From: Chlamydiales bacterium
GTDB taxonomy: Bacteria > Chlamydiota > Chlamydiia > Chlamydiales > JACKPQ01
Direction of reading: 5' to 3'
Assembly (NCBI GenBank): GCA_024233435.1
Contig: JACKPQ010000002.1
Span: 320,286 to 384,285, forward strand
Length of the DNA: 64,000 bases
Shown here: positions 1 through 64,000 of the stretch, in pieces
How the letters are laid out: the number at the start of each line of letters is the position of its first letter
Numbering within the stretch: the stretch's first letter is position 1
Made by a program: the position numbers and the translations under genes
The notes under the pieces: model-generated
What the model saw: the letters and a program-made list of their open reading frames with translations, nothing else
Database searches by the model: none
Told to the model about the DNA's origin: nothing

Positions 1-11364: not shown

Positions 11365-13326
11365 TTGCTGAATACACTATTGTGTAATTCTAACGTTATG
11401 AGTCTTTTTTCACCAAATAAGGATAATAAATTCTCAGGATTATGGGGATCATTGGCTGCGCGCGTGATGGTTGTCGCATTGTGCTTTTTGGTCGTTCCTT
11501 TACTCGTTAGTGGCATTATAAGTTATATACGTGAATATCGGGAAGATTTTAAAGAACTTTATACTCAATTGAAAATTCTTGGGTTGGGTCGCACAACAGT
11601 TCTTAATCAATTCAATCAACTTGAGTACCAATTTCTGGATATGACCGATGAGCTTTTGCGCTTAAAAGCTTCAGAGCCTGGCGTGAGCCCCAATGAGATC
11701 AATTATTATTTAACGAAGATCGCAAAAGAGCAAAATGCAAAAGCCATTTTTGTGTTAACAAAAGATTCAGGTAAATGGACCTGCACCAATGCATCCTTAC
11801 CCTACATGCTCGGCAAGGACTACACGCCTTATGTCGATCAGCAAACGCTTAGTCAAGAACATGCTGCAATGATTCTGTATGACCCGCTTGCACACAGGGG
11901 TTACTACGTAGTGACAAAGCGGATTTTTTCTCCGTCAACAGGTCGAGTTGAAGGGATTTTAGATATCACTTTGTCTAATCAAACGGTGTTAGAACGCATT
12001 GCGCTCATCAAAAAGAACACAGATCCCACGGCTGTATCGTTATTAAATCCTGAAGGCATGGTCTATATAAGTACAAATCCCGATTTGCTCTTCAACCAAT
12101 TCTTGATTGTTGGTGAGCCCTCCGACGGCATTGAAACCGAGGTTAAACCTAAACAAACTATCGAAGTCAAACCTGAAAAGCTAGCTTTTGGAGATCTTCC
12201 TGACAGTTTCATGTTTAAGTTTAACGGTAAGCGGCAAAATGCTGTTATTTTGCCAGTCGAAGGATCAGATCTTAAACTTATGGTTTCTGTGCCATCGGTA
12301 AAATTTTTAGACCATTTTTTAAATCACATTGCTCAAGTCAGCATCACACTTTTGATTGTCCTAATCGTGGGAGGCATCGCTGCTTATTGGCTCACGTATA
12401 AAATGGCGCGTCCTTTTCGCTCTTTGTGCGGAGTGATGGCTTCTGTTGAAGAAGGAAATTTAAATGCACGGTTTGAAGATCAAAAAATGGGTTTTGAAAT
12501 AAACGTTGTGGGGGAGTTTTTTAATAATGCTGTTGAGTCGCTATTAAAGCACATGCATCTAGCAGAAAATGAGCGTGTTGCAAAAGAGACGCTGGCAAAA
12601 GAATTGGATATTGGTAGAGAGGTGCAAAAGTCCATTTTACCAAAACAGGTGCCAGCATTTTCAGATTTAGAGATTGCCAATGGGTTTATTGCCGCCAAAG
12701 AGGTGGGAGGGGATTTTTATGACTTGTTTGTAGTCCAAAAAGAGGGTCAAGACTATCTAATGTGCTCAGTAGCTGATACAGCGGGTAAGGGTATTTCGGC
12801 TTGTTTTTATTCTCTGGGTTTACGCAGCATGTTGCGCAGTTATGGAGCCACCGCAGCACCATTAGATCAGGTTCTTTTACAAACAAACAATGTCTTTTGT
12901 AAAGATACAGGGGATACTGGCGTATTTGTTACAGCTTGGGTAGCCTATCTCGATGAAAAAACCAAGGTACTTACCTTTTCTTCATGTGGTCATCCACCCG
13001 CTTTACTCAAAAGGAAAAATGGAGAGGTGGAAAAACTCACAACTCCCGGAATCGCTCTTGGGGCCTCTTACCTTGATCACATCCCAACAAACCACTCCCA
13101 ATTAGAAGCAGGCGATGTGCTATTGATTTACTCTGATGGGATTACAGAAGCCCACAATGGGCAAAATGAGCTCTATGGAGAGAGTCGATTGATGGAGTAT
13201 CTGAAAAGCCACCCATGCGATCACGCTCAAAAAGTGGTCGACGATCTCTTAGCAGATATTGGCCAGTTTACAACCAATGTTGCCCAGTTCGATGATATGA
13301 CACTGCTTGTGATTAGGGTGATTTAG
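11365..13326 (+). CDS. rsbU: RsbU-like membrane sensor PP2C serine phosphatase
   Basis: 653 aa with an N-terminal TM, a periplasmic-type sensor region, a second TM followed by a HAMP-like segment, and a C-terminal SpoIIE/PP2C domain (GGDFYD ... DGITEA ... DDMTLLV). The track uses a TTG start; the first ATG is at 11398. Confidence 0.88.
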   Translation: MLNTLLCNSNVMSLFSPNKDNKFSGLWGSLAARVMVVALCFLVVPLLVSGIISYIREYREDFKELYTQLKILGLGRTTVLNQFNQLEYQFLDMTDELLRLKASEPGVSPNEINYYLTKIAKEQNAKAIFVLTKDSGKWTCTNASLPYMLGKDYTPYVDQQTLSQEHAAMILYDPLAHRGYYVVTKRIFSPSTGRVEGILDITLSNQTVLERIALIKKNTDPTAVSLLNPEGMVYISTNPDLLFNQFLIVGEPSDGIETEVKPKQTIEVKPEKLAFGDLPDSFMFKFNGKRQNAVILPVEGSDLKLMVSVPSVKFLDHFLNHIAQVSITLLIVLIVGGIAAYWLTYKMARPFRSLCGVMASVEEGNLNARFEDQKMGFEINVVGEFFNNAVESLLKHMHLAENERVAKETLAKELDIGREVQKSILPKQVPAFSDLEIANGFIAAKEVGGDFYDLFVVQKEGQDYLMCSVADTAGKGISACFYSLGLRSMLRSYGATAAPLDQVLLQTNNVFCKDTGDTGVFVTAWVAYLDEKTKVLTFSSCGHPPALLKRKNGEVEKLTTPGIALGASYLDHIPTNHSQLEAGDVLLIYSDGITEAHNGQNELYGESRLMEYLKSHPCDHAQKVVDDLLADIGQFTTNVAQFDDMTLLVIRVI

Positions 13327-13396
13327 CCCGACTTGTCACCCTATTCTTGCGTAAGATGTTTCAGCAAAACACGTAATCTGCGGCGCTTTTCTCCTC

Positions 13397-13418
13397 GCTA
13401 AGGTGGATCCACCTTAGC
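13397..13418. repeat. 22-bp perfect palindrome GCTAAGGTGGATCCACCTTAGC
   Basis: Read directly. It has 11-bp arms and no spacer, lies 71 nt downstream of the rsbU stop, and is followed by TTGTATCTT. It could be a terminator hairpin or a dimeric-protein operator. Confidence 0.5.
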
Positions 13419-13573
13419 TTGTATCTTGATCCCTTCGCTTACCCCCTCTGGCAAAATAGATAGCTAATTCGGGCTATTAATACAGACTTAATATTAAACT
13501 ACCAAAACTTTATTTTTGATTTTTATTTCTTTTAATATTATATAAATCAATATATGGACCAGGAGGACAAAAA

Positions 13574-16500
13574 ATGATAGAAAGAGCAATATTATTCATC
13601 GTCGTCGTTGCCAGCCTTTCCAACAAGGTTTGGGCTCAGACTTGGAATGCCGGAAGCGGCGCATGGAATGTTCCTGCAAATTGGACTCCTGCCGTTATCC
13701 CTAATGGAGCAATAGATGTCACGTTCCCTGAGAATAGCCCTGGGGCCACTTCAACTGTTACAATTCCAGGGGCATATTCTATTCGCAATATGACTTTTAC
13801 TTCAACAACACAAGCCTACATTCTATCTGGAGGAACCCTGTCTGCTACTCCATTAGCTCTGGGTGGAATTAGTGTATCCGTTGGTTCTCCTGCTCATGTT
13901 TTAGATACAAATTTTTCTTTTATCACGACTAATCCTTTTACGATTGACCAGGACTCGACAAATGATTTAACTATTTCTGGGTCAATCGCTGGATCGGTTG
14001 GTATATCGAAGACTGGGACTGGAACTCTTGTATTCTCTGGTGCGACCCCAAGTGTGAATAGTGGTCTTTTTACGATTAATGCAGGACAGGTCACGTTGGA
14101 TAAAACGGCGGGTGTTCAAGCTGTTGGAGGTAATATAACGGTCAATGCGGGGATTTTATTTTGGAACCAATCAGAGCAAATGGCCGACACATCAACTCTG
14201 AGCATAAGTAACGCGTCAACAGTTATTGATCTCAACGGTAATACGGAAACAGTTGGAGCGTTAACAGTTGCAGCAACAGGTGCATATGCTCTTAATGGGA
14301 CTTTGAACTTAGCTGGCGCAGGGACTGTCCTAAGTGTTGCTACATTTAGCCCGACTCTAACTGGTCAGATTAATTTGATTTCTGGAGCTGGGGGTAATGT
14401 TTCAAAAACTGGAGCGGGAACGCTTGGTCTACAGAATGTCGCAGTTCAAAATGGAGCGCACGGCTTTGCTGTTACGACCGGAACTATTGATATCTCTGGT
14501 AAAATCAGCGGTAATGGGGGGATTGTTAAGTCGGGGACTGGCACACTGACTTTTACAGGAACGGAAGTCAATGATTATGATGGTGATACAGTAGTTACTG
14601 CAGGGACTTTGAATCTCAATCATACAGCAGGAGTAGCAATTACAAATGATTGTTTTATTAGCGGAGGTGTTCTGCTTCTTGGCTCAGGCAATCAAATTGC
14701 CGATACTGCGAATGTAACTGTCACATCCGGTTCGTTCAACATGAATTCGATGCCGGAAACGATTAATAGCCTGATATTAGATGGAGGTACTCTCATCAAT
14801 AATGGTGCAGGTTTGACGCTGAATTCTACAGGAACAGCCTTGTCTTTGAGAAACTCATCAATACCTGGACAGATCAATTTAACGGGTGCAACAGGTGGCA
14901 ATGTCATCTTTACTGATACGGGCGGAAACACTGGGACGTTGGCTAACGTCGATTTAGGTTCAGCCAACCGCATCTTTACTGTTGAAGATGTTCCTGCTGC
15001 AGCTGACCTCAATATTACGGGTGTGGTGAGTGGAGCTGGTGGGCTGACTAAAATGGGGTTTGGGCTTTTGCAGTATAGCTCAAATAACTCGAATAGTTAC
15101 ACGGGATTGACGACGGTTTCTGAAGGTACACTTTTATTGATCAAAACAGCGCCTTTTGTTGCTGTCCAAGGCGATATGCTTATCAACGGAGGTACCCTGC
15201 GATTAGGTAGGACAAATCAAATAGCCGATACTTCAAATGTGAAAATCGAGAGCGGAACGTTCGATTTAAATAACTTTAATGAAACTGTGGGTAGTTTGAA
15301 TTATTTGGGGGGATCTTTAATTCAGGGCAGTGCCGTCTTATCCTTGAGTGGAACAGGAACAGCGTTAACCATGAGGGATACTGTGGTTAACGGCACAGTG
15401 AGTTTGACAGGTGCATCAGGAGGTGGAGTTGTTTTTGATAGTAGCAATGGTGGAATGGCTTTTATCAATAATATCTTGCTTGGCAATGTTTCACGGACGT
15501 TTACGGTTGGTGGAGGAAATGACTCAAATGTCAAGATGGCGATATTAAATAGCTCTGGCACTGGAGGAGCTTTAATCAAAGATGGCCCAGGGATTCTAGA
15601 ACTTATTGGCCTTAATACATATACAATTGATAGCGCAAGAGTTGTCAATGGAACCTTAGCTGTCCAAGGGAGTCTTAACGCTCCGGCGCTAATTGTAGAA
15701 CCTGAAGGGGTAGTCAAGGGTTGCGGCACGATCATGGCGGCTGGAACTATTAATGGTACACTAAAGCCGGGTAATTCTATTGGAACGATCAATCTTGTTG
15801 GTGACCAAGTTTTCGGGTCGACCTTTGTGCTGGAAAACGAAATTAATCAAACTGAAACTGATTTAGTTAATATTACGGGAATGCTAACGATTGATCCCGG
15901 AGCGGCTGTTTCAGTTATTCCCCTTATATCAAACTTTACTGTCCCTACTACATATACGATCATACAGACAACTGCAGGTGTTTCAGGGACTTTTTCATCA
16001 GTGAATAACCCTTCTCTTTTTTACTCAAGTTCTCTGATCTACAATCCATTAACGGTTCAATTAACTCTCGACTCGATAGGGTTTTCTCAAATAGTTACAG
16101 CTGGCAATGCGGGCGTGGTAGCCAATTATTTAGACAGTCTCAATATCCAGCCTGGAAGTGATCTAGCAGCGGTTTTCAACGCCTTGCGTCAACTAACAAC
16201 TCAAGAAGCGCTTGAAAATGCCCTTTTTCAGTTACAACCAAGTCCGCTGAAGGGATTAGCGCTTTCTCAAGAAAACAATGCCTTTCAAATTGAGTCTTAT
16301 ATATTGGAGCGGACAAGGCCTAAATGCTGTGTTGATAACCAAAGAGCGAATCTTTGGGTTTTATTTGCTGGAGATCAATACAATCAAAATTCTATTCAAG
16401 AAGAAAAGCCTTTTCAAACGGCTTCTGGGCATGCCTTAATAGGTATTGATCGATATGTTAATGACAGTGCACTTATCGGTATTGCCGGGGGCTATACTTA

Positions 16501-17170
16501 CTCAGATGTGAATTGGGAAAAAATTAAGGACAAGGCGACCATTAATAATGGTACTTTAGCTTTGTATGGTCACGTGAAGACGGATTATATATTTGTCGAT
16601 GGTGCGATTCTTGGAGCATACAATAACTATTGTGAAACACGGAAAGTGCAGTTTTCATCTATTGACCGTACAGTCAAAGGGAACCCACAAGGAGGTCAAA
16701 TACTCACAAGCTTAAGCATTGGCAGCTCATTTTCACATCACAATCTAAATATCAGCCCTTTTTTATCAGGAAAATTTATGTATTTAGGGATGGGAAGCTT
16801 TAAGGAAAGTGGCGGTCAAAGTCTTGATCTAGAAGTAAGAAGCAGTGGGTACTCGCTTTTCCGTGGAGAGCTGGGCTTTAATTTTAATCATTGTTATAAT
16901 TTCCCCAATTTTATTATGGCGGCTGACTTAGATTTAGCATATATTCGAGAACAGCGATTTATAGGAACAAATTTCGACTCAAAGTTTGTTGACTATCCCT
17001 ACTTTACCGTAAAGGGAATGAATCCTTCGCGTAGTGCTTTTTCTCCCGATTTCAATCTCTCAATTTTGTCATGTGAGCGGAGAAAAAGTTTGATGGTTGG
17101 CTATCATGCTGAAATCGGTGGGCGCTACTTCGAACAAAATCTCTATCTTGAGGGAAGTTTTCAGTTCTAA
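13574..17170 (+). CDS. Classical (type Va) autotransporter outer membrane protein
   Basis: 1198 aa. A strong SD (AGGAGG, 13561-13566) precedes a signal peptide (VVVASLSNKVWAQT). The long passenger is made of G/T/N-rich repeats of the form GTGTLxxxG...N.Y.G.T.V..GTL (autotransporter-associated beta-strand repeat type). The ~280-aa C-terminal beta-barrel domain ends in ...EGSFQF, with a terminal Phe. Confidence 0.85.
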   Translation: MIERAILFIVVVASLSNKVWAQTWNAGSGAWNVPANWTPAVIPNGAIDVTFPENSPGATSTVTIPGAYSIRNMTFTSTTQAYILSGGTLSATPLALGGISVSVGSPAHVLDTNFSFITTNPFTIDQDSTNDLTISGSIAGSVGISKTGTGTLVFSGATPSVNSGLFTINAGQVTLDKTAGVQAVGGNITVNAGILFWNQSEQMADTSTLSISNASTVIDLNGNTETVGALTVAATGAYALNGTLNLAGAGTVLSVATFSPTLTGQINLISGAGGNVSKTGAGTLGLQNVAVQNGAHGFAVTTGTIDISGKISGNGGIVKSGTGTLTFTGTEVNDYDGDTVVTAGTLNLNHTAGVAITNDCFISGGVLLLGSGNQIADTANVTVTSGSFNMNSMPETINSLILDGGTLINNGAGLTLNSTGTALSLRNSSIPGQINLTGATGGNVIFTDTGGNTGTLANVDLGSANRIFTVEDVPAAADLNITGVVSGAGGLTKMGFGLLQYSSNNSNSYTGLTTVSEGTLLLIKTAPFVAVQGDMLINGGTLRLGRTNQIADTSNVKIESGTFDLNNFNETVGSLNYLGGSLIQGSAVLSLSGTGTALTMRDTVVNGTVSLTGASGGGVVFDSSNGGMAFINNILLGNVSRTFTVGGGNDSNVKMAILNSSGTGGALIKDGPGILELIGLNTYTIDSARVVNGTLAVQGSLNAPALIVEPEGVVKGCGTIMAAGTINGTLKPGNSIGTINLVGDQVFGSTFVLENEINQTETDLVNITGMLTIDPGAAVSVIPLISNFTVPTTYTIIQTTAGVSGTFSSVNNPSLFYSSSLIYNPLTVQLTLDSIGFSQIVTAGNAGVVANYLDSLNIQPGSDLAAVFNALRQLTTQEALENALFQLQPSPLKGLALSQENNAFQIESYILERTRPKCCVDNQRANLWVLFAGDQYNQNSIQEEKPFQTASGHALIGIDRYVNDSALIGIAGGYTYSDVNWEKIKDKATINNGTLALYGHVKTDYIFVDGAILGAYNNYCETRKVQFSSIDRTVKGNPQGGQILTSLSIGSSFSHHNLNISPFLSGKFMYLGMGSFKESGGQSLDLEVRSSGYSLFRGELGFNFNHCYNFPNFIMAADLDLAYIREQRFIGTNFDSKFVDYPYFTVKGMNPSRSAFSPDFNLSILSCERRKSLMVGYHAEIGGRYFEQNLYLEGSFQF

Positions 17171-17192
17171 CCAAAGTTCTGGGTTTATATCA

Positions 17193-18431
17193 CTAACCTT
17201 TAGGCCATAAGGGTGTTTCTTGCAAACGTTTGATGATGAGCTTTGGATCGAACAGCTGCTCGTTGACTGAGAGCTTTTCTCCCTCTTGTAGGAGGAGGCC
17301 CATCTCTTTACCTGGTTTTATACCAACCTCTTCAAGGTCTTGAGCTTTTAGAATGGGTTTGCGCGAACGAATCCTCTCAATGCACTCTTTCAATCGCTTC
17401 TGACGCTTTTGGTGGATGTCTACAAAAGTTGCTTGGCTTTCAGGATCAAGCTTAAGCGCAGCAAGTTGAAAAGAAATAGAAAAATTGGGTTCAGCGTAGG
17501 TCTTTGACCATTCATAATCATCGAGTTGAGTGTCAATGTAAAGCTGCTTTACATGAGCGTGGTAAGCCTCGACAAAGGCTTTAACTGAGTTGGAAACTTT
17601 GAAGTGATCACAAAGCTTTAGCTTTTCTTCTAGTGAGCTGTTTGGAAATAACTCGAGTAGGCCCGCAATCATTGGCGCATCGATGGGGAAATGGGGGATG
17701 TGCTGGAGTCGCTGGTGGATTGTTTCAATATCCGTGTTCCCAAGTTCTGGAAGAATGACTTGCAGGAGCCCAAGGCGGTGCATGGTAATCAGAGCGATCT
17801 CAAAGTTTGGATAGCGAGCCATTTTTTCAAGCTCCTGCCACAGGCGCTCAACAGCGACGGCATTTAGAAGCTCAGGGGAATGATCTATAATGGCTTGCAG
17901 TGTTGCGCTTTCAATCACAAAGTGAAAACGCGCAGCATAGCGTACGGCGCGCACCATCCGCAGGCGGTCCTCGGCAAAACGATCATGGGGGTTGCCGATT
18001 GCACGTATGACGCCTTCGATGATATCACGTTTCCCATCGACGTAATCATATAGCACATCTGCGAATGGGTCGTAGAACATGCCATTGATGGTGAAATCGC
18101 GTCTTTGAGCATCCTCTTCAGGGCATGCTGGATCGATTCCAACGGGGCGGCGGCCATCGATATAGGCGCGATCGCTTCGGAAGGTCGCCACTTCGAAGGC
18201 ATGCTCTTGAATCACCACAATCACAACGCCAAAATTGACGCCAACCGGGATGGTTTTTTCAAAGAGCTTTGCGACCTCATCAGGCTTGGCAGTCGTTGCG
18301 ATGTCAATATCATCGGAGGGGATTTTCATGAGATGGTCCCTCACCCAGCCACCAGCAAAGTAGGCTGTGTGGCCCGCATCGACAAGTTTTTTTACAACGG
18401 CTTTAGCCGCCTCTAAATGAGCCTTTGACAT
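17193..18431 (-). CDS. cca: CCA-adding tRNA nucleotidyltransferase / poly(A) polymerase family
   Basis: 412 aa with motifs YFAGGWVRD, DDIDIAT and RDFTINGM. Confidence 0.88.
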   Translation of the reverse strand: MSKAHLEAAKAVVKKLVDAGHTAYFAGGWVRDHLMKIPSDDIDIATTAKPDEVAKLFEKTIPVGVNFGVVIVVIQEHAFEVATFRSDRAYIDGRRPVGIDPACPEEDAQRRDFTINGMFYDPFADVLYDYVDGKRDIIEGVIRAIGNPHDRFAEDRLRMVRAVRYAARFHFVIESATLQAIIDHSPELLNAVAVERLWQELEKMARYPNFEIALITMHRLGLLQVILPELGNTDIETIHQRLQHIPHFPIDAPMIAGLLELFPNSSLEEKLKLCDHFKVSNSVKAFVEAYHAHVKQLYIDTQLDDYEWSKTYAEPNFSISFQLAALKLDPESQATFVDIHQKRQKRLKECIERIRSRKPILKAQDLEEVGIKPGKEMGLLLQEGEKLSVNEQLFDPKLIIKRLQETPLWPKG

Positions 18432-18509
18432 GATTCCCCCAGTATACAGCTGAAGGTATCCCCAAGTAAATTTAAAAAAAGCTAACTCGGAGAGTTTAAA
18501 ACCTGTCGA

Positions 18510-18788
18510 TTAGCCTTTTTTTCTAGTCTTGGTTTTTTTCTTCTCGCTAACGAGTGCATTGTAAACGAATGCAATGGCAAGGCCAAAAATCGCGCCGTCA
18601 AAAAATCCCCAAATACCTCCGATGATCCCACCTAGAAATGTAGGTTCATAGCCGATGTAGATAGAAGACATGACTCTGACGTAAAGCTCGCCCCAGCCTA
18701 GAGCTGCACACCAGCCTGCTAATAAAGACGCAGCGCCCCAAACGATGCCTAGCGCCAAACAAAACTTCCACAAATTAAACTTATTCAT
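18510..18788 (-). CDS. Small integral membrane protein (2-3 TM), hypothetical
   Basis: 92 aa with G/A/I-rich hydrophobic segments and a basic tail KKKTKTRKKG. Confidence 0.5.
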   Translation of the reverse strand: MNKFNLWKFCLALGIVWGAASLLAGWCAALGWGELYVRVMSSIYIGYEPTFLGGIIGGIWGFFDGAIFGLAIAFVYNALVSEKKKTKTRKKG

Positions 18789-18949
18789 TTTAAATCCTTA
18801 ATTTTGCTCTCAATTTACAAATAAACTATTTTGATAATTAATTCAAATTTATGTGAAATTATACCGAATGGGCCTCAACAATTGGTATGCCTTGACGAAA
18901 AAAATATATACACGTACCGTTATCAAAACTTTGAGATTCGGAGGCCAGA

Positions 18950-19423
18950 GTGAAGAAAGTTTTGCTGTCTATTGTATGTCTATTCGCATCCGTAGGTTTT
19001 TCTGTGGAGTATAAGGACCTGCCATTTACAAATCAGGATCGAGACAATATTCATAAGCTTGTAAAAACTTTAGCAACAAAAGAGTGGTACTCTCTTTTAA
19101 GACGAAAAAGTGAAATGGAAAATCTTGGAGAAAAGATTAAAAAATCCGTTCATCCGTTGCCTTTTATGGCGTGTATTCTTAAAGATTATGAACGCAAACA
19201 GTATCTCTATGAGATTCGCGAGTATACTTTCATGACAAGACCTGTAAAATGGACGCCTTTCAAAGAAGGTCTATTTAACCGGTTAGAGCATATGCATGCA
19301 CATAATAGACTCATTTCGTGCATTCCAGGCTTTGCGAAAGACCTGGGCGTCCATCCCGATCCCCTTATTCAGTACGCACAGGCTCAAAACTGGAATAAAT
19401 TCTTAGAATATATTATGCCTTGA
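18950..19423 (+). CDS. Hypothetical secreted protein, paralogue A
   Basis: 157 aa with a GTG start 5 nt after GGAGG and a signal peptide (LLSIVCLFASVGFS). It shares the ...NRLEHMHA....IP.FAKDLG..PD... block with the next ORF. Confidence 0.6.
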   Translation: MKKVLLSIVCLFASVGFSVEYKDLPFTNQDRDNIHKLVKTLATKEWYSLLRRKSEMENLGEKIKKSVHPLPFMACILKDYERKQYLYEIREYTFMTRPVKWTPFKEGLFNRLEHMHAHNRLISCIPGFAKDLGVHPDPLIQYAQAQNWNKFLEYIMP

Positions 19424-19426
19424 GAT

Positions 19427-19867
19427 ATGAAGAACTGCTTTTTATTCGTGATAGTATCGGCTCTTTGCATAAAAGCGCATGCAGTAGAGAGGCTTGTTGA
19501 GGGTGATCGCCAAAAAATCGAGCATATGATTAAGCCGCTTGCTTCGTGGTCTCTTATTCGGCTTGGAATCAATCGCAAAGAAATTGAAAGGCGGGGTGAG
19601 GCTACATCGGGAATTCCGGTCATGCAGGCTCTTAGCTATTTATTTTCTGTCGACGGGTGTCGTGCTGACATGGAAGTGGTAAGAAAAAGCTCTTTAAAAT
19701 GGAATAGTTTGGCTAAAGGCTATGCAGATCGCTTGGAGCATGAACACTCAATCGGTGCACTATTGCCAGTGATTGATGACTTTGCAAAAGAGCTTGGTGC
19801 CGACCCAAGTCTTTTGCGCTCATTAGTTGAAAAGGGCGATTTTGTCGGGTTGTTTAACGCTCTTTAA
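19427..19867 (+). CDS. Hypothetical secreted protein, paralogue B
   Basis: 146 aa starting 3 nt after the stop of paralogue A, with a signal peptide (FLFVIVSALCIKAHA). It is collinear with paralogue A (DRLEHEHS...LPVIDDFAKELGADP). Confidence 0.6.
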   Translation: MKNCFLFVIVSALCIKAHAVERLVEGDRQKIEHMIKPLASWSLIRLGINRKEIERRGEATSGIPVMQALSYLFSVDGCRADMEVVRKSSLKWNSLAKGYADRLEHEHSIGALLPVIDDFAKELGADPSLLRSLVEKGDFVGLFNAL

Positions 19868-21136
19868 GAAAGTCTCAGGTGTAACAATTAATGCGTTTTT
19901 CTTAGCTTGCAGATAACGCGCGTTCCCTTTTTCCCAAGCGGGTATTCCTTTTAGCAACTGCTCAAGAGACGTTGCGGCATTTGCTTTGGTTTCAGAGTGG
20001 ATCATGATCTGCCCTTCCATCAGCGCAAGCAATTCCATTGAGGTAATTCCACCAGATCGAGTGATGGAGGCATCTGCGCGCGCAAAAAGTGGAGCAATCA
20101 CAGCATCATCTTGGTATGTTAATGGAACAATGGATAGGTTTTTTGGAAACTCCGGCAGACTGATAATGGATTGACATAGGCGCCCAAGAAGGCTGCTTGC
20201 TAGGTTGTGCTGCTTGCGGCAGAAGACAAATAAAACATCATGCAGATCATTGGGGTGATTTTGTTTAAATCGGATGTATTCTTGGACATAATTGAGGGTT
20301 GCTTTTTCAGCTGGACGTGAGCCTAACATAAGCAATGCAAGGTGGGCATGTGCAGGGATTGTGATGTCAAGGTATGGTGGGCAGTAGTCACACTCAATGG
20401 TGCCTTTGCTCAGAACGGGCTTAATGCATTCCCAGGTTTCGGTTGTTGGAATACGAGCAGCAATGGAGAGTTCTTTGTGTTTTGGCAGTGGCTCATCGAA
20501 GCTTTTAAAGGTTGGGCGTAGCGGGAAATCTGCATAGATAATATTTGCAAGTGGTAAGTTGGTATGATTTTTCCAAAAAAGCTCCTCACTAGCATGCGAT
20601 TCTAGTAGGGGCTCTGTTGTATATAAATGGATGAGTGAGCGTTCTTTTTCGCTTAAGTTTTTTATTGGTTTAAAGTAGTGCGTGGCTTTATCGGTTGGGA
20701 GATCAACGAGCACTTTTTCATACCGAATTTGTCGGTTTTGGATCGCTTGAGCAAGCCGCACTGCTTTGATGATCGCTGATGTGCAAAGGGGTTGTGTGTC
20801 AATGATGTAATCGATATGCTCTTTTAAGATAAGAAAAAAGAGGCGAATGAAAACTGGAACGCGAAAAAGGACATCGAATTTTGATTGCCACCACACGAGT
20901 ATTTTTTGAATGCTAACTTTGCCTTTTGCTTGAGCAAAATTCCAAAACCCAGCAAATAAGCTTCCAGGGTGTTTACCAATCCAGTCAAGCAAGAGATCGC
21001 GCTGAATCACTGCGATATGGGGCTGGTGTGTGTGCAGTTCATGGGCTTTAGCAGCAGTTGCTTGTAAATGGCCTCCGCCCCCTGAACATGTGATTAACAG
21101 ACACTTCTTGTATGGGAGCTTTTCTGCCACAGGCAC
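19823..21136 (-). CDS. GT-B glycosyltransferase, MGDG-synthase/MurG-like (GT28-type), putative
   Basis: 437 aa with an N-terminal CSGGGGHLQATAAKA motif (G-rich loop plus His) and a C-terminal ITRSGGITSMELLA motif, both typical of GT28-type enzymes. The GTG start overlaps the rho stop by 1 nt. Confidence 0.5.
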   Translation of the reverse strand: MPVAEKLPYKKCLLITCSGGGGHLQATAAKAHELHTHQPHIAVIQRDLLLDWIGKHPGSLFAGFWNFAQAKGKVSIQKILVWWQSKFDVLFRVPVFIRLFFLILKEHIDYIIDTQPLCTSAIIKAVRLAQAIQNRQIRYEKVLVDLPTDKATHYFKPIKNLSEKERSLIHLYTTEPLLESHASEELFWKNHTNLPLANIIYADFPLRPTFKSFDEPLPKHKELSIAARIPTTETWECIKPVLSKGTIECDYCPPYLDITIPAHAHLALLMLGSRPAEKATLNYVQEYIRFKQNHPNDLHDVLFVFCRKQHNLASSLLGRLCQSIISLPEFPKNLSIVPLTYQDDAVIAPLFARADASITRSGGITSMELLALMEGQIMIHSETKANAATSLEQLLKGIPAWEKGNARYLQAKKNALIVTPETFLKSVKQPDKIALFN

Positions 21137-22545
21137 TATTCCTTAATGCTGATCAAGAATTCCGTGTTGTTATTCGTTTTGGTTAATCGGCCAAGAACGA
21201 GTTTAGCTGCATCAACTTCTGGTAGGTCAGCAACGCTACGCCGCATGATGTAGACTTTTTCGAGCTCTTCTGGGTGTAACAGTAGCTCTTCTTTCCTTGT
21301 ACCACTTTTCGTAATATCGATGGTGGGAAAAATACGTCTTTCTGCTAAGCGGCGAGAAAGCACAAGTTCCATATTGCCCGTTCCTTTAAACTCTTCAAAA
21401 ATCACCTCATCCATGCGTGAGCCAGTGTCCACTAGAGCGGTTGCAATGATTGTGAAAGAGCCTCCTTGCTCCACATTACGGGCGGCTCCAAAAAAGTGCT
21501 TAGGTTTGTGTAGGGAATTCGCATCAACACCACCTGTCAGGATTTTTCCAGAGTGAGGCTGGACGGTATTGTACGCTCTTGCTAATCGGGTAATGTTATC
21601 GAGCAAAATAACAACATCATGCCCATACTCAACCAGACGTTTTGCTTTTTCAAGCGCCATTTCAGCAACTTGCACGTGACGCTCTGGTGGTTCATCAAAT
21701 GTTGATGAGACCACTTCGCCTTTTACAGAGCGTTGCATATCAGTAACTTCCTCTGGGCGCTCATCAATTAGAAGCACGATCAGGAAAATTTCTGGATGGT
21801 TAACGGCAATTGAGTTTGCAATATCTTGTAGTAAAACGGTTTTTCCTGATTTTGGTGGGGCTACGATGAGTCCACGCTGCCCTTTTCCAATAGGGGCAAC
21901 AAGATCAATCACACGTGTTGTGTATTTTTCCTTGGAGGTCTCCATTCTGATGCGCTCATCTGGATAAAGGGGAGTTAGGTTAGAAAAGTGAATGCGGTCC
22001 TTTGCTTTTTCAGGACTTTCTCCATTGACAAGATCAACTCTTGAAAGCGCGAAATATTTTTCTTTTTCTTTTGGTGTGCGAATGGGACCGTAGACGGTAT
22101 CTCCTTTTTTCAAACCAAAGCGTCGTATTTGTTGCGGAGAGACGTAGATATCTTCTGCAGATGAGATGTAGTTGTAGTTAGGTGAGCGCAAAAAACCAAA
22201 GCCGTCAGGCAGAATTTCCATGACGCCTTCACCAGCTAGAACTTCATTAGGCATTGCGGATTTAGCTTTGACGACGGCAAACACCATCTGAGATTTTGTT
22301 AAGGAGGCAAGGTCTGTCAATCCAATTTTTTGAGCAACTTTTCGAAGTTCATCAACTTTCATGCGTTGCAGATCTGCAATTTTAGTGACATTTACAGGGC
22401 CTGTTGGAACGGCTTCTTCTTCTTGTTCTTGCTCTTTAGGCGGGTGATTAGGTGCGTTATGTTGTCTGCGGTGGATGGGTTTAGTAGGAGGGGGTGGGAG
22501 GATTTTATTTTTGGGCGCTTTATTTTCATTTTGTGTTTCAGACAT
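21136..22545 (-). CDS. rho: Transcription termination factor Rho
   Basis: 469 aa with an RNA-binding GFGFLR motif, Walker A APPKSGKT, and Q/R-loop regions. A basic/Pro-rich N-terminal extension is present. Confidence 0.96.
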
Positions 22546-23098
22546 GTCGACTTATTTCCTTGTACAATTGCTTTGCTTTTGTTTTAAGCTGCTTAAGACT
22601 GCCATTGTTTTCAATGACGATGTCGCTTTTTTCAGCTTTGATGGTTTGTGGGAACTGATTGGCCATCCGCTTTGCATATTCGGGATGGGCTTTAGATAGG
22701 TTTCTGGTGACGCAAACTGTGAGGTCAAACCACTGATCCCAACCTGTTTCGAAAAGCAGAGGAATTTCAGCGACAAAAAGATTTGAGTGCACGCTTGCTT
22801 GTTTAATGTTTTCAATAATATGTGGGTGTAATATTTGTTCTAGAGCTTTGAGTTTTTTTGGGTTGTTAAAAACTATTTCTGCCACTTTACGGCGATCGAT
22901 TCGATCACCTGTGACTATCTCGGGGCCGAGCAACTTAATGACTGCTTCCCGATCTTGTCCTTCTAAGAGCTTATGGCCTATGCTGTCCGCATCTACAACG
23001 TCAGCGCCAAGCTCCTTTAAGACCTGACAAAGGGTGCTTTTTCCAGATCCAAAGGCCCCTGTCACTGCAATCTTTTTCAATTGTAACACTCTCCCCAA
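22538..23098 (-). CDS. coaE: Dephospho-CoA kinase
   Basis: 186 aa with a P-loop [11 protein letters not shown] and a CoaE-like layout. It overlaps rho by 8 nt and polA by 22 nt. Confidence 0.88.
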
Positions 23099-25800
23099 TT
23101 TTTGCCAACTGATACATCAACAACGAGCGGAACCTTCAAAGGGAAAGCGGTTTCCATCTTATCGACAACTATTTTTTTCACTTTTGCTAGGTGCTCTTGG
23201 GGCACTTCAAAGAGCAATTCATCGTGAATTTGCAAAATCATTTGTCCCCATTCTGGTCTGTCTTTGAGCTCAGCATCAATTGCGATCATCGCCATTTTAA
23301 TGATATCTGATTGTGTTCCTTGAATGGGTGTATTCACGGCATAGCGCTCTGCAGCTGCGCGCAAATGAGGGTTTTTACTTTTAATTTCTGGCAAGGGTCT
23401 GATGCGCCCTGTCATCGATGTCGCAACGCCTGTTTTTCGAGCTTTAGCCTTACAATCTTCGATAAATTCTTTAACCTTGGGATGGCGCTCAAAATAGGTT
23501 GAGATAAATTTTTCTGCATCGTGAAAATCCATTCCAAGTGATTCTGAAAGACCAAATGCTTGTTGGCCATAGATGATTCCAAAGTTAACAGCTTTAGCTT
23601 TTCGGCGCATGTCAGGTGAGACATCCTTTAGTGGAACTTCAAAGATCGAGCTTGCTGTTGCAGCATGAATGTCATTGCCATTTTTAAATGCTTCGATGAG
23701 TGTTTTATCTCCTGTTAAGTGCGCTAAAATACGCAGCTCTACTTGGCTGTAGTCGGCAGATAAAAATTGCACACCTCTTTTCTCACAGGTAAAAGCTTCG
23801 CGCACTTTTTTCCCCTCTGCAGTACGTATGGGGATGTTTTGCAAATTTGGATCAGTACAAGATAAGCGTCCTGTAGCTGTGACTGACTGATGAAATGAGC
23901 AGTGAATTCTGTGCGTTTGTGGATTGATTTGCTCTGGTAGTGAATCAACGTAGGTAGATCGGAGTTTTTCAATGGTGCGGTAGTCGATGATTTCATCGAT
24001 GATGGGATGATCTCCTTGCAATTCAGCTAAGACTGCAGCGCTTGTCGAGTAACCTGTTGCTTTTTTACGACCCACTGTTTTTAATTCTAAATCAGTGAAA
24101 AGGATCTCAGACATCTGTTTGGGTGAATTGATGTTAAATTCTTTACCTGCGTGCTTGTAGATTTTCTTCTTTAGGTCTTTGAGTTTTTCTGCCAGCATCT
24201 GTGATTTTTGTTTTAGCCTTTCTTTATCGATGTAAATACCTGCGCGCTCCATGCGTAAAAGGACCCAAACAAGAGGTAGCTCTACTTCGAAAAACAGTTT
24301 TTCAAGACCGGTGCTTTTGAGTTCTTTTTCAAAAAGTGCTTTTAGCTTGCATGTATAATCAACATCCTCACAGCAATATGAGCCGACTTCACTGATATCC
24401 ACATCTGCCATTGACTTTTGCTTTTTCCCAGTCCCAATAAGTTTTGAAATAGGCGTTTTAATCACGTTGAAATGCTCGAGAATAATCTGGTCTAAACCAT
24501 GCCTGTTTTTCTGTGGAGCAAGCAGGTAAGAAGCAATCAAAGTATCAAAGCAAAGTGATTTCACTTCGATTCCCGCATTCATCAATACATGCAAATCATA
24601 CTTGATATTGTGTCCATAGAAAGAAATTTTATCATTTTCTAAAACTGGACGTAAAAATTCTAGAGCATCTTCACCGAGTTCGCCATTCAATGGAATGTAC
24701 CAAGCTTCACCGGCTTTAATGCCTAGGCCAACACCTACAAGTTGTGCTTGCATCGGCCTTAAATGTGTTGTTTCTGCGTCTAAGCAAAGTTCTTTTTCTT
24801 TTGAGAGTTTTTCTGCGAGCTTTTCTAATTCTTCTATTGTTTCAACGATGTGATATTTACCTTTGGGAGCTGCCTTAACACCTTTTTTCGATATCTTTTC
24901 TTCTGGAAGTTCTTCTTCAGCAAAAAGAGACATTTGCTTCTCTTCTTTGATGCCCATTTCTTTTAGCAGGGAGAAAAACCCTTTGTCGCGATAAAACTGA
25001 GATAGTTTTTCGTGATCGCAGTCAGCCATTTTGTAAAAATCGGAGTCAGTGGGTATTTTTAAATCAGGGTATAGATGCGCGAGTTTTTGGCTGATCAAAA
25101 GCTGCTCTTTATTCTCTATAATGCGAGCGCGTTGTTTTGCATTTTCTATTTGCTCTGGATTGTCGAGCATGTTTTGAATGCTTTTGTATTTTGTTAAAAG
25201 CGTTGCAGCTGTTTTTTTTCCAATCCCAGGTACGCCAGGAATATTGTCTGAGGCATCACCCATTAACGCGAGATAATCTGCAATTTGATTTGGGTGAACT
25301 CCATAATGCTCTTTAACGCCAGCAGGAGTGAGAATTTTATTGTCTTTGTAGGTGTTGACCATCACCACTTTATCAGTTACAAGCTGGGCCAAATCTTTAT
25401 CATTTGTGCACAAAAACACTTTGGATGCTTTTTTGGTTGCCCATTTCGCAATGGCTCCGATGGTATCGTCTGCTTCTACACCAGGGAGCTCTATTTGCGG
25501 AATGCCTGAGAGCTTGCAAAACTCTATGGCCCAATCAAGTTGTGGAAAAAGATCCTCAGGCATGCCTTCGCGGTGCGCTTTATACTTCTCGTAGATATCT
25601 GTGCGCGATTTTTTGTTGTCAGGTCCGTCGAAAACAACGACAAGGTGTTTTGGATCAAAATCTTTGATGACTTTTTGAACAGAGCGGATAAATCCATAGA
25701 GAGCATTGGTTGATTCGCCCTTGTCATTTGTCATGTGATAAATCGCATGATAGGAGCGAAAAAGATAAGCAAGTGCGTCAATGACGTATATTTTATCCAT
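23077..25800 (-). CDS. polA: DNA polymerase I
   Basis: 907 aa with a 5'-nuclease N-terminus and pol motifs A (DYSQVELRILAH), B (RRKAKAVNFGIIYG) and C (QIHDELLFE). Confidence 0.97.
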   Translation of the reverse strand: MDKIYVIDALAYLFRSYHAIYHMTNDKGESTNALYGFIRSVQKVIKDFDPKHLVVVFDGPDNKKSRTDIYEKYKAHREGMPEDLFPQLDWAIEFCKLSGIPQIELPGVEADDTIGAIAKWATKKASKVFLCTNDKDLAQLVTDKVVMVNTYKDNKILTPAGVKEHYGVHPNQIADYLALMGDASDNIPGVPGIGKKTAATLLTKYKSIQNMLDNPEQIENAKQRARIIENKEQLLISQKLAHLYPDLKIPTDSDFYKMADCDHEKLSQFYRDKGFFSLLKEMGIKEEKQMSLFAEEELPEEKISKKGVKAAPKGKYHIVETIEELEKLAEKLSKEKELCLDAETTHLRPMQAQLVGVGLGIKAGEAWYIPLNGELGEDALEFLRPVLENDKISFYGHNIKYDLHVLMNAGIEVKSLCFDTLIASYLLAPQKNRHGLDQIILEHFNVIKTPISKLIGTGKKQKSMADVDISEVGSYCCEDVDYTCKLKALFEKELKSTGLEKLFFEVELPLVWVLLRMERAGIYIDKERLKQKSQMLAEKLKDLKKKIYKHAGKEFNINSPKQMSEILFTDLELKTVGRKKATGYSTSAAVLAELQGDHPIIDEIIDYRTIEKLRSTYVDSLPEQINPQTHRIHCSFHQSVTATGRLSCTDPNLQNIPIRTAEGKKVREAFTCEKRGVQFLSADYSQVELRILAHLTGDKTLIEAFKNGNDIHAATASSIFEVPLKDVSPDMRRKAKAVNFGIIYGQQAFGLSESLGMDFHDAEKFISTYFERHPKVKEFIEDCKAKARKTGVATSMTGRIRPLPEIKSKNPHLRAAAERYAVNTPIQGTQSDIIKMAMIAIDAELKDRPEWGQMILQIHDELLFEVPQEHLAKVKKIVVDKMETAFPLKVPLVVDVSVGKNWGECYN

Positions 25801-26818
25801 TTTCGTATAAATACATAAGCTTGTTGCTTAAGTTGGGATCGAATAGATCTTTTATTTTGTCAAAACCAAATGCTTTGCCCTCGATGAGATCAGCAAGGAA
25901 AAAACGTTGAGGAATGAGCTCGATGACTTGGTAGTTTTGCTCTTTTGTGATGCCAGCTTTTTCACAAAGCGCATTGAGAGCCATGGAATAATCGCTGTTT
26001 GCCTCGTCGATGTAGCCGAGTTGCTCGGCTTTGGGCGCATCGAAAACTTGCGCTCCGTAGGTATTGATAAGCGCATTTTTATTCAACCGAGGTCTTGCGC
26101 TTGTGACAATATCGACAAAGCGATTGTACTGATACTCGATGATGTCTTGCAAAGATTTGTCTTCGCCTGGCTTCCACTCTCTGAAGGGGCTGAGCATGTC
26201 CTTGTCGATACCACGCGTTATTGTCATTGCTTTGACGCCCACTTTTTGCATTAAATCGACAACATTAAAGTTAGGGCCTAGGATAACGCCTACAGAACCA
26301 ATGACGCTTACAGGTGATGCATAGATCTTTTCAGCGCTTGAAGAAACATACATCCCTCCCGATGCGCACATCCCATCGACAAAAGCATAAACGGGCACAT
26401 TATAACGTTTGCTGTAACTGTTTAAGGAACGATACATCTGGTCAGCATCAGTTACAGTTCCGCCTGGAGTGTTGATATGAAGCAATATTCCCTTGACGCG
26501 ATCTTTTTTGATCATCACGCCTTGCGAATCCATCAGCTGCATTTCAATATTTTTTCCAAGCAGTTTATCCATGCCAATTACACCATGAATATTGATGCGC
26601 AAAATCACAGGCGCACTTGGAGGAAGCATCGTGCGGTTTCCTTCAGCATCGGCGGCAATAATCACTTCAGTTGATGGGCCAGACGTTTTGCTGCCAAAAA
26701 AAACTAAAAATAAAAAAACAATCACAAAGATGCCGATCAGCAAACCTGCTGCTCCACAAAAAGCTTTAGAAAAGCTGCGCATACCTGACTTGACGATTGA
26801 TTCGTTTGGATTATCCAT
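25793..26818 (-). CDS. sppA: Signal peptide peptidase SppA (36K type, S49; SohB-like)
   Basis: 341 aa with an N-terminal TM and an S49 core (INTPGG ... MCASGGMYVSS). Confidence 0.88.
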   Translation of the reverse strand: MDNPNESIVKSGMRSFSKAFCGAAGLLIGIFVIVFLFLVFFGSKTSGPSTEVIIAADAEGNRTMLPPSAPVILRINIHGVIGMDKLLGKNIEMQLMDSQGVMIKKDRVKGILLHINTPGGTVTDADQMYRSLNSYSKRYNVPVYAFVDGMCASGGMYVSSSAEKIYASPVSVIGSVGVILGPNFNVVDLMQKVGVKAMTITRGIDKDMLSPFREWKPGEDKSLQDIIEYQYNRFVDIVTSARPRLNKNALINTYGAQVFDAPKAEQLGYIDEANSDYSMALNALCEKAGITKEQNYQVIELIPQRFFLADLIEGKAFGFDKIKDLFDPNLSNKLMYLYENG

Positions 26819-26879
26819 GCTGTTCCTTATAGTTGCTGTAGAAACCGTATACTAGCTCATGTCTAATTGATGCACAAGC

Positions 26880-28901
26880 TTAAGGCGGTGTGCACCCTGA
26901 GGAGTAAGTGACTGTACCAGCAGTGACAACAGGCCCCGTGTTACTAGTTGTGACAGTTGCCATGGAGTCAACCATGTTGAGGTCTTCAAGGCTGAACGTT
27001 GTCGCGGTGTTGCCAAGAAGCTCAAGACAACCAAAAGGAGCACTTAAAATAGATTCGACGCGGATAGCGTTTGTCAGTGCCACGTTGTTTGTTATGCTTG
27101 CATACTTAGTATAAAAAGGCGGAACACCTATGAATTGATGGAAAATACCGTTTGCTACAAGAGAAGAGCTTACCGTATTGTTCGAGATAACAATGCTCGA
27201 CAAACCGGCCTGTTCCGTAACAGCAATTGCTTCATTTCCTGCAGTTACCATATTTCCATCAATGATAATGGTATTTAGTGAGGGGTTACTTTGAATAGCG
27301 AATATTCGAATGCCGGTGTTGATCGGGGAAGTGATGGTATTGTTTTGTATTAAAGTGGCAGAAGTGTTGACGTTGTTAACTTCGATACTAGCTCCACCAA
27401 ACCCAGTCAGATCGGTATCTACAATTGTGTTATTGCTCACGTCTATTATACCATTAACATTAACAGTTGTGATAAATGGCATGCCCGTTGTGAAAGAATT
27501 GTTTTGGATGAATGTATCTTCTAAGCCAAATAGATTGAAGTAGGAAAAGCCGGTTGATAGCCCTGTTGTGACAGACGAATTTACCAAAGTAAATGCGGTG
27601 CTTCCTATCGAAGTTTGTGCGCCAAAAAAGCCACCTACAAACTCAAAGGCGTTAACAGATACTGCCCCTCCTTGCAATTCAAAAATAGTCCCAAACATAT
27701 CCACGTGGTCGAGCGCCGGTGCAATGGCTGTTTGTGCTGGGAAAACGATCCCATCTACAGTATGGGCGATGCCTGATCCTAAGAAGAACAAGTCGTGAGG
27801 CACAGTGACAAGGGCACTTGGCCCTGGCGTTGTGTAATTAATGCCAGTTCCATAGACGTATATGCAATCGCCAGCAACTGAAGCGTCAACAGCTTCCTGA
27901 ATTGTTTGAAAGGGCATTTCAAATGTGCCATCACCGCCAGCTGGAGCAGTATTGTCAACGAAGATACAATTGATCGTTGTGGACCCTGAACCTGATCCAG
28001 TAGTAAGAGCGCTGATCCTACTTGTGTTACAAACAGGGATAATTTCTTGGCGGATGACCCCTTGCGTCATGCGGCGTTGCATTTTGGCAGACGCAATGCA
28101 CTCTTGCAGGTACCAATTCCTCCACCGTTTACCTCTAGTGCGAATAGTATTAGGTCCTAAGGGAAAGCTCAATGATGCGTAACCATTAGCTCGGGTTTTG
28201 TATTCGCGGTCATAGCTGATTTCTCCACCAATAGAGATGCCATCGAAGATCAAAACACCCAACCGTGCCATACCGCCCCAGGAAGCGCCGCAGCGCTTGC
28301 CAAGCAAGTGTTTTTCAAATAGATAGTAAGGGCCAATTGATAAATAGGGATCGACTACCAGTCCAGGAATAGGAATTCCAAATTCTGCTCCGATATTTGG
28401 AAGAGCTGTTGTTGCTTTTTGTTTAATGTAAAGGGTATTGCCTGAAGCATAGGCAAATCGACGAGGAGTTTTACCGGTATCGTTACTTATTGGGATATAG
28501 CCGTTGAGTCTGAAGTCGACGTAAGGGTTTAACACTTCAAGACCAGGGCCTATTTGGTGCGCCCTTAGATTTCTTGCATCGCGAAAGTCATAGTAGCAGT
28601 TCGCTCCAAATGCCCACTGACCGGTCGCAAATCGCGATCCAATGCCAACGTTTGATGCTGTGCGCCCATCATTAAACATATGCCCTCGCATATCGAGAAA
28701 TGGCTGGAAGTTTCTTTGCCAATTTGGCGTTAAGAATCCAGAGACGGTTCCATATCCCTGGCGATAGCCAACGCCTTCAGGCGCGCGATATCTCATTGAT
28801 GCGTGTGAGGGGGTTCCGCGAATGCATGAGGTTTGCGCAAAACCCTGCACCAGGAACATAAAAGTGATGATCCAAAATTTCTTATCCACTGCTTCATACA
28901 T
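26880..28901 (-). CDS. Surface protein, copy 1: N-terminal inverse-autotransporter-like beta-barrel plus C-terminal parallel beta-helix passenger
   Basis: The track ORF is 687 aa (to 28943). The likelier start is the Met at 28901, which gives a signal peptide MYEAVDKKFWIITFMFLVQGFAQT. The barrel pattern is FLDMRGHMFNDGRTASNVGIGSRF..WAFGANCYYDFRD...GLE...VDFRLNGYIP. The passenger has a GDGTFEMPFQTIQEAV..A..GDCIYV motif and repeated NNTI/NNS beta-helix turns. Confidence 0.75.
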   Translation of the reverse strand: MYEAVDKKFWIITFMFLVQGFAQTSCIRGTPSHASMRYRAPEGVGYRQGYGTVSGFLTPNWQRNFQPFLDMRGHMFNDGRTASNVGIGSRFATGQWAFGANCYYDFRDARNLRAHQIGPGLEVLNPYVDFRLNGYIPISNDTGKTPRRFAYASGNTLYIKQKATTALPNIGAEFGIPIPGLVVDPYLSIGPYYLFEKHLLGKRCGASWGGMARLGVLIFDGISIGGEISYDREYKTRANGYASLSFPLGPNTIRTRGKRWRNWYLQECIASAKMQRRMTQGVIRQEIIPVCNTSRISALTTGSGSGSTTINCIFVDNTAPAGGDGTFEMPFQTIQEAVDASVAGDCIYVYGTGINYTTPGPSALVTVPHDLFFLGSGIAHTVDGIVFPAQTAIAPALDHVDMFGTIFELQGGAVSVNAFEFVGGFFGAQTSIGSTAFTLVNSSVTTGLSTGFSYFNLFGLEDTFIQNNSFTTGMPFITTVNVNGIIDVSNNTIVDTDLTGFGGASIEVNNVNTSATLIQNNTITSPINTGIRIFAIQSNPSLNTIIIDGNMVTAGNEAIAVTEQAGLSSIVISNNTVSSSLVANGIFHQFIGVPPFYTKYASITNNVALTNAIRVESILSAPFGCLELLGNTATTFSLEDLNMVDSMATVTTSNTGPVVTAGTVTYSSGCTPP

Positions 28902-28959
28902 ATATATATAATTCTTTTCCGTAAAGAATAATTTTAGGGTCAATTCGGTATGGCCAGCT

Positions 28960-29298
28960 TCACAGTCGATTAAGTTCTTTTAAGAGATCGCCAGTAGACG
29001 AATACAATTTTCCGGTCCACTCAGAAATATTGCGAGATTGCGTGCTGAAGTTAATCCCAATGACAGCAAGCTGACGATTTTGATGGGAGTATTTGCGGTT
29101 AGCATCAGCTGTTTTGGTGCAGCTTAAATTGTCTATAATGGGTTTATCATACTCATCGACTAGCACGACGACTTCAGCTATTTGAGAAAGCTTTTTCACC
29201 AAATTAGCAAGGCCTTCTTGTAATGTAGGTGTATCGATTGAAACTCCATAATTTAATGCAATTTCTGACAGTGATCTTTCGATGCTTTTTTCTAATTG
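28960..29298 (-). pseudogene. 3' fragment (last 112 codons) of the AAA-ATPase-like gene, duplicated with unit 1
   Basis: Identical to the C-terminal 112 aa of ORF 33830-34462 (QLEKSIERSL...KELNRL). The track ORF 28960-29472 is a chimera that reads 58 alt-frame codons out of the preceding surface-protein gene. Confidence 0.8.
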
Positions 29299-29308
29299 AT
29301 GCACAAGC

Positions 29309-31336
29309 TTAAGGCGGTGTGCACCCTGAGGAGTAAGTGACTGTACCAGCAGTGACAACAGGCCCCGTGTTACTAGTTGTGACAGTTGCCATGGAGTCAA
29401 CCATGTTGAGGTCTTCAAGGCTGAACGTTGTCGCGGTGTTGCCAAGAAGCTCAAGACAACCAAAAGGAGCACTTACAATAGATTCGACGCGGATAGCGTT
29501 TGTCAGTGCCACGTTGTTTGTTATGCTTGCATACTTATTATAAAAAGGCGGAACAAATGGATTGGTGAATTGATGGAAAATACCGTTTGCTACAAGAGAA
29601 GAGCTTACCGTATTGTTCGAGATAACAATGCTCGACAAACCGGACTGTTCCGTAACAGCAATTGCTTCATTTCCTGCAGTTACCATATTTCCATCAATGA
29701 TAATGGTATTTAGTGAGGGGTTACTTTGAATAGCGAATATTCGAATGCCGGTGTTGATCGGGGAAGTGATGGTATTGTTTTGTATTAAAGTGGCAGAAGT
29801 GTTGACGTTGTTAACTTCGATACTAGCTCCACCAAACCCAGTCAGATCGGTATCTACAATTGTGTTATTGCTCACGTCTATTATACCATTAACATTAACA
29901 GTTGTGATAAATGGCATGCCCGTTGTGAAAGAATTGTTTTGGATGAATGTATCTTCTAAGCCAAATAGATTGAAGTAGGAAAAGCCGGTTGATAGCCCTG
30001 TTGTGACAGACGAATTTACCAAAGTAAATGCGGTGCTTCCTATCGAAGTTTGTGCGCCAAAAAAGCCACCTACAAACTCAAAGGCGTTAACAGATACTGC
30101 CCCTCCTTGCAATTCAAAAATAGTCCCAAACATATCCACGTGGTCGAGCGCCGGTGCAATGGCTGTTTGTGCTGGGAAAACGATCCCATCTACAGTATGG
30201 GCGATGCCTGATCCTAAGAAGAACAAGTCGTGAGGCACAGTGACAAGGGCACTTGGCCCTGGCGTTGTGTAATTAATGCCAGTTCCATAGACGTATATGC
30301 AATCGCCAGCAACTGAAGCGTCAACAGCTTCCTGAATTGTTTGAAAGGGCATTTCAAATGTGCCATCACCGCCAGCTGGAGCAGTATTGTCAACGAAGAT
30401 ACAATTGATCGTTGTGGACCCTGAACCTGATCCAGTAGTAAGAGCGCTGATCCTACTTGTGTTACAAACAGGGATAATTTCTTGGCGGATGACCCCTTGC
30501 GTCATGCGGCGTTGCATTTTGGCAGACGCAATGCACTCTTGCAGGTACCAATTCCTCCACCGTTTACCTCTAGTGCGAATAGTATTAGGTCCTAAGGGAA
30601 AGCTCAATGATGCGTAACCATTAGCTCGGGTTTTGTATTCGCGGTCATAGCTGATTTCTCCACCAATAGAGATGCCATCGAAGATCAAAACACCCAACCG
30701 TGCCATACCGCCCCAGGAAGCGCCGCAGCGCTTGCCAAGCAAGTGTTTTTCAAATAGATAGTAAGGGCCAATTGATAAATAGGGATCGACTACCAGTCCA
30801 GGAATAGGAATTCCAAATTCTGCTCCGATATTTGGAAGAGCTGTTGTTGCTTTTTGTTTAATGTAAAGGGTATTGCCTGAAGCATAGGCAAATCGACGAG
30901 GAGTTTTACCGGTATCGTTACTTATTGGGATATAGCCGTTGAGTCTGAAGTCGACGTAAGGGTTTAACACTTCAAGACCAGGGCCTATTTGGTGCGCCCT
31001 TAGATTTCTTGCATCGCGAAAGTCATAGTAGCAGTTCGCTCCAAATGCCCACTGACCGGTCGCAAATCGCGATCCAATGCCAACGTTTGATGCTGTGCGC
31101 CCATCATTAAACATATGCCCTCGCATATCGAGAAATGGCTGGAAGTTTCTTTGCCAATTTGGCGTTAAGAATCCAGAGACGGTTCCATATCCCTGGCGAT
31201 AGCCAACGCCTTCAGGCGCGCGATATCTCATTGATGCGTGTGAGGGGGTTCCGCGAATGCATGAGGTTTGCGCAAAACCCTGCACCAGGAACATAAAAGT
31301 GATGATCCAAAATTTCTTATCCACTGCTTCATACAT
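29309..31336 (-). CDS. Surface protein, copy 2 (inverse-autotransporter-like barrel plus beta-helix passenger)
   Basis: The 689-aa track ORF runs to 31378, with a probable start at 31336. It is identical to copy 3 and differs from copy 1 only near the C-terminus. Confidence 0.75.
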   Translation of the reverse strand: MYEAVDKKFWIITFMFLVQGFAQTSCIRGTPSHASMRYRAPEGVGYRQGYGTVSGFLTPNWQRNFQPFLDMRGHMFNDGRTASNVGIGSRFATGQWAFGANCYYDFRDARNLRAHQIGPGLEVLNPYVDFRLNGYIPISNDTGKTPRRFAYASGNTLYIKQKATTALPNIGAEFGIPIPGLVVDPYLSIGPYYLFEKHLLGKRCGASWGGMARLGVLIFDGISIGGEISYDREYKTRANGYASLSFPLGPNTIRTRGKRWRNWYLQECIASAKMQRRMTQGVIRQEIIPVCNTSRISALTTGSGSGSTTINCIFVDNTAPAGGDGTFEMPFQTIQEAVDASVAGDCIYVYGTGINYTTPGPSALVTVPHDLFFLGSGIAHTVDGIVFPAQTAIAPALDHVDMFGTIFELQGGAVSVNAFEFVGGFFGAQTSIGSTAFTLVNSSVTTGLSTGFSYFNLFGLEDTFIQNNSFTTGMPFITTVNVNGIIDVSNNTIVDTDLTGFGGASIEVNNVNTSATLIQNNTITSPINTGIRIFAIQSNPSLNTIIIDGNMVTAGNEAIAVTEQSGLSSIVISNNTVSSSLVANGIFHQFTNPFVPPFYNKYASITNNVALTNAIRVESIVSAPFGCLELLGNTATTFSLEDLNMVDSMATVTTSNTGPVVTAGTVTYSSGCTPP

Positions 31337-31394
31337 ATATATATAATTCTTTTCCGTAAAGAATAATTTTAGGGTCAATTCGGTATGGCCAGCT

Positions 31395-31733
31395 TCACAG
31401 TCGATTAAGTTCTTTTAAGAGATCGCCAGTAGACGAATACAATTTTCCGGTCCACTCAGAAATATTGCGAGATTGCGTGCTGAAGTTAATCCCAATGACA
31501 GCAAGCTGACGATTTTGATGGGAGTATTTGCGGTTAGCATCAGCTGTTTTGGTGCAGCTTAAATTGTCTATAATGGGTTTATCATACTCATCGACTAGCA
31601 CGACGACTTCAGCTATTTGAGAAAGCTTTTTCACCAAATTAGCAAGGCCTTCTTGTAATGTAGGTGTATCGATTGAAACTCCATAATTTAATGCAATTTC
31701 TGACAGTGATCTTTCGATGCTTTTTTCTAATTG
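31395..31733 (-). pseudogene. 3' fragment of the AAA-ATPase-like gene, duplicated with unit 2
   Basis: Same 112 codons as 28960-29298 and the same chimeric 170-aa track ORF (31395-31907). Confidence 0.8.
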
Positions 31734-31743
31734 ATGCACAAGC

Positions 31744-33771
31744 TTAAGGCGGTGTGCACCCTGAGGAGTAAGTGACTGTACCAGCAGTGACAACAGGCCC
31801 CGTGTTACTAGTTGTGACAGTTGCCATGGAGTCAACCATGTTGAGGTCTTCAAGGCTGAACGTTGTCGCGGTGTTGCCAAGAAGCTCAAGACAACCAAAA
31901 GGAGCACTTACAATAGATTCGACGCGGATAGCGTTTGTCAGTGCCACGTTGTTTGTTATGCTTGCATACTTATTATAAAAAGGCGGAACAAATGGATTGG
32001 TGAATTGATGGAAAATACCGTTTGCTACAAGAGAAGAGCTTACCGTATTGTTCGAGATAACAATGCTCGACAAACCGGACTGTTCCGTAACAGCAATTGC
32101 TTCATTTCCTGCAGTTACCATATTTCCATCAATGATAATGGTATTTAGTGAGGGGTTACTTTGAATAGCGAATATTCGAATGCCGGTGTTGATCGGGGAA
32201 GTGATGGTATTGTTTTGTATTAAAGTGGCAGAAGTGTTGACGTTGTTAACTTCGATACTAGCTCCACCAAACCCAGTCAGATCGGTATCTACAATTGTGT
32301 TATTGCTCACGTCTATTATACCATTAACATTAACAGTTGTGATAAATGGCATGCCCGTTGTGAAAGAATTGTTTTGGATGAATGTATCTTCTAAGCCAAA
32401 TAGATTGAAGTAGGAAAAGCCGGTTGATAGCCCTGTTGTGACAGACGAATTTACCAAAGTAAATGCGGTGCTTCCTATCGAAGTTTGTGCGCCAAAAAAG
32501 CCACCTACAAACTCAAAGGCGTTAACAGATACTGCCCCTCCTTGCAATTCAAAAATAGTCCCAAACATATCCACGTGGTCGAGCGCCGGTGCAATGGCTG
32601 TTTGTGCTGGGAAAACGATCCCATCTACAGTATGGGCGATGCCTGATCCTAAGAAGAACAAGTCGTGAGGCACAGTGACAAGGGCACTTGGCCCTGGCGT
32701 TGTGTAATTAATGCCAGTTCCATAGACGTATATGCAATCGCCAGCAACTGAAGCGTCAACAGCTTCCTGAATTGTTTGAAAGGGCATTTCAAATGTGCCA
32801 TCACCGCCAGCTGGAGCAGTATTGTCAACGAAGATACAATTGATCGTTGTGGACCCTGAACCTGATCCAGTAGTAAGAGCGCTGATCCTACTTGTGTTAC
32901 AAACAGGGATAATTTCTTGGCGGATGACCCCTTGCGTCATGCGGCGTTGCATTTTGGCAGACGCAATGCACTCTTGCAGGTACCAATTCCTCCACCGTTT
33001 ACCTCTAGTGCGAATAGTATTAGGTCCTAAGGGAAAGCTCAATGATGCGTAACCATTAGCTCGGGTTTTGTATTCGCGGTCATAGCTGATTTCTCCACCA
33101 ATAGAGATGCCATCGAAGATCAAAACACCCAACCGTGCCATACCGCCCCAGGAAGCGCCGCAGCGCTTGCCAAGCAAGTGTTTTTCAAATAGATAGTAAG
33201 GGCCAATTGATAAATAGGGATCGACTACCAGTCCAGGAATAGGAATTCCAAATTCTGCTCCGATATTTGGAAGAGCTGTTGTTGCTTTTTGTTTAATGTA
33301 AAGGGTATTGCCTGAAGCATAGGCAAATCGACGAGGAGTTTTACCGGTATCGTTACTTATTGGGATATAGCCGTTGAGTCTGAAGTCGACGTAAGGGTTT
33401 AACACTTCAAGACCAGGGCCTATTTGGTGCGCCCTTAGATTTCTTGCATCGCGAAAGTCATAGTAGCAGTTCGCTCCAAATGCCCACTGACCGGTCGCAA
33501 ATCGCGATCCAATGCCAACGTTTGATGCTGTGCGCCCATCATTAAACATATGCCCTCGCATATCGAGAAATGGCTGGAAGTTTCTTTGCCAATTTGGCGT
33601 TAAGAATCCAGAGACGGTTCCATATCCCTGGCGATAGCCAACGCCTTCAGGCGCGCGATATCTCATTGATGCGTGTGAGGGGGTTCCGCGAATGCATGAG
33701 GTTTGCGCAAAACCCTGCACCAGGAACATAAAAGTGATGATCCAAAATTTCTTATCCACTGCTTCATACAT
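31744..33771 (-). CDS. Surface protein, copy 3 (inverse-autotransporter-like barrel plus beta-helix passenger)
   Basis: The 689-aa track ORF runs to 33813, with a probable start at 33771. Its translation is identical to copy 2. Confidence 0.75.
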   Translation of the reverse strand: MYEAVDKKFWIITFMFLVQGFAQTSCIRGTPSHASMRYRAPEGVGYRQGYGTVSGFLTPNWQRNFQPFLDMRGHMFNDGRTASNVGIGSRFATGQWAFGANCYYDFRDARNLRAHQIGPGLEVLNPYVDFRLNGYIPISNDTGKTPRRFAYASGNTLYIKQKATTALPNIGAEFGIPIPGLVVDPYLSIGPYYLFEKHLLGKRCGASWGGMARLGVLIFDGISIGGEISYDREYKTRANGYASLSFPLGPNTIRTRGKRWRNWYLQECIASAKMQRRMTQGVIRQEIIPVCNTSRISALTTGSGSGSTTINCIFVDNTAPAGGDGTFEMPFQTIQEAVDASVAGDCIYVYGTGINYTTPGPSALVTVPHDLFFLGSGIAHTVDGIVFPAQTAIAPALDHVDMFGTIFELQGGAVSVNAFEFVGGFFGAQTSIGSTAFTLVNSSVTTGLSTGFSYFNLFGLEDTFIQNNSFTTGMPFITTVNVNGIIDVSNNTIVDTDLTGFGGASIEVNNVNTSATLIQNNTITSPINTGIRIFAIQSNPSLNTIIIDGNMVTAGNEAIAVTEQSGLSSIVISNNTVSSSLVANGIFHQFTNPFVPPFYNKYASITNNVALTNAIRVESIVSAPFGCLELLGNTATTFSLEDLNMVDSMATVTTSNTGPVVTAGTVTYSSGCTPP

Positions 33772-33829
33772 ATATATATAATTCTTTTCCGTAAAGAATA
33801 ATTTTAGGGTCAATTCGGTATGGCCAGCT

Positions 33830-34462
33830 TCACAGTCGATTAAGTTCTTTTAAGAGATCGCCAGTAGACGAATACAATTTTCCGGTCCACTCAGAAATAT
33901 TGCGAGATTGCGTGCTGAAGTTAATCCCAATGACAGCAAGCTGACGATTTTGATGGGAGTATTTGCGGTTAGCATCAGCTGTTTTGGTGCAGCTTAAATT
34001 GTCTATAATGGGTTTATCATACTCATCGACTAGCACGACGACTTCAGCTATTTGAGAAAGCTTTTTCACCAAATTAGCAAGGCCTTCTTGTAATGTAGGT
34101 GTATCGATTGAAACTCCATAATTTAATGCAATTTCTGACAGTGATCTTTCGATGCTTTTTTCTAATTGCTCGGTTGTCTTATTAGGAATTTGAGTGAAAT
34201 CAAAATGAATGATAGGATGCTCAGTCCACGTGTAATCACTTTTACTAATGGAGCAATCTTTGAATAAAGCTTGATTTCCCTTCAAGATCTCTTCAAGTGT
34301 GCTAATAAAAAGGGACTTCCCAAACCGCCTTGGTCTTGACATGAAGTAATACTTTCCATTATCGATAAGCCGCTTTGCATCTGCGGTTTTATCGACGTAG
34401 GCATAGCCCCCTTCCAGGATCACACGGATAGACTGGATGCCGATGGGTAACTTTTTTATCAT
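33830..34462 (-). CDS. AAA-ATPase-like / PD-(D/E)XK family protein, internally shortened (possible pseudogene)
   Basis: 210 aa. The N-terminus KLPIGIQSIRVILEGGYAYVDKTADAKRLI..GKYYFMSRPRRFGKSLFISTLE is the hallmark of the 'predicted AAA-ATPase' family. A Walker-B-like VLVDEYD is followed almost immediately by the family's extreme C-terminal motif (LAVIGINFSTQSRNISEW). Family members are usually more than 450 aa. Confidence 0.65.
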   Translation of the reverse strand: MIKKLPIGIQSIRVILEGGYAYVDKTADAKRLIDNGKYYFMSRPRRFGKSLFISTLEEILKGNQALFKDCSISKSDYTWTEHPIIHFDFTQIPNKTTEQLEKSIERSLSEIALNYGVSIDTPTLQEGLANLVKKLSQIAEVVVLVDEYDKPIIDNLSCTKTADANRKYSHQNRQLAVIGINFSTQSRNISEWTGKLYSSTGDLLKELNRL

Positions 34463-34508
34463 TAATTATGACTCCTACATAGGAGAGTAACAAAAAATTT
34501 TCTCAAAA

Positions 34509-35714
34509 TCAACAAGCGCTTTCAAGCGGTTCTTGAGTGCGAAGCTCTTTGTCGGTGATGGCAGTCACGCAGCTATCAGACCAGACGTTGAGGGCAGTCT
34601 CGACCATATCAAAGATGGAATAAAGGGGAAGGATGAGCCCCATGAGCTCAAGGCGCACATTGAAGCCGATGAGGAAGGCGCTGGTAAGGAAATAGCACCC
34701 CATGGGCACACCTGCGTTGCCAATGGCGGCAATTGATGCGATGGCAATCCATGGAAGCATTTGGGGTAGGGTGAGCGCATATCCAGAACTTGAAAGTACG
34801 AACAGCACAGTGATGAGAATGAAAGCTGCGCAACCGTTCATGTTAATGACTGAGCAAAGGGGAAAGCTAAATGAGCTCACTCTTGGACTGAGGTTGGCAT
34901 TCTTTTGAGCGCTGGAAAGGGCAAGCGGCAGAGCTGCATTCGAGGATTTAGAAAAGAAAGCTGTGGCAAGAGCAGGGAACATAGCGCGCGCAAGCTTAAG
35001 AGGGGCGATTCCTTTACTTTTGAGAAGAAGCGGAAGGGCGATTAGACCTTGGATAAGATTGGCGCCAATCACTGTGCAGGCGTATAAGAGGAGGGGTTTT
35101 ATAGGCGCATCGCCACTGATAAGCTGATTTGTGAGCATAACGGTGAAGCAGAAAACGCCAATGGGTAAAATGCGCACGATGCCACTGGATACTTTTAAAA
35201 GTGCTTGAAAAAGAGCTTGGAAAAAGGTTTGCAAGGGGGCTTTATGTTCTTTTGGCAAGCGGAGAATGGCAAAGCTTAAAATGGTCGCGATAAAAGCAAC
35301 GCTGATAACATTATTTTCTGCAAAGGGTTGAATGATATTGGAGGGGATGAGTGATTTTATAAAGGATAAGTAGCTGGGCAGATGAATGTCTGGTGCTGCG
35401 GTGGCTGGCAAATAGCCAGTTGCCTGGGGTTTGATTTGTAAGAAAAGAATTAAAGCAATTGTAGCAGATAGAAGTGTTGTTAGAACTGTGTAAGTAACAA
35501 TTTTGCGCAATAGATGTTTGGCTTCGCGCAGGCTAGTCATGTTTGTAATTGTTGCAACAATCGACAGAAAAATGACAGGCAAGCTAATCATTTTCAAAAA
35601 ATTAATGAATAAACCTGAGAGTACTTTTGCAGAAACAAATACAATGGGCTGATTCAACAATCCAGCGCAAGCGCCCAATACAAATGCTAATAAAATAAAA
35701 ATATTTGATTTCAT
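34509..35714 (-). CDS. Dicarboxylate/amino acid:cation symporter (DAACS family)
   Basis: 401 aa and polytopic, with an N-terminal pattern ...FINFLKMISLPVIFLSIV and a C-terminal ...AGVPMG...LPLYSIFDM..TALNVWSD typical of GltP/SstT-type carriers. Confidence 0.82.
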   Translation of the reverse strand: MKSNIFILLAFVLGACAGLLNQPIVFVSAKVLSGLFINFLKMISLPVIFLSIVATITNMTSLREAKHLLRKIVTYTVLTTLLSATIALILFLQIKPQATGYLPATAAPDIHLPSYLSFIKSLIPSNIIQPFAENNVISVAFIATILSFAILRLPKEHKAPLQTFFQALFQALLKVSSGIVRILPIGVFCFTVMLTNQLISGDAPIKPLLLYACTVIGANLIQGLIALPLLLKSKGIAPLKLARAMFPALATAFFSKSSNAALPLALSSAQKNANLSPRVSSFSFPLCSVINMNGCAAFILITVLFVLSSSGYALTLPQMLPWIAIASIAAIGNAGVPMGCYFLTSAFLIGFNVRLELMGLILPLYSIFDMVETALNVWSDSCVTAITDKELRTQEPLESAC

Positions 35715-35723
35715 CTCATTATT

Positions 35724-36176
35724 TTACGACAAGTGGGCGTTTTGGTCGACAGATATTTGCCTTAATAGGGCAATCTGGCGATCACTTAAGGAGTTGAGGT
35801 CTACCCATTGGCCATTTTCAGCGAGCTTGCTATCATCAAAATCTTTGATTTCGACAAAAAAAGTGATGGTATTGCTATCTAGTGGATCAAAAATTTCTCT
35901 CATCCACTGCATGTTTGAGGTTCTTTTTGCGACAATGCCAGTTTCGTTAGCAAATTCCTTAAGAGCGCACTCACGAGGGGTTTCCCCGATTTTGAGGTGG
36001 CAGCTTGGGGGCGTCCAGCTCACGCTGCCTTTTTGGTCGATGTGTTTTGTCAGTAAAATTTTTCCATCTTTTATTGCGATGGCAACCACCCCCACATGTG
36101 GGAATGGCGGCTGGGAAGCGAACAGTGATAAAAGCCCTATTAAGCAGACTGCAATAAGTGTTAGTAATCTACGCAT
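35724..36176 (-). CDS. Nudix-like hydrolase with N-terminal signal/anchor and degenerate Nudix box
   Basis: 150 aa. The Nudix-box position reads C-HLKIG-E-TPRECAL-KEFANETGI, against the consensus GX5EX7REUXEEXGU (G to C, R to K, E to N). The N-terminus MRRLLTLIAVCLIGLLSLFA is hydrophobic. Confidence 0.6.
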   Translation of the reverse strand: MRRLLTLIAVCLIGLLSLFASQPPFPHVGVVAIAIKDGKILLTKHIDQKGSVSWTPPSCHLKIGETPRECALKEFANETGIVAKRTSNMQWMREIFDPLDSNTITFFVEIKDFDDSKLAENGQWVDLNSLSDRQIALLRQISVDQNAHLS

Positions 36177-36213
36177 GGCTCCAAGCTTAACGCGTAGCGA
36201 TATGTAAAGTCAA

Positions 36214-36720
36214 CTATTTTTTAATAACGACGCGTTCGGCAGTGAAAAGTTCATAAAGAGCAAAGATCCCCATTACTATGAAAATAGTGTAGAACATGGG
36301 CGGGATTGACACATTTAAAACAAGTGCAATCAGAGTCATAAATTGCACAGCTGTGGAAATTTTACCCCACAAAATAGAGCGAAAGGGATAGTTTTTCCAT
36401 TTGCGAAGAGCTGTTAAGTAAACTGCAAATAAAACTAGGGCTACATCGCGCGAGAGCATAGCGCAGGCTTGCCATAGAGCCAAATGATGATCCATCAGCA
36501 GTACAGTTAGGCAGACATAGACAAAAAATTTGTCCATGACGGGATCTAAAATGGCACCAAAACGGGTTGCTGTTTTAGAGCGCCTTGCGACAAATCCATC
36601 AATTGAATCGGTGAACATAGCCAAGAGGACTGCCCATAATCGTGCCATTGGGGAGCCGTAGGCAAATAGAAATGCCAAAGGAAGTCGGGCAAAGCTCAGA
36701 CAGTTTGAAATGGTAAACAT
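36214..36720 (-). CDS. CDP-alcohol phosphatidyltransferase (PgsA-like)
   Basis: 168 aa with the motif DSIDGFVARR....FGAILDPVMDK (D-x2-DG-x2-AR...G-x3-D-x3-D) and multiple TMs. Confidence 0.85.
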   Translation of the reverse strand: MFTISNCLSFARLPLAFLFAYGSPMARLWAVLLAMFTDSIDGFVARRSKTATRFGAILDPVMDKFFVYVCLTVLLMDHHLALWQACAMLSRDVALVLFAVYLTALRKWKNYPFRSILWGKISTAVQFMTLIALVLNVSIPPMFYTIFIVMGIFALYELFTAERVVIKK

Positions 36721-37329
36721 TTACTTTGGTGCTTTTTTCTTCTTTTTATACCAAACTAAAGAAATTACAGCCAAGGCGAATGCGCTAAATATAGCGATAT
36801 TGAAGGTTTTTAGGTTAGACATCAGGCTTGCGCTATTGGCGCACGCATAGTAAAAAACGGTGAACGAAGCAGTTGCCCAAAGAGTGCAAGCAATCCCATC
36901 AAAGAGCATAAACTTTTTAAAGGACATGCGGCTGAGCCCAGAGCTCATGAACATGCAATTGCGCACGCCAAAGGGGATAAACCTGCCAACGATAAATGTC
37001 CAGAGGCCGTATTTTTGATAAAAGTGCTTAGACTTTTCAAGGCGCTTTTCGTTAAAGGTTGCTCGGAAAAAGCGTAGCTGCATGAGTTTTGGGCCCAGTT
37101 TGCGTCCCAGCCAATAAGCAATCCATGCTGAGATCAAGCAACCGCTTAAGGTAAAGGCAAAGATCTGAAAAATGTTTTCAGGCATGATATGCGCTGCGAG
37201 CAGTGCGCTACAAATCATCATCAAATCGATGCTGATTGGGATATTTAACCCTGCAAGAAGAATGGATCCAAAGATCAGCCAGTGGGCGTAGTCTTTGTGC
37301 TCAACAATAAGATTGGTAAGTGCTTCCAT
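36721..37329 (-). CDS. DedA/SNARE-associated family membrane protein
   Basis: 202 aa with DedA-type topology and a conserved GRFIPFGVRN motif. Confidence 0.8.
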   Translation of the reverse strand: MEALTNLIVEHKDYAHWLIFGSILLAGLNIPISIDLMMICSALLAAHIMPENIFQIFAFTLSGCLISAWIAYWLGRKLGPKLMQLRFFRATFNEKRLEKSKHFYQKYGLWTFIVGRFIPFGVRNCMFMSSGLSRMSFKKFMLFDGIACTLWATASFTVFYYACANSASLMSNLKTFNIAIFSAFALAVISLVWYKKKKKAPK

Positions 37330-37332
37330 GCT

Positions 37333-38856
37333 TTAAGTTGCTACCGGTTGTGGGTCAGTTCCAGTATCAAGGGCAGGAGGCTGTGGCTCTGAAATTGCGT
37401 GGAATTTATGACCAAGAGACTTGACAGCGGCAATCCAGGCTCCAACGACAATAAAGAGTAACACAGCGATGTAAGGTGTGCTGAGTGAAATGCTACCAAA
37501 AATCATTAAAAATCCTTGGTGTAAAAGCGAGCCGCCAGACTTTCCAAGGCGGGAGCCCACTCCGTCAATAGCTGATTTGCCTTTGAGTTTAGACTCTTGG
37601 CTAAGTGGAACGAAGGATAATTCTTTTGTGGCATCGAAAACAGTGTATTTACTGGCTCTGGCAAAGCAGTTTTGGACTGCGCCGAGGAAGACGCCAAGAG
37701 CCAGAGGTGTCATACCAAAGAGCCCAATTGCAGACCCCCAGTCGCTATTATGCATGAGAAGGAGTGAGAAAAACGCAATGCCTGTCACGCACATGATTAC
37801 AGGGGTGATAAGGGCGCTAAATGTCCATCCCATCCTGCGCATGCTGGCGCCTGTGACAAAGACTGCCATAAAAGTCGAAAGTACGCCCATCATGGCAACA
37901 ACGCGCCCCATGTAGGCGTTGTAATCGGCGGGATTGGGGCAGAGTAACTTAAGTTGGTCTTTCCAGACGACCTCAATCATGTTAAGCGAGATGTTGTAGG
38001 CAAGTACCACAATGGCGATGCAGATGAGATAGGGCGATTTAGCAAGATAGGCAAAGCTCTCCCTTAGTCCGAGCTTGATTTTAGGCTTTGAGCGCCCCTC
38101 GCGCGCATGCTCGGGATCGATCACCGAGCGGCAATACCAGCGGTAGATGAGGATCGCAAGGGCTCCTATCACTAGGAGTACGCCGGTAATGAGCATCACG
38201 GAGACACCCCAAGGATCGGTGGTATGGCTTAATTTGCTTGCAATCCAGCCACTTGAAAGGGAAGCTGAGGCCCAGCCTGCGAAAATGGAGGCAACATTGG
38301 CTCCTAGTCCATAGATCGCATAAAAGCGTTTAGCATCATTGACATTGGTCACTTGGTTTGCAAATCCCCAAAAAAGGACCGTCATGACCATCGTACCCCA
38401 AAGCTCACTGACGACATAGAAAAGGGTGAATGTCCAGTTCCGTATCATGGCAACTAAACCGTTAAGCCCTTTAGGTAAAGCGGCTTGCATCGTATCTGCT
38501 AATCCATGGGGATGCAAAAAATCTTGAAGAGGGTAAAGCACAAAGCCAAAAAGGGCAAAAAAGGCCAAAAATCCTGTGATCATGATGTAAAAAGTCCGAT
38601 CACGGCCGAATCGATTGGACAACCTGGTAAAAACAAAAGTCGCGAGCAGAGCCATTGGAAGAATTGCCCAAACCTTGATAAAGGGGATTGCTTCTGCACC
38701 AGATGAGGGGGCTGTGATGATTAGAGCATCTTTTACGCCACGTAAAAGGCTGTAGTTAAAGCAAACCAAGGCGTAGATAACAAGCAAGGGCAGGAAGCGT
38801 TTGAGCTCAGAGCGGTGTAGGGGCCAAATCCATCGGCGCCACCGGCTAAATTCCAT
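37333..38856 (-). CDS. ntt: Nucleotide transporter (ADP/ATP translocase, Ntt/Tlc family)
   Basis: 507 aa and about 12 TMs. The N-terminus ...ELKRFLPLLVIYALVCFNYSLLRGVKDALIIT...IPFIKVW is characteristic of chlamydial/rickettsial/plastid NTTs. Confidence 0.92.
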   Translation of the reverse strand: MEFSRWRRWIWPLHRSELKRFLPLLVIYALVCFNYSLLRGVKDALIITAPSSGAEAIPFIKVWAILPMALLATFVFTRLSNRFGRDRTFYIMITGFLAFFALFGFVLYPLQDFLHPHGLADTMQAALPKGLNGLVAMIRNWTFTLFYVVSELWGTMVMTVLFWGFANQVTNVNDAKRFYAIYGLGANVASIFAGWASASLSSGWIASKLSHTTDPWGVSVMLITGVLLVIGALAILIYRWYCRSVIDPEHAREGRSKPKIKLGLRESFAYLAKSPYLICIAIVVLAYNISLNMIEVVWKDQLKLLCPNPADYNAYMGRVVAMMGVLSTFMAVFVTGASMRRMGWTFSALITPVIMCVTGIAFFSLLLMHNSDWGSAIGLFGMTPLALGVFLGAVQNCFARASKYTVFDATKELSFVPLSQESKLKGKSAIDGVGSRLGKSGGSLLHQGFLMIFGSISLSTPYIAVLLFIVVGAWIAAVKSLGHKFHAISEPQPPALDTGTDPQPVAT

Positions 38857-38914
38857 GAGTACCTTGTTTCAATGTTATTCCCATATGCAGGGTGCTTTAA
38901 CTTGTACTCCTCTC

Positions 38915-38942
38915 ATTATACATAAATTTACCTTCACTTCAA
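38915..38942 (-). promoter_or_regulatory. Candidate sigma70-type promoter of ntt (TTGAAG-16 nt-TATAAT)
   Basis: On the minus strand, the -35 TTGAAG is at 38942-38937 and a perfect -10 TATAAT is at 38920-38915, about 55 nt upstream of the ATG. Sequence reading only. Confidence 0.3.
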
Positions 38943-38957
38943 GATAAAGACATTTAT

Positions 38958-40139
38958 TTAATGATCTAGGGCGTCAATTCCAGGTAGATGGCCATGCTCA
39001 ATAAATTCTAGAGCAGCACCACCGCCAGTAGAGAGGTGAGTAAAATATTTACTTAACCTTAATTGATTGACTGCTGAAACGGAGTCGCCACCTCCGACGA
39101 CGGTCATAGCGTCCATCTGTGATAAGAGTTCTGCCAGCTTTTTTGTTCCTTCTGCAAATTCATCGACCTCAAAGATCCCCATTGGACCGTTCCAGAAAAT
39201 GGTCGCGGCGCTTTTCAGAGAGGGGCTCCAGTCTTCAATTGTCGAAGGGCCGATATCCATCCCTTGCCAGCCATCAGGTAATCCTGCCTTCACAGGAAAT
39301 GCTTTGATTTCAGGCTCATCAATAAAGTTGCGCCCCATCAAAATATCTGTGGGGAGCCAGAATTTAATCGCCTTTTCCTCGCAAGTTTTCATAATCGAGC
39401 GTGCCTGATCAAGGTATGCATCGTCGCAAAGGCTATTTCCAATGGAGATGCCTTGGGCTTTTAAAAACGTAAAGGCCATCGCACCGCCAATAAATAAACC
39501 ATCAACTTTTTCAAGTAGCGCGGCGAGCACTCCAATTTTAGTGCTGATTTTTGCTCCACCGAGTACGGCATAAAAAGGGCGTTTCGGATTTAAGGTAAGT
39601 GGGGTTAGGTGAGTGATCTCATTTTCCATCAGAAATCCAGAGGCGCATCTTTCAGGAAAGAACCTAGGCAAGACGTAAGTAGATGTATGCTTGCGGTGCG
39701 CGGCTCCAAAAGCGTCATCGACGTAGATCTCTCCAAGGCTTGCAAGCTGCTTGGCAAAATCAGGGTCCTTTTCAGGATGCTCTTCACCCACATGCCATCG
39801 CAAATTTTCAAGCATCAGCACATCGCCATTTTCCATGGACATCGCAAGCGTTTTAACTTGGTCTCCAATACAATCGGGAGCAAGTTTGACTTCGCGATCG
39901 ATCATCTCTTGCAGCTTCTTAGCGCAGCTTTTAAGTGAAAGCTCTTTTGCTTTAGGTCTTCCAAGATGGCTCATTAAAATGAGCTTTGCGCCTTGTTTAA
40001 TTGCGTACTCAATTGATGGGAGGGCATTTTTGATGCGCGTTACATCCTTGATTTCGTCACCGTCCATAGGCACGTTAAAATCAACGCGCATCAGCACGCG
40101 CTTTCCTGTAAGGTCTAAATCCTGTATCGACCGAATCAT
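38958..40139 (-). CDS. pgk: Phosphoglycerate kinase
   Basis: 393 aa with RVDFNVP, the FWNGPMG motif and STGGGA. Confidence 0.96.
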   Translation of the reverse strand: MIRSIQDLDLTGKRVLMRVDFNVPMDGDEIKDVTRIKNALPSIEYAIKQGAKLILMSHLGRPKAKELSLKSCAKKLQEMIDREVKLAPDCIGDQVKTLAMSMENGDVLMLENLRWHVGEEHPEKDPDFAKQLASLGEIYVDDAFGAAHRKHTSTYVLPRFFPERCASGFLMENEITHLTPLTLNPKRPFYAVLGGAKISTKIGVLAALLEKVDGLFIGGAMAFTFLKAQGISIGNSLCDDAYLDQARSIMKTCEEKAIKFWLPTDILMGRNFIDEPEIKAFPVKAGLPDGWQGMDIGPSTIEDWSPSLKSAATIFWNGPMGIFEVDEFAEGTKKLAELLSQMDAMTVVGGGDSVSAVNQLRLSKYFTHLSTGGGAALEFIEHGHLPGIDALDH

Positions 40140-40177
40140 GCGATAACTCCCTTCATTGCTGATTGTAGCTTAAAGGT

Positions 40178-41227
40178 TTATTTTTTGGGAGCAAGCATAT
40201 CGTGGGAGTTGATCTTTAATATGAGTAACGCGTTACCAACAGGGCTTGGTCGATTTTTATGCGTGCTGGGAATGTTTTGGACTTGGTTGTCATAGAAGAT
40301 CGTCGATGAGCCTCCACCATCTAGATTGAGGGCATCTATACATCCTAAATCATTCATAAAAGAAGAGAGCTCTTTTAGTGTCATTCCAATGCTTTTTTCA
40401 CTATGGCCGTCAACAACAACAAACACAAGCTCGCCATTTGAGCGAATTCCAACAGCGCTTCTCGAGAAGCGGTGAGTGGAGAAGTTGTCTAGGATTTGCT
40501 CAGGGCCATAGTCATCAATGACTTTGCCTTGATGAATAAGAACTGGTGTTCCGCCTAAAATATTTTCATAGTCCAGCCACGTTTTGCCTAGCAGGGGCTG
40601 AATATCAATCCGAATATCAACGTGATCCCCTATATTTAATGATAGGGTTTGTGCATCGGGTCCTACAGAAAGAATGTACCCATTTTCAGGGATGGTGGCA
40701 TTGCCTGTTCGCATGATTGCAGTCACGTTGTGATCAGTATTCAATGTGTACTCCCACCCCCCAGCATCTGTTAAAGTATGTTGGTGAAAAGGTCTGCTGT
40801 ATAACACGATATCTTTTTGCTTTCTTGGGCAGTTTAACCCAGTAATTTGCACATTGTTAATGGTTACTGTTGACTTGACGCGCTCAATAACGGGAGAGCT
40901 GTTAGCATTCCAAGCAATGACGCCTCTATTTTTTACTGACGTTGCAAATAAAATATTTTGAATTTTCAACAGGCCAGCGGCTCCACCAAGGTAGGGATCT
41001 CCTAGAAAGAATCCTCCATTGATGGCTGCAAATCCACTATATCGATGCGCAATTGAAGGGACCGACTCCAATCCTAGGCCACTATCTTGAGCTAATCCAA
41101 TTTTCATCTTGTAGAGGTTTGGATCAATTGTCAAAATATAGGCGATATTCGGCCCTTCAAGTTCCCGTATTTCAAAATTGCCAAAGAGAAAGCAGGGGAG
41201 GAAAATCCAATGTATTAAGTGCTTCAT
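40178..41227 (-). CDS. Phosphodiester glycosidase family protein (NAGPA/DUF2233-like), secreted
   Basis: 349 aa with a signal peptide and the motifs INGGFF, RSAVGI and the characteristic ALNLDGGGSST. Confidence 0.75.
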   Translation of the reverse strand: MKHLIHWIFLPCFLFGNFEIRELEGPNIAYILTIDPNLYKMKIGLAQDSGLGLESVPSIAHRYSGFAAINGGFFLGDPYLGGAAGLLKIQNILFATSVKNRGVIAWNANSSPVIERVKSTVTINNVQITGLNCPRKQKDIVLYSRPFHQHTLTDAGGWEYTLNTDHNVTAIMRTGNATIPENGYILSVGPDAQTLSLNIGDHVDIRIDIQPLLGKTWLDYENILGGTPVLIHQGKVIDDYGPEQILDNFSTHRFSRSAVGIRSNGELVFVVVDGHSEKSIGMTLKELSSFMNDLGCIDALNLDGGGSSTIFYDNQVQNIPSTHKNRPSPVGNALLILKINSHDMLAPKK

Positions 41228-41973
41228 AGCTCAGCAAAGGGGCTTGCAGATTGCATAAATCCGGTTCCTTTTTTCCGTTTTTTCAGCTCTGTGCGAATAG
41301 AAAAAATGAGGTCCTGATCAAAGTTTTGGTGTTGAGCCCACTGCAGATATTGGAGTGGGATTTCGCGAAAAGGGCGCCCTTTATGTTTGCCAAGTGGCAT
41401 CTTAGGAAGGGAGATGGGCGATTTTAAGCGCTCAAGGATCTGCTCTGTGGTTTTGAATTTGGAGCTGAGATAGCGGAAGACTTGGACGTTGACGATAACG
41501 TCTCCCATGGCACGATGTGCACCTTCGGCAATAATATTAAAGTGCTTGCGCAGAGCTTCAAGGGAATTTGTGGGGCTTTCCCCGTAAAGGCGGGCAAGAC
41601 GAAGTGTGTCTAGCACTGGGAGAGTATGCAAATGGTGGGGAATATTATGGCGCTCTGCGCTGTTTGCAAGCAATTCAATATCGAAACCAACACTATGCCC
41701 AACGATGGGTCCTTGCCCAATAAAGGTGAGGATTTCAGGTAGGACTTGCTCGATTTTTGGAGCGTTGGCCACCATATCATCGCTAATGTGATGGATGTCT
41801 TGTGACTCGCGAGGAATTGTACATTCAGGATTGATGAGAGTCTCATAAGAGGCCTGCTCGCCATCGAAAGTAAAACGAACGGCTGCAACTTCGACAATGC
41901 GATCTTTTTTTGGATCGAGGCCTGTAGCTTCGCAGTCTATGCAGACAAACGATTGTTTACTTAATAAGGTCAT
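41224..41973 (-). CDS. DnaQ-family 3'-5' exonuclease with C-terminal DUF3820-like tail
   Basis: 249 aa with Exo I (CIDCEATGL), Exo II (VGHSVGFDIELL) and Exo III (HRAMGD), plus a C-terminal MPLGKHKGRPFREIPLQYLQWA. Confidence 0.8.
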   Translation of the reverse strand: MTLLSKQSFVCIDCEATGLDPKKDRIVEVAAVRFTFDGEQASYETLINPECTIPRESQDIHHISDDMVANAPKIEQVLPEILTFIGQGPIVGHSVGFDIELLANSAERHNIPHHLHTLPVLDTLRLARLYGESPTNSLEALRKHFNIIAEGAHRAMGDVIVNVQVFRYLSSKFKTTEQILERLKSPISLPKMPLGKHKGRPFREIPLQYLQWAQHQNFDQDLIFSIRTELKKRKKGTGFMQSASPFAEL

Positions 41974-42613
41974 TGAGTTTTGTCATCAAGGCGGTGCGCG
42001 CCCTGCCATTTTTTATTGAGTATGTGACAAACGGTAACACATCATCGCCACAAATTTCAGCAATTGCCTCGCAATTTTTTTTCTGCTGCTCGTTTTTTTC
42101 TTTTTGGTTTAGTTTATCGCTTTTTGTAAAAACAATCAGCATAGGTTTTTTAAAGTGGTGAGCCCACTCAATGAATTGCAGGTCATCAGAGTTTGGTAAT
42201 CGATTGAGATCAAGGAGGACTAGAAGTAGCTTAAGTTGGCTGCGTTTTTCTAGGTAATCGTCAATGGCTGCAGACCATTTGGCGATCGTGGTGCGCGCAA
42301 CTTTTGCATAGCCATATCCGGGCAAATCGACAAGCATGAGGGAGTCATCTACTGTGAAGAAGTTTAGAAGTTGAGTTTTACCTGGAGTATTCGAGACTTT
42401 AGCAAGCTTCGAATGATTAAGCAGATGATTGATTAACGATGATTTGCCAACATTTGATCTGCCAATGAGAGCGATTTCGGGTAGCATCGATGGAGGAAAT
42501 CCTTCTATATCGGCTGCTGATTTTACGAATGAGGCTTTAGAAAAAGACAGGTGTTTCATACTCGATGCTCCTTTCATTTTCCGAGACAATGGAAATGTGG
42601 ATGCGCTGGGCAT
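41957..42613 (-). CDS. engB: Ribosome biogenesis GTPase EngB/YsxC
   Basis: It has G1 (GRSNVGKSSLIN), G3 (DLPGYG) and G4 (TKSDK). The true start is probably an internal Met (42577 or 42559). Confidence 0.88.
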   Translation of the reverse strand: MPSASTFPLSRKMKGASSMKHLSFSKASFVKSAADIEGFPPSMLPEIALIGRSNVGKSSLINHLLNHSKLAKVSNTPGKTQLLNFFTVDDSLMLVDLPGYGYAKVARTTIAKWSAAIDDYLEKRSQLKLLLVLLDLNRLPNSDDLQFIEWAHHFKKPMLIVFTKSDKLNQKEKNEQQKKNCEAIAEICGDDVLPFVTYSIKNGRARTALMTKLNDLIK

Positions 42614-42950
42614 GGCTAGGAATCATAGGTTCAATTCTCTCAGACCATTCAATGAGGCAAATCGAGTCGGGGGCAAAGTACTCTTCAAATCCTAGTGCGT
42701 GAAACTGTTTAGCGTTTTGTAAACGGTAAAGATCAAAATGGTGGATGTGTCCGTAACTGTTTACATAATTGAATGTAGGGCTGGTGATTTGATCGATGGG
42801 TGTTGCTGTGAGTGCATGAATCATAGTTTTGATCATGGTTGTTTTGCCTGCGCCCAAGGGACCAAAAAAGCATACAATACTACCACTCTTAAGAGTGGGC
42901 GCTAAGTCCTTTGCAAATGCGAGCGTCTCGTTTAAGCTTCTTCTAACCAA
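42537..42950 (-). CDS. tsaE: tRNA t6A biosynthesis ATPase TsaE (YjeE)
   Basis: 137 aa with a P-loop FFGPLGAGKTT and SPTFN...HFDLYR motifs. Confidence 0.88.
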   Translation of the reverse strand: MVRRSLNETLAFAKDLAPTLKSGSIVCFFGPLGAGKTTMIKTMIHALTATPIDQITSPTFNYVNSYGHIHHFDLYRLQNAKQFHALGFEEYFAPDSICLIEWSERIEPMIPSHAQRIHISIVSENERSIEYETPVFF

Positions 42951-43654
42951 AGCTCAACATGCTCTTTAAATTCCTTGTGTTCGCTAAGCGCTTCCACAAA
43001 GGCGTTAATCTTGTCTTCTGCAAGATGCTCTTGAATGAAGCCAAGCAGTTTTGCATCCATCGTAAAACGGTTCTGGCTTGGAACTTCAAAGAGAGGAATG
43101 GGCTTGAGTTGACTTGCTTTAAAGTCTTCTATCACGGCTTGTTTAGAATTAAAAAGTTTACCGCTAGCTGCAGAAGAGTAAACAGTTTTTTTAATGGGCT
43201 CGCGTCCCTTTTCAATATAATTCTTGATAACCTCAGGGTCTTCTGAAATGAAAAAGCGTTTAACGCGCATTCCATCTAGGCGCTCAGTATTTTCAGGGCA
43301 TGTGGATACCCAGTCATAGATCGCATCTTGTGGATTAGGGCATGTGTTATTTCCGAATACCTTGCCTGTAAAAGGGCAGATATAAACGCGCTTGGTTTCT
43401 TCATTAACACTCGGCTGGCCAAATTGAATTTTGATTTCAGTCTCGCGCCAGAGCTTACCTTCTGCTTCTAAGCGAGCTAAGATCTCTTTGGGCGTGCTGT
43501 AAATTGTTTTTTCACGAATGTAAATAGTGGGACTTAAACGATGCGCATTCTCTAGGTAAAAGAGGTATGTGCTGACCAAATCCGCTTCGTCGTGGTCTTT
43601 TAAAAAAGTTTTTAACTGTTCTTTGAGCGTTTGTGTGATTTGAAAGTTTGCCAT
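42932..43654 (-). CDS. Conserved hypothetical protein (Cys-containing motif CPFTGK...NNTCPNP...STCPEN)
   Basis: A 240-aa ORF with good coding character. Function unknown to me. Confidence 0.55.
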   Translation of the reverse strand: MANFQITQTLKEQLKTFLKDHDEADLVSTYLFYLENAHRLSPTIYIREKTIYSTPKEILARLEAEGKLWRETEIKIQFGQPSVNEETKRVYICPFTGKVFGNNTCPNPQDAIYDWVSTCPENTERLDGMRVKRFFISEDPEVIKNYIEKGREPIKKTVYSSAASGKLFNSKQAVIEDFKASQLKPIPLFEVPSQNRFTMDAKLLGFIQEHLAEDKINAFVEALSEHKEFKEHVELWLEEA

Positions 43655-43761
43655 CAGTTATCCTACACCTTAAATAATACTAATAGGCTCCATCTTACCG
43701 CACGCTAGGCCTTTAGATCAAGCGAATAATATTACCTTGAAAAAGAGGGCTTTGATATGGT

Positions 43762-44883
43762 ATGCTTCTTGAAACACTTGGTGAGGTAATGATGGAAACA
43801 AAAACAAGCGTTCAATTGGAAAATTTAGAGATCCCAGGCTTCCATAAGGTTGTCAAAGTCACTGACCCTGTATCTGGTCTAAAAGCCATCATTGCAATCC
43901 ACGATTTAACACTTGGGCCTGCGCTTGGTGGCACGCGCATTATGCCTTATGCGAGTTGGGATGAGGCGTTATTTGACGTATTGCGACTTGCCAAAGGAAT
44001 GACCTATAAATCTGCTGTTTCCAATGCCGGGACTGGTGGAAGTAAAAGTGTTATCATTGCAGACCCCAAGACAATTACAGATGAGCAGCTGCAGGCATTT
44101 GGTGAAGCTGTAAACCAACTTCAGGGAGAGCACATCTGCGCAGCAGATATGGGATGCACTCCTGCTTATTTGGCTCATGTTCGCAAGTCAACGCAGTATG
44201 TTGTAGGACTTGCTCATAAAAACAGTAGCGGTAATCCAGGGCCTTTCACAGCTTACGGAGTCTATCGTGGAATTCAAGCAGGTTTAAAGCAAGCATTTGG
44301 ATCAGAGTCTGTTCAAGGCAGAACAGTTGCTATTCAAGGGTTGGGATCCGTTGGATCCGAGCTTGCAAGGTACTTATTCTGGGGTGGTGCTCGTTTAATT
44401 TTAAACGACTTTGATGAAGAGAAAGCGAGAGAGTTAGCGCACCAGTTTGGAGGCACTGTTTGCCCTTCAGACGAAATCATGAGTGTCAAATGCGATGTGT
44501 TTGCACCATGCGCGATGGGAGGTATCATTAACTCTCAGACCGTAAAAGAGCTTAACTGCCGTATTGTGGCCGGTGGTGCCAACAACCAGTTGCAAAATGA
44601 CAATCATGCCATTGAATTGATGCAAAAAGGGATTGTTTATGCTCCTGATTTTTTGATCAACTCAGGTGGGCTTATCAACGTAGCTTGCGAGATTGAACCT
44701 GAAGGGTACGATCCAGTGCTTTCGCGTGATAAGACTGATTCCATCTATGAGCAATTGCTCACAACGTTTCAAATATCGCAAGAAAACCGCTGCTCAACAC
44801 ACCAAGCAGCCGTTGAACTTGCTAGTTATCGCCTGCGCTACGGCATTGGTAAGCGCACAACGCCGCCTGTATTTCACCATTAA
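43762..44883 (+). CDS. Leucine (Glu/Leu/Phe/Val family) dehydrogenase
   Basis: It has GPALGGTR, a catalytic-Lys region GTGGSKSVI, and a Rossmann QGLGSVG. The start is perhaps at 43789 (MMETK). Confidence 0.85.
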   Translation: MLLETLGEVMMETKTSVQLENLEIPGFHKVVKVTDPVSGLKAIIAIHDLTLGPALGGTRIMPYASWDEALFDVLRLAKGMTYKSAVSNAGTGGSKSVIIADPKTITDEQLQAFGEAVNQLQGEHICAADMGCTPAYLAHVRKSTQYVVGLAHKNSSGNPGPFTAYGVYRGIQAGLKQAFGSESVQGRTVAIQGLGSVGSELARYLFWGGARLILNDFDEEKARELAHQFGGTVCPSDEIMSVKCDVFAPCAMGGIINSQTVKELNCRIVAGGANNQLQNDNHAIELMQKGIVYAPDFLINSGGLINVACEIEPEGYDPVLSRDKTDSIYEQLLTTFQISQENRCSTHQAAVELASYRLRYGIGKRTTPPVFHH

Positions 44884-46598
44884 TGCAAACGCTGCAAGCT
44901 TATCTAGCACATAAGGCCAACCAGGCAATTTCAGCTGCAATCGCAAGTGATTATCAACTTGCGGAGATCACTCAAAGCACGCAGGAAAAGTTTGGCCATT
45001 ATCAATGCAACTCAGCATTAAAACTTGCAAAAGAGCTCAAAGTCAATCCACGTGAATTGGCACAAAAAATTGCAAGCGGCATGGAATGTGAGCAAATTGA
45101 AAAGCTAGAAATTGCAGGGCCAGGATTTATCAACATTACACTTTCAGCCACCTTTTTATCTGAACAACTCAACGCGCAAAAGCAAGATGCAAAACTTGGC
45201 GCCCCAACGCCGCAAAAACCGCAGCGAATCATTGTTGAGTTTTCCTCACCAAATATTGCAAAAGAGTTGCACGTTGGGCATTTGCGCTCTACCATTATCG
45301 GCGATGCCATCGCGCGCCTTTTTGAGTTTTTAGGTCACGACGTCTTGCGCTTGAATCACGTGGGCGATTGGGGCACGCAGTTTGGAATGCTAATCACTTA
45401 TATGCGCGAGGAAGCGCCCGATGTGCTCTCTGGAGATAAGCAAACCGATTTAGTTACTCTCATGCAGTGGTATAAAGCGGCAAAGCAGCGCTTTGATGCA
45501 GATGTAGAATTTAAAAAACGCTCACAGTTAGCTGTTGTCGAGCTGCAAAGTGGTGATCCCAGCGCACACCAAGCCTGGGAAGCAATTTGCACCATTTCAC
45601 GCATGGCCTTTAATGAGATCTACTCATTGCTAGATGTTAAATTGCAAGAGCGCGGCGAATCATTTTATAATCCCATGCTCTCACAAATAGTGAACGACCT
45701 CGCATCCAAAGGACTTGTTGAAAAATCAGAAGGTGCCTCTTGCCTCTTTCTGGAAGGTTTCAAAGGGCAAGATGGAAAACCTTTCCCAATGATTATCCAG
45801 AAAAGCGATGGCGGTTACAATTACTCGACAACCGATATGGCTGCAATGCATCAACGTATTTTTGATGAAAAGGCCGAGCGCATCATCATTGTCACAGACA
45901 ATGGGCAAAAGCTTCACTTTGAAATGATTCGTGCTGCTTGCGAAAAAGCAGGTTATCTATCTCCATCAATAGAATTCAATCACGTAACATTTGGTGTAGT
46001 TCTCAATAGTGATGGAAAAAAATTTAAGTCGCGCGAAGGCGAGACAGAAAAGCTCATAGACCTGCTCACCGAAGCCATTCACCGTGCTGAGGCGATTTTC
46101 AAAGAGCGAAATCCCGATCTTTCCGATGACGAGCGTAAGAAAATGGCAACCATTTTGGGAGTCGATGCCATAAAATATGCAGACTTATCAGGTCTGCGCA
46201 CGAAAGACTACACCTTTAGCTACGAGCGCATGCTCCGATTTGAGGGTAATACAGCAGCATTTTTACTCTATGCCTACGTGCGCACAACAAGCATCTTAAA
46301 ACGCGTGGGTAAACCCTCTAACAGCGCAATCAAATTGCAGCACCCTTCAGAGATTGCCTTAGGGCTGCATCTACGCCAATTTGGTGAGGTGTTAACAGTG
46401 ATGACGCGCGATCTTTGCCCCAATCGCTTAGCAGATTATCTTTATGAGCTAGCAGAAAAATTCAATGCTTTTTTCCGCGACTGTCATGTCGAAAACACTC
46501 CAGAAGAGGCCGAGCGCCTTGCTCTTTGTGAATTGAGCTCAAAAGTTCTTGCTCAAGGACTCTCTCTTCTTGGGCTCAAAACCCTTGAGCGGATGTAA
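44883..46598 (+). CDS. argS: Arginine--tRNA ligase
   Basis: 571 aa with a class I HIGH-like SSPNIAKELHVGHLRS motif and a C-terminal DALR anticodon-binding region. Its start overlaps the upstream stop (TAATG). Confidence 0.95.
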   Translation: MQTLQAYLAHKANQAISAAIASDYQLAEITQSTQEKFGHYQCNSALKLAKELKVNPRELAQKIASGMECEQIEKLEIAGPGFINITLSATFLSEQLNAQKQDAKLGAPTPQKPQRIIVEFSSPNIAKELHVGHLRSTIIGDAIARLFEFLGHDVLRLNHVGDWGTQFGMLITYMREEAPDVLSGDKQTDLVTLMQWYKAAKQRFDADVEFKKRSQLAVVELQSGDPSAHQAWEAICTISRMAFNEIYSLLDVKLQERGESFYNPMLSQIVNDLASKGLVEKSEGASCLFLEGFKGQDGKPFPMIIQKSDGGYNYSTTDMAAMHQRIFDEKAERIIIVTDNGQKLHFEMIRAACEKAGYLSPSIEFNHVTFGVVLNSDGKKFKSREGETEKLIDLLTEAIHRAEAIFKERNPDLSDDERKKMATILGVDAIKYADLSGLRTKDYTFSYERMLRFEGNTAAFLLYAYVRTTSILKRVGKPSNSAIKLQHPSEIALGLHLRQFGEVLTVMTRDLCPNRLADYLYELAEKFNAFFRDCHVENTPEEAERLALCELSSKVLAQGLSLLGLKTLERM

Positions 46599-47230
46599 TG
46601 CGTCTTCTATATGTGGTGATTTTTGCCTTTATGGCGCTGCATGCAGACATCATTATCAAACCCACCACTGAGACCAAAACACAAATCATTTATCTTCATG
46701 GATTGATTGAAGGCGATGTTGAGCAAGCCTTAGAGCAAGAGGCTAAGACTTGGCAGCCTCTTGTTGATAAATACAACTTTGCGTTGGTGATGCCGGTTGG
46801 CACCAAAGGAGCCTTTCCTGATCAACCTGAAGCCTATGCTTGGGGCACAAGTGATATTTCACGCGTGAGGGCTCTTGCTCAGAACAGTGACTATGCTCAA
46901 TCAATTCTCTTTGGGTACTCAAATGGGGCTTTTTTAGTCGGTCAAATTTTACAACAGACTTGCGACACACCCTTTTCTGGATATTGGTTGCAAGGAGGTG
47001 GCAATGCGCAAGAGATTTTGCCGTGCGTGCCTCACAAGCCTGTCGTATTGCAGATAGGCGTCCAAGACACTCACCATTTGCAGCCAATGCAGTGGCTTAA
47101 AAGCGCACTGATCAAACATGGCTGGCAGGAAAATAAGACGTTGCTCTATCAAGAAATGCCAGGTTGCCATGCTTTCACACTTGATCATTTTGATGAAGCA
47201 TATAGATTTATTACAGGAGGTAGTCGATGA
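46598..47230 (+). CDS. Putative secreted alpha/beta hydrolase (esterase-like)
   Basis: 210 aa with a signal peptide (VVIFAFMALHA), a nucleophile-elbow-like GYSNGAF and a late His (GCHAF). Confidence 0.45.
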   Translation: MRLLYVVIFAFMALHADIIIKPTTETKTQIIYLHGLIEGDVEQALEQEAKTWQPLVDKYNFALVMPVGTKGAFPDQPEAYAWGTSDISRVRALAQNSDYAQSILFGYSNGAFLVGQILQQTCDTPFSGYWLQGGGNAQEILPCVPHKPVVLQIGVQDTHHLQPMQWLKSALIKHGWQENKTLLYQEMPGCHAFTLDHFDEAYRFITGGSR

Positions 47231-47239
47231 AAAATTCAA

Positions 47240-48535
47240 TGCTCATTTTATCATACAAGCGCCGAAAAACCCGGTCATTCATGGCCGGGATCAAAGGCGC
47301 AAAAAAATAACCTTGACTAAAGGATAAACGATTTTTTAAAATGTCGGCATGATCATTCGCAAGGCATTCAAATACAAGCTTAAGCCCAGAGCAGAGCAAA
47401 AGCAGCAATTTGCAAGCTTTGCAGGAGCCTGCCGCTACGTCTACAACCGAGGGTTGGCTCAACGAAAGCAAGCCTATCAAGAAAACAAACAAAACATAAG
47501 CTACTACGAGCAAAACAAAGAGCTCACACTACTCAAGCAACAAAAAGAGAGCACCTGGCTAAAAACCATCCACTCACAAATTCTCCAACAATCCCTCAAA
47601 GACCTAAACACCGCCTACACCCACTACTTCAAAAAAACAAACGCCCATCCCAAATTCAAAGCCAAAGGAATCCACGACTCCTTTCGCTACCCCCAAGGAG
47701 TCAAAATCCAAGATGACAAAGCCTACCTTCCCAAAATAGGGTGGGTACGTTACATCAAATCCCGAGAAATGCAAGGCACCCTCAAACAAACCACCATCAT
47801 CCGAGAAGGAGAGCATTGGTACATCAGCTTTTCCTGCGAAATAGAAGCACCCACACCAAACCCTGCTCCCCTAGATGAAAACAAAGCCATAGGCATAGAC
47901 GTAGGACTCACAAAATACGCGACCTGCGCCATAGGAAACAGCAACAAGCCCCTTACAATAGACCCACCCAAATACTACCACCGACTACTACCCAGGCTCA
48001 GAATACTCCAAAAGCGCCTCTCGAAAAAACAAAAAGGAAGCAGCAACTGGAAAAAAGCCAAAAGACAGCTTTTTAAACTCCACGCCAAAATAAAACATGC
48101 CCGAGAAAACTTTACCCATCAGCTCTCCACATGGATCGTTAAAAATCACAACATCATATGTGTAGAAACCCTAAACATAAAAGCCCTCATGCAAGACAAA
48201 AAATACAAACTAGCAAGATACATCAGCGATGCATCGTGGAGGCAATTTTTAACCTACCTCAAATACAAAGCCCAAGAACAAGGAAAACACTACATCGAAG
48301 CAGGAGCCTACAACCCCACCACCAAACAATGTTCCACCTGTGGCCACAAACAAGAGATAGAGTTAAAGCAAAGAACATACAGCTGCAAAAACTGTAGCCT
48401 CGAACTAGACAGAGACTACAACAGCAGCATAAACATCAAGGCCGCGGGAACATCGGTCTTAAAAAAGCTTGTGGAGCAGCCCGCTCGGGCAGCGTAGAAA
48501 CAAGAATTTCTCGCCTTCAGGCGAGAGAGGTTCAA
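47240..48535 (+). mobile_element. IS200/IS605-family element carrying only tnpB (IS1341-like, non-autonomous)
   Basis: The left subterminal hairpin is at 47259-47300 (inner stem 47270-47289 with a TTCA loop). The right hairpin TCTCGCC-TTCA-GGCGAGA is at 48509-48526. TTCAATG is present at both proposed borders (47235 and 48531), and the right end terminates in TCAA. No Y1 tnpA is present. The boundaries are inferred, not proven. Confidence 0.55.
47349..48497 (+). CDS. tnpB: TnpB (IS605 OrfB-type RNA-guided nuclease)
   Basis: 382 aa with the N-terminus AFKYKLKP..EQ, split RuvC residues (IGIDVGL; CVETLN; DRDYNSSINI) and a Zn finger CSTCGH...CKNCS. It appears intact. Confidence 0.9.
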   Translation: MIIRKAFKYKLKPRAEQKQQFASFAGACRYVYNRGLAQRKQAYQENKQNISYYEQNKELTLLKQQKESTWLKTIHSQILQQSLKDLNTAYTHYFKKTNAHPKFKAKGIHDSFRYPQGVKIQDDKAYLPKIGWVRYIKSREMQGTLKQTTIIREGEHWYISFSCEIEAPTPNPAPLDENKAIGIDVGLTKYATCAIGNSNKPLTIDPPKYYHRLLPRLRILQKRLSKKQKGSSNWKKAKRQLFKLHAKIKHARENFTHQLSTWIVKNHNIICVETLNIKALMQDKKYKLARYISDASWRQFLTYLKYKAQEQGKHYIEAGAYNPTTKQCSTCGHKQEIELKQRTYSCKNCSLELDRDYNSSINIKAAGTSVLKKLVEQPARAA

Positions 48536-48551
48536 TGTTGTTGGTATTTGC
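48386..48551 (+). ncRNA. Candidate TnpB omega-RNA (scaffold overlapping the tnpB 3' end to the right end, plus ~16-nt guide TGTTGTTGGTATTTGC)
   Basis: Placed by analogy with characterised TnpB loci. The terminal hairpin is at 48509-48526, followed by GAGGTTCAA, then flanking DNA. The 5' end is a guess. Confidence 0.3.
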
Positions 48552-48833
48552 CAAACATCTCCTCACTCATTATTCAGAGTGCTTCAGAAGATAAAGGTTC
48601 AGAGCACTTTGTTCCCTACGAGGCCTCCTGGGAAGATGGAACGTCAGTTATTCTGTTCTGTAATACGCTAACAGTGCAAGGCGAGCAATAGTTCAATTGT
48701 ATATCCATTATGGGTAGATGCTTGAGTCTAATTCAATAGGCTCAGCACTCTAGAAATAAATGAACACCATTGTTTTAGACGGTGATTTTTCCCTCAGTTG
48801 AGCTCTTCAAAATCCAAAGACTAGGTGATCAGT

Positions 48834-49805
48834 TTAAATAATGACAACTTTAGAAGAGGTGCCTGGCAGATCTTGGACGTACTGGGGGATGGCGTAGCCT
48901 GGAAGGCGCGTGCGTAGTTTGTTTAGCAGGTGTAGGCCCTTGGAAGTTGGGACTTCAAAGTGGGCTGTGCCCTGCACGCGGTCGAGCTGATGAAGGTAGT
49001 AGGGAAGAATAGCGTGGTCGGCAAGGGTTTCGAAGAGCTGATGGAGCGTATCGATGTCATCGTTGACGCGATGGAGTAGGACAGCTTGGTTGAGAACGGG
49101 GATGCCGATGTGTTGCAGGCGGCCAAGGGCTGCTAGGACAGTATCGTCTAGCTCGCGGGGGTGATTGATATGTGTTACAAAATAGATCTGCTTGGGCGAT
49201 TGGGTGAGAGTATGGAGAAGCTCAAGCGTGATGCGTTCAGGGATGCCAATGGGAAAGCGGCTATGAAGGCGAATACGGCGTATATGCGGGATTTGATTGA
49301 GCTGATCAATGAGATGTTGGAGTTTGTGATCGGAGAGGGAAAGGGGATCTCCACCGCTTAAAATCACCTCGGAGATCGTGTCATCGCGAGCGATGATATC
49401 AAGCTCTTGGATGTAGTCTTTGATTTGTGTTTCGTAAGGGTATTGCTGGCGGAAGCAGTAGCGGCAATGCATAGCGCAAGCAGATGTTGTGACAAGAAGG
49501 GCTCGTCCATTGTATTTATGCAAAAGTTTAGGTGTGCGTTGACAGGCGCGATCGCCGACAGGATCTGGTGTAAAGCCAGGTGTGATATGTGTTTCTTCGA
49601 TGAGAGGAATAAATTGGCGTATGAGAGGATCATCGAGCGTTCCCTTTGGCATTTTTTGAGCAAGCCTTAAGGGAATGTTTAGGGGAAATGAGGGATTAAT
49701 GAGCGCTGCGCTTTTCTCGATTTTTAGAAATTCAATGAGTTGATCATGGCGGGTGATATTGCTACGCTGTATTTGTCGCCAGCGAGGGAGTGTAATGGTT
49801 GTCAT
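48834..49805 (-). CDS. epmB: Lysine 2,3-aminomutase-like radical SAM protein (EF-P beta-lysylation, EpmB/YjeK)
   Basis: 323 aa with a radical-SAM CAMHCRYCFR motif, the KamA family layout and GGDPL. Confidence 0.85.
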   Translation of the reverse strand: MTTITLPRWRQIQRSNITRHDQLIEFLKIEKSAALINPSFPLNIPLRLAQKMPKGTLDDPLIRQFIPLIEETHITPGFTPDPVGDRACQRTPKLLHKYNGRALLVTTSACAMHCRYCFRQQYPYETQIKDYIQELDIIARDDTISEVILSGGDPLSLSDHKLQHLIDQLNQIPHIRRIRLHSRFPIGIPERITLELLHTLTQSPKQIYFVTHINHPRELDDTVLAALGRLQHIGIPVLNQAVLLHRVNDDIDTLHQLFETLADHAILPYYLHQLDRVQGTAHFEVPTSKGLHLLNKLRTRLPGYAIPQYVQDLPGTSSKVVII

Positions 49806-51160
49806 ACAATGGCTGGGTCGTCTGCAGTTTCAGAAGATTCAATGCGCTCAATTTGTGCGCCTAGATTTGCAAGCTTTTGCTCAACATTTTCGTAGCCGCG
49901 ATCTAGGAAGTGAAGATTAGAAATATGGCTAATGCCAGGAGCGAGAAGCGCTGCAAGTACATAGGCAAAACCAGCTCGTAGATCAGGAATGGCAATGTCG
50001 CAAGGTTTTAAAGGTGTGGGCCCACGTACGATGAGGCTATGATTGTAATTTTGATCTGCAAATCGGCAGGCGCGTCCACCGAGGCATTGAGAAAAAAGGG
50101 ATAAATCAGCACCCATTTTGCAGAGCATGTCTGTATAGCCAAATCGGTTTTCATAAACAGTTTCGTGAATGACAGATGTGCCATGTGCTTGAGTTAAAAG
50201 GAGCACAAAAGGCTGTTGCCAATCAGTTAAAAACCCTGGGTGAACGTCAGTTTCAAGGTGGATGCCGCCTTTTAAAGGACCCTGGTGAAAGAATTCAATC
50301 CCAGCATTGCGAACCTGGAACCCACCACCAATCTCTCTGAGCTTGTTTAAGAAGGTGATCATATGGGCTTGCTGTGCGCCTTCAACAAAAACGCGCCCTT
50401 TAGTGGCAATAGCAGCAATGCCAAATGAAGCAGCTTCAATGCGATCGGGGATTACTGTGTGCTCGTTTTCATAAAATGTCTTTGTTTCTTGGATGTGAAT
50501 AGTGCGGTCAACGTCGACGTGGATGATTACTCCTAAATTTTGCAGAAATAAAATGAGATCCATGATCTCAGGCTCGATAGCGGCATTTTTAATCACTGTT
50601 GTGCCTTTTGCTCGGCAGGCAGCGAGAATGGTATTTTCAGTGGCACCTACAGATGGGTAGGGCAGTTCGATAAAAGTTCCCTTCAGACCAGAGTGTGCTC
50701 GAGCAAAGTAAGCTCCCTCTTTTTTCATTTCACGAAATTCGACTGTAGCGCCGAGAGCCTCAAAGGCATGGATGTGGAAATCAACAGGGCGCTTTCCTAT
50801 TTTGCATCCGCCGACAGTGGGTACAATAATATCGGCTTCTGTGCGACCAAGGAGAGCTCCGATCATCAATATGGGTATCCGGTTCGATCCACAAAAACGC
50901 TGGGGGACATAGGTAGATTTTAAATGCTTAGTGACGATTTCAATGACGCCACCTTCAGCATCCCATGTGATATCTGAGCCAATTTCTCTGAGCAGATCAA
51001 TTGTAATGCCCACTTCTGTGATATTGGGGACATTATAAAAAATACAACGCTTATCAGAAATAAGGGAGGCAACAAGCATTTTTGTAATGGCATTCTTTGC
51101 TCCAGCGGCTTTGACATGCCCTTCAAGGGGCTGGTGACCTTTTATTTTTAATACGTCCAT
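49802..51160 (-). CDS. murA: UDP-N-acetylglucosamine 1-carboxyvinyltransferase
   Basis: 452 aa with an N-terminal G..L.G.V...GAKNA pattern, the active-site region GGCKIGKRPVD, and an EPSP-synthase-fold repeat layout. Confidence 0.94.
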   Translation of the reverse strand: MDVLKIKGHQPLEGHVKAAGAKNAITKMLVASLISDKRCIFYNVPNITEVGITIDLLREIGSDITWDAEGGVIEIVTKHLKSTYVPQRFCGSNRIPILMIGALLGRTEADIIVPTVGGCKIGKRPVDFHIHAFEALGATVEFREMKKEGAYFARAHSGLKGTFIELPYPSVGATENTILAACRAKGTTVIKNAAIEPEIMDLILFLQNLGVIIHVDVDRTIHIQETKTFYENEHTVIPDRIEAASFGIAAIATKGRVFVEGAQQAHMITFLNKLREIGGGFQVRNAGIEFFHQGPLKGGIHLETDVHPGFLTDWQQPFVLLLTQAHGTSVIHETVYENRFGYTDMLCKMGADLSLFSQCLGGRACRFADQNYNHSLIVRGPTPLKPCDIAIPDLRAGFAYVLAALLAPGISHISNLHFLDRGYENVEQKLANLGAQIERIESSETADDPAIV

Positions 51161-51167
51161 TGCTTCA

Positions 51168-52091
51168 TTATGGCGTTGTAACAGTTAGTTGTAAACCTAA
51201 AGATGTGGTTGGTAAAAGTCCTTTTTCCCCTCTACAGTAAAACATTGAAAGCGTTTGGGTTTGGAGTTTTTCACAGAGCTTTAAGGCGACCCATCCCATT
51301 GTCTTACGCGGATTGATTTCACATGCGGCATTCAGTTGCCCGTTGTACGTGAATCCATCAATCCCTAACTGACCAAAAAAGCCTAGCTTTGCAATTCCAT
51401 TGAGCAGGGGTTGAACCTGCTCGATATGCGCATTGATAAAGTCTGGGCGTTCTTTTTTGATATGCGTTGCGCGGTATTTCCCAAACTCATTGCAGTCCAT
51501 TATAGTCCACCCTATAAAAACAATTTCTCCTGACTTTTCGATGTTCCATTGAGTGCTAAAATCACACTCTCTGCTCACCCAAGGCTCAGCTAAAACAGGC
51601 TCCTTAAAATCGTAATGTAAATCCGCTTTACATTTAAAAATTTTATGACCGCGACCAGCTGTTGCAAAGGGCTTTTTTAGGACAAAAGGGAGCTTTACGT
51701 TGTTTATCCAATGGTCTATTTCTGCTTGGCTGTTTAATATGAGGCTTGTTGGCAGGCCAAAGCCTTGCTCAACAGGATAAAACTTTGAAGCAACGGTTTT
51801 AACAACATCGATGGGGGGAATGTCATACTCTAAATGATGCTGTTTTGCAAACTCCTGGATCTTTGCAGACGGTCCCCAACTCTCGATGCGTTTGGCTTCG
51901 GTAATGTGGTCTTTGTCGACGACTTTTGGCGTTTTTGGAAGATCGGGTGGAAACCAGTTGGCTAGCACAAGATCTTCAGGGCTTGCATATAGCAAGGGCA
52001 AAAACTGTAGCTGATCATGAACGGGGTGGTTATCTTGAAGTCCTTGCAGCTCGGACTCAAATTGAGTGTTGGCAATATGTAGAGTTGTCAT
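51168..52091 (-). CDS. Hypothetical protein, possibly ATP-grasp fold
   Basis: 307 aa. PFVLKKPFATAGRGHKIF, and later GQLGIDGF...LNAACEINPRKT, resemble the ATP-grasp K-loop and the C-terminal E-x-N motif. The similarity is weak and judged by eye only. Confidence 0.4.
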   Translation of the reverse strand: MTTLHIANTQFESELQGLQDNHPVHDQLQFLPLLYASPEDLVLANWFPPDLPKTPKVVDKDHITEAKRIESWGPSAKIQEFAKQHHLEYDIPPIDVVKTVASKFYPVEQGFGLPTSLILNSQAEIDHWINNVKLPFVLKKPFATAGRGHKIFKCKADLHYDFKEPVLAEPWVSRECDFSTQWNIEKSGEIVFIGWTIMDCNEFGKYRATHIKKERPDFINAHIEQVQPLLNGIAKLGFFGQLGIDGFTYNGQLNAACEINPRKTMGWVALKLCEKLQTQTLSMFYCRGEKGLLPTTSLGLQLTVTTP

Positions 52092-52105
52092 GCTATTATT
52101 CTAGT

Positions 52106-52585
52106 ATGCGTACTGGATTAGGGCAAGATAGTCATCGTTTTTTAAACGAGCCGTCAGAGAAAAATTTTATAATCGGTGGAGTTGTCATCGATGATGCCCC
52201 TGGCCTTGATGCTGATTCTGATGGTGATGTGGTTTTACATGCCATTTGTAACGCCATCACATCACTTACAGGTGTGCCAATCCTCGGCGGTATCGCTCCA
52301 AAGATGTGCAAGCAGGGCATCACAAACAGCGCCGAGTATCTTAAAGAGGCTGTTAAAACACTTGGCAATAGCCAGATCTCACATATTGCGCTCAGTGTTG
52401 AAGCTAAAAGGCCCAGACTTGAAAAGCATATCCCTGCAATCCGCGCTAATGTGGCAAAATTGCTAGGCTTGGAGCTTAGACAGGTGGGAATGACTTGCAC
52501 TTCTGGCGATGGACTCACCGACTTCGGGCGGGGCGATGGATTACAGTGCCTTTGTATCTTAAGTTTAATAGACATCAAGGAGTAA
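52106..52585 (+). CDS. ispF: 2-C-methyl-D-erythritol 2,4-cyclodiphosphate synthase
   Basis: The true start is the Met at 52106 (MRTGLGQDSHRF...). It has DSDGDVVLHA. The upstream part of track ORF 51926-52585 is antisense to the neighbouring gene. Confidence 0.9.
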   Translation: MRTGLGQDSHRFLNEPSEKNFIIGGVVIDDAPGLDADSDGDVVLHAICNAITSLTGVPILGGIAPKMCKQGITNSAEYLKEAVKTLGNSQISHIALSVEAKRPRLEKHIPAIRANVAKLLGLELRQVGMTCTSGDGLTDFGRGDGLQCLCILSLIDIKE

Positions 52586-53626
52586 GCGCTTATCGGCGCG
52601 CATTTGGCGCACGGCTGCGTGGTCTCCTAAAATTGTGGCAAGGGTTTCCAGAACATCCTTTGCCATGCGCTTGGCATCTCCGCAAATATAGATAATGGCA
52701 CCCTCATCGATCCATTGACGCACAGCTTCTTGTTTTTCAAGCAGGCGATGTTGAACGTAGATTTTTTCTGACTGGTCTCGTGAAAAAGCGGTATCAAGAA
52801 TGAGTTGGTTGCTTTTTTCTAATTCTATGAATTCGTCGCGATAGTAAAAATCGCAAGCAGAGCGGCGCTCACCGAAGATCAGCCAATTTTTTCCAGAAGA
52901 ATTGGTGGCAATGCGCTCTTGTAAAAAAGCGCGGTAGGGAGCAACGCCAGTGCCAGGGCCGATCATAATGATGGGAGCGCTTGGGTTTTCAGGGAGAAGA
53001 AAGTGCTTAGTTGGTTGATGGTAGAGGGGGATGGGAGTGGATTGATTGGCCAGTGTGCAAAGAAAATGGCTGCCAACACCTGGGCGTATTTTGCCTCCAT
53101 GGTCGTAAGTAAAGGTTGCAACAAGAAGGTCTACAGAATTGGGAGATGTCTGCATTGATGAAGCAATTGAATAGAAGCGGGGAAGCATTGGAGAGAGTGT
53201 TGCTGCAAAGGCTTCAAGCGAGCCTGAGTAGTTTTTAATGCTTGCAAGGCAATCTTCAAGATCGACAAATTTTTCATCGATTCCCAGTAAAGCCAGAAGT
53301 TTTGAGGGTACTCGGGTGAGATTGACACACGTTTGAAGGTAAGTGCGTAGGGTCATTGGCACTCTTGTGCGTGGGTTGAGAAAAGTTTTGCTCGGAGCGT
53401 GGGAAAAGTAGGAGAGTAAGCTCTCAACTTCATCTGGGTCGTTAGCTGGGATAACGGCGATGCAATCGCCAGGTTTATACTGAATGTTTGAGCCTGTAAG
53501 GTCTAAGCGCACATGATAGGTTTTCTTATCCGATTCGGGTTTGTTCAGCAGGGTGCATTCTTGCATTTGACCAATGAAAGGTGTTGCTTTGTCGTAGCTT
53601 TTCGTTGTCTTAGTTGATGTTATCAT
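52565..53626 (-). CDS. CysJ-like FAD/NADPH oxidoreductase module (ferredoxin-NADP reductase type, no flavodoxin domain)
   Basis: 353 aa with RFYSIASS (FAD), MIGPGTGVAPYRAF (NADPH) and a terminal ...LLDVY. Confidence 0.82.
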   Translation of the reverse strand: MITSTKTTKSYDKATPFIGQMQECTLLNKPESDKKTYHVRLDLTGSNIQYKPGDCIAVIPANDPDEVESLLSYFSHAPSKTFLNPRTRVPMTLRTYLQTCVNLTRVPSKLLALLGIDEKFVDLEDCLASIKNYSGSLEAFAATLSPMLPRFYSIASSMQTSPNSVDLLVATFTYDHGGKIRPGVGSHFLCTLANQSTPIPLYHQPTKHFLLPENPSAPIIMIGPGTGVAPYRAFLQERIATNSSGKNWLIFGERRSACDFYYRDEFIELEKSNQLILDTAFSRDQSEKIYVQHRLLEKQEAVRQWIDEGAIIYICGDAKRMAKDVLETLATILGDHAAVRQMRADKRLLLDVY

Positions 53627-53650
53627 AAGTTTTTGGTATGTATTACAATC

Positions 53651-53764
53651 ATGAAGTTAATGCTTATCGTAGTTCTTTTCCTGACTGGTTGTGTGTCTTC
53701 TGGGTATAACCCAAGTTACATCATTTCGCAACCTGTCGAGGAAGAAAGTTCTACTGCGCGGTAG
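53651..53764 (+). CDS. Candidate small lipoprotein (37 aa), not in the ORF track
   Basis: My translation is MKLMLIVVLFLTGCVSSGYNPSYIISQPVEEESSTAR. It has a textbook n-region, h-region and lipobox L-T-G-C. It lies in the gltX/cysJ-like gap on the opposite strand, and its 3' end overlaps the gltX stop by 14 nt. There is no obvious SD. Confidence 0.4.
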   Translation: MKLMLIVVLFLTGCVSSGYNPSYIISQPVEEESSTAR

Positions 53765-55271
53765 ATTTTTCTACAAACTCCTTACAATCTTTATCCTTCC
53801 AGGCCTTTGTCAATGCACTAAGTCGTTTATTGGATACCCCGCCGAGAAATTCAATGGCTTGTAGAAAGCGTGCACGCGCGCGATCTTTACCCAAAATTTC
53901 TACAGAATCAAAAAGCGGAGGGCCCGCTGGTTTACCAACAATTGTTGTAAATAGAAGGCGCATGACAATTTTTTTATGATTCACACCAAAAATTTCTGCG
54001 ATATCGCGTGAGGCTTGCTCAAAACCCTGGCGGCCCCAATCTTCGAGTTCTTCCAATCGCCAGACCATTCCTTGCAAAATTTGCGCTGAGCTCTCTTTTG
54101 TGATACCACTTGGTGTTAAATGCTCTTCTTCGTAGGGGATGTGATTGATGAAAAAGAACTGACACAGTTCCATAAATTCACCAAAAGTTTTAATGCGGGT
54201 GTGGACAAGGGGCATGAGCTTTTGCATAAAGGCATCGTTAAACGACCACTCTTTGATGCGCTCCCATAGTTTGTCTTCTGGGATATTGTTAATAAGATAT
54301 TGCTGGTTGATCCAGTCAAGCTTTTGAATGTCAAAAAATGCGCCTGATGTGCCAATGCGTGAAACATCAAATTCTTGAGCAAACGCCTCAATCGAATAAA
54401 TCTCCCTATCGCCTGGCATGCTGTAGCCCATCAAGGATAAAAAATTCACGAAAGCTTCTTTCAAGTAGCCACTATCACGGTAGTAGAAAATTGAGGTTGG
54501 ATTTTTGCGCTTGGAGAGTTTCTTACCATCCCGGCCTAAAAGAAGGGGCATATGTAAAAACTCTGGCGCCTTCCAACCGAAAGCCTCATAAATGTAGATG
54601 TGTTTTGGAGTTGAGCTAATCCACTCATCTCCACGCATCACATGGGTGATTTTCATCAAATGATCGTCGACGACATTTGCAAAGTGGTATGTTGGAAAGC
54701 CATCGGATTTCATCAAAATTTGGTCGTCGATGTCAGACCATGGAGTTGTAATGCGCCCCTTAATACCATCGTCAAAAACACAATCACCTGTTAGGGGAAT
54801 CTTTAGGCGAATAACAAACGATTGACCTGCAGCTTCGCGCTCCTTGACCTCTTCAGGACTCAAGTTGCGGTATCTGCGATCATAGCCAGTGCGTTTGCCT
54901 AACTTTGCGCCCAGCTCTCGCATTTCCTGGAGCTCTTCTTTTGTTGCAAAGCACTTATAGGCTTTGCCCTGATCCAGCAGCATTGTGATATGCTCTCTAT
55001 AGATTTCAGTGCGCTCGCTCTGGCGATAAGGACCAAAATCTCCACCCACATCAGGCCCCTCATCCCAAGTAATCCCTGACCAATGGAGTGCCTTGTAAAT
55101 ATTTTCTTCATACTCGGGTCGGCTGCGGCTTTGATCGGTATCTTCAATGCGTAGAATAAATTTACCTTGATGCTTTTTAGCAAAAATTTGATTGAAAAGG
55201 GCAATGTAGGCGGTTCCCACATGGGGGTCACCAGTGGGCGATGGCCCAATACGTACGCGAATATCACTCAT
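53751..55271 (-). CDS. gltX: Glutamate--tRNA ligase
   Basis: 506 aa with HIGH (PTGDPHVGTAY) and KMSKS (KLSKRK) motifs. Confidence 0.96.
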   Translation of the reverse strand: MSDIRVRIGPSPTGDPHVGTAYIALFNQIFAKKHQGKFILRIEDTDQSRSRPEYEENIYKALHWSGITWDEGPDVGGDFGPYRQSERTEIYREHITMLLDQGKAYKCFATKEELQEMRELGAKLGKRTGYDRRYRNLSPEEVKEREAAGQSFVIRLKIPLTGDCVFDDGIKGRITTPWSDIDDQILMKSDGFPTYHFANVVDDHLMKITHVMRGDEWISSTPKHIYIYEAFGWKAPEFLHMPLLLGRDGKKLSKRKNPTSIFYYRDSGYLKEAFVNFLSLMGYSMPGDREIYSIEAFAQEFDVSRIGTSGAFFDIQKLDWINQQYLINNIPEDKLWERIKEWSFNDAFMQKLMPLVHTRIKTFGEFMELCQFFFINHIPYEEEHLTPSGITKESSAQILQGMVWRLEELEDWGRQGFEQASRDIAEIFGVNHKKIVMRLLFTTIVGKPAGPPLFDSVEILGKDRARARFLQAIEFLGGVSNKRLSALTKAWKDKDCKEFVEKSTAQ

Positions 55272-55335
55272 AGACTACCTTAGGTTAGTCTCCCATTTTC
55301 TCCTATAATAAGATTAAGAATCAACCCTTGCTTTT

Positions 55336-57300
55336 TTAGGCGCCGGCTTGCGCAGGGTGTGATGCATGCGGGGAGTGTACTTGCAGACGCATGAGCATGA
55401 TGAGGTCTTTCATGACATGAAGGGCCTCTTCTTTTTGTAGGTCGGTTTGTCCAAAAAGCTCAATTTCATCAACAGATTCTTTGGAGATGGCTTTTAGAAA
55501 ATTTTGATAGTTTTTGTTGCTACCGATACGTATTGTGCTGTTTTTAGAAAGGATGTCAATGTGGGGCTCATACGTATGGAGGCGTGGCTGCAGGTCTTTT
55601 TCGTAAAAAAGGCGGAGTTTTTTACGTTGGAAGGGAGAAATGTCTGAAAGGTCGTCGTTGAATTTTGCGGGGATGTTGTCTGGCTCAAGGGGGAATTTTG
55701 CAAAACGTTCTCCAATATCAAGTTGAGAGAGTGCGCCTGGCATGACGATATCAGCTTGCACGCCGTGTAGTTGGGGACTTTTGCCTGAAACGGTGAAATA
55801 CATGCCACGAGTTACTTTATACTCCCCTTTGGGATTAACTCTGGGGTGGGCGGCAGGTTCTAGAGAAAATCTTTGGTAAGACCCTTTGCCAAAAGTGTGG
55901 TCATCGCCAACGATAAGAGCACGTCCGTAATCTTGGAGGGTTTGAGCGACGATTTCTGAAGCTGAAGCTGAGGCTCGATTAGTGAGCACGAGTAGTGGGC
56001 CATCCCAAACTTTGTTTGAATCAATATTGCGAAGGTGCTGTACATTGCCATCGCTATCTTTAATGGAGACAACAACCCCCTTAGAGATGAAAAGACCTGT
56101 AACGCCAATAGCTTGAGATAGATGGCCGCCTGGATTGTTGCGCATGTCCAAGATGATGCCGTAGAGCTTATCTTTATGCTCGTTTTTAAGATCGGTGATC
56201 ACTTGCTTTAAGTCAGAGGTTGAAGAGCTGTTGGGATCTTGATAAAAAGAGTAAAGGTGGATGTGGGCGATAGTGCCATCACCGAAAGGTTCTAAGGAAA
56301 CGTCATAGCGTGTTTCTTTGAGGACGATCTCTTGGCGAGTTATTCTAACATCGACTTTTTCTCGTTCAGCTTCACTTGAAGAACGCAGGAGAGTAAGGTC
56401 GACGTGAGTACCAGCTTTGCCACGAATTAAATCTATAGCATCGGTGATTTCCCAACCGACAATGGGCTCGCCGTTGACGGCAATGATGCGGTCACCCACT
56501 TTTAGGGATTTTGTGAGCTCTGCTGGACCGCCTTCAATGAGGCGTACAACTGTCAAGCCATTAAGGTCATCTCTTAGTTGGGCCCCGATGCCAAAAAGCC
56601 GCTGGTCGATCTCAATCATGAATTGGCGAGCTTCAGATGGAGTGAAGTAATTAGTATAGCTGTCCAGGGCAGAGCTGGCAGCTTTTAAAAAATAGACGAG
56701 AACTTGGGCTTGGCGCATTTTAGGGCCATCAGCCAATATTTCGCGCTCTCTTCCTAATCGTCTCTTAGTAAGTCGCTTAAAGAAGTTTTCGCGAGTCTCC
56801 TCTTCAAAGTTTTCAACAGCTTCAAGTTGTAACGCCTTAATTTTCAATAATCGGGTTCTAAGCTCTTGTTCACTGTTGACCCAAGCCAATTCTTTAAACT
56901 CGTCAGGATTGACTTGAGAGGGTAATTTTGCGCCAACTATCTCAGCTTCAAGGCGGTTTCTCCTCTCAATTGCCAAGATCATGGATTCTTGAATAGATCC
57001 AAACTCGCTGAAATCGTGTCGGTTATAATCAGATATCACTTGATTGAGGAGAGCAGGGCTGGCATCCGCCCAGTGACTTACCTCTGAAGCCAAGAAATAG
57101 GTTTTTGTAGGGTCAAGCTCATCGAGGTAGTTATTTAAGGTCCTTTGCATGAGCTCTGGTGTAAAGTGTTTATAGGATACGTGTGACCGGAAGATTTGCT
57201 GAATCTGGGCTTTAGCATCTTTTTCGCTGATTTCTGGTGGTTGGGCAAAGCAAAGAGTGGAGAAAATGAGAAAAAAAATACCGAGGGTGATCCTATTCAT
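55336..57300 (-). CDS. tsp: Tail-specific (C-terminal processing) protease, S41 family
   Basis: 654 aa with a signal peptide, a PDZ domain (VGDRIIAVNGEPIVGW) and an S41 core (DMRNNPGG ... TNRASASASEI). Confidence 0.9.
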   Translation of the reverse strand: MNRITLGIFFLIFSTLCFAQPPEISEKDAKAQIQQIFRSHVSYKHFTPELMQRTLNNYLDELDPTKTYFLASEVSHWADASPALLNQVISDYNRHDFSEFGSIQESMILAIERRNRLEAEIVGAKLPSQVNPDEFKELAWVNSEQELRTRLLKIKALQLEAVENFEEETRENFFKRLTKRRLGREREILADGPKMRQAQVLVYFLKAASSALDSYTNYFTPSEARQFMIEIDQRLFGIGAQLRDDLNGLTVVRLIEGGPAELTKSLKVGDRIIAVNGEPIVGWEITDAIDLIRGKAGTHVDLTLLRSSSEAEREKVDVRITRQEIVLKETRYDVSLEPFGDGTIAHIHLYSFYQDPNSSSTSDLKQVITDLKNEHKDKLYGIILDMRNNPGGHLSQAIGVTGLFISKGVVVSIKDSDGNVQHLRNIDSNKVWDGPLLVLTNRASASASEIVAQTLQDYGRALIVGDDHTFGKGSYQRFSLEPAAHPRVNPKGEYKVTRGMYFTVSGKSPQLHGVQADIVMPGALSQLDIGERFAKFPLEPDNIPAKFNDDLSDISPFQRKKLRLFYEKDLQPRLHTYEPHIDILSKNSTIRIGSNKNYQNFLKAISKESVDEIELFGQTDLQKEEALHVMKDLIMLMRLQVHSPHASHPAQAGA

Positions 57301-57599
57301 AGCTACTACCTATATCAGGTCATAAGAATAAGGCGCCAGATTTTTCTTCTAGGGTTTATTTTGTTAGATGTTGATTAATAACAGCTTATGGAAATAATAA
57401 GATTTATTAAAGAAAATTATTTATATCTAAGATTCAACAATTTACGCCTATTTTGAAAAAAGAATCAAAAAGGGTTGCATTCAATTCATTTTTATGTAAT
57501 AATCAGATTATCAAAACGCCGAATAAAACATAATAAGTGTATAATAACCTTGGTGAGAAGAGTTGCTAAAACACCAAAAATAAGAAAAGGTAACTGACC

Positions 57600-58118
57600 A
57601 TGGGAAATGAAAACGAAAACCAAACTGACGAGATCAAGAAAGAAGAGATCATGCGTCAGTTGGAAAATTACCTAAAGTCTCGCATTACAACAGACGAGAT
57701 GGAAGGCAGCAGAGAAGATAAGAAGATCGTCTCTATTACAGAAGCGGCACGCATCAATGGTGTGACGCGTCAGGCAATCTATGTTGCAATTAAGCAAAAG
57801 AAGCTTAAGGCAACAAAGGATGCAACGCGTTGGAAAATCCATATTGATGACCTAGAAGATTATCGCAAGCAAAAGTACTCACGTACAAAGTCGATGTTCG
57901 ATGGTGAGTTGCTTTTCGATAATAAGCAAGGATTTTACTCTGTGCGTCAAGTTGCTGAGCTTTTGAATGTACCTGTTCAAAAGATCTACTACGCAACACG
58001 CATCGGGCTTATTAAAGCTTCTAGAAAGGGCGCTGCTTGGGTTGTTCACATCGATGAAGTGAAGCAATACCAAGAGAGCTATTTGAGCAAAAGCGAAGTT
58101 AAAGAAAACGTCGGTTAA
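57600..58118 (+). CDS. euo: Euo-like DNA-binding regulator (two tandem excisionase-type HTH modules)
   Basis: 172 aa with module 1 ITEAARINGVTRQAIYVAIKQKKLKATKDATRWKIHIDDLEDY and module 2 YSVRQVAELLNVPVQKIYYATRIGLIKASRKGAAWVVHIDEVKQY. Its position between gltX and recJ-secDF matches Chlamydia as I recall. A 300-bp AT-rich upstream region is present. Confidence 0.75.
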   Translation: MGNENENQTDEIKKEEIMRQLENYLKSRITTDEMEGSREDKKIVSITEAARINGVTRQAIYVAIKQKKLKATKDATRWKIHIDDLEDYRKQKYSRTKSMFDGELLFDNKQGFYSVRQVAELLNVPVQKIYYATRIGLIKASRKGAAWVVHIDEVKQYQESYLSKSEVKENVG

Positions 58119-58173
58119 TTGCTTTTGATCGCTCAAATCCAAGGAGGGTTGCGATCTATGAATGCCTATCAAT

Positions 58174-58210
58174 AAGATCTTCTCTATAAATTAGAGAAGA
58201 TCTTTTTTCT
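58174..58210 (+). terminator. Rho-independent terminator downstream of euo
   Basis: A perfect 12-bp stem AAGATCTTCTCT / AGAGAAGATCTT (58174-58185 and 58193-58204) with a loop ATAAATT, followed by TTTTCT. Confidence 0.8.
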
Positions 58211-58238
58211 TGCAATGTAATTCAATTTTTTCTACACT
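58210..58238 (+). promoter_or_regulatory. Candidate sigma70-type promoter TTGCAA-17 nt-TACACT
   Basis: The -35 is at 58210-58215 and the -10 at 58233-58238, with an exact 17-nt spacer. It lies directly after the euo terminator and about 50 nt upstream of the small ORF at 58291. Confidence 0.4.
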
Positions 58239-58290
58239 ATTGTCTAAAAGGCATAGATAATAGATCCTAACGAGCGGAAATAAGGGTCAA

Positions 58291-58440
58291 ATGCCCCTCT
58301 GCAACCGTAGAGTCCATGTGCTCCTTGAACTTATTGGAACTGGTCGAAACACGATTGCTCAAATTGAATTTGGTGAAAGCCGAAGGTTGAGTCCTTCCGT
58401 CAGGGAAGTAATTTCCCTCAGATGTTTAGTTATGAATTAA
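58291..58440 (+). CDS. Candidate small ORF (49 aa) with XRE-type HTH-like segment
   Basis: My translation is MPLCNRRVHVLLELIGTGRNTIAQIEFGESRRLSPSVREVISLRCLVMN. The stretch LLELIGTGRNTIAQIEFGE..(L)SPS....I resembles helices 2-4 of XRE/Cro-type HTH (..LAELIGVSR.TI..IE.G...PS......I). The N-terminal helix is missing, so it may be a remnant. AAGGG lies 4 nt upstream of the ATG. Confidence 0.3.
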   Translation: MPLCNRRVHVLLELIGTGRNTIAQIEFGESRRLSPSVREVISLRCLVMN

Positions 58441-58459
58441 CTGAAAAGGACAAACTAGG

Positions 58460-64000: not shown

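Follow-up and report, generated by a model that had tools for sequence, protein, structure and literature searches.

A head-to-tail array of inverse-autotransporter genes in a Chlamydiales genome and its probable origin at an 8-bp microhomology

The repeated unit and its genes

The window, by which we mean the whole 64,000-nt stretch of DNA that was analysed, lies within a 641-kb contig. A first-pass annotation had attributed it to a chlamydia, and this agrees both with NCBI, which names the source as a Chlamydiales MAG, and with the TLC ATP/ADP translocase gene nearby. Between two unique flanks on the minus strand, a sodium:dicarboxylate symporter family gene upstream (34509..35714) and an S49 signal-peptide-peptidase-like gene downstream (25793..26818), there are three contiguous direct repeats of a chromosomal segment, arranged head to tail and likewise on the minus strand: unit 1 (26862-29290, 2429 bp), the neighbour of the S49 peptidase gene, in which a variable patch has its short allele, unit 2 (29291-31725, 2435 bp) and unit 3 (31726-34160, 2435 bp). 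The units are 99.5-100% identical at a spacing of 2429/2435 bp, and a comparison of units 2 and 3 gives 0 differences over 2435 positions. These limits and lengths are the ones first proposed, the identity claimed for copies 2 and 3 extends to every nucleotide, and both the geometry and the identity are those of a tandem gene duplication-amplification, as the reading of a head-to-tail amplified surface-protein unit had held.

Each unit contains, as had also been read from the ORFs, a minus-strand ORF of 687 or 689 aa and the last 339 nt of a 210-aa ORF upstream of it, and the only family matches among the unit ORFs are to inverse autotransporters (IATs) and to the remnant of an AAA-ATPase-like gene. 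The IAT gene of copy 1 (26880..28943, minus strand) is a 687-aa ORF with a TTG start; the corresponding NCBI protein, MCP5492373.1, has 669 aa, so that its start would lie at 28889, 18 codons into the ORF. Copy 2 (29309..31378, minus strand) encodes 689 aa, or 671 aa in NCBI (MCP5492375.1, implied start 31324), and copy 3 (31744..33813, minus strand; MCP5492377.1) is identical to copy 2. The protein matches PF11924 (E 4.5e-11; 43.3 bits against a cut-off of 22.3) over profile positions 88-154 only, and the same family is present in nearly all of its listed homologues. Its AF2 model (pLDDT 82) has strands at residues 28-244, a helix at 262-274 and repetitive short strands at 286-664, and the best PDB fold matches obtained with Foldseek are the beta-domains of invasin and intimin (4e1t, TM 0.72; 4e1s, TM 0.70), at a sequence identity to solved barrels of only 15%. 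The predicted layout comprises a signal-peptide helix (3-15), a 12-strand-type beta-barrel (~28-244), a linker helix (262-274) and a beta-helix passenger (~286-664); relatives of the protein carry beta-helix Pfam domains. What had been called an outer-membrane surface protein can be specified as an inverse autotransporter: its sequence has the beta-domain signature, and in the model a barrel of intimin/invasin fold at the N-terminus leads through a linker to a C-terminal passenger. Earlier work already describes IATs from Chlamydiae, as well as IATs whose passenger is of the pectin-lyase type (PMC4943183). Surface display of the passenger and adhesin function are candidate properties suggested by membership of the family. 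A promoter and terminator scan of the unit returned sites no commoner than in shuffled sequence, and none upstream of the IAT gene.

The other component is a remnant of a gene of the AAA-ATPase_like (PF09820) and PDDEXK_9 (PF08011) type at 33830..34462 (minus strand, 210 aa). After residues 1-166 it has lost 959 bp to an internal deletion whose breakpoint lies between 33965 and 33964, and the repeat includes only the part from 34168 downward. That 3' segment of 339 nt (331 nt plus the octamer described below) recurs on the minus strand in unit 2 (31395..31733, deletion breakpoint 31530/31529) and in unit 1 (28960..29298, breakpoint 29095/29094), where it gives the chimeric ORF MCP5492374.1. 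The chimeric NCBI ORF at the junction of unit 2, MCP5492376.1 (132 aa; coordinates 31395-31793 derived in this analysis), takes its first codons from the IAT 3' end and the sequence downstream of it. In the window ORF, the profile match ends at position 168 of 201 and PF08011 is absent, so that the two-domain architecture is lacking. The missing 959 bp are present in a contig of another assembly (L004, JGI 3300010350), whose AAA segment has one stop and one frameshift as assembled and, once repaired by hand, matches both domains to the profile ends. The last 339 nt of an AAA-ATPase-like gene are thus in each unit as had been claimed, but the gene is a dead one, a pseudogene shortened by deletion, and MCP5492374, MCP5492376 and MCP5492378 would best be marked as pseudogene fragments. 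Insertion of an IAT cassette into the AAA gene was considered and rejected, the AAA frame being contiguous to its stop, upstream of the IAT gene.

The junction and its occurrence in other assemblies

The 64 kb contain four copies of the octamer TCTAATTG, which reads CAATTAGA on the gene strand. They lie at 26862, 29291, 31726 and 34161, that is, at the array boundaries only and exactly where the octamer had first been placed. Two of these are the ancestral sites: the terminal octamer (34161..34168) lies inside the AAA-ATPase_like pseudogene, in codons E-Q-L-E, and the second (26862-26869) ends 10 nt past the stop codon of the IAT gene. The other two (29291-29298 and 31726-31733) mark novel junctions, of sequence CATCAATTAGAAAAAAGC, at which distal end is joined to proximal end with short homology, as in duplication-amplification. 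Because the bases flanking the octamer mismatch, the microhomology is exactly 8 bp, and for random breakpoint pairs 2-4 kb apart in the window the chance of sharing at least 8 bp is P ~2e-4. The first-pass proposal of illegitimate recombination between 8-bp repeats followed by a second step fits a microhomology so far above chance; the octamer is present at every junction, as that proposal stressed, but the internal junctions are one event copied and give no independent evidence. IS copies, transposase and terminal inverted repeats at the unit ends, the marks of IS- or transposon-mediated amplification, were not seen. A mobile-element origin was rejected, as the search for inverted repeats at the unit ends found none, the family matches are to IAT and AAA only, and there was no plasmid match.

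A comparison of copy number across relatives, which the first-pass annotation had proposed, found it to differ, with 0, 1 and at least 2 copies in different assemblies. In an 80%-identical relative (L001, a 1.59-Mb contig) this locus has an unchanged gene order with a single IAT gene, and CAAATGCT stands in place of the octamer downstream of the IAT gene; a second 80%-identical relative (L013) has CAGTTAGA at the AAA site; and in a strain of 95-99.5% identity (L011) the site is empty, both AAA and IAT being absent. The single-copy ancestral order, as shown by comparison, would have been SDF symporter, a decaying AAA-ATPase_like/PDDEXK_9 gene, one IAT gene and S49 peptidase. Since the 80% relatives are single-copy and without the octamer pair, the duplication is younger than that split. 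An 80% relative also lacks two further genes of the window, of which one codes for a surface protein. An IS982-like remnant had been guessed in L001 and was dropped for want of Pfam support.

We favour, with a probability of about 0.8, a genuine chromosomal gene duplication-amplification, in which a duplication mediated by the 8-bp microhomology was followed by unequal homologous recombination. The process would start from two direct copies of CAATTAGA, one in the AAA pseudogene and the other just past the IAT stop. Illegitimate, RecA-independent joining at the 8 bp would double the segment in tandem and put a single octamer at the novel junction; replication slippage, template switching and sister-strand mis-joining are the routes that could leave such a scar. 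Homologous unequal crossing-over between two repeats of 2.4 kb (or 3.4 kb) could then yield three units, and would also keep the units nearly identical, while the S49-proximal edge of the last unit would escape homogenisation and hold a different allele of the hypervariable segment. Copy number would be free to rise and fall, so that strains come to differ, and the likely consequence is a higher dose of a putative surface-exposed, adhesin-like type Ve protein in two isoforms. There is ample precedent for amplifications that have microhomology junctions and an unstable copy number (PMC11721125; PMC1428787).

The junction is crossed by five other contigs, which bear SPAdes-style, k141 and JGI names: L004 at 100% identity over 2548 bp; L005/L016 (ERZ795057, SPAdes-style NODE name), a permuted unit of 2412 bp, at 100%; and L014 (ERZ795048), L015 (ERZ27257475, k141 name) and L017 (ERZ27257410) with 1, 1 and 0 mismatches, respectively. 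In two Logan contigs assembled at k=31 (L007 and L008), moreover, the unique flank is preceded by exactly 30 nt (k-1), which puts a branch of the assembly graph at the octamer. The read sets SRR12358675 and SRR12358676 yield flanks of 100% identity. Since the same or sister samples may lie behind part of these other assemblies, the independence that they represent is one of software and not necessarily of biology.

The concern that the array is an assembler artefact is answered for the junction by these five contigs and by the two k=31 assemblies that break at the octamer, but not for the exact count. Tandem repeats longer than the reads are often mis-counted in assembly, and with units 2 and 3 identical the sequence cannot tell two units from three or more; short-read assemblies of this organism, moreover, collapse the locus to contigs of about one unit (2412 bp in L005, 2190 bp in L003). 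Inflation, whereby two units or a variable number were written as three, nevertheless seems unlikely to us. Its extreme form, a single copy with the array an artefact, is excluded by the junction in the five contigs and by the graph topology of the two further read sets; the two IAT alleles have a consistent linkage; and a short-read assembler is unlikely to write two identical 2.4-kb tandem copies in a 641-kb contig, so that long reads probably back the count. The coverage values in two contig names (2.88 for L005, 1.38 for L014) come from assemblies for which no flank contigs were retrieved, and hence yield no copy-number estimate. The locus is real, and a copy number of exactly three is provisional.

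It is very improbable that the junction reads derive from an excised 2.4-kb circle, either an episome or a recombination by-product, instead of a chromosomal array. The permuted and nearly unit-length L005 (2412/2435 bp) is what such a circle would also give; however, the unit is without a replication, integrase or transposase gene, in the 641-kb contig the array is chromosomal and its edge copy is distinct, and L004 is longer than one unit and contains two different AAA forms.

The copy-1 allele and the age of the duplication

Copy 1 had been said to differ at four clustered sites, and this held on alignment. The sole patch in which it differs from copies 2 and 3 is 27047..27209 (minus strand; residues 561-617 of 671), where four clusters within 163 bp comprise 5 substitutions between units 1 and 2 (27047, 27109, 27127, 27128 and 27209) and a 6-nt indel at 27129/27130. 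The codon changes are non-synonymous in 5/5 cases, with a 2-codon indel in addition. The patch lies inside a hypervariable passenger segment (residues 406-600), 185-348 nt from the array edge. The S49-linked copy of a 98% strain (L003) shares the 6-nt-shorter allele of copy 1, and this strain differs only in residues 406-597 of the IAT, with a dS of 0.10 there as against 0 elsewhere and a dN/dS of ~0.66 as against ~0.10 gene-wide. The copy-2/3 allele, in turn, is found in every junction-crossing contig that covers the patch (L004, L005/L016, L014, L015 and L017), so the two alleles hold a fixed array position across data sets. Point mutation after the duplication was rejected as the source of the copy-1 differences, which are clustered and shared with another strain; judged from these sequences, they are an allele patch common to a 98% strain.

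We give somewhat less than even odds to an old duplication, one predating the divergence of the metagenome strains and kept similar by gene conversion and unequal crossing-over. Such an origin could account for the finding of the junction in several assemblies, in L014 and L015 as a one-SNP variant, and for the derived 6-nt deletion common to copy 1 and L003, copies 2 and 3 keeping the outgroup length, as well as for differences at the array edge, where homogenisation would be least efficient. Furthermore, one contig, L004, joins the junction to an AAA segment in the undeleted 959-bp form, whereas all window copies are deleted. For this linkage, either the duplication must predate the deletion, the copies having been homogenised afterwards, or the contig must follow a chimeric path across a shared segment of 204 bp; since that segment is probably longer than the assembler's k, L004 may be chimeric. 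The short allele of copy 1 could also derive from another strain by recombination, and the 80% relatives set an upper bound on the age at their split. The word "recent" in the first-pass annotation therefore suits the last step, by which units 2 and 3 became identical, but not the first duplication, which several assemblies have in common.

Beyond the chromosomal duplication-amplification that we favour, one could envision tandem IAT copies storing alternative versions of the distal passenger, which gene conversion and recombination between strains would shuffle; the array would then be more than a dosage accident, giving population-level variation of a host-contact adhesin in an environmental chlamydia and forming the earliest visible stage of a Pmp-like family. 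This is suggested by the wholly non-synonymous codon changes of copy 1, by the confinement of the 98%-strain variation to residues 406-597 and by the fixed positions of the alleles, and we consider it doubtful.

Comparison with known systems

The amplification is ordinary though real, and mechanistically there is nothing new in it. A literature search by sample, assembly and protein accessions found no paper. As in bacterial gene duplication-amplification, exemplified by lac in Salmonella and E. coli and by antibiotic heteroresistance (PMC11721125; PMC1428787), the units lie head to tail with a single novel junction of 8-bp homology, identical units have expanded further, and copy number varies between related populations. 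In contrast to laboratory or antibiotic-selected amplifications, this one belongs to a natural, uncultured lineage of obligate-intracellular type and affects a surface adhesin-like gene; unlike those of lac and heteroresistance, it has persisted into several metagenomes with two alleles.

With the inverse autotransporters (type Ve; intimin, invasin; IAT_beta, PF11924) the protein shares a predicted signal peptide, barrel fold, linker helix and C-terminal passenger, and its variability is concentrated in the passenger, as in intimin. It differs from intimin and invasin in its predicted right-handed beta-helix passenger, which would replace Big/lectin domains and place it in a subgroup already noted (PMC4943183). 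Unlike them, it also has no LysM domain.

The usual picture of chlamydial genomes is one of stability and reduction, and the symporter-S49 site, as a strain-variable hot spot, goes against it. The chlamydial Pmp families are type Va autotransporters expanded by tandem duplication, and they too are beta-helix-type surface proteins in tandem clusters with strain variation. Pmp proteins, however, are classical type Va and diverged paralogues, whereas the copies described here are inverse type Ve and 99.5-100% identical, a nascent array and not an established family. With a datable scar in its 8-bp junction, a known single-copy ancestor, strains with zero, one or several copies, and a pair of alleles in a hypervariable, presumably host-facing segment, the locus is a clean natural case of a surface-protein family in a chlamydia beginning to expand.

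Geometry and junctions of the array

Three contiguous direct repeats fill 26862-34160 of the window: unit 1 (2429 bp, 26862-29290), unit 2 (2435 bp, 29291-31725) and unit 3 (2435 bp, 31726-34160). Sequence search, a repeat finder and global alignment all bear out the triplication with boundary octamers proposed in the first-pass annotation. The octamer TCTAATTG has four occurrences in the 64-kb window, at 26862, 29291, 31726 and 34161 only, and because the bases just outside it in the unique flanks mismatch those at the unit ends, the match extends over exactly 8 bp. Shared sequence of at least 8 bp arose at a frequency of 2.1e-4 among 200,000 random breakpoint pairs placed 2-4 kb apart in the same window; the array and its octamer pattern are not a product of chance. 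No base differs between units 2 and 3, whether by direct comparison or by the repeat finder, in line with the inspection by eye. Aligned globally, units 1 and 2 differ in 11 columns, which comprise five substitutions (27047, 27109, 27127, 27128 and 27209) and a 6-nt indel at 27129/27130; all lie inside 163 bp, the remaining 2.27 kb being identical, so the clustering of differences earlier noted in copy 1 is real.

That annotation had also warned that such a locus might be an assembly artefact. Five contigs from other assemblies span the 3′ end of the large repeated gene, the octamer, the 3′ fragment of an AAA-ATPase-like gene (AAA) and the 5′ end of the next large gene: L004 (JGI 3300010350; 100% over 2548 bp), a 2412-bp permuted unit from ERZ795057 (L005, identical to L016, with a SPAdes-style NODE name; 100%), L014 (ERZ795048) and L015 (ERZ27257475, k141 name) with 1 mismatch each, and L017 (ERZ27257410) with 0 mismatches. 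One more JGI contig encodes a junction-specific 114-aa ORF (P0155). Two Logan k=31 contigs (L007, SRR12358676; L008, SRR12358675) match the S49 peptidase flank at 100%, and both start at 26891, which is 30 nt (k-1) of repeat ahead of the unique flank, the signature of a graph branch exactly at the octamer. Given these five contigs and two branches, we conclude that the assembler used for this genome did not create the junction artificially; the count of three is provisional, units 2 and 3 being indistinguishable. Identical 2.4-kb tandem copies within a 641-kb contig would imply long-read support.

An inverse autotransporter with a variable passenger

Genes of the array region all lie on the minus strand and read, in order, a sodium:dicarboxylate symporter (34509-35714), a 210-aa ORF that is an AAA remnant (33830-34462; MCP5492378.1), three ORFs of 687/689 aa with 170-aa chimeric ORFs between them, an S49 peptidase (25793-26818) and DNA polymerase I. 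The corresponding NCBI products are MCP5492373.1 (669 aa), MCP5492375.1 and MCP5492377.1 (671 aa each) for the large protein, and MCP5492374.1 and MCP5492376.1 (132 aa each) for the junction ORFs. A nearby TLC ATP/ADP translocase gene fits a chlamydial lifestyle. Within the unit, no sequence resembling a promoter stands out, and no terminator-like site between the copies exceeds background strength, so read-through is possible.

The large protein matches IAT_beta (PF11924, E 4.5e-11). Its AlphaFold2 model (27 homologues; mean pLDDT 82, pTM 0.71) has an N-terminal hydrophobic helix, a beta-barrel at about 28-244, a helix at 262-274 and short regular strands on to 664, and its top PDB matches are the membrane beta-domains of invasin (4e1t, TM 0.72) and intimin (4e1s, TM 0.70; both target-normalised). 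Beta-helix domains (PF13229, PF05048 or PF07602) are present in relatives; in the window protein the only match of this type is a sub-threshold one to DUF1565. On this evidence it is a type Ve inverse autotransporter (IAT), and its passenger is probably a beta-helix.

Variation is concentrated in that passenger. Between copy 2 and L003, a 98% strain, all 41 nucleotide differences fall within codons 406-597 (dS 0.10, dN/dS 0.66 there), with no difference in the remaining 476 aligned codons (residues 1-405 and 601-671); gene-wide dN/dS against L001, an outgroup of ~80% nucleotide identity, is 0.10. Residues 406-597 thus form a mosaic, recombining, fast-evolving segment. Copy 1 departs from copies 2 and 3 by five codon changes, every one non-synonymous, and a 2-codon indel (residues 561-617). 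Its version, 6 nt shorter, recurs in L003 together with one substitution; the longer form is found in copies 2 and 3 and in all junction-crossing contigs, and L001 also has the longer length. The copy-1 patch is an allele, imported or retained, rather than a set of new mutations. Edge repeats are well known to escape homogenisation, and the position of the patch, 185-348 nt from the array end, may reflect such an escape.

Relatives, the AAA pseudogene and the ancestral state

Gene order is conserved on the 1.59-Mb contig L001, with a single IAT gene. Past the IAT stop, the place of CAATTAGA is taken there by CAAATGCT; L013, a second 80% relative, has CAGTTAGA at the octamer position within AAA. 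Possession of both octamers is thus peculiar to the lineage of the window. In L003 the downstream octamer is present and is followed by the S49 flank. In L011 (SRR23867504), which encodes an identical NUDIX protein, the 7.66 kb that comprise the AAA remnant and every IAT copy are replaced by 53 bp on the way from symporter to S49 peptidase. As the 80% outgroup carries the IAT gene, this empty site is most simply a loss. Copy number, for which a comparison across relatives had been recommended, does differ at the symporter-S49 site, close relatives having 0, 1 or at least 2 copies. Flank identity in L011 is 99.55% on the left as against 94.9% on the right, a contrast that suggests a recombination boundary at the site. 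Positions 1-4613 of this Logan contig correspond to window 36540-34539 plus 26879-24323, with neither AAA remnant nor IAT; the 3′ end of its symporter is divergent, and the GCATCAATTAGAC site of the window is a perfect palindrome, GCATCAATTGATGC, there. The same species also gives three short-read contigs, L009, L010 and L012, that end at 34864, 35677 and 35587, inside the symporter and not at the repeat boundary; this hints at co-occurring strain variants of its 3′ region.

The first-pass annotation had placed the end of a neighbouring AAA-ATPase-like gene in each unit. The 3′ fragment is indeed there, but the gene is not intact: it is a pseudogene with a 959-bp deletion. The match of the 210-aa ORF to PF09820 (AAA-ATPase_like) ends at profile position 168/201. 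L004 holds, at 2549-3507, 959 bp missing between 33965 and 33964 and from every other window copy (breakpoints 31530/31529 and 29095/29094); this segment carries the PF09820 match to the profile end and, after hand repair of one stop and one frameshift, restores a complete PDDEXK_9 (PF08011). L013 has the same continuation. All four window fragments therefore share one internal deletion in a gene that was already dead, and the 100% identity of the flanking sequence makes that deletion itself recent. In L004, the AAA sequence upstream of the IAT has the deletion, and that downstream of the junction is undeleted. This permits either of two readings: the duplication is older than the deletion, which recombination subsequently carried across the array, or L004 is a chimeric assembler path through the 204-bp segment common to both AAA forms. 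In L001 (9015-10057) AAA breaks off after codon 46 and gives way to ~1 kb of unrelated sequence, whose 119-aa minus-strand ORF has no Pfam match; the gene has thus decayed independently in the two lineages.

L001 runs straight from 17199 to 13329 and thus lacks a second surface-protein gene, a 1198-aa classical type Va autotransporter (13574-17170, plus strand; PF03797 beta-domain and PATR repeat) whose neighbours encode a SpoIIE-type phosphatase and a poly(A) polymerase/CCA-adding enzyme. Also absent there is a 349-aa gene (40178-41227, minus strand; the alignment skips from 41228 to 40174); its match to PF09992 (NAGPA) is seen in L009 and L010, which are near-identical loci. The gene of a 325-aa TPR-repeat protein (8380-9357) contains tandem repeats of 99 bp (33 aa) in frame at 8429-9153 (minus strand; 4.3 copies, 88% identity, superimposed 219-bp period).

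A probable amplification in two steps

The probable course is an illegitimate join at the 8-bp microhomology giving the first duplication, after which unequal recombination between the long homologous repeats would change copy number. Such a model fits the 8-bp scar, the single-copy ancestor, and the absence of any IS, inverted repeat or mobile gene at the unit by Pfam, plasmid-similarity and inverted-repeat checks. The main interpretation of the first-pass annotation, a microhomology join followed by a second amplification step, therefore holds, with the octamer at each internal junction being one event copied; its "recent" is borne out for the last step alone. The locus gives a well-documented case of gene amplification in a chlamydial population in nature. 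The event is of an ordinary kind, the amplification of a known protein family: a microhomology join and then unequal exchange is the standard model for bacterial amplification (PMC11721125; see also PMC1428787), and Heinz et al. (PMC4943183) had already reported both inverse autotransporters with a beta-helix passenger and members of the family from Chlamydiae.

What the first reader, a model, noticed from the sequence alone, without database searches (positions are those of the whole stretch)
26880..28943. The amplified gene looks like an inverse (type Ve) autotransporter with a beta-helix passenger instead of Ig-like domains
After a signal peptide (MYEAVDKKFWIITFMFLVQGFAQT), residues ~25-265 show the pattern I associate with the intimin/invasin-type N-terminal barrel: F.P.LD.RGH.F.DGR.A.N.G.G.R......G.N.YYD.R .... 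G.G.E ... D.R.NGY.P. A basic linker follows (RTRGKRWRNWYLQEC...). The C-terminal ~400 aa has a GDGTxxxPFxTIQxAVxxAxxGDxIxV start and repeated NNTI/NNS turns typical of right-handed parallel beta-helices. The protein does not end in an aromatic residue (..SSGCTPP), consistent with the barrel not being C-terminal. Known inverse autotransporters usually display Ig-like/BIG arrays, so a beta-helix passenger, in a Chlamydiota genome and in three copies, would be an uncommon architecture. The same window also encodes a classical type Va autotransporter (13574-17170).
Basis: partly seen in the sequence, partly recalled or inferred. Interest (0 to 1): 0.6.

Follow-up and report, generated by a model that had tools for sequence, protein, structure and literature searches.

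The report
Chlamydial inverse autotransporter with beta-helix passenger
The triplicated gene encodes an outer-membrane protein with an intimin/invasin-type barrel at its front end and a beta-helix, probably displayed on the cell surface, at its back end; this design is real and untested in the lab, but it was described in 2016, is already named in the public annotation, and is common in environmental chlamydiae.

Summary
A 673-aa protein (ATG at 28901; ORF 26880-28943, minus strand) is present in three tandem copies. Each has a signal peptide, an N-terminal barrel, a basic helical linker and a C-terminal beta-helix.

- Pfam IAT_beta scores 43.3 bits against a cut-off of 22.3.
- An AlphaFold2 model (pLDDT 84.5) has the invasin and intimin beta-domains as its top three PDB matches (TM 0.73-0.75). 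Type Va barrels and porins reach TM 0.5 at most.
- All 50 best matches of a separate passenger-only model (pLDDT 71.5) are right-handed beta-helices, but these matches are weak.

It is not rare or new:
- Heinz et al. 2016 reported invasin_beta plus pectin-lyase-fold proteins.
- NCBI already names these three genes "inverse autotransporter beta domain-containing protein".
- A profile search finds 3,566 clusters (50% identity) at E<=1e-30, and every named strong hit comes from Chlamydiota MAGs.

New details:
- The 2,435-bp repeat unit is bounded by an 8-bp microhomology, and its junction is present in an independent metagenome.
- A sister genome has one syntenic copy.
- All variation between copies and strains lies in passenger codons 410-619, as mosaic patches.
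- No charged or catalytic-type residue is conserved in the passenger, so I favour a variable adhesin over an enzyme.

Surface export and binding are inferred, not shown.

The parts
26880..28901 (-). Copy 1 of the inverse-autotransporter gene (673 aa plus stop). The mechanical ORF extends to a TTG at 28943.
   Evidence: NCBI MCP5492373.1
28836..28901 (-). Signal peptide, residues 1-22 (n-region DKK, hydrophobic core FWIITFMFLV, likely cleavage GFA|QT)
   Evidence: Sequence and hydropathy; AF2 helix 7-19; homologs share the ..LFA|Q..C pattern. No signal-peptide predictor was available.
28152..28814 (-). Intimin/invasin-type beta-barrel, residues about 30-250. The last strand ends ..YASLSF, an internal aromatic end.
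   Evidence: Pfam IAT_beta; AF2 pLDDT above 90; Foldseek top hits 4e1t, 4e1s, 5g26
28017..28151 (-). Linker, residues 251-295: basic helices 258-263 and 266-278, then the near-invariant R284-x-E-I-I-P289 segment
   Evidence: Residues 281-300 have pLDDT 91-92 when modelled with the barrel and about 40 without it.
26883..28016 (-). Right-handed beta-helix passenger, residues 296-673 (conserved N-terminal cap GDGTFxxPFxTIxxA..GDxIYV, variable body, C-terminal cap ending GCTPP)
27027..27701 (-). Hypervariable body of the passenger (codons 401-625). All differences between copies and strains fall inside it.
29309..31336 (-). Copy 2 (675 aa plus stop)
   Evidence: MCP5492375.1; DNA identical to JGI contig L006
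31744..33771 (-). Copy 3 (675 aa plus stop), DNA identical to copy 2
   Evidence: MCP5492377.1
26862..34168 (.). Tandem repeat of three units (2,429 + 2,435 + 2,435 bp, plus the 8-bp terminal repeat). TCTAATTG sits at 26862-26869, 29291-29298, 31726-31733 and 34161-34168.
33830..34462 (-). Decayed AAA-ATPase_like gene (210 aa). Its last ~340 nt are the upstream part of each repeat unit, with copies at 28960-29290 and 31395-31725.

Best explanation
Each copy encodes a type Ve (inverse) autotransporter. Proposed steps: (1) Sec export using the N-terminal signal peptide. (2) BAM-dependent insertion of the N-terminal intimin/invasin-type barrel; its last strand ends in the aromatic SLSF. (3) The basic helical linker and the near-invariant RxEIIP segment occupy the barrel lumen. 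(4) The C-terminal beta-helix is threaded out and stays attached on the cell surface. Because export in type Ve runs N-to-C, the conserved N-terminal cap of the helix (GDGTFxxPFxTIxxA..GDxIYV) would emerge first and seed folding, and the rest would stack on it. The exposed helix body most likely works as a variable, non-enzymatic adhesin or host-contact protein. This would make it a functional counterpart of the type Va Pmp adhesins of Chlamydiaceae. The gene was amplified to three copies by illegitimate recombination at an 8-bp microhomology followed by unequal crossing-over. The copies then exchange short sequence patches in the variable body. What is shown here: the domain order, barrel homology, beta-helix fold class, family size, repeat anatomy and variation pattern. 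What is inferred: the membrane topology, export, adhesin role, folding direction and expression of all three copies.
For: Barrel:
- Pfam IAT_beta 43.3 bits against GA 22.3.
- Invasin 4e1t by sequence, E=4e-5.
- AF2 pLDDT 84.5, with the barrel above 90.
- Foldseek ranks 1-3 are invasin and intimin, TM 0.73-0.75, clearly above type Va barrels and porins.

Linker:
- Helices 258-278, then RxEIIP, which is nearly invariant in 43 diverse members.
- Residues 281-300 are confident only when modelled with the barrel (pLDDT 91-92 vs about 40).
- Cys204 (barrel hairpin tip) and Cys291 (just after EIIP) are present in exactly the same 11 of 28 homologs, which suggests a barrel-linker disulfide.

Passenger:
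- All top 50 PDB matches of the passenger-only model are beta-helices.
- Pfam Beta_helix, NosD, Pel9A-like or DUF1565 in homologs.

Adhesin rather than enzyme:
- No conserved charged or catalytic-type residue in the passenger beyond the cap and an Asn ladder.
- Only 3 Lys+Arg in 378 residues.
- The helix body shows 8-21% identity across the family, against 30-50% for the barrel and the cap.
- Between close strains there are 0 differences in codons 1-400 and 626-673, and 38 nt differences in codons 401-625.

Amplification:
- TCTAATTG at both ends and at both internal junctions.
- The junction is 100% identical in an independent JGI contig.
- The sister genome has a single syntenic copy.
- The variants are a mosaic of copy-1 and copy-2 states.

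Precedent: Heinz et al. 2016.
Against: - No experiment or proteomic data bears on localisation, export or binding.
- Sequence-level homology to intimin/invasin covers only about 70 residues of the barrel. The rest rests on a predicted structure.
I could not count strands geometrically (DSSP gives 13-14 elements in residues 33-247), nor verify that the linker lies in the lumen.
- Passenger matches are weak (E>=5e-3, TM 0.27-0.46), so only the fold class is established.
- dN/dS in the variable block is 0.68, not above 1, so positive selection is not demonstrated.
- No promoter signal rose above chance.
- The copy number in a MAG could be mis-assembled; only one junction type has independent support.
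Confidence: 0.75

Rival explanations
1. The passenger is a surface-displayed carbohydrate-active enzyme (a PL9-like lyase or a glycosidase) rather than an adhesin.
For: The best passenger matches are the PL9 rhamnogalacturonan lyase 5olq, Pel9A 1ru4, the GH136 enzyme 6kqt and the lyase RbmB. Paralogs hit Pfam Pel9A-like_beta_helix. The A1 profile weakly hits polygalacturonase and xylosidase.
Against: The matches are weak (E>=5e-3, TM 0.46 at most) and simply reflect the generic beta-helix fold. No Asp, Glu, Lys, Arg or His is conserved in the passenger across 28 or 43 members. There are only 3 Lys+Arg in 378 residues, whereas (from my own knowledge) PL9 chemistry needs a basic catalytic residue and a Ca2+-binding acidic cluster. 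The helix body is the least conserved part of the protein.
Confidence: 0.12
2. The barrel is only a membrane anchor or pore, and the beta-helix stays in the periplasm, so this is not an autotransporter in function.
For: Export was not tested. Heinz et al. 2016 argue that some family members (ZirT and SinH) may act as translocases for other proteins rather than for their own C-terminus.
Against: The barrel and linker superpose on intimin and invasin, whose passengers thread through the lumen. The RxEIIP segment is near-invariant. The helix body is hypervariable and mosaic, as expected for an exposed surface. No neighbouring gene that could be a secreted substrate was seen.
Confidence: 0.06
3. 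The three copies are an assembly artefact of strain variants in a metagenome bin, or are decaying duplicates, and have no biological role as an array.
For: The source is a MAG. Copies 2 and 3 are identical. The duplication drags along a pseudogene fragment. The sister genome has one copy.
Against: The unit-to-unit junction occurs with 100% identity in an independent JGI assembly that differs elsewhere by a 959-bp indel. All three ORFs are intact. Collapsing repeats is the usual assembly error, not expanding them (general knowledge).
Confidence: 0.07

Closest known systems
Intimin (EHEC/EPEC) and invasin (Yersinia), the type Ve inverse autotransporters; beta-domain structures 4E1S and 4E1T
   Same: Signal peptide, then an N-terminal barrel, then a helical linker, then a C-terminal passenger. 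Pfam IAT_beta is above its cut-off. The predicted barrel plus linker superposes on the full crystal chains at TM 0.73-0.75. Passenger divergence exceeds barrel divergence, as in intimin.
   Different: The passenger is one continuous beta-helix instead of Big/Ig-like domains plus a C-type lectin. There is no LysM periplasmic domain: the barrel starts about 10 residues after the signal peptide. Sequence similarity is limited to about 70 barrel residues (12-15% identity in the structural alignment). The protein is rich in cysteines that are conserved within the family.
The 'invasin_beta + pectin lyase fold (IPR011050)' group noted by Heinz et al. 2016 (PMC4943183)
   Same: The same two-domain architecture. 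That paper also reports invasin_beta proteins in Chlamydiae.
   Different: That report is a network-level remark without structure, family size, taxonomy of the group or genomic behaviour. I could not confirm that their group is the chlamydial one, because no supplement is held.
Chlamydial polymorphic membrane proteins (Pmps) and pertactin, type Va autotransporters with beta-helix passengers
   Same: A beta-helix passenger on a 12-stranded-type barrel, a multigene family with paralogs and tandem copies, and a variable surface part. This resemblance is functional and comes from my own knowledge.
   Different: The domain order is opposite. There is no Pfam Autotransporter domain. The Pmp motifs are essentially absent (1 GGA[ILV], 4 FxxN). 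tblastn with the protein as query finds nothing in the window beyond its own three copies, so it has no similarity to the window's own type Va protein.
PL9 / Pel9A-like and DUF1565 beta-helix proteins
   Same: The N-terminal cap motif GDGTxxxPFxTIxxA..GDxI and the right-handed beta-helix fold.
   Different: No conserved catalytic or Ca2+-binding residues. Pfam DUF1565 is below its cut-off (15.2 vs 20.3 bits).

Membership tests
Type Ve inverse autotransporter (IAT_beta / invasin_beta superfamily) | Match to the Pfam IAT_beta (PF11924) model above the gathering score | tested here: met
   43.3 bits against 22.3, E=4.5e-11, but only residues 91-159 of the 687-aa ORF align (profile positions 88-154 of 279). 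37 of 43 sampled family members also match.
Type Ve inverse autotransporter (IAT_beta / invasin_beta superfamily) | Barrel fold equivalent to the 12-stranded intimin/invasin beta-domain | tested here: met
   Foldseek ranks 1-3 are 4e1t, 4e1s and 5g26, E 1e-9 to 2e-8, TM (normalised to the target) 0.73-0.75 over 266-274 columns. The next hits (EspP, OmpG, BrkA) reach TM 0.5 at most. This rests on an AF2 model with barrel pLDDT above 90.
Type Ve inverse autotransporter (IAT_beta / invasin_beta superfamily) | Exactly 12 transmembrane strands | tested here: inconclusive
   DSSP lists 13-14 strand elements in residues 33-247, and some are probably kinked strands or loop hairpins.
Type Ve inverse autotransporter (IAT_beta / invasin_beta superfamily) | Inverted order: signal peptide, barrel at the N-terminus, passenger at the C-terminus | tested here: met
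   Signal peptide 1-22, barrel about 30-250, linker 251-295, passenger 296-673.
Type Ve inverse autotransporter (IAT_beta / invasin_beta superfamily) | Linker or helix that occupies the barrel lumen | tested here: inconclusive
   Helices 258-278 and the near-invariant RxEIIP follow the barrel. Residues 281-300 have pLDDT 91-92 with the barrel and about 40 without it. The position inside the lumen could not be inspected.
Type Ve inverse autotransporter (IAT_beta / invasin_beta superfamily) | Passenger exported to, and retained on, the cell surface | not testable with these tools
   Needs protease shaving, immunolabelling or outer-membrane proteomics.
Intimin/invasin subfamily proper | Passenger built of Big/Ig-like domains with a C-type lectin-like tip | tested here: not met
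   No Big or lectin Pfam hits. The passenger is a beta-helix. The protein is therefore a superfamily member, not an intimin or invasin.
Intimin/invasin subfamily proper | Periplasmic LysM domain (present in some members) | tested here: not met
   No LysM hit. The barrel begins about 10 residues after the signal-peptide cleavage site.
Right-handed parallel beta-helix (pectin lyase fold) passenger | Beta-helix fold by structure prediction and profile match | tested here: met
   Regular short strands across 290-666. All top 50 PDB hits of the passenger-only model are beta-helices, though weak. Beta_helix, NosD or Pel9A-like Pfam hits occur in homologs. The window protein itself has only a sub-threshold DUF1565 match.
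PL9 pectate/rhamnogalacturonan lyase | Conserved catalytic base and Ca2+-binding acidic residues | tested here: not met
   No conserved Asp, Glu, Lys, Arg or His in the passenger in alignments A1 and A3. Only 3 Lys+Arg in the passenger. Alignment of beta-helix coils is imperfect, so this is indicative only.
Chlamydial Pmp (type Va) | C-terminal Autotransporter barrel and repeated GGA(I/L/V) and FxxN motifs | tested here: not met
   The barrel is N-terminal and of IAT type. There are 1 GGA[ILV] and 4 FxxN motifs.

The most novel reading that the evidence does not exclude
This family is the environmental-chlamydia counterpart of the Pmp adhesins, built on the opposite secretion polarity. The beta-helix would be exported and folded N-to-C from a conserved N-terminal cap acting as an 'inverse autochaperone'. 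It would be stapled to the barrel by a disulfide (Cys204-Cys291). The tandem array would serve as a reservoir for short-patch gene conversion that varies the exposed helix body, giving surface or host-range variation.
Probability: 0.3. Interest if true: 0.55.

Novelty: new member of a known kind. Interest (0 to 1): 0.35.

Why it matters
Little is known about how environmental chlamydiae attach to their hosts, and many lack the large Pmp repertoires of Chlamydiaceae (my own knowledge). A family of thousands of inverse autotransporters with beta-helix passengers is an obvious adhesin candidate set; its named members all come from Chlamydiota MAGs. It is also a natural test of whether a beta-helix can be secreted and folded N-to-C through a type V barrel, the reverse of classical autotransporters. 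The triplicated, mosaic locus gives a concrete case for studying gene amplification and conversion in an obligate intracellular lineage. None of this overturns current views. The architecture was noted in 2016 and is annotated automatically.

Tried and rejected
- The genome-contig scan for relatives returned only an irrelevant Oscillospiraceae hit. The organism was identified instead by exact protein look-up.
- The profile search against PDB did not extend sequence homology beyond the ~70-residue barrel core.
- The promoter and terminator scan was no better than shuffled sequence.
- A diversity-generating retroelement was considered for the variable block and rejected. The substitutions are not adenine-specific and occur as clustered multi-nucleotide patches.
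- A lipoprotein signal was considered because of the Cys just after the signal peptide. I rejected it on sequence grounds: QTSC and QASC lack the canonical L-(A/S)-(G/A)-C lipobox (the lipobox consensus is from my own knowledge).
- Pmp-type motifs are absent.
- Names for representative-library proteins: none were held.
- The Fairman 2012 structure paper and the Heinz 2016 supplements are not held.
Full report
**1. Observation**

The ORF at 26880-28943 (minus strand, 687 aa from a TTG) exists. It is followed by two near-identical ORFs at 29309-31378 and 31744-33813.

- The probable start is the ATG at 28901 (673 aa). NCBI's annotation uses the GTG four codons later.
- The window's Rho, PolA and the three gene products are exact matches to consecutive accessions of an NCBI MAG named "Chlamydiales bacterium", on a 641,585-bp contig.
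- The three copies are already named there "inverse autotransporter beta domain-containing protein" (MCP5492373.1, MCP5492375.1, MCP5492377.1).
- The type Va autotransporter at 13574-17170 is confirmed.

**2. Barrel**

- Pfam IAT_beta matches above its gathering score (43.3 vs 22.3 bits), but over only about 70 residues.
- NCBIfam inverse-autotransporter models and invasin 4e1t hit the same core. A family profile did not extend it.
- An AlphaFold2 model built on 28 homologs has mean pLDDT 84.5 and pTM 0.73. It shows a signal-peptide helix (7-19), strands across 33-247 at pLDDT above 90, two helices (258-263, 266-278), then short regular strands to residue 666.
- In the Foldseek search against PDB, the first three hits are invasin 4e1t and intimin 4e1s/5g26. 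E-values are 1e-9 to 2e-8, target-normalised TM is 0.73-0.75, and the whole crystal chains are aligned.
- EspP, BrkA, NalP, OmpG and porins follow at E>=9e-5 and TM 0.5 at most.

I could not access coordinates, so the exact strand count (DSSP shows 13-14 elements) and the lumenal position of the linker remain unverified.

**3. Linker**

- Residues 251-295 carry 10 Lys+Arg in 45 residues.
- The basic helical part is poorly conserved. The following R284-x-E-I-I-P289 is nearly invariant in 43 diverse family members.
- Residues 281-300 are modelled at pLDDT 91-92 in the full-length protein, but at about 40 when the passenger is modelled without the barrel. This fits a segment whose conformation depends on barrel contacts.
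- Cys204 (tip of a barrel hairpin of variable length) and Cys291 (two residues after EIIP) occur in exactly the same 11 of 28 homologs. Cys312, Cys346 and Cys670 share another pattern, present in the same 13 of 28.
- This suggests disulfides, including a barrel-to-linker staple. The sequences are phylogenetically related, so the evidence is weak.

**4. Passenger**

- The passenger-only model (pLDDT 71.5) has only right-handed beta-helices among its top 50 PDB matches: the PL9 lyase 5olq, Pel9A, GH136, RbmB and phage tailspikes. E is 5e-3 or worse and TM is 0.27-0.46. The fold class is established; a specific family is not.
- The window protein has only a sub-threshold DUF1565 hit. Homologs carry Beta_helix, NosD, Pel9A-like_beta_helix or DUF1565.
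- Conserved positions in the passenger are confined to the N-terminal cap (FVxN, GxGTFxxP, A337, S341, Y348, G351, G353...) and an Asn ladder. No acidic, basic or His residue is conserved.
- The passenger has 3 Lys+Arg, 26 Asp+Glu, 86 Ser+Thr and 31 Asn in 378 residues.
- Family-level identity to the query is 30-50% in the barrel, 30-46% in the cap (residues 301-400), 8-21% in the body (401-625) and 21-29% in the C-terminal cap.

I read this as a non-enzymatic, exposed, fast-evolving binding surface on a conserved export and folding scaffold. The adhesin role is an inference.

**5. Family and precedent**

- A profile search of 1.84 billion cluster representatives gives 17,536 hits at E<=1e-3 and 3,566 at E<=1e-30.
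- Nearly all of the 150 best hits (E<=1e-140) cover barrel and passenger in one stretch. One exception, P0110, is a 416-aa protein matched only to profile position 346.
- Of 43 proteins scanned (42 family representatives plus the window protein), 37 hit IAT_beta and 14 hit Beta_helix.
- Every named strong homolog is from a Chlamydiales, Chlamydiia or Simkaniaceae MAG. NCBI labels them either "inverse autotransporter beta domain-containing" or "right-handed parallel beta-helix repeat-containing".
- Heinz et al. 2016 (PMC4943183) reported invasin_beta proteins in Chlamydiae, and a group combining invasin_beta with a pectin-lyase-fold C-terminal domain. They likened that group to pertactin.
- An earlier in-silico survey listed a chlamydial "outer membrane proteins/invasins" cluster (PMC2811131).
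- Reviews still describe type Ve passengers as Ig-like or lectin-like (PMC6555100).
- I found no experimental work on a beta-helix member.

The architecture is therefore known and common in sequence space, but uncharacterised.

**6. The amplification**

- The repeat spans 26862-34168 in three units of 2,429, 2,435 and 2,435 bp.
- Each unit holds the gene, 58 nt of intergenic sequence, and the last ~340 nt of a decayed AAA-ATPase_like gene. The only copy that retains the gene's 5' part is at 33830-34462.
- The octamer TCTAATTG lies at both outer boundaries and at both internal junctions. This is the footprint expected (from general knowledge) of an illegitimate, microhomology-mediated duplication followed by unequal crossing-over.
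- The junctions create 170-aa chimeric ORFs (28960-29472 and 31395-31907). These are by-products of the duplication.
- A JGI metagenome contig (L006) is 100% identical across copy 2 and the junction. It carries 959 bp more of the AAA-ATPase_like gene, so the junction is seen in an independent assembly.
- A related 1.59-Mb genome (about 80% nt identity, collinear over 27 kb) has a single copy between the same neighbours, sppA and the SDF transporter. It also has at least two more paralogs elsewhere.

**7. Variation**

- Copies 2 and 3 are identical. Copy 1 differs only at codons 565-621: three isolated nonsynonymous changes and one complex patch with a 6-nt indel. Nei-Gojobori path counting gives about 6 nonsynonymous and 1 synonymous step.
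- A strain variant (L005, ENA) shows 0 differences in codons 1-400 and 626-673. It has 38 nt differences in codons 401-625 (dS 0.078, dN 0.053, ratio 0.68).
- These differences come as clustered multi-nucleotide patches. They mix copy-1 and copy-2 states and are not adenine-biased.

This points to short-patch recombination or gene conversion in the exposed body, not a diversity-generating retroelement. It does not prove positive selection.

**8. Verdict**

The claim of rarity does not. This is a new member of a known but experimentally untouched kind, with a well-defined recent tandem amplification.

Interest is moderate to low for discovery value. It is higher as a candidate adhesin family and as a model for N-to-C beta-helix secretion.

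Noticed in passing
window 33830-34462 (-), fragments at 28960-29290 and 31395-31725; L006 2549-3507; L002 8885-9025: The AAA-ATPase_like (PF09820) gene upstream of the array is decaying in a different way in each lineage. The window has a 959-bp internal deletion relative to JGI contig L006. The sister genome keeps only a 46-aa remnant. All three window copies share the deletion, which implies homogenisation within the array or amplification after the deletion.
   Followed up: partly
window 13330-17198 (type Va gene at 13574-17170, +): The classical autotransporter gene (Autotransporter beta-domain plus PATR repeats) sits between the PolyA_pol and SpoIIE genes. These two genes are directly adjacent in the sister genome L002. 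The type Va gene is therefore a lineage-specific insertion, or a loss in the relative.
   Followed up: partly
window 28829-28901 and upstream; L002 9015-10057: The signal peptide and 5' flank of the gene are unrelated to those of the 80%-identical ortholog. The DNA alignment starts only at about codon 25, and signal-peptide identity is 21%. This suggests replacement of the 5' end.
   Followed up: no
window 26883-28016 (-), passenger: The composition is extreme: 3 Lys+Arg against 26 Asp+Glu, 86 Ser+Thr and 31 Asn in 378 residues. The adjacent 45-residue linker has 10 Lys+Arg.
   Followed up: partly
window residues Cys204/Cys291 and Cys312/Cys346/Cys670 of the 673-aa protein: These cysteines co-occur in identical sets of homologs (11 of 28 and 13 of 28). 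This hints at disulfides, which would fit the disulfide-cross-linked chlamydial envelope. Distances could not be checked in the model.
   Followed up: partly
L004 8001-10286 (+), 10368-12446 (+), 13550-15466 (-): In the sister genome, two further inverse-autotransporter/beta-helix paralogs flank a 692-aa F-box-domain protein, a eukaryote-like domain.
   Followed up: no
window 19823-21136 (-): A 437-aa ORF with no Pfam match is conserved in the sister genome (425 aa, also without a Pfam match). Its N-terminal CSGGGGH motif resembles GT28/MurG-type glycosyltransferases. That resemblance is from memory and was not tested.
   Followed up: no

Follow-up and report, generated by a model that had tools for sequence, protein, structure and literature searches.

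A probable tnpA-less IS200/IS605-family insertion sequence with an intact tnpB and a predicted omega-RNA guide in a Chlamydiales genome

RESULTS

An intact tnpB gene lies at the locus

The window (the whole 64-kb stretch of Chlamydiales DNA analyzed here) contains a tnpB gene encoding a protein of 382 amino acids (Table 1). Three TnpB domains, HTH_OrfB_IS605, OrfB_IS605, and Cas12f1-like_TNB, were each detected above the curated Pfam cut-off. The window protein was aligned with 15 homologues sharing 56 to 98% identity. The presumptive RuvC residues D184 (GIDVG), E273 (CVE), and D356 (RDYNS) and the cysteines C328, C331, C346, and C349 are invariant in all 16 sequences, which bears out the claim of a first-pass annotation of this DNA that tnpB is intact, with a RuvC D/E/D triad and a CxxC...CxxC finger. 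Structures of ISDra2 TnpB were matched across residues 1 to 365 (E = 2e-65). When the gene was compared with the copy in one close relative (L004), 23 of 32 differences fell at third codon positions, and there were 19 synonymous versus 8 nonsynonymous codon changes. As judged from this codon pattern, the third-position excess indicates purifying selection on tnpB.

The window TnpB has the same sequence as MCP5492393.1, a protein that carries the TnpB annotation on a 641-kb contig of a Chlamydiales metagenome-assembled genome (MAG), and a second copy, MCP5492330.1, 98% identical, is present in the same MAG record. Neither a second tnpB nor a second copy of the element was found within the 64-kb window, and a scan of a genome collection returned only two TnpBs, both distant. 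The putative tnpB promoter (Table 1) matches the consensus at 10 of 12 positions, and TTGACT is found at the same spot upstream of tnpB in most relatives.

Table 1. Features of the tnpB locus. Positions are those of the window.
Feature	Position	Strand	Basis
Whole element, 1,284 bp, tnpA-less, IS200/IS605 family, no target-site duplication	47252..48535	+	Empty allele L087
Target site and predicted TAM TTTAT (flank, outside the element); TTAT is the left cleavage motif	47247..47251	+	Empty allele, close copies, relatives
Left end: outer stem GCGCC/GGCGC, inner hairpin, predicted DNA guide AAAA	47252..47312	+	Fold, conservation, IS608 rule (PMC3201880)
Promoter-like site of tnpB, TTGACT, 18-nt spacer, TAAAAT (putative)	47313..47342	+	Consensus match
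tnpB, intact	47349..48497	+	ORF, Pfam, alignment, structure match, substitution pattern versus close copies
Predicted omega-RNA scaffold (covariation-supported part) and right end	48426..48535	+	Covariation, covariance model
Helix 1, hairpin within the tnpB 3′ end	48439-59	+	Consensus fold
Helix 2, long-range CTTGT/ACAAG	48468-72 with 48500-04	+	Consensus fold
Helix 3, hairpin enclosed by helix 2 (48476-93)	48476-82 with 48487-93	+	Consensus fold
GAAT	48504-07	+	Before the right stem
Right-end hairpin including foot pair	48508-27	+	Consensus fold
Right cleavage motif TCAA	48532-35	+	8 to 9 nt after the stem
Predicted guide TGTTGTTGGTATTTGC, flanking DNA, as omega-RNA 3′ tail	48536..48551	+	Divergence of copies after GGTTCAA; L087

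Relatives of the element document stepwise loss of tnpA

Close copies of the element were found in metagenomes (L004, L005, and L006/L007, 98% protein identity) and on a 1.59-Mb contig (L003, 82%); a wider set comprised a further 80 metagenome loci with 36 to 98% identity. The absence of tnpA reported by the first-pass annotation holds across the whole 64-kb window, where no tnpA was found. In most relatives, an intact Y1 transposase gene of ~138 codons with HUH motifs is located upstream of tnpB on the opposite strand, and the left hairpin lies beyond it. L003 retains a relic consisting only of tnpA codons 1 to 20 and 98 to 137. In the window copy and in L004 to L007, the left hairpin is joined straight to the tnpB promoter region. 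The solo state of tnpB is therefore a secondary deletion, and the locus offers a natural series of tnpA loss, from intact gene through relic to nothing. TnpA matches from a Chlamydiales MAG (MCP5509xxx/5510xxx) belong to a MAG different from that of the window (MCP54923xx).

The tnpB genes of L004, L005, and L007 show 0 to 4 nt differences from one another and their flanks differ, with the caveat that L005 and L007 have the right flank in common and could in part be chimeric assemblies. As far as sequence comparison can tell, such near-identical copies at different flanks imply recent movement in that sister population.

An empty allele defines the element ends to the nucleotide

The first-pass annotation had proposed comparison with empty sites in relatives. 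Such a site was found in L087, a metagenome contig of a sister strain located via a 98%-identical homologue of the neighboring 210–amino acid protein. L087 matches window positions 46436 to 47251 at 96.4% identity and then resumes at 48536 to 48709 at 95%. The empty allele reads ...AAAAATTCCATGCTTGTTTCAT up to the joint and TGTTGTTGGTATTTGCAAAAC after it, while the occupied allele reads ...AAAAATTCAATGCTCATTTTAT followed by CATACAAGCGCC at the left junction and GAGAGGTTCAA followed by TGTTGTTGGTATTTGCC at the right. Shifting either junction by a single nucleotide spoils the match with the empty joint (...GTTTCAT followed by TGTTGTTGG); hence, the element comprises positions 47252 to 48535, without target-site duplication. 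The insertion point is intergenic, beyond the 210–amino acid gene, with TTTAT on the 5′ side of the element.

The span given previously, 47240 to 48535, was thus correct at its right end, which the close copies also support, but its left end was placed 12 nt too far out: the 12 nt TGCTCATTTTAT (47240-51) are flank, and their counterpart TGCTTGTTTCAT is kept in L087. The same applies to the heptamer TTCAATG, said to stand at both borders. It is present at 47235-41 and 48531-37; the left copy is not at the border, since the same flanking DNA occurs in the empty allele, where its counterpart is TTCCATG.

L087 could be a product of excision instead of a never-occupied site; the boundaries are the same either way. 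Another relative genome, L088, was considered as an empty site and rejected because it is too rearranged beyond the 210–amino acid gene.

The left end carries a nested hairpin and follows a TTTAT motif

The nested hairpin described at 47259-47300 folds as stated (DNA fold z = −3.1 versus shuffled sequence). Its outer stem pairs GCGCC (47259-63) with GGCGC (47296-300), and the inner hairpin is CCCGGTCA-TTCA-TGGCCGGG (47270-89). The predicted left guide AAAA (47266-69) lies 18 nt past the cleavage point. The nested structure is kept in relatives with changed stem sequences, and in the left ends of ~20 relatives AAAA directly precedes the foot of the inner hairpin.

In all five close copies, TTTAT is located directly 5′ of the element, and the DNA further upstream is unrelated. 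The wider family contributed ~20 different left ends, in which TTAT, usually as TTTAT, precedes the foot of the inner hairpin by 17 to 19 nt. One related element is represented by six copies (L012 to L015, L023, and L040), each with a flank of its own, and these flanks agree only at TTAT. TTAT or TTTAT occupies the left junction of every copy examined except L027 (TTGT). We therefore predict that the TAM is TTTAT. The earlier proposal of a TAM of about TTCAA was wrong: TCAA is the element's own right-end motif, and because the guide-matching DNA at the occupied locus is already preceded by the element's own TTCAA, such a TAM would let the occupied site cut itself.

At the position of TTTAT in the occupied allele, the empty allele carries TTCAT, so the motif present at the time of insertion has to be deduced from the occupied copies. 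In a reading that we consider unlikely, the TTCAT variant could be a TAM-escape mutation that shields the empty site from cutting by TnpB.

The right end is preceded by a covarying RNA structure and followed by a predicted guide

The right hairpin previously reported, TCTCGCC-TTCA-GGCGAGA at 48509-26, stands out against shuffled sequence (z = −3.7). Its foot pair involving position 48508 is T.G in the window copy versus C-G in all close copies. The close copies share ...CTCGCCTTCAGGCGAGAGAGGTTCAA, beyond which their sequences differ completely, and ~40 relatives have GAAGCAAGAAT, a stem, a TTYA loop, the return stem, and AGGTTCAA, followed by unrelated flank. Since copies and relatives diverge right after the shared ...GGTTCAA, the element must end at 48535, as had been proposed and as L087 confirms. 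The prediction of TGTTGTTGGTATTTGC as the guide, with a scaffold ending at 48535, likewise stands on the divergence of the copies and on L087. These 16 nt have a single exact match in the window and, in the empty allele, directly follow the target site.

The last 240 nt of 28 elements were aligned, yielding a four-helix consensus in the final ~100 nt. Compensatory changes were observed in 19 of its 27 pairs. Overall, 94.8% of cells were paired, compared to 79.4% in shuffled alignments and 42 to 56% in slid controls, and none of 500 shuffles reached any of the observed measures of pairing. A covariance-model search had been suggested as a check of the omega-RNA, and for this a model was built from 27 sequences. 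It scored 99.7 bits at 48426-48535 and gave no further match in the window. Outside the model set, matches were found directly 3′ of two TnpBs of 31 to 35% identity, each match ending in TCAA. The 3′ 110 nt with four covarying helices fit what would be expected of an omega-RNA scaffold. No Rfam family matched the 46500-49500 region at E ≤ 10.

A repeat at 48582-48601 looks like the right end's 3′ half and was considered as a relic of an older right end. It was rejected, being present in the empty allele and undetected by the covariance model.

The tnpB coding strand is rich in A and C at synonymous sites

The first-pass annotation had described the tnpB coding strand as A/C-rich, unlike its neighbors, and had taken this to argue for foreign origin. 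The skew is real: the AT skew of tnpB is 0.44 and its GC skew is −0.27, versus 0.05 ± 0.10 and −0.06 ± 0.11 for the 40 long open reading frames of the window. Fourfold-degenerate sites of tnpB are 35% A, 50% C, 7% G, and 8% T (85% A/C), compared to roughly 20 to 30% A, 17 to 48% C, 7 to 17% G, and 24 to 40% T in neighboring genes. A foreign origin is nevertheless unproven. G+C content equals the host's (45%), and skew is slight or absent in more distant relatives, which argues against a simple imprint of donor-genome composition.

The bias peaks in the copy without tnpA, is intermediate in L003 with its tnpA relic, and is slight or absent in tnpA-bearing relatives. One might read this not as a sign of foreign origin but as a trace that a life cycle involving single-stranded DNA has left in the element's mutations, a reading that we consider unlikely. 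A possible cause would be deamination of the bottom strand, which would be unpaired wherever the top strand had been peeled out repeatedly or R-loops had formed; if so, the top strand would accumulate G-to-A and T-to-C changes.

DISCUSSION

Positions 47252 to 48535 very probably constitute a non-autonomous insertion sequence of the IS200/IS605 family that lacks tnpA, retains an intact tnpB, and derives from an ancestor whose tnpA and tnpB were divergently oriented. Its boundaries, target motif, protein integrity, conserved RNA and DNA structure, and insertion polymorphism are established. In keeping with the family, the element has subterminal imperfect palindromes on the same strand instead of terminal inverted repeats and is inserted 3′ of a fixed 4- to 5-nt motif without target-site duplication. 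The family's Y1 (HUH) transposase TnpA is missing from the window copy; since relatives encode it and L003 keeps a relic, we regard the element as a non-autonomous derivative. Placement in the IS608 subgroup does not follow: that subgroup has a TTAC target and co-oriented, overlapping tnpA and tnpB, while the target here is TTAT and tnpA of the relatives is antisense to tnpB. The protein has the RuvC-like D-E-D triad and the CxxC...CxxC zinc finger of TnpB (OMEGA) nucleases within an OrfB_IS605/TNB architecture, and the predicted 3′ omega-RNA followed by a flank-derived guide is represented by a conserved covarying structure that ends exactly at the element boundary. The initial identification of a solo tnpB element of IS200/IS605 type with subterminal hairpins was thus sound, as judged by Pfam, hairpin folds, and the tnpA search.

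IS1341-type members of the family, as grouped in ISfinder, consist of tnpB alone between IS200/IS605-type ends and depend on TnpA supplied in trans. The window element has the same tnpB-only organization, but here the tnpA-less state is demonstrably secondary, given the relic in the close relative L003 and the whole gene in more distant ones. The omega-RNA of ISDra2 overlaps the 3′ end of tnpB, as is predicted here, and its TAM is TTGAT. ISDra2 TnpB of Deinococcus radiodurans (PDB 8H1J, 8BF8, and 8EXA) is the closest natural solved structure and has the same domain order and catalytic residues; however, overall sequence identity is modest, and neither Rfam nor any other model connects the two RNAs.

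In IS608 of Helicobacter pylori, tnpA and tnpB are co-oriented and the right-hand guide is GAAT. IS608 is cleaved on the left at TTAC, 19 nt upstream of the hairpin foot, a site recognized through the AAAG that directly precedes the foot, and on the right at TCAA, 10 nt downstream of the right hairpin; altering the left guide shifts the target predictably (PMC3201880). The window element resembles IS608 in having subterminal hairpins on one strand, a left site ~18 to 19 nt 5′ of the foot, TCAA at the right, and no duplication. On the left, TTAT and AAAA here take the place of TTAC and AAAG, which preserves the pattern but for a T:A pair in place of C:G, with 18 nt between site and foot. On the right, TCAA together with GAAT before the right stem makes a sequence pattern like that of cleavage-site reading in IS608. 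The IS608-like end geometry suggested by the first-pass annotation therefore holds when the published ends (PMC3201880) are compared with those found here, although it had been applied one motif too far left. Unlike in IS608, the left hairpin here is nested inside an extra outer stem, tnpA of the relatives is divergent from tnpB, and the window copy has no tnpA.

A further parallel is provided by ISGst2 of Geobacillus stearothermophilus, whose TnpB2 uses TTTAT as TAM, the same motif that flanks its left end (bioRxiv 10.1101/2023.03.14.532601). The guide is the right-end flank, and the nuclease cuts the donor joint left by scarless excision; TTCAT is the motif of a sister element, and a single TnpA mobilizes TTTAT and TTCAT elements alike (Meers et al., bioRxiv 10.1101/2023.03.14.532601). 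Compared by motif and published description rather than by protein sequence, the ISGst2 motif TTTAT is identical to the left flank motif here, and TTTAT and TTCAT are the two variants seen at our occupied and empty alleles. The host phylum is different, and the window copy, unlike ISGst2, lacks tnpA.

These comparisons suggest how the element might work. A Y1 TnpA supplied in trans would bind both TTYA-loop hairpins on the top strand, cutting after TTAT at the left, a site read by the AAAA that directly precedes the inner hairpin, and after TCAA at the right, and the top strand would then move as a single-stranded circle. TnpB would bind an omega-RNA transcribed from the last ~110 or more nucleotides of the element into the flank, and the complex would cut DNA reading TTTAT followed by TGTTGTTGGTATTTGC. 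Since that arrangement would correspond to the scarless donor joint or to an empty allele, its cleavage would cause the element to be copied back in through recombination. Expression of the omega-RNA, nuclease activity, use of the TAM, and present mobility of the element are what we infer from sequence.

The gene is already labeled TnpB in the public record of the Chlamydiales MAG, and the locus matters little beyond annotation. Added here are a nucleotide-exact map of the ends, the TTTAT target, the TCAA right motif, the guide, and an RNA scaffold backed by covariation, together with a covariance model that recovers the same RNA module beside distant TnpBs. The map and the model would make a compact 382–amino acid nuclease with a defined TAM and guide testable.

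Alternatively, the locus could be an immobile fossil or a domesticated gene: with no TnpA in the genome, tnpB would be either decaying or kept for a host role such as RNA-guided regulation. The lack of tnpA from the 64 kb and its stepwise loss in the sub-lineage agree with this, as do the weakened foot pair of the right hairpin and the odd synonymous composition, which suggests long residence under an unusual mutational regime. However, the catalytic triad and zinc finger are intact, whereas the domesticated TnpB regulators known to us (TldR) have lost RuvC residues. The two ends are also intact, as are the target motif and the RNA helices, the insertion is polymorphic between strains with 95 to 96% identical flanks, and the apparent recent movement in the sister population points the same way. 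We thus consider fossilization or domestication improbable and favor a non-autonomous insertion sequence.

Even less can be said for an element spanning 47240 to 48535 with TTCAA at both sides and as TAM, to which we give almost no credence: TTCAA does precede the outer left stem by 19 nt and recurs at the right end, and in L004 it stands 12 nt upstream of the left end, followed by a similar 11 nt, but that geometry would need an empty site reading ...AAATTCAA joined to TGTTGTTGG and is refuted by the sequence that L087 retains instead, three of the five close copies (L003, L005, and L007) have neither TTCAA nor TGCTCAT at the proposed left end, the left junction of ~20 relatives is TTAT and not TCAA, and TTCAATG is as frequent in the window as expected by chance (25 occurrences versus 19.9 ± 4.5).

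The left flank of L004 resembles that of the insertion sequence in the window, with TTCAA, then YGCTCRY, and then TTTAT. The likeness is weak, with 3 of 500 shuffles scoring equally high, uncorrected for 15 comparisons. Transduction of the left flank, or a true left end at the position first proposed, was considered as an explanation and rejected, as the empty site keeps this DNA and the similarity is marginal. We treat the likeness as chance or as a weak extended target preference.

The insertion site is variable and looks to have been occupied before in a relative

The stretch separating the 210-aa gene from the radical-SAM gene (window 47231–48833) differs among the window, the sister-strain metagenome contig L087, which carries an empty allele of the site, and the syntenic region of the relative genome L088. 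In L087, the flank matches that of the window for ~175 nt and is followed by two unrelated small genes. L088 carries an IS110-family transposase upstream and four additional genes, among them an HTH-Fic pair.

L088 also carries fused fragments in this region. Here 147 nt that partly duplicate the radical-SAM gene's 3′ end (80% identity to window 48833–48979) are joined directly to a 39-nt piece of the tnpB 3′ end and RNA helix 1 (92% identity to window 48422–48460). The covariance model, built from the right ends, or predicted omega-RNA scaffolds, of 27 related elements, gave a weak match to the fused fragments (16 bits). They look like the scar of an older tnpB element, accompanied by a rearrangement, at the same locus as the element in the window.

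Flanks and right end of the element

The sequence CTTCAGAAGATAAAGGTTCA (window 48582–48601), located 47 nt past the element within a weak hairpin, matches the right end's 3′ half (48515–48534) at 80% identity. The covariance model gave no match at this position. CTTCAGAAGATAAAGGTTCA also occurs in the empty allele and is therefore native flank. Two copies at separate loci resemble each other in their left flanks: positions about 630–662 of L004, a close copy (98% at the protein level), align locally with window 47225–47251 (GGATGCGGAAAATTTATTCAACGCTCGCTTTAT, CGATGAAAAATTCAATGCTCATTTTAT) with a score of 22; shuffled sequences averaged 14.9, and 3 of 500 reached 22. Window position 48508, in the basal pair of the right-end hairpin, is T in this element and C in every close copy, so that the C-G pair becomes T·G.

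Composition of tnpB

At synonymous sites, tnpB (window 47349–48497) shows an extreme strand asymmetry in composition. A makes up 35%, C 50%, G 7%, and T 8% of fourfold-degenerate positions; third codon positions have an AT skew of 0.63 and a GC skew of −0.56. The G+C content of the gene is the same as that of the host. The skew is intermediate in L003, a copy with 82% amino acid identity, and there is little or none in more distant relatives.

Repeats elsewhere in the window

A 2,435-bp unit is repeated three times in tandem at 26855–34006 (98 to 100% identity), and an array of seven to eight 99/120-nt tandem repeats (64 to 90% identity) lies at 8392–9242.

Coordinates of the fused fragments and of repeat-associated reading frames
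Feature	Sequence	Position	Strand
Fused fragments, syntenic region of relative genome	L088	7617–7801	
~689-aa ORF, one per 2,435-bp unit	window	26880–28943, 29309–31378, 31744–33813	minus
325-aa ORF enclosing the 99/120-nt array	window	8380–9357	minus
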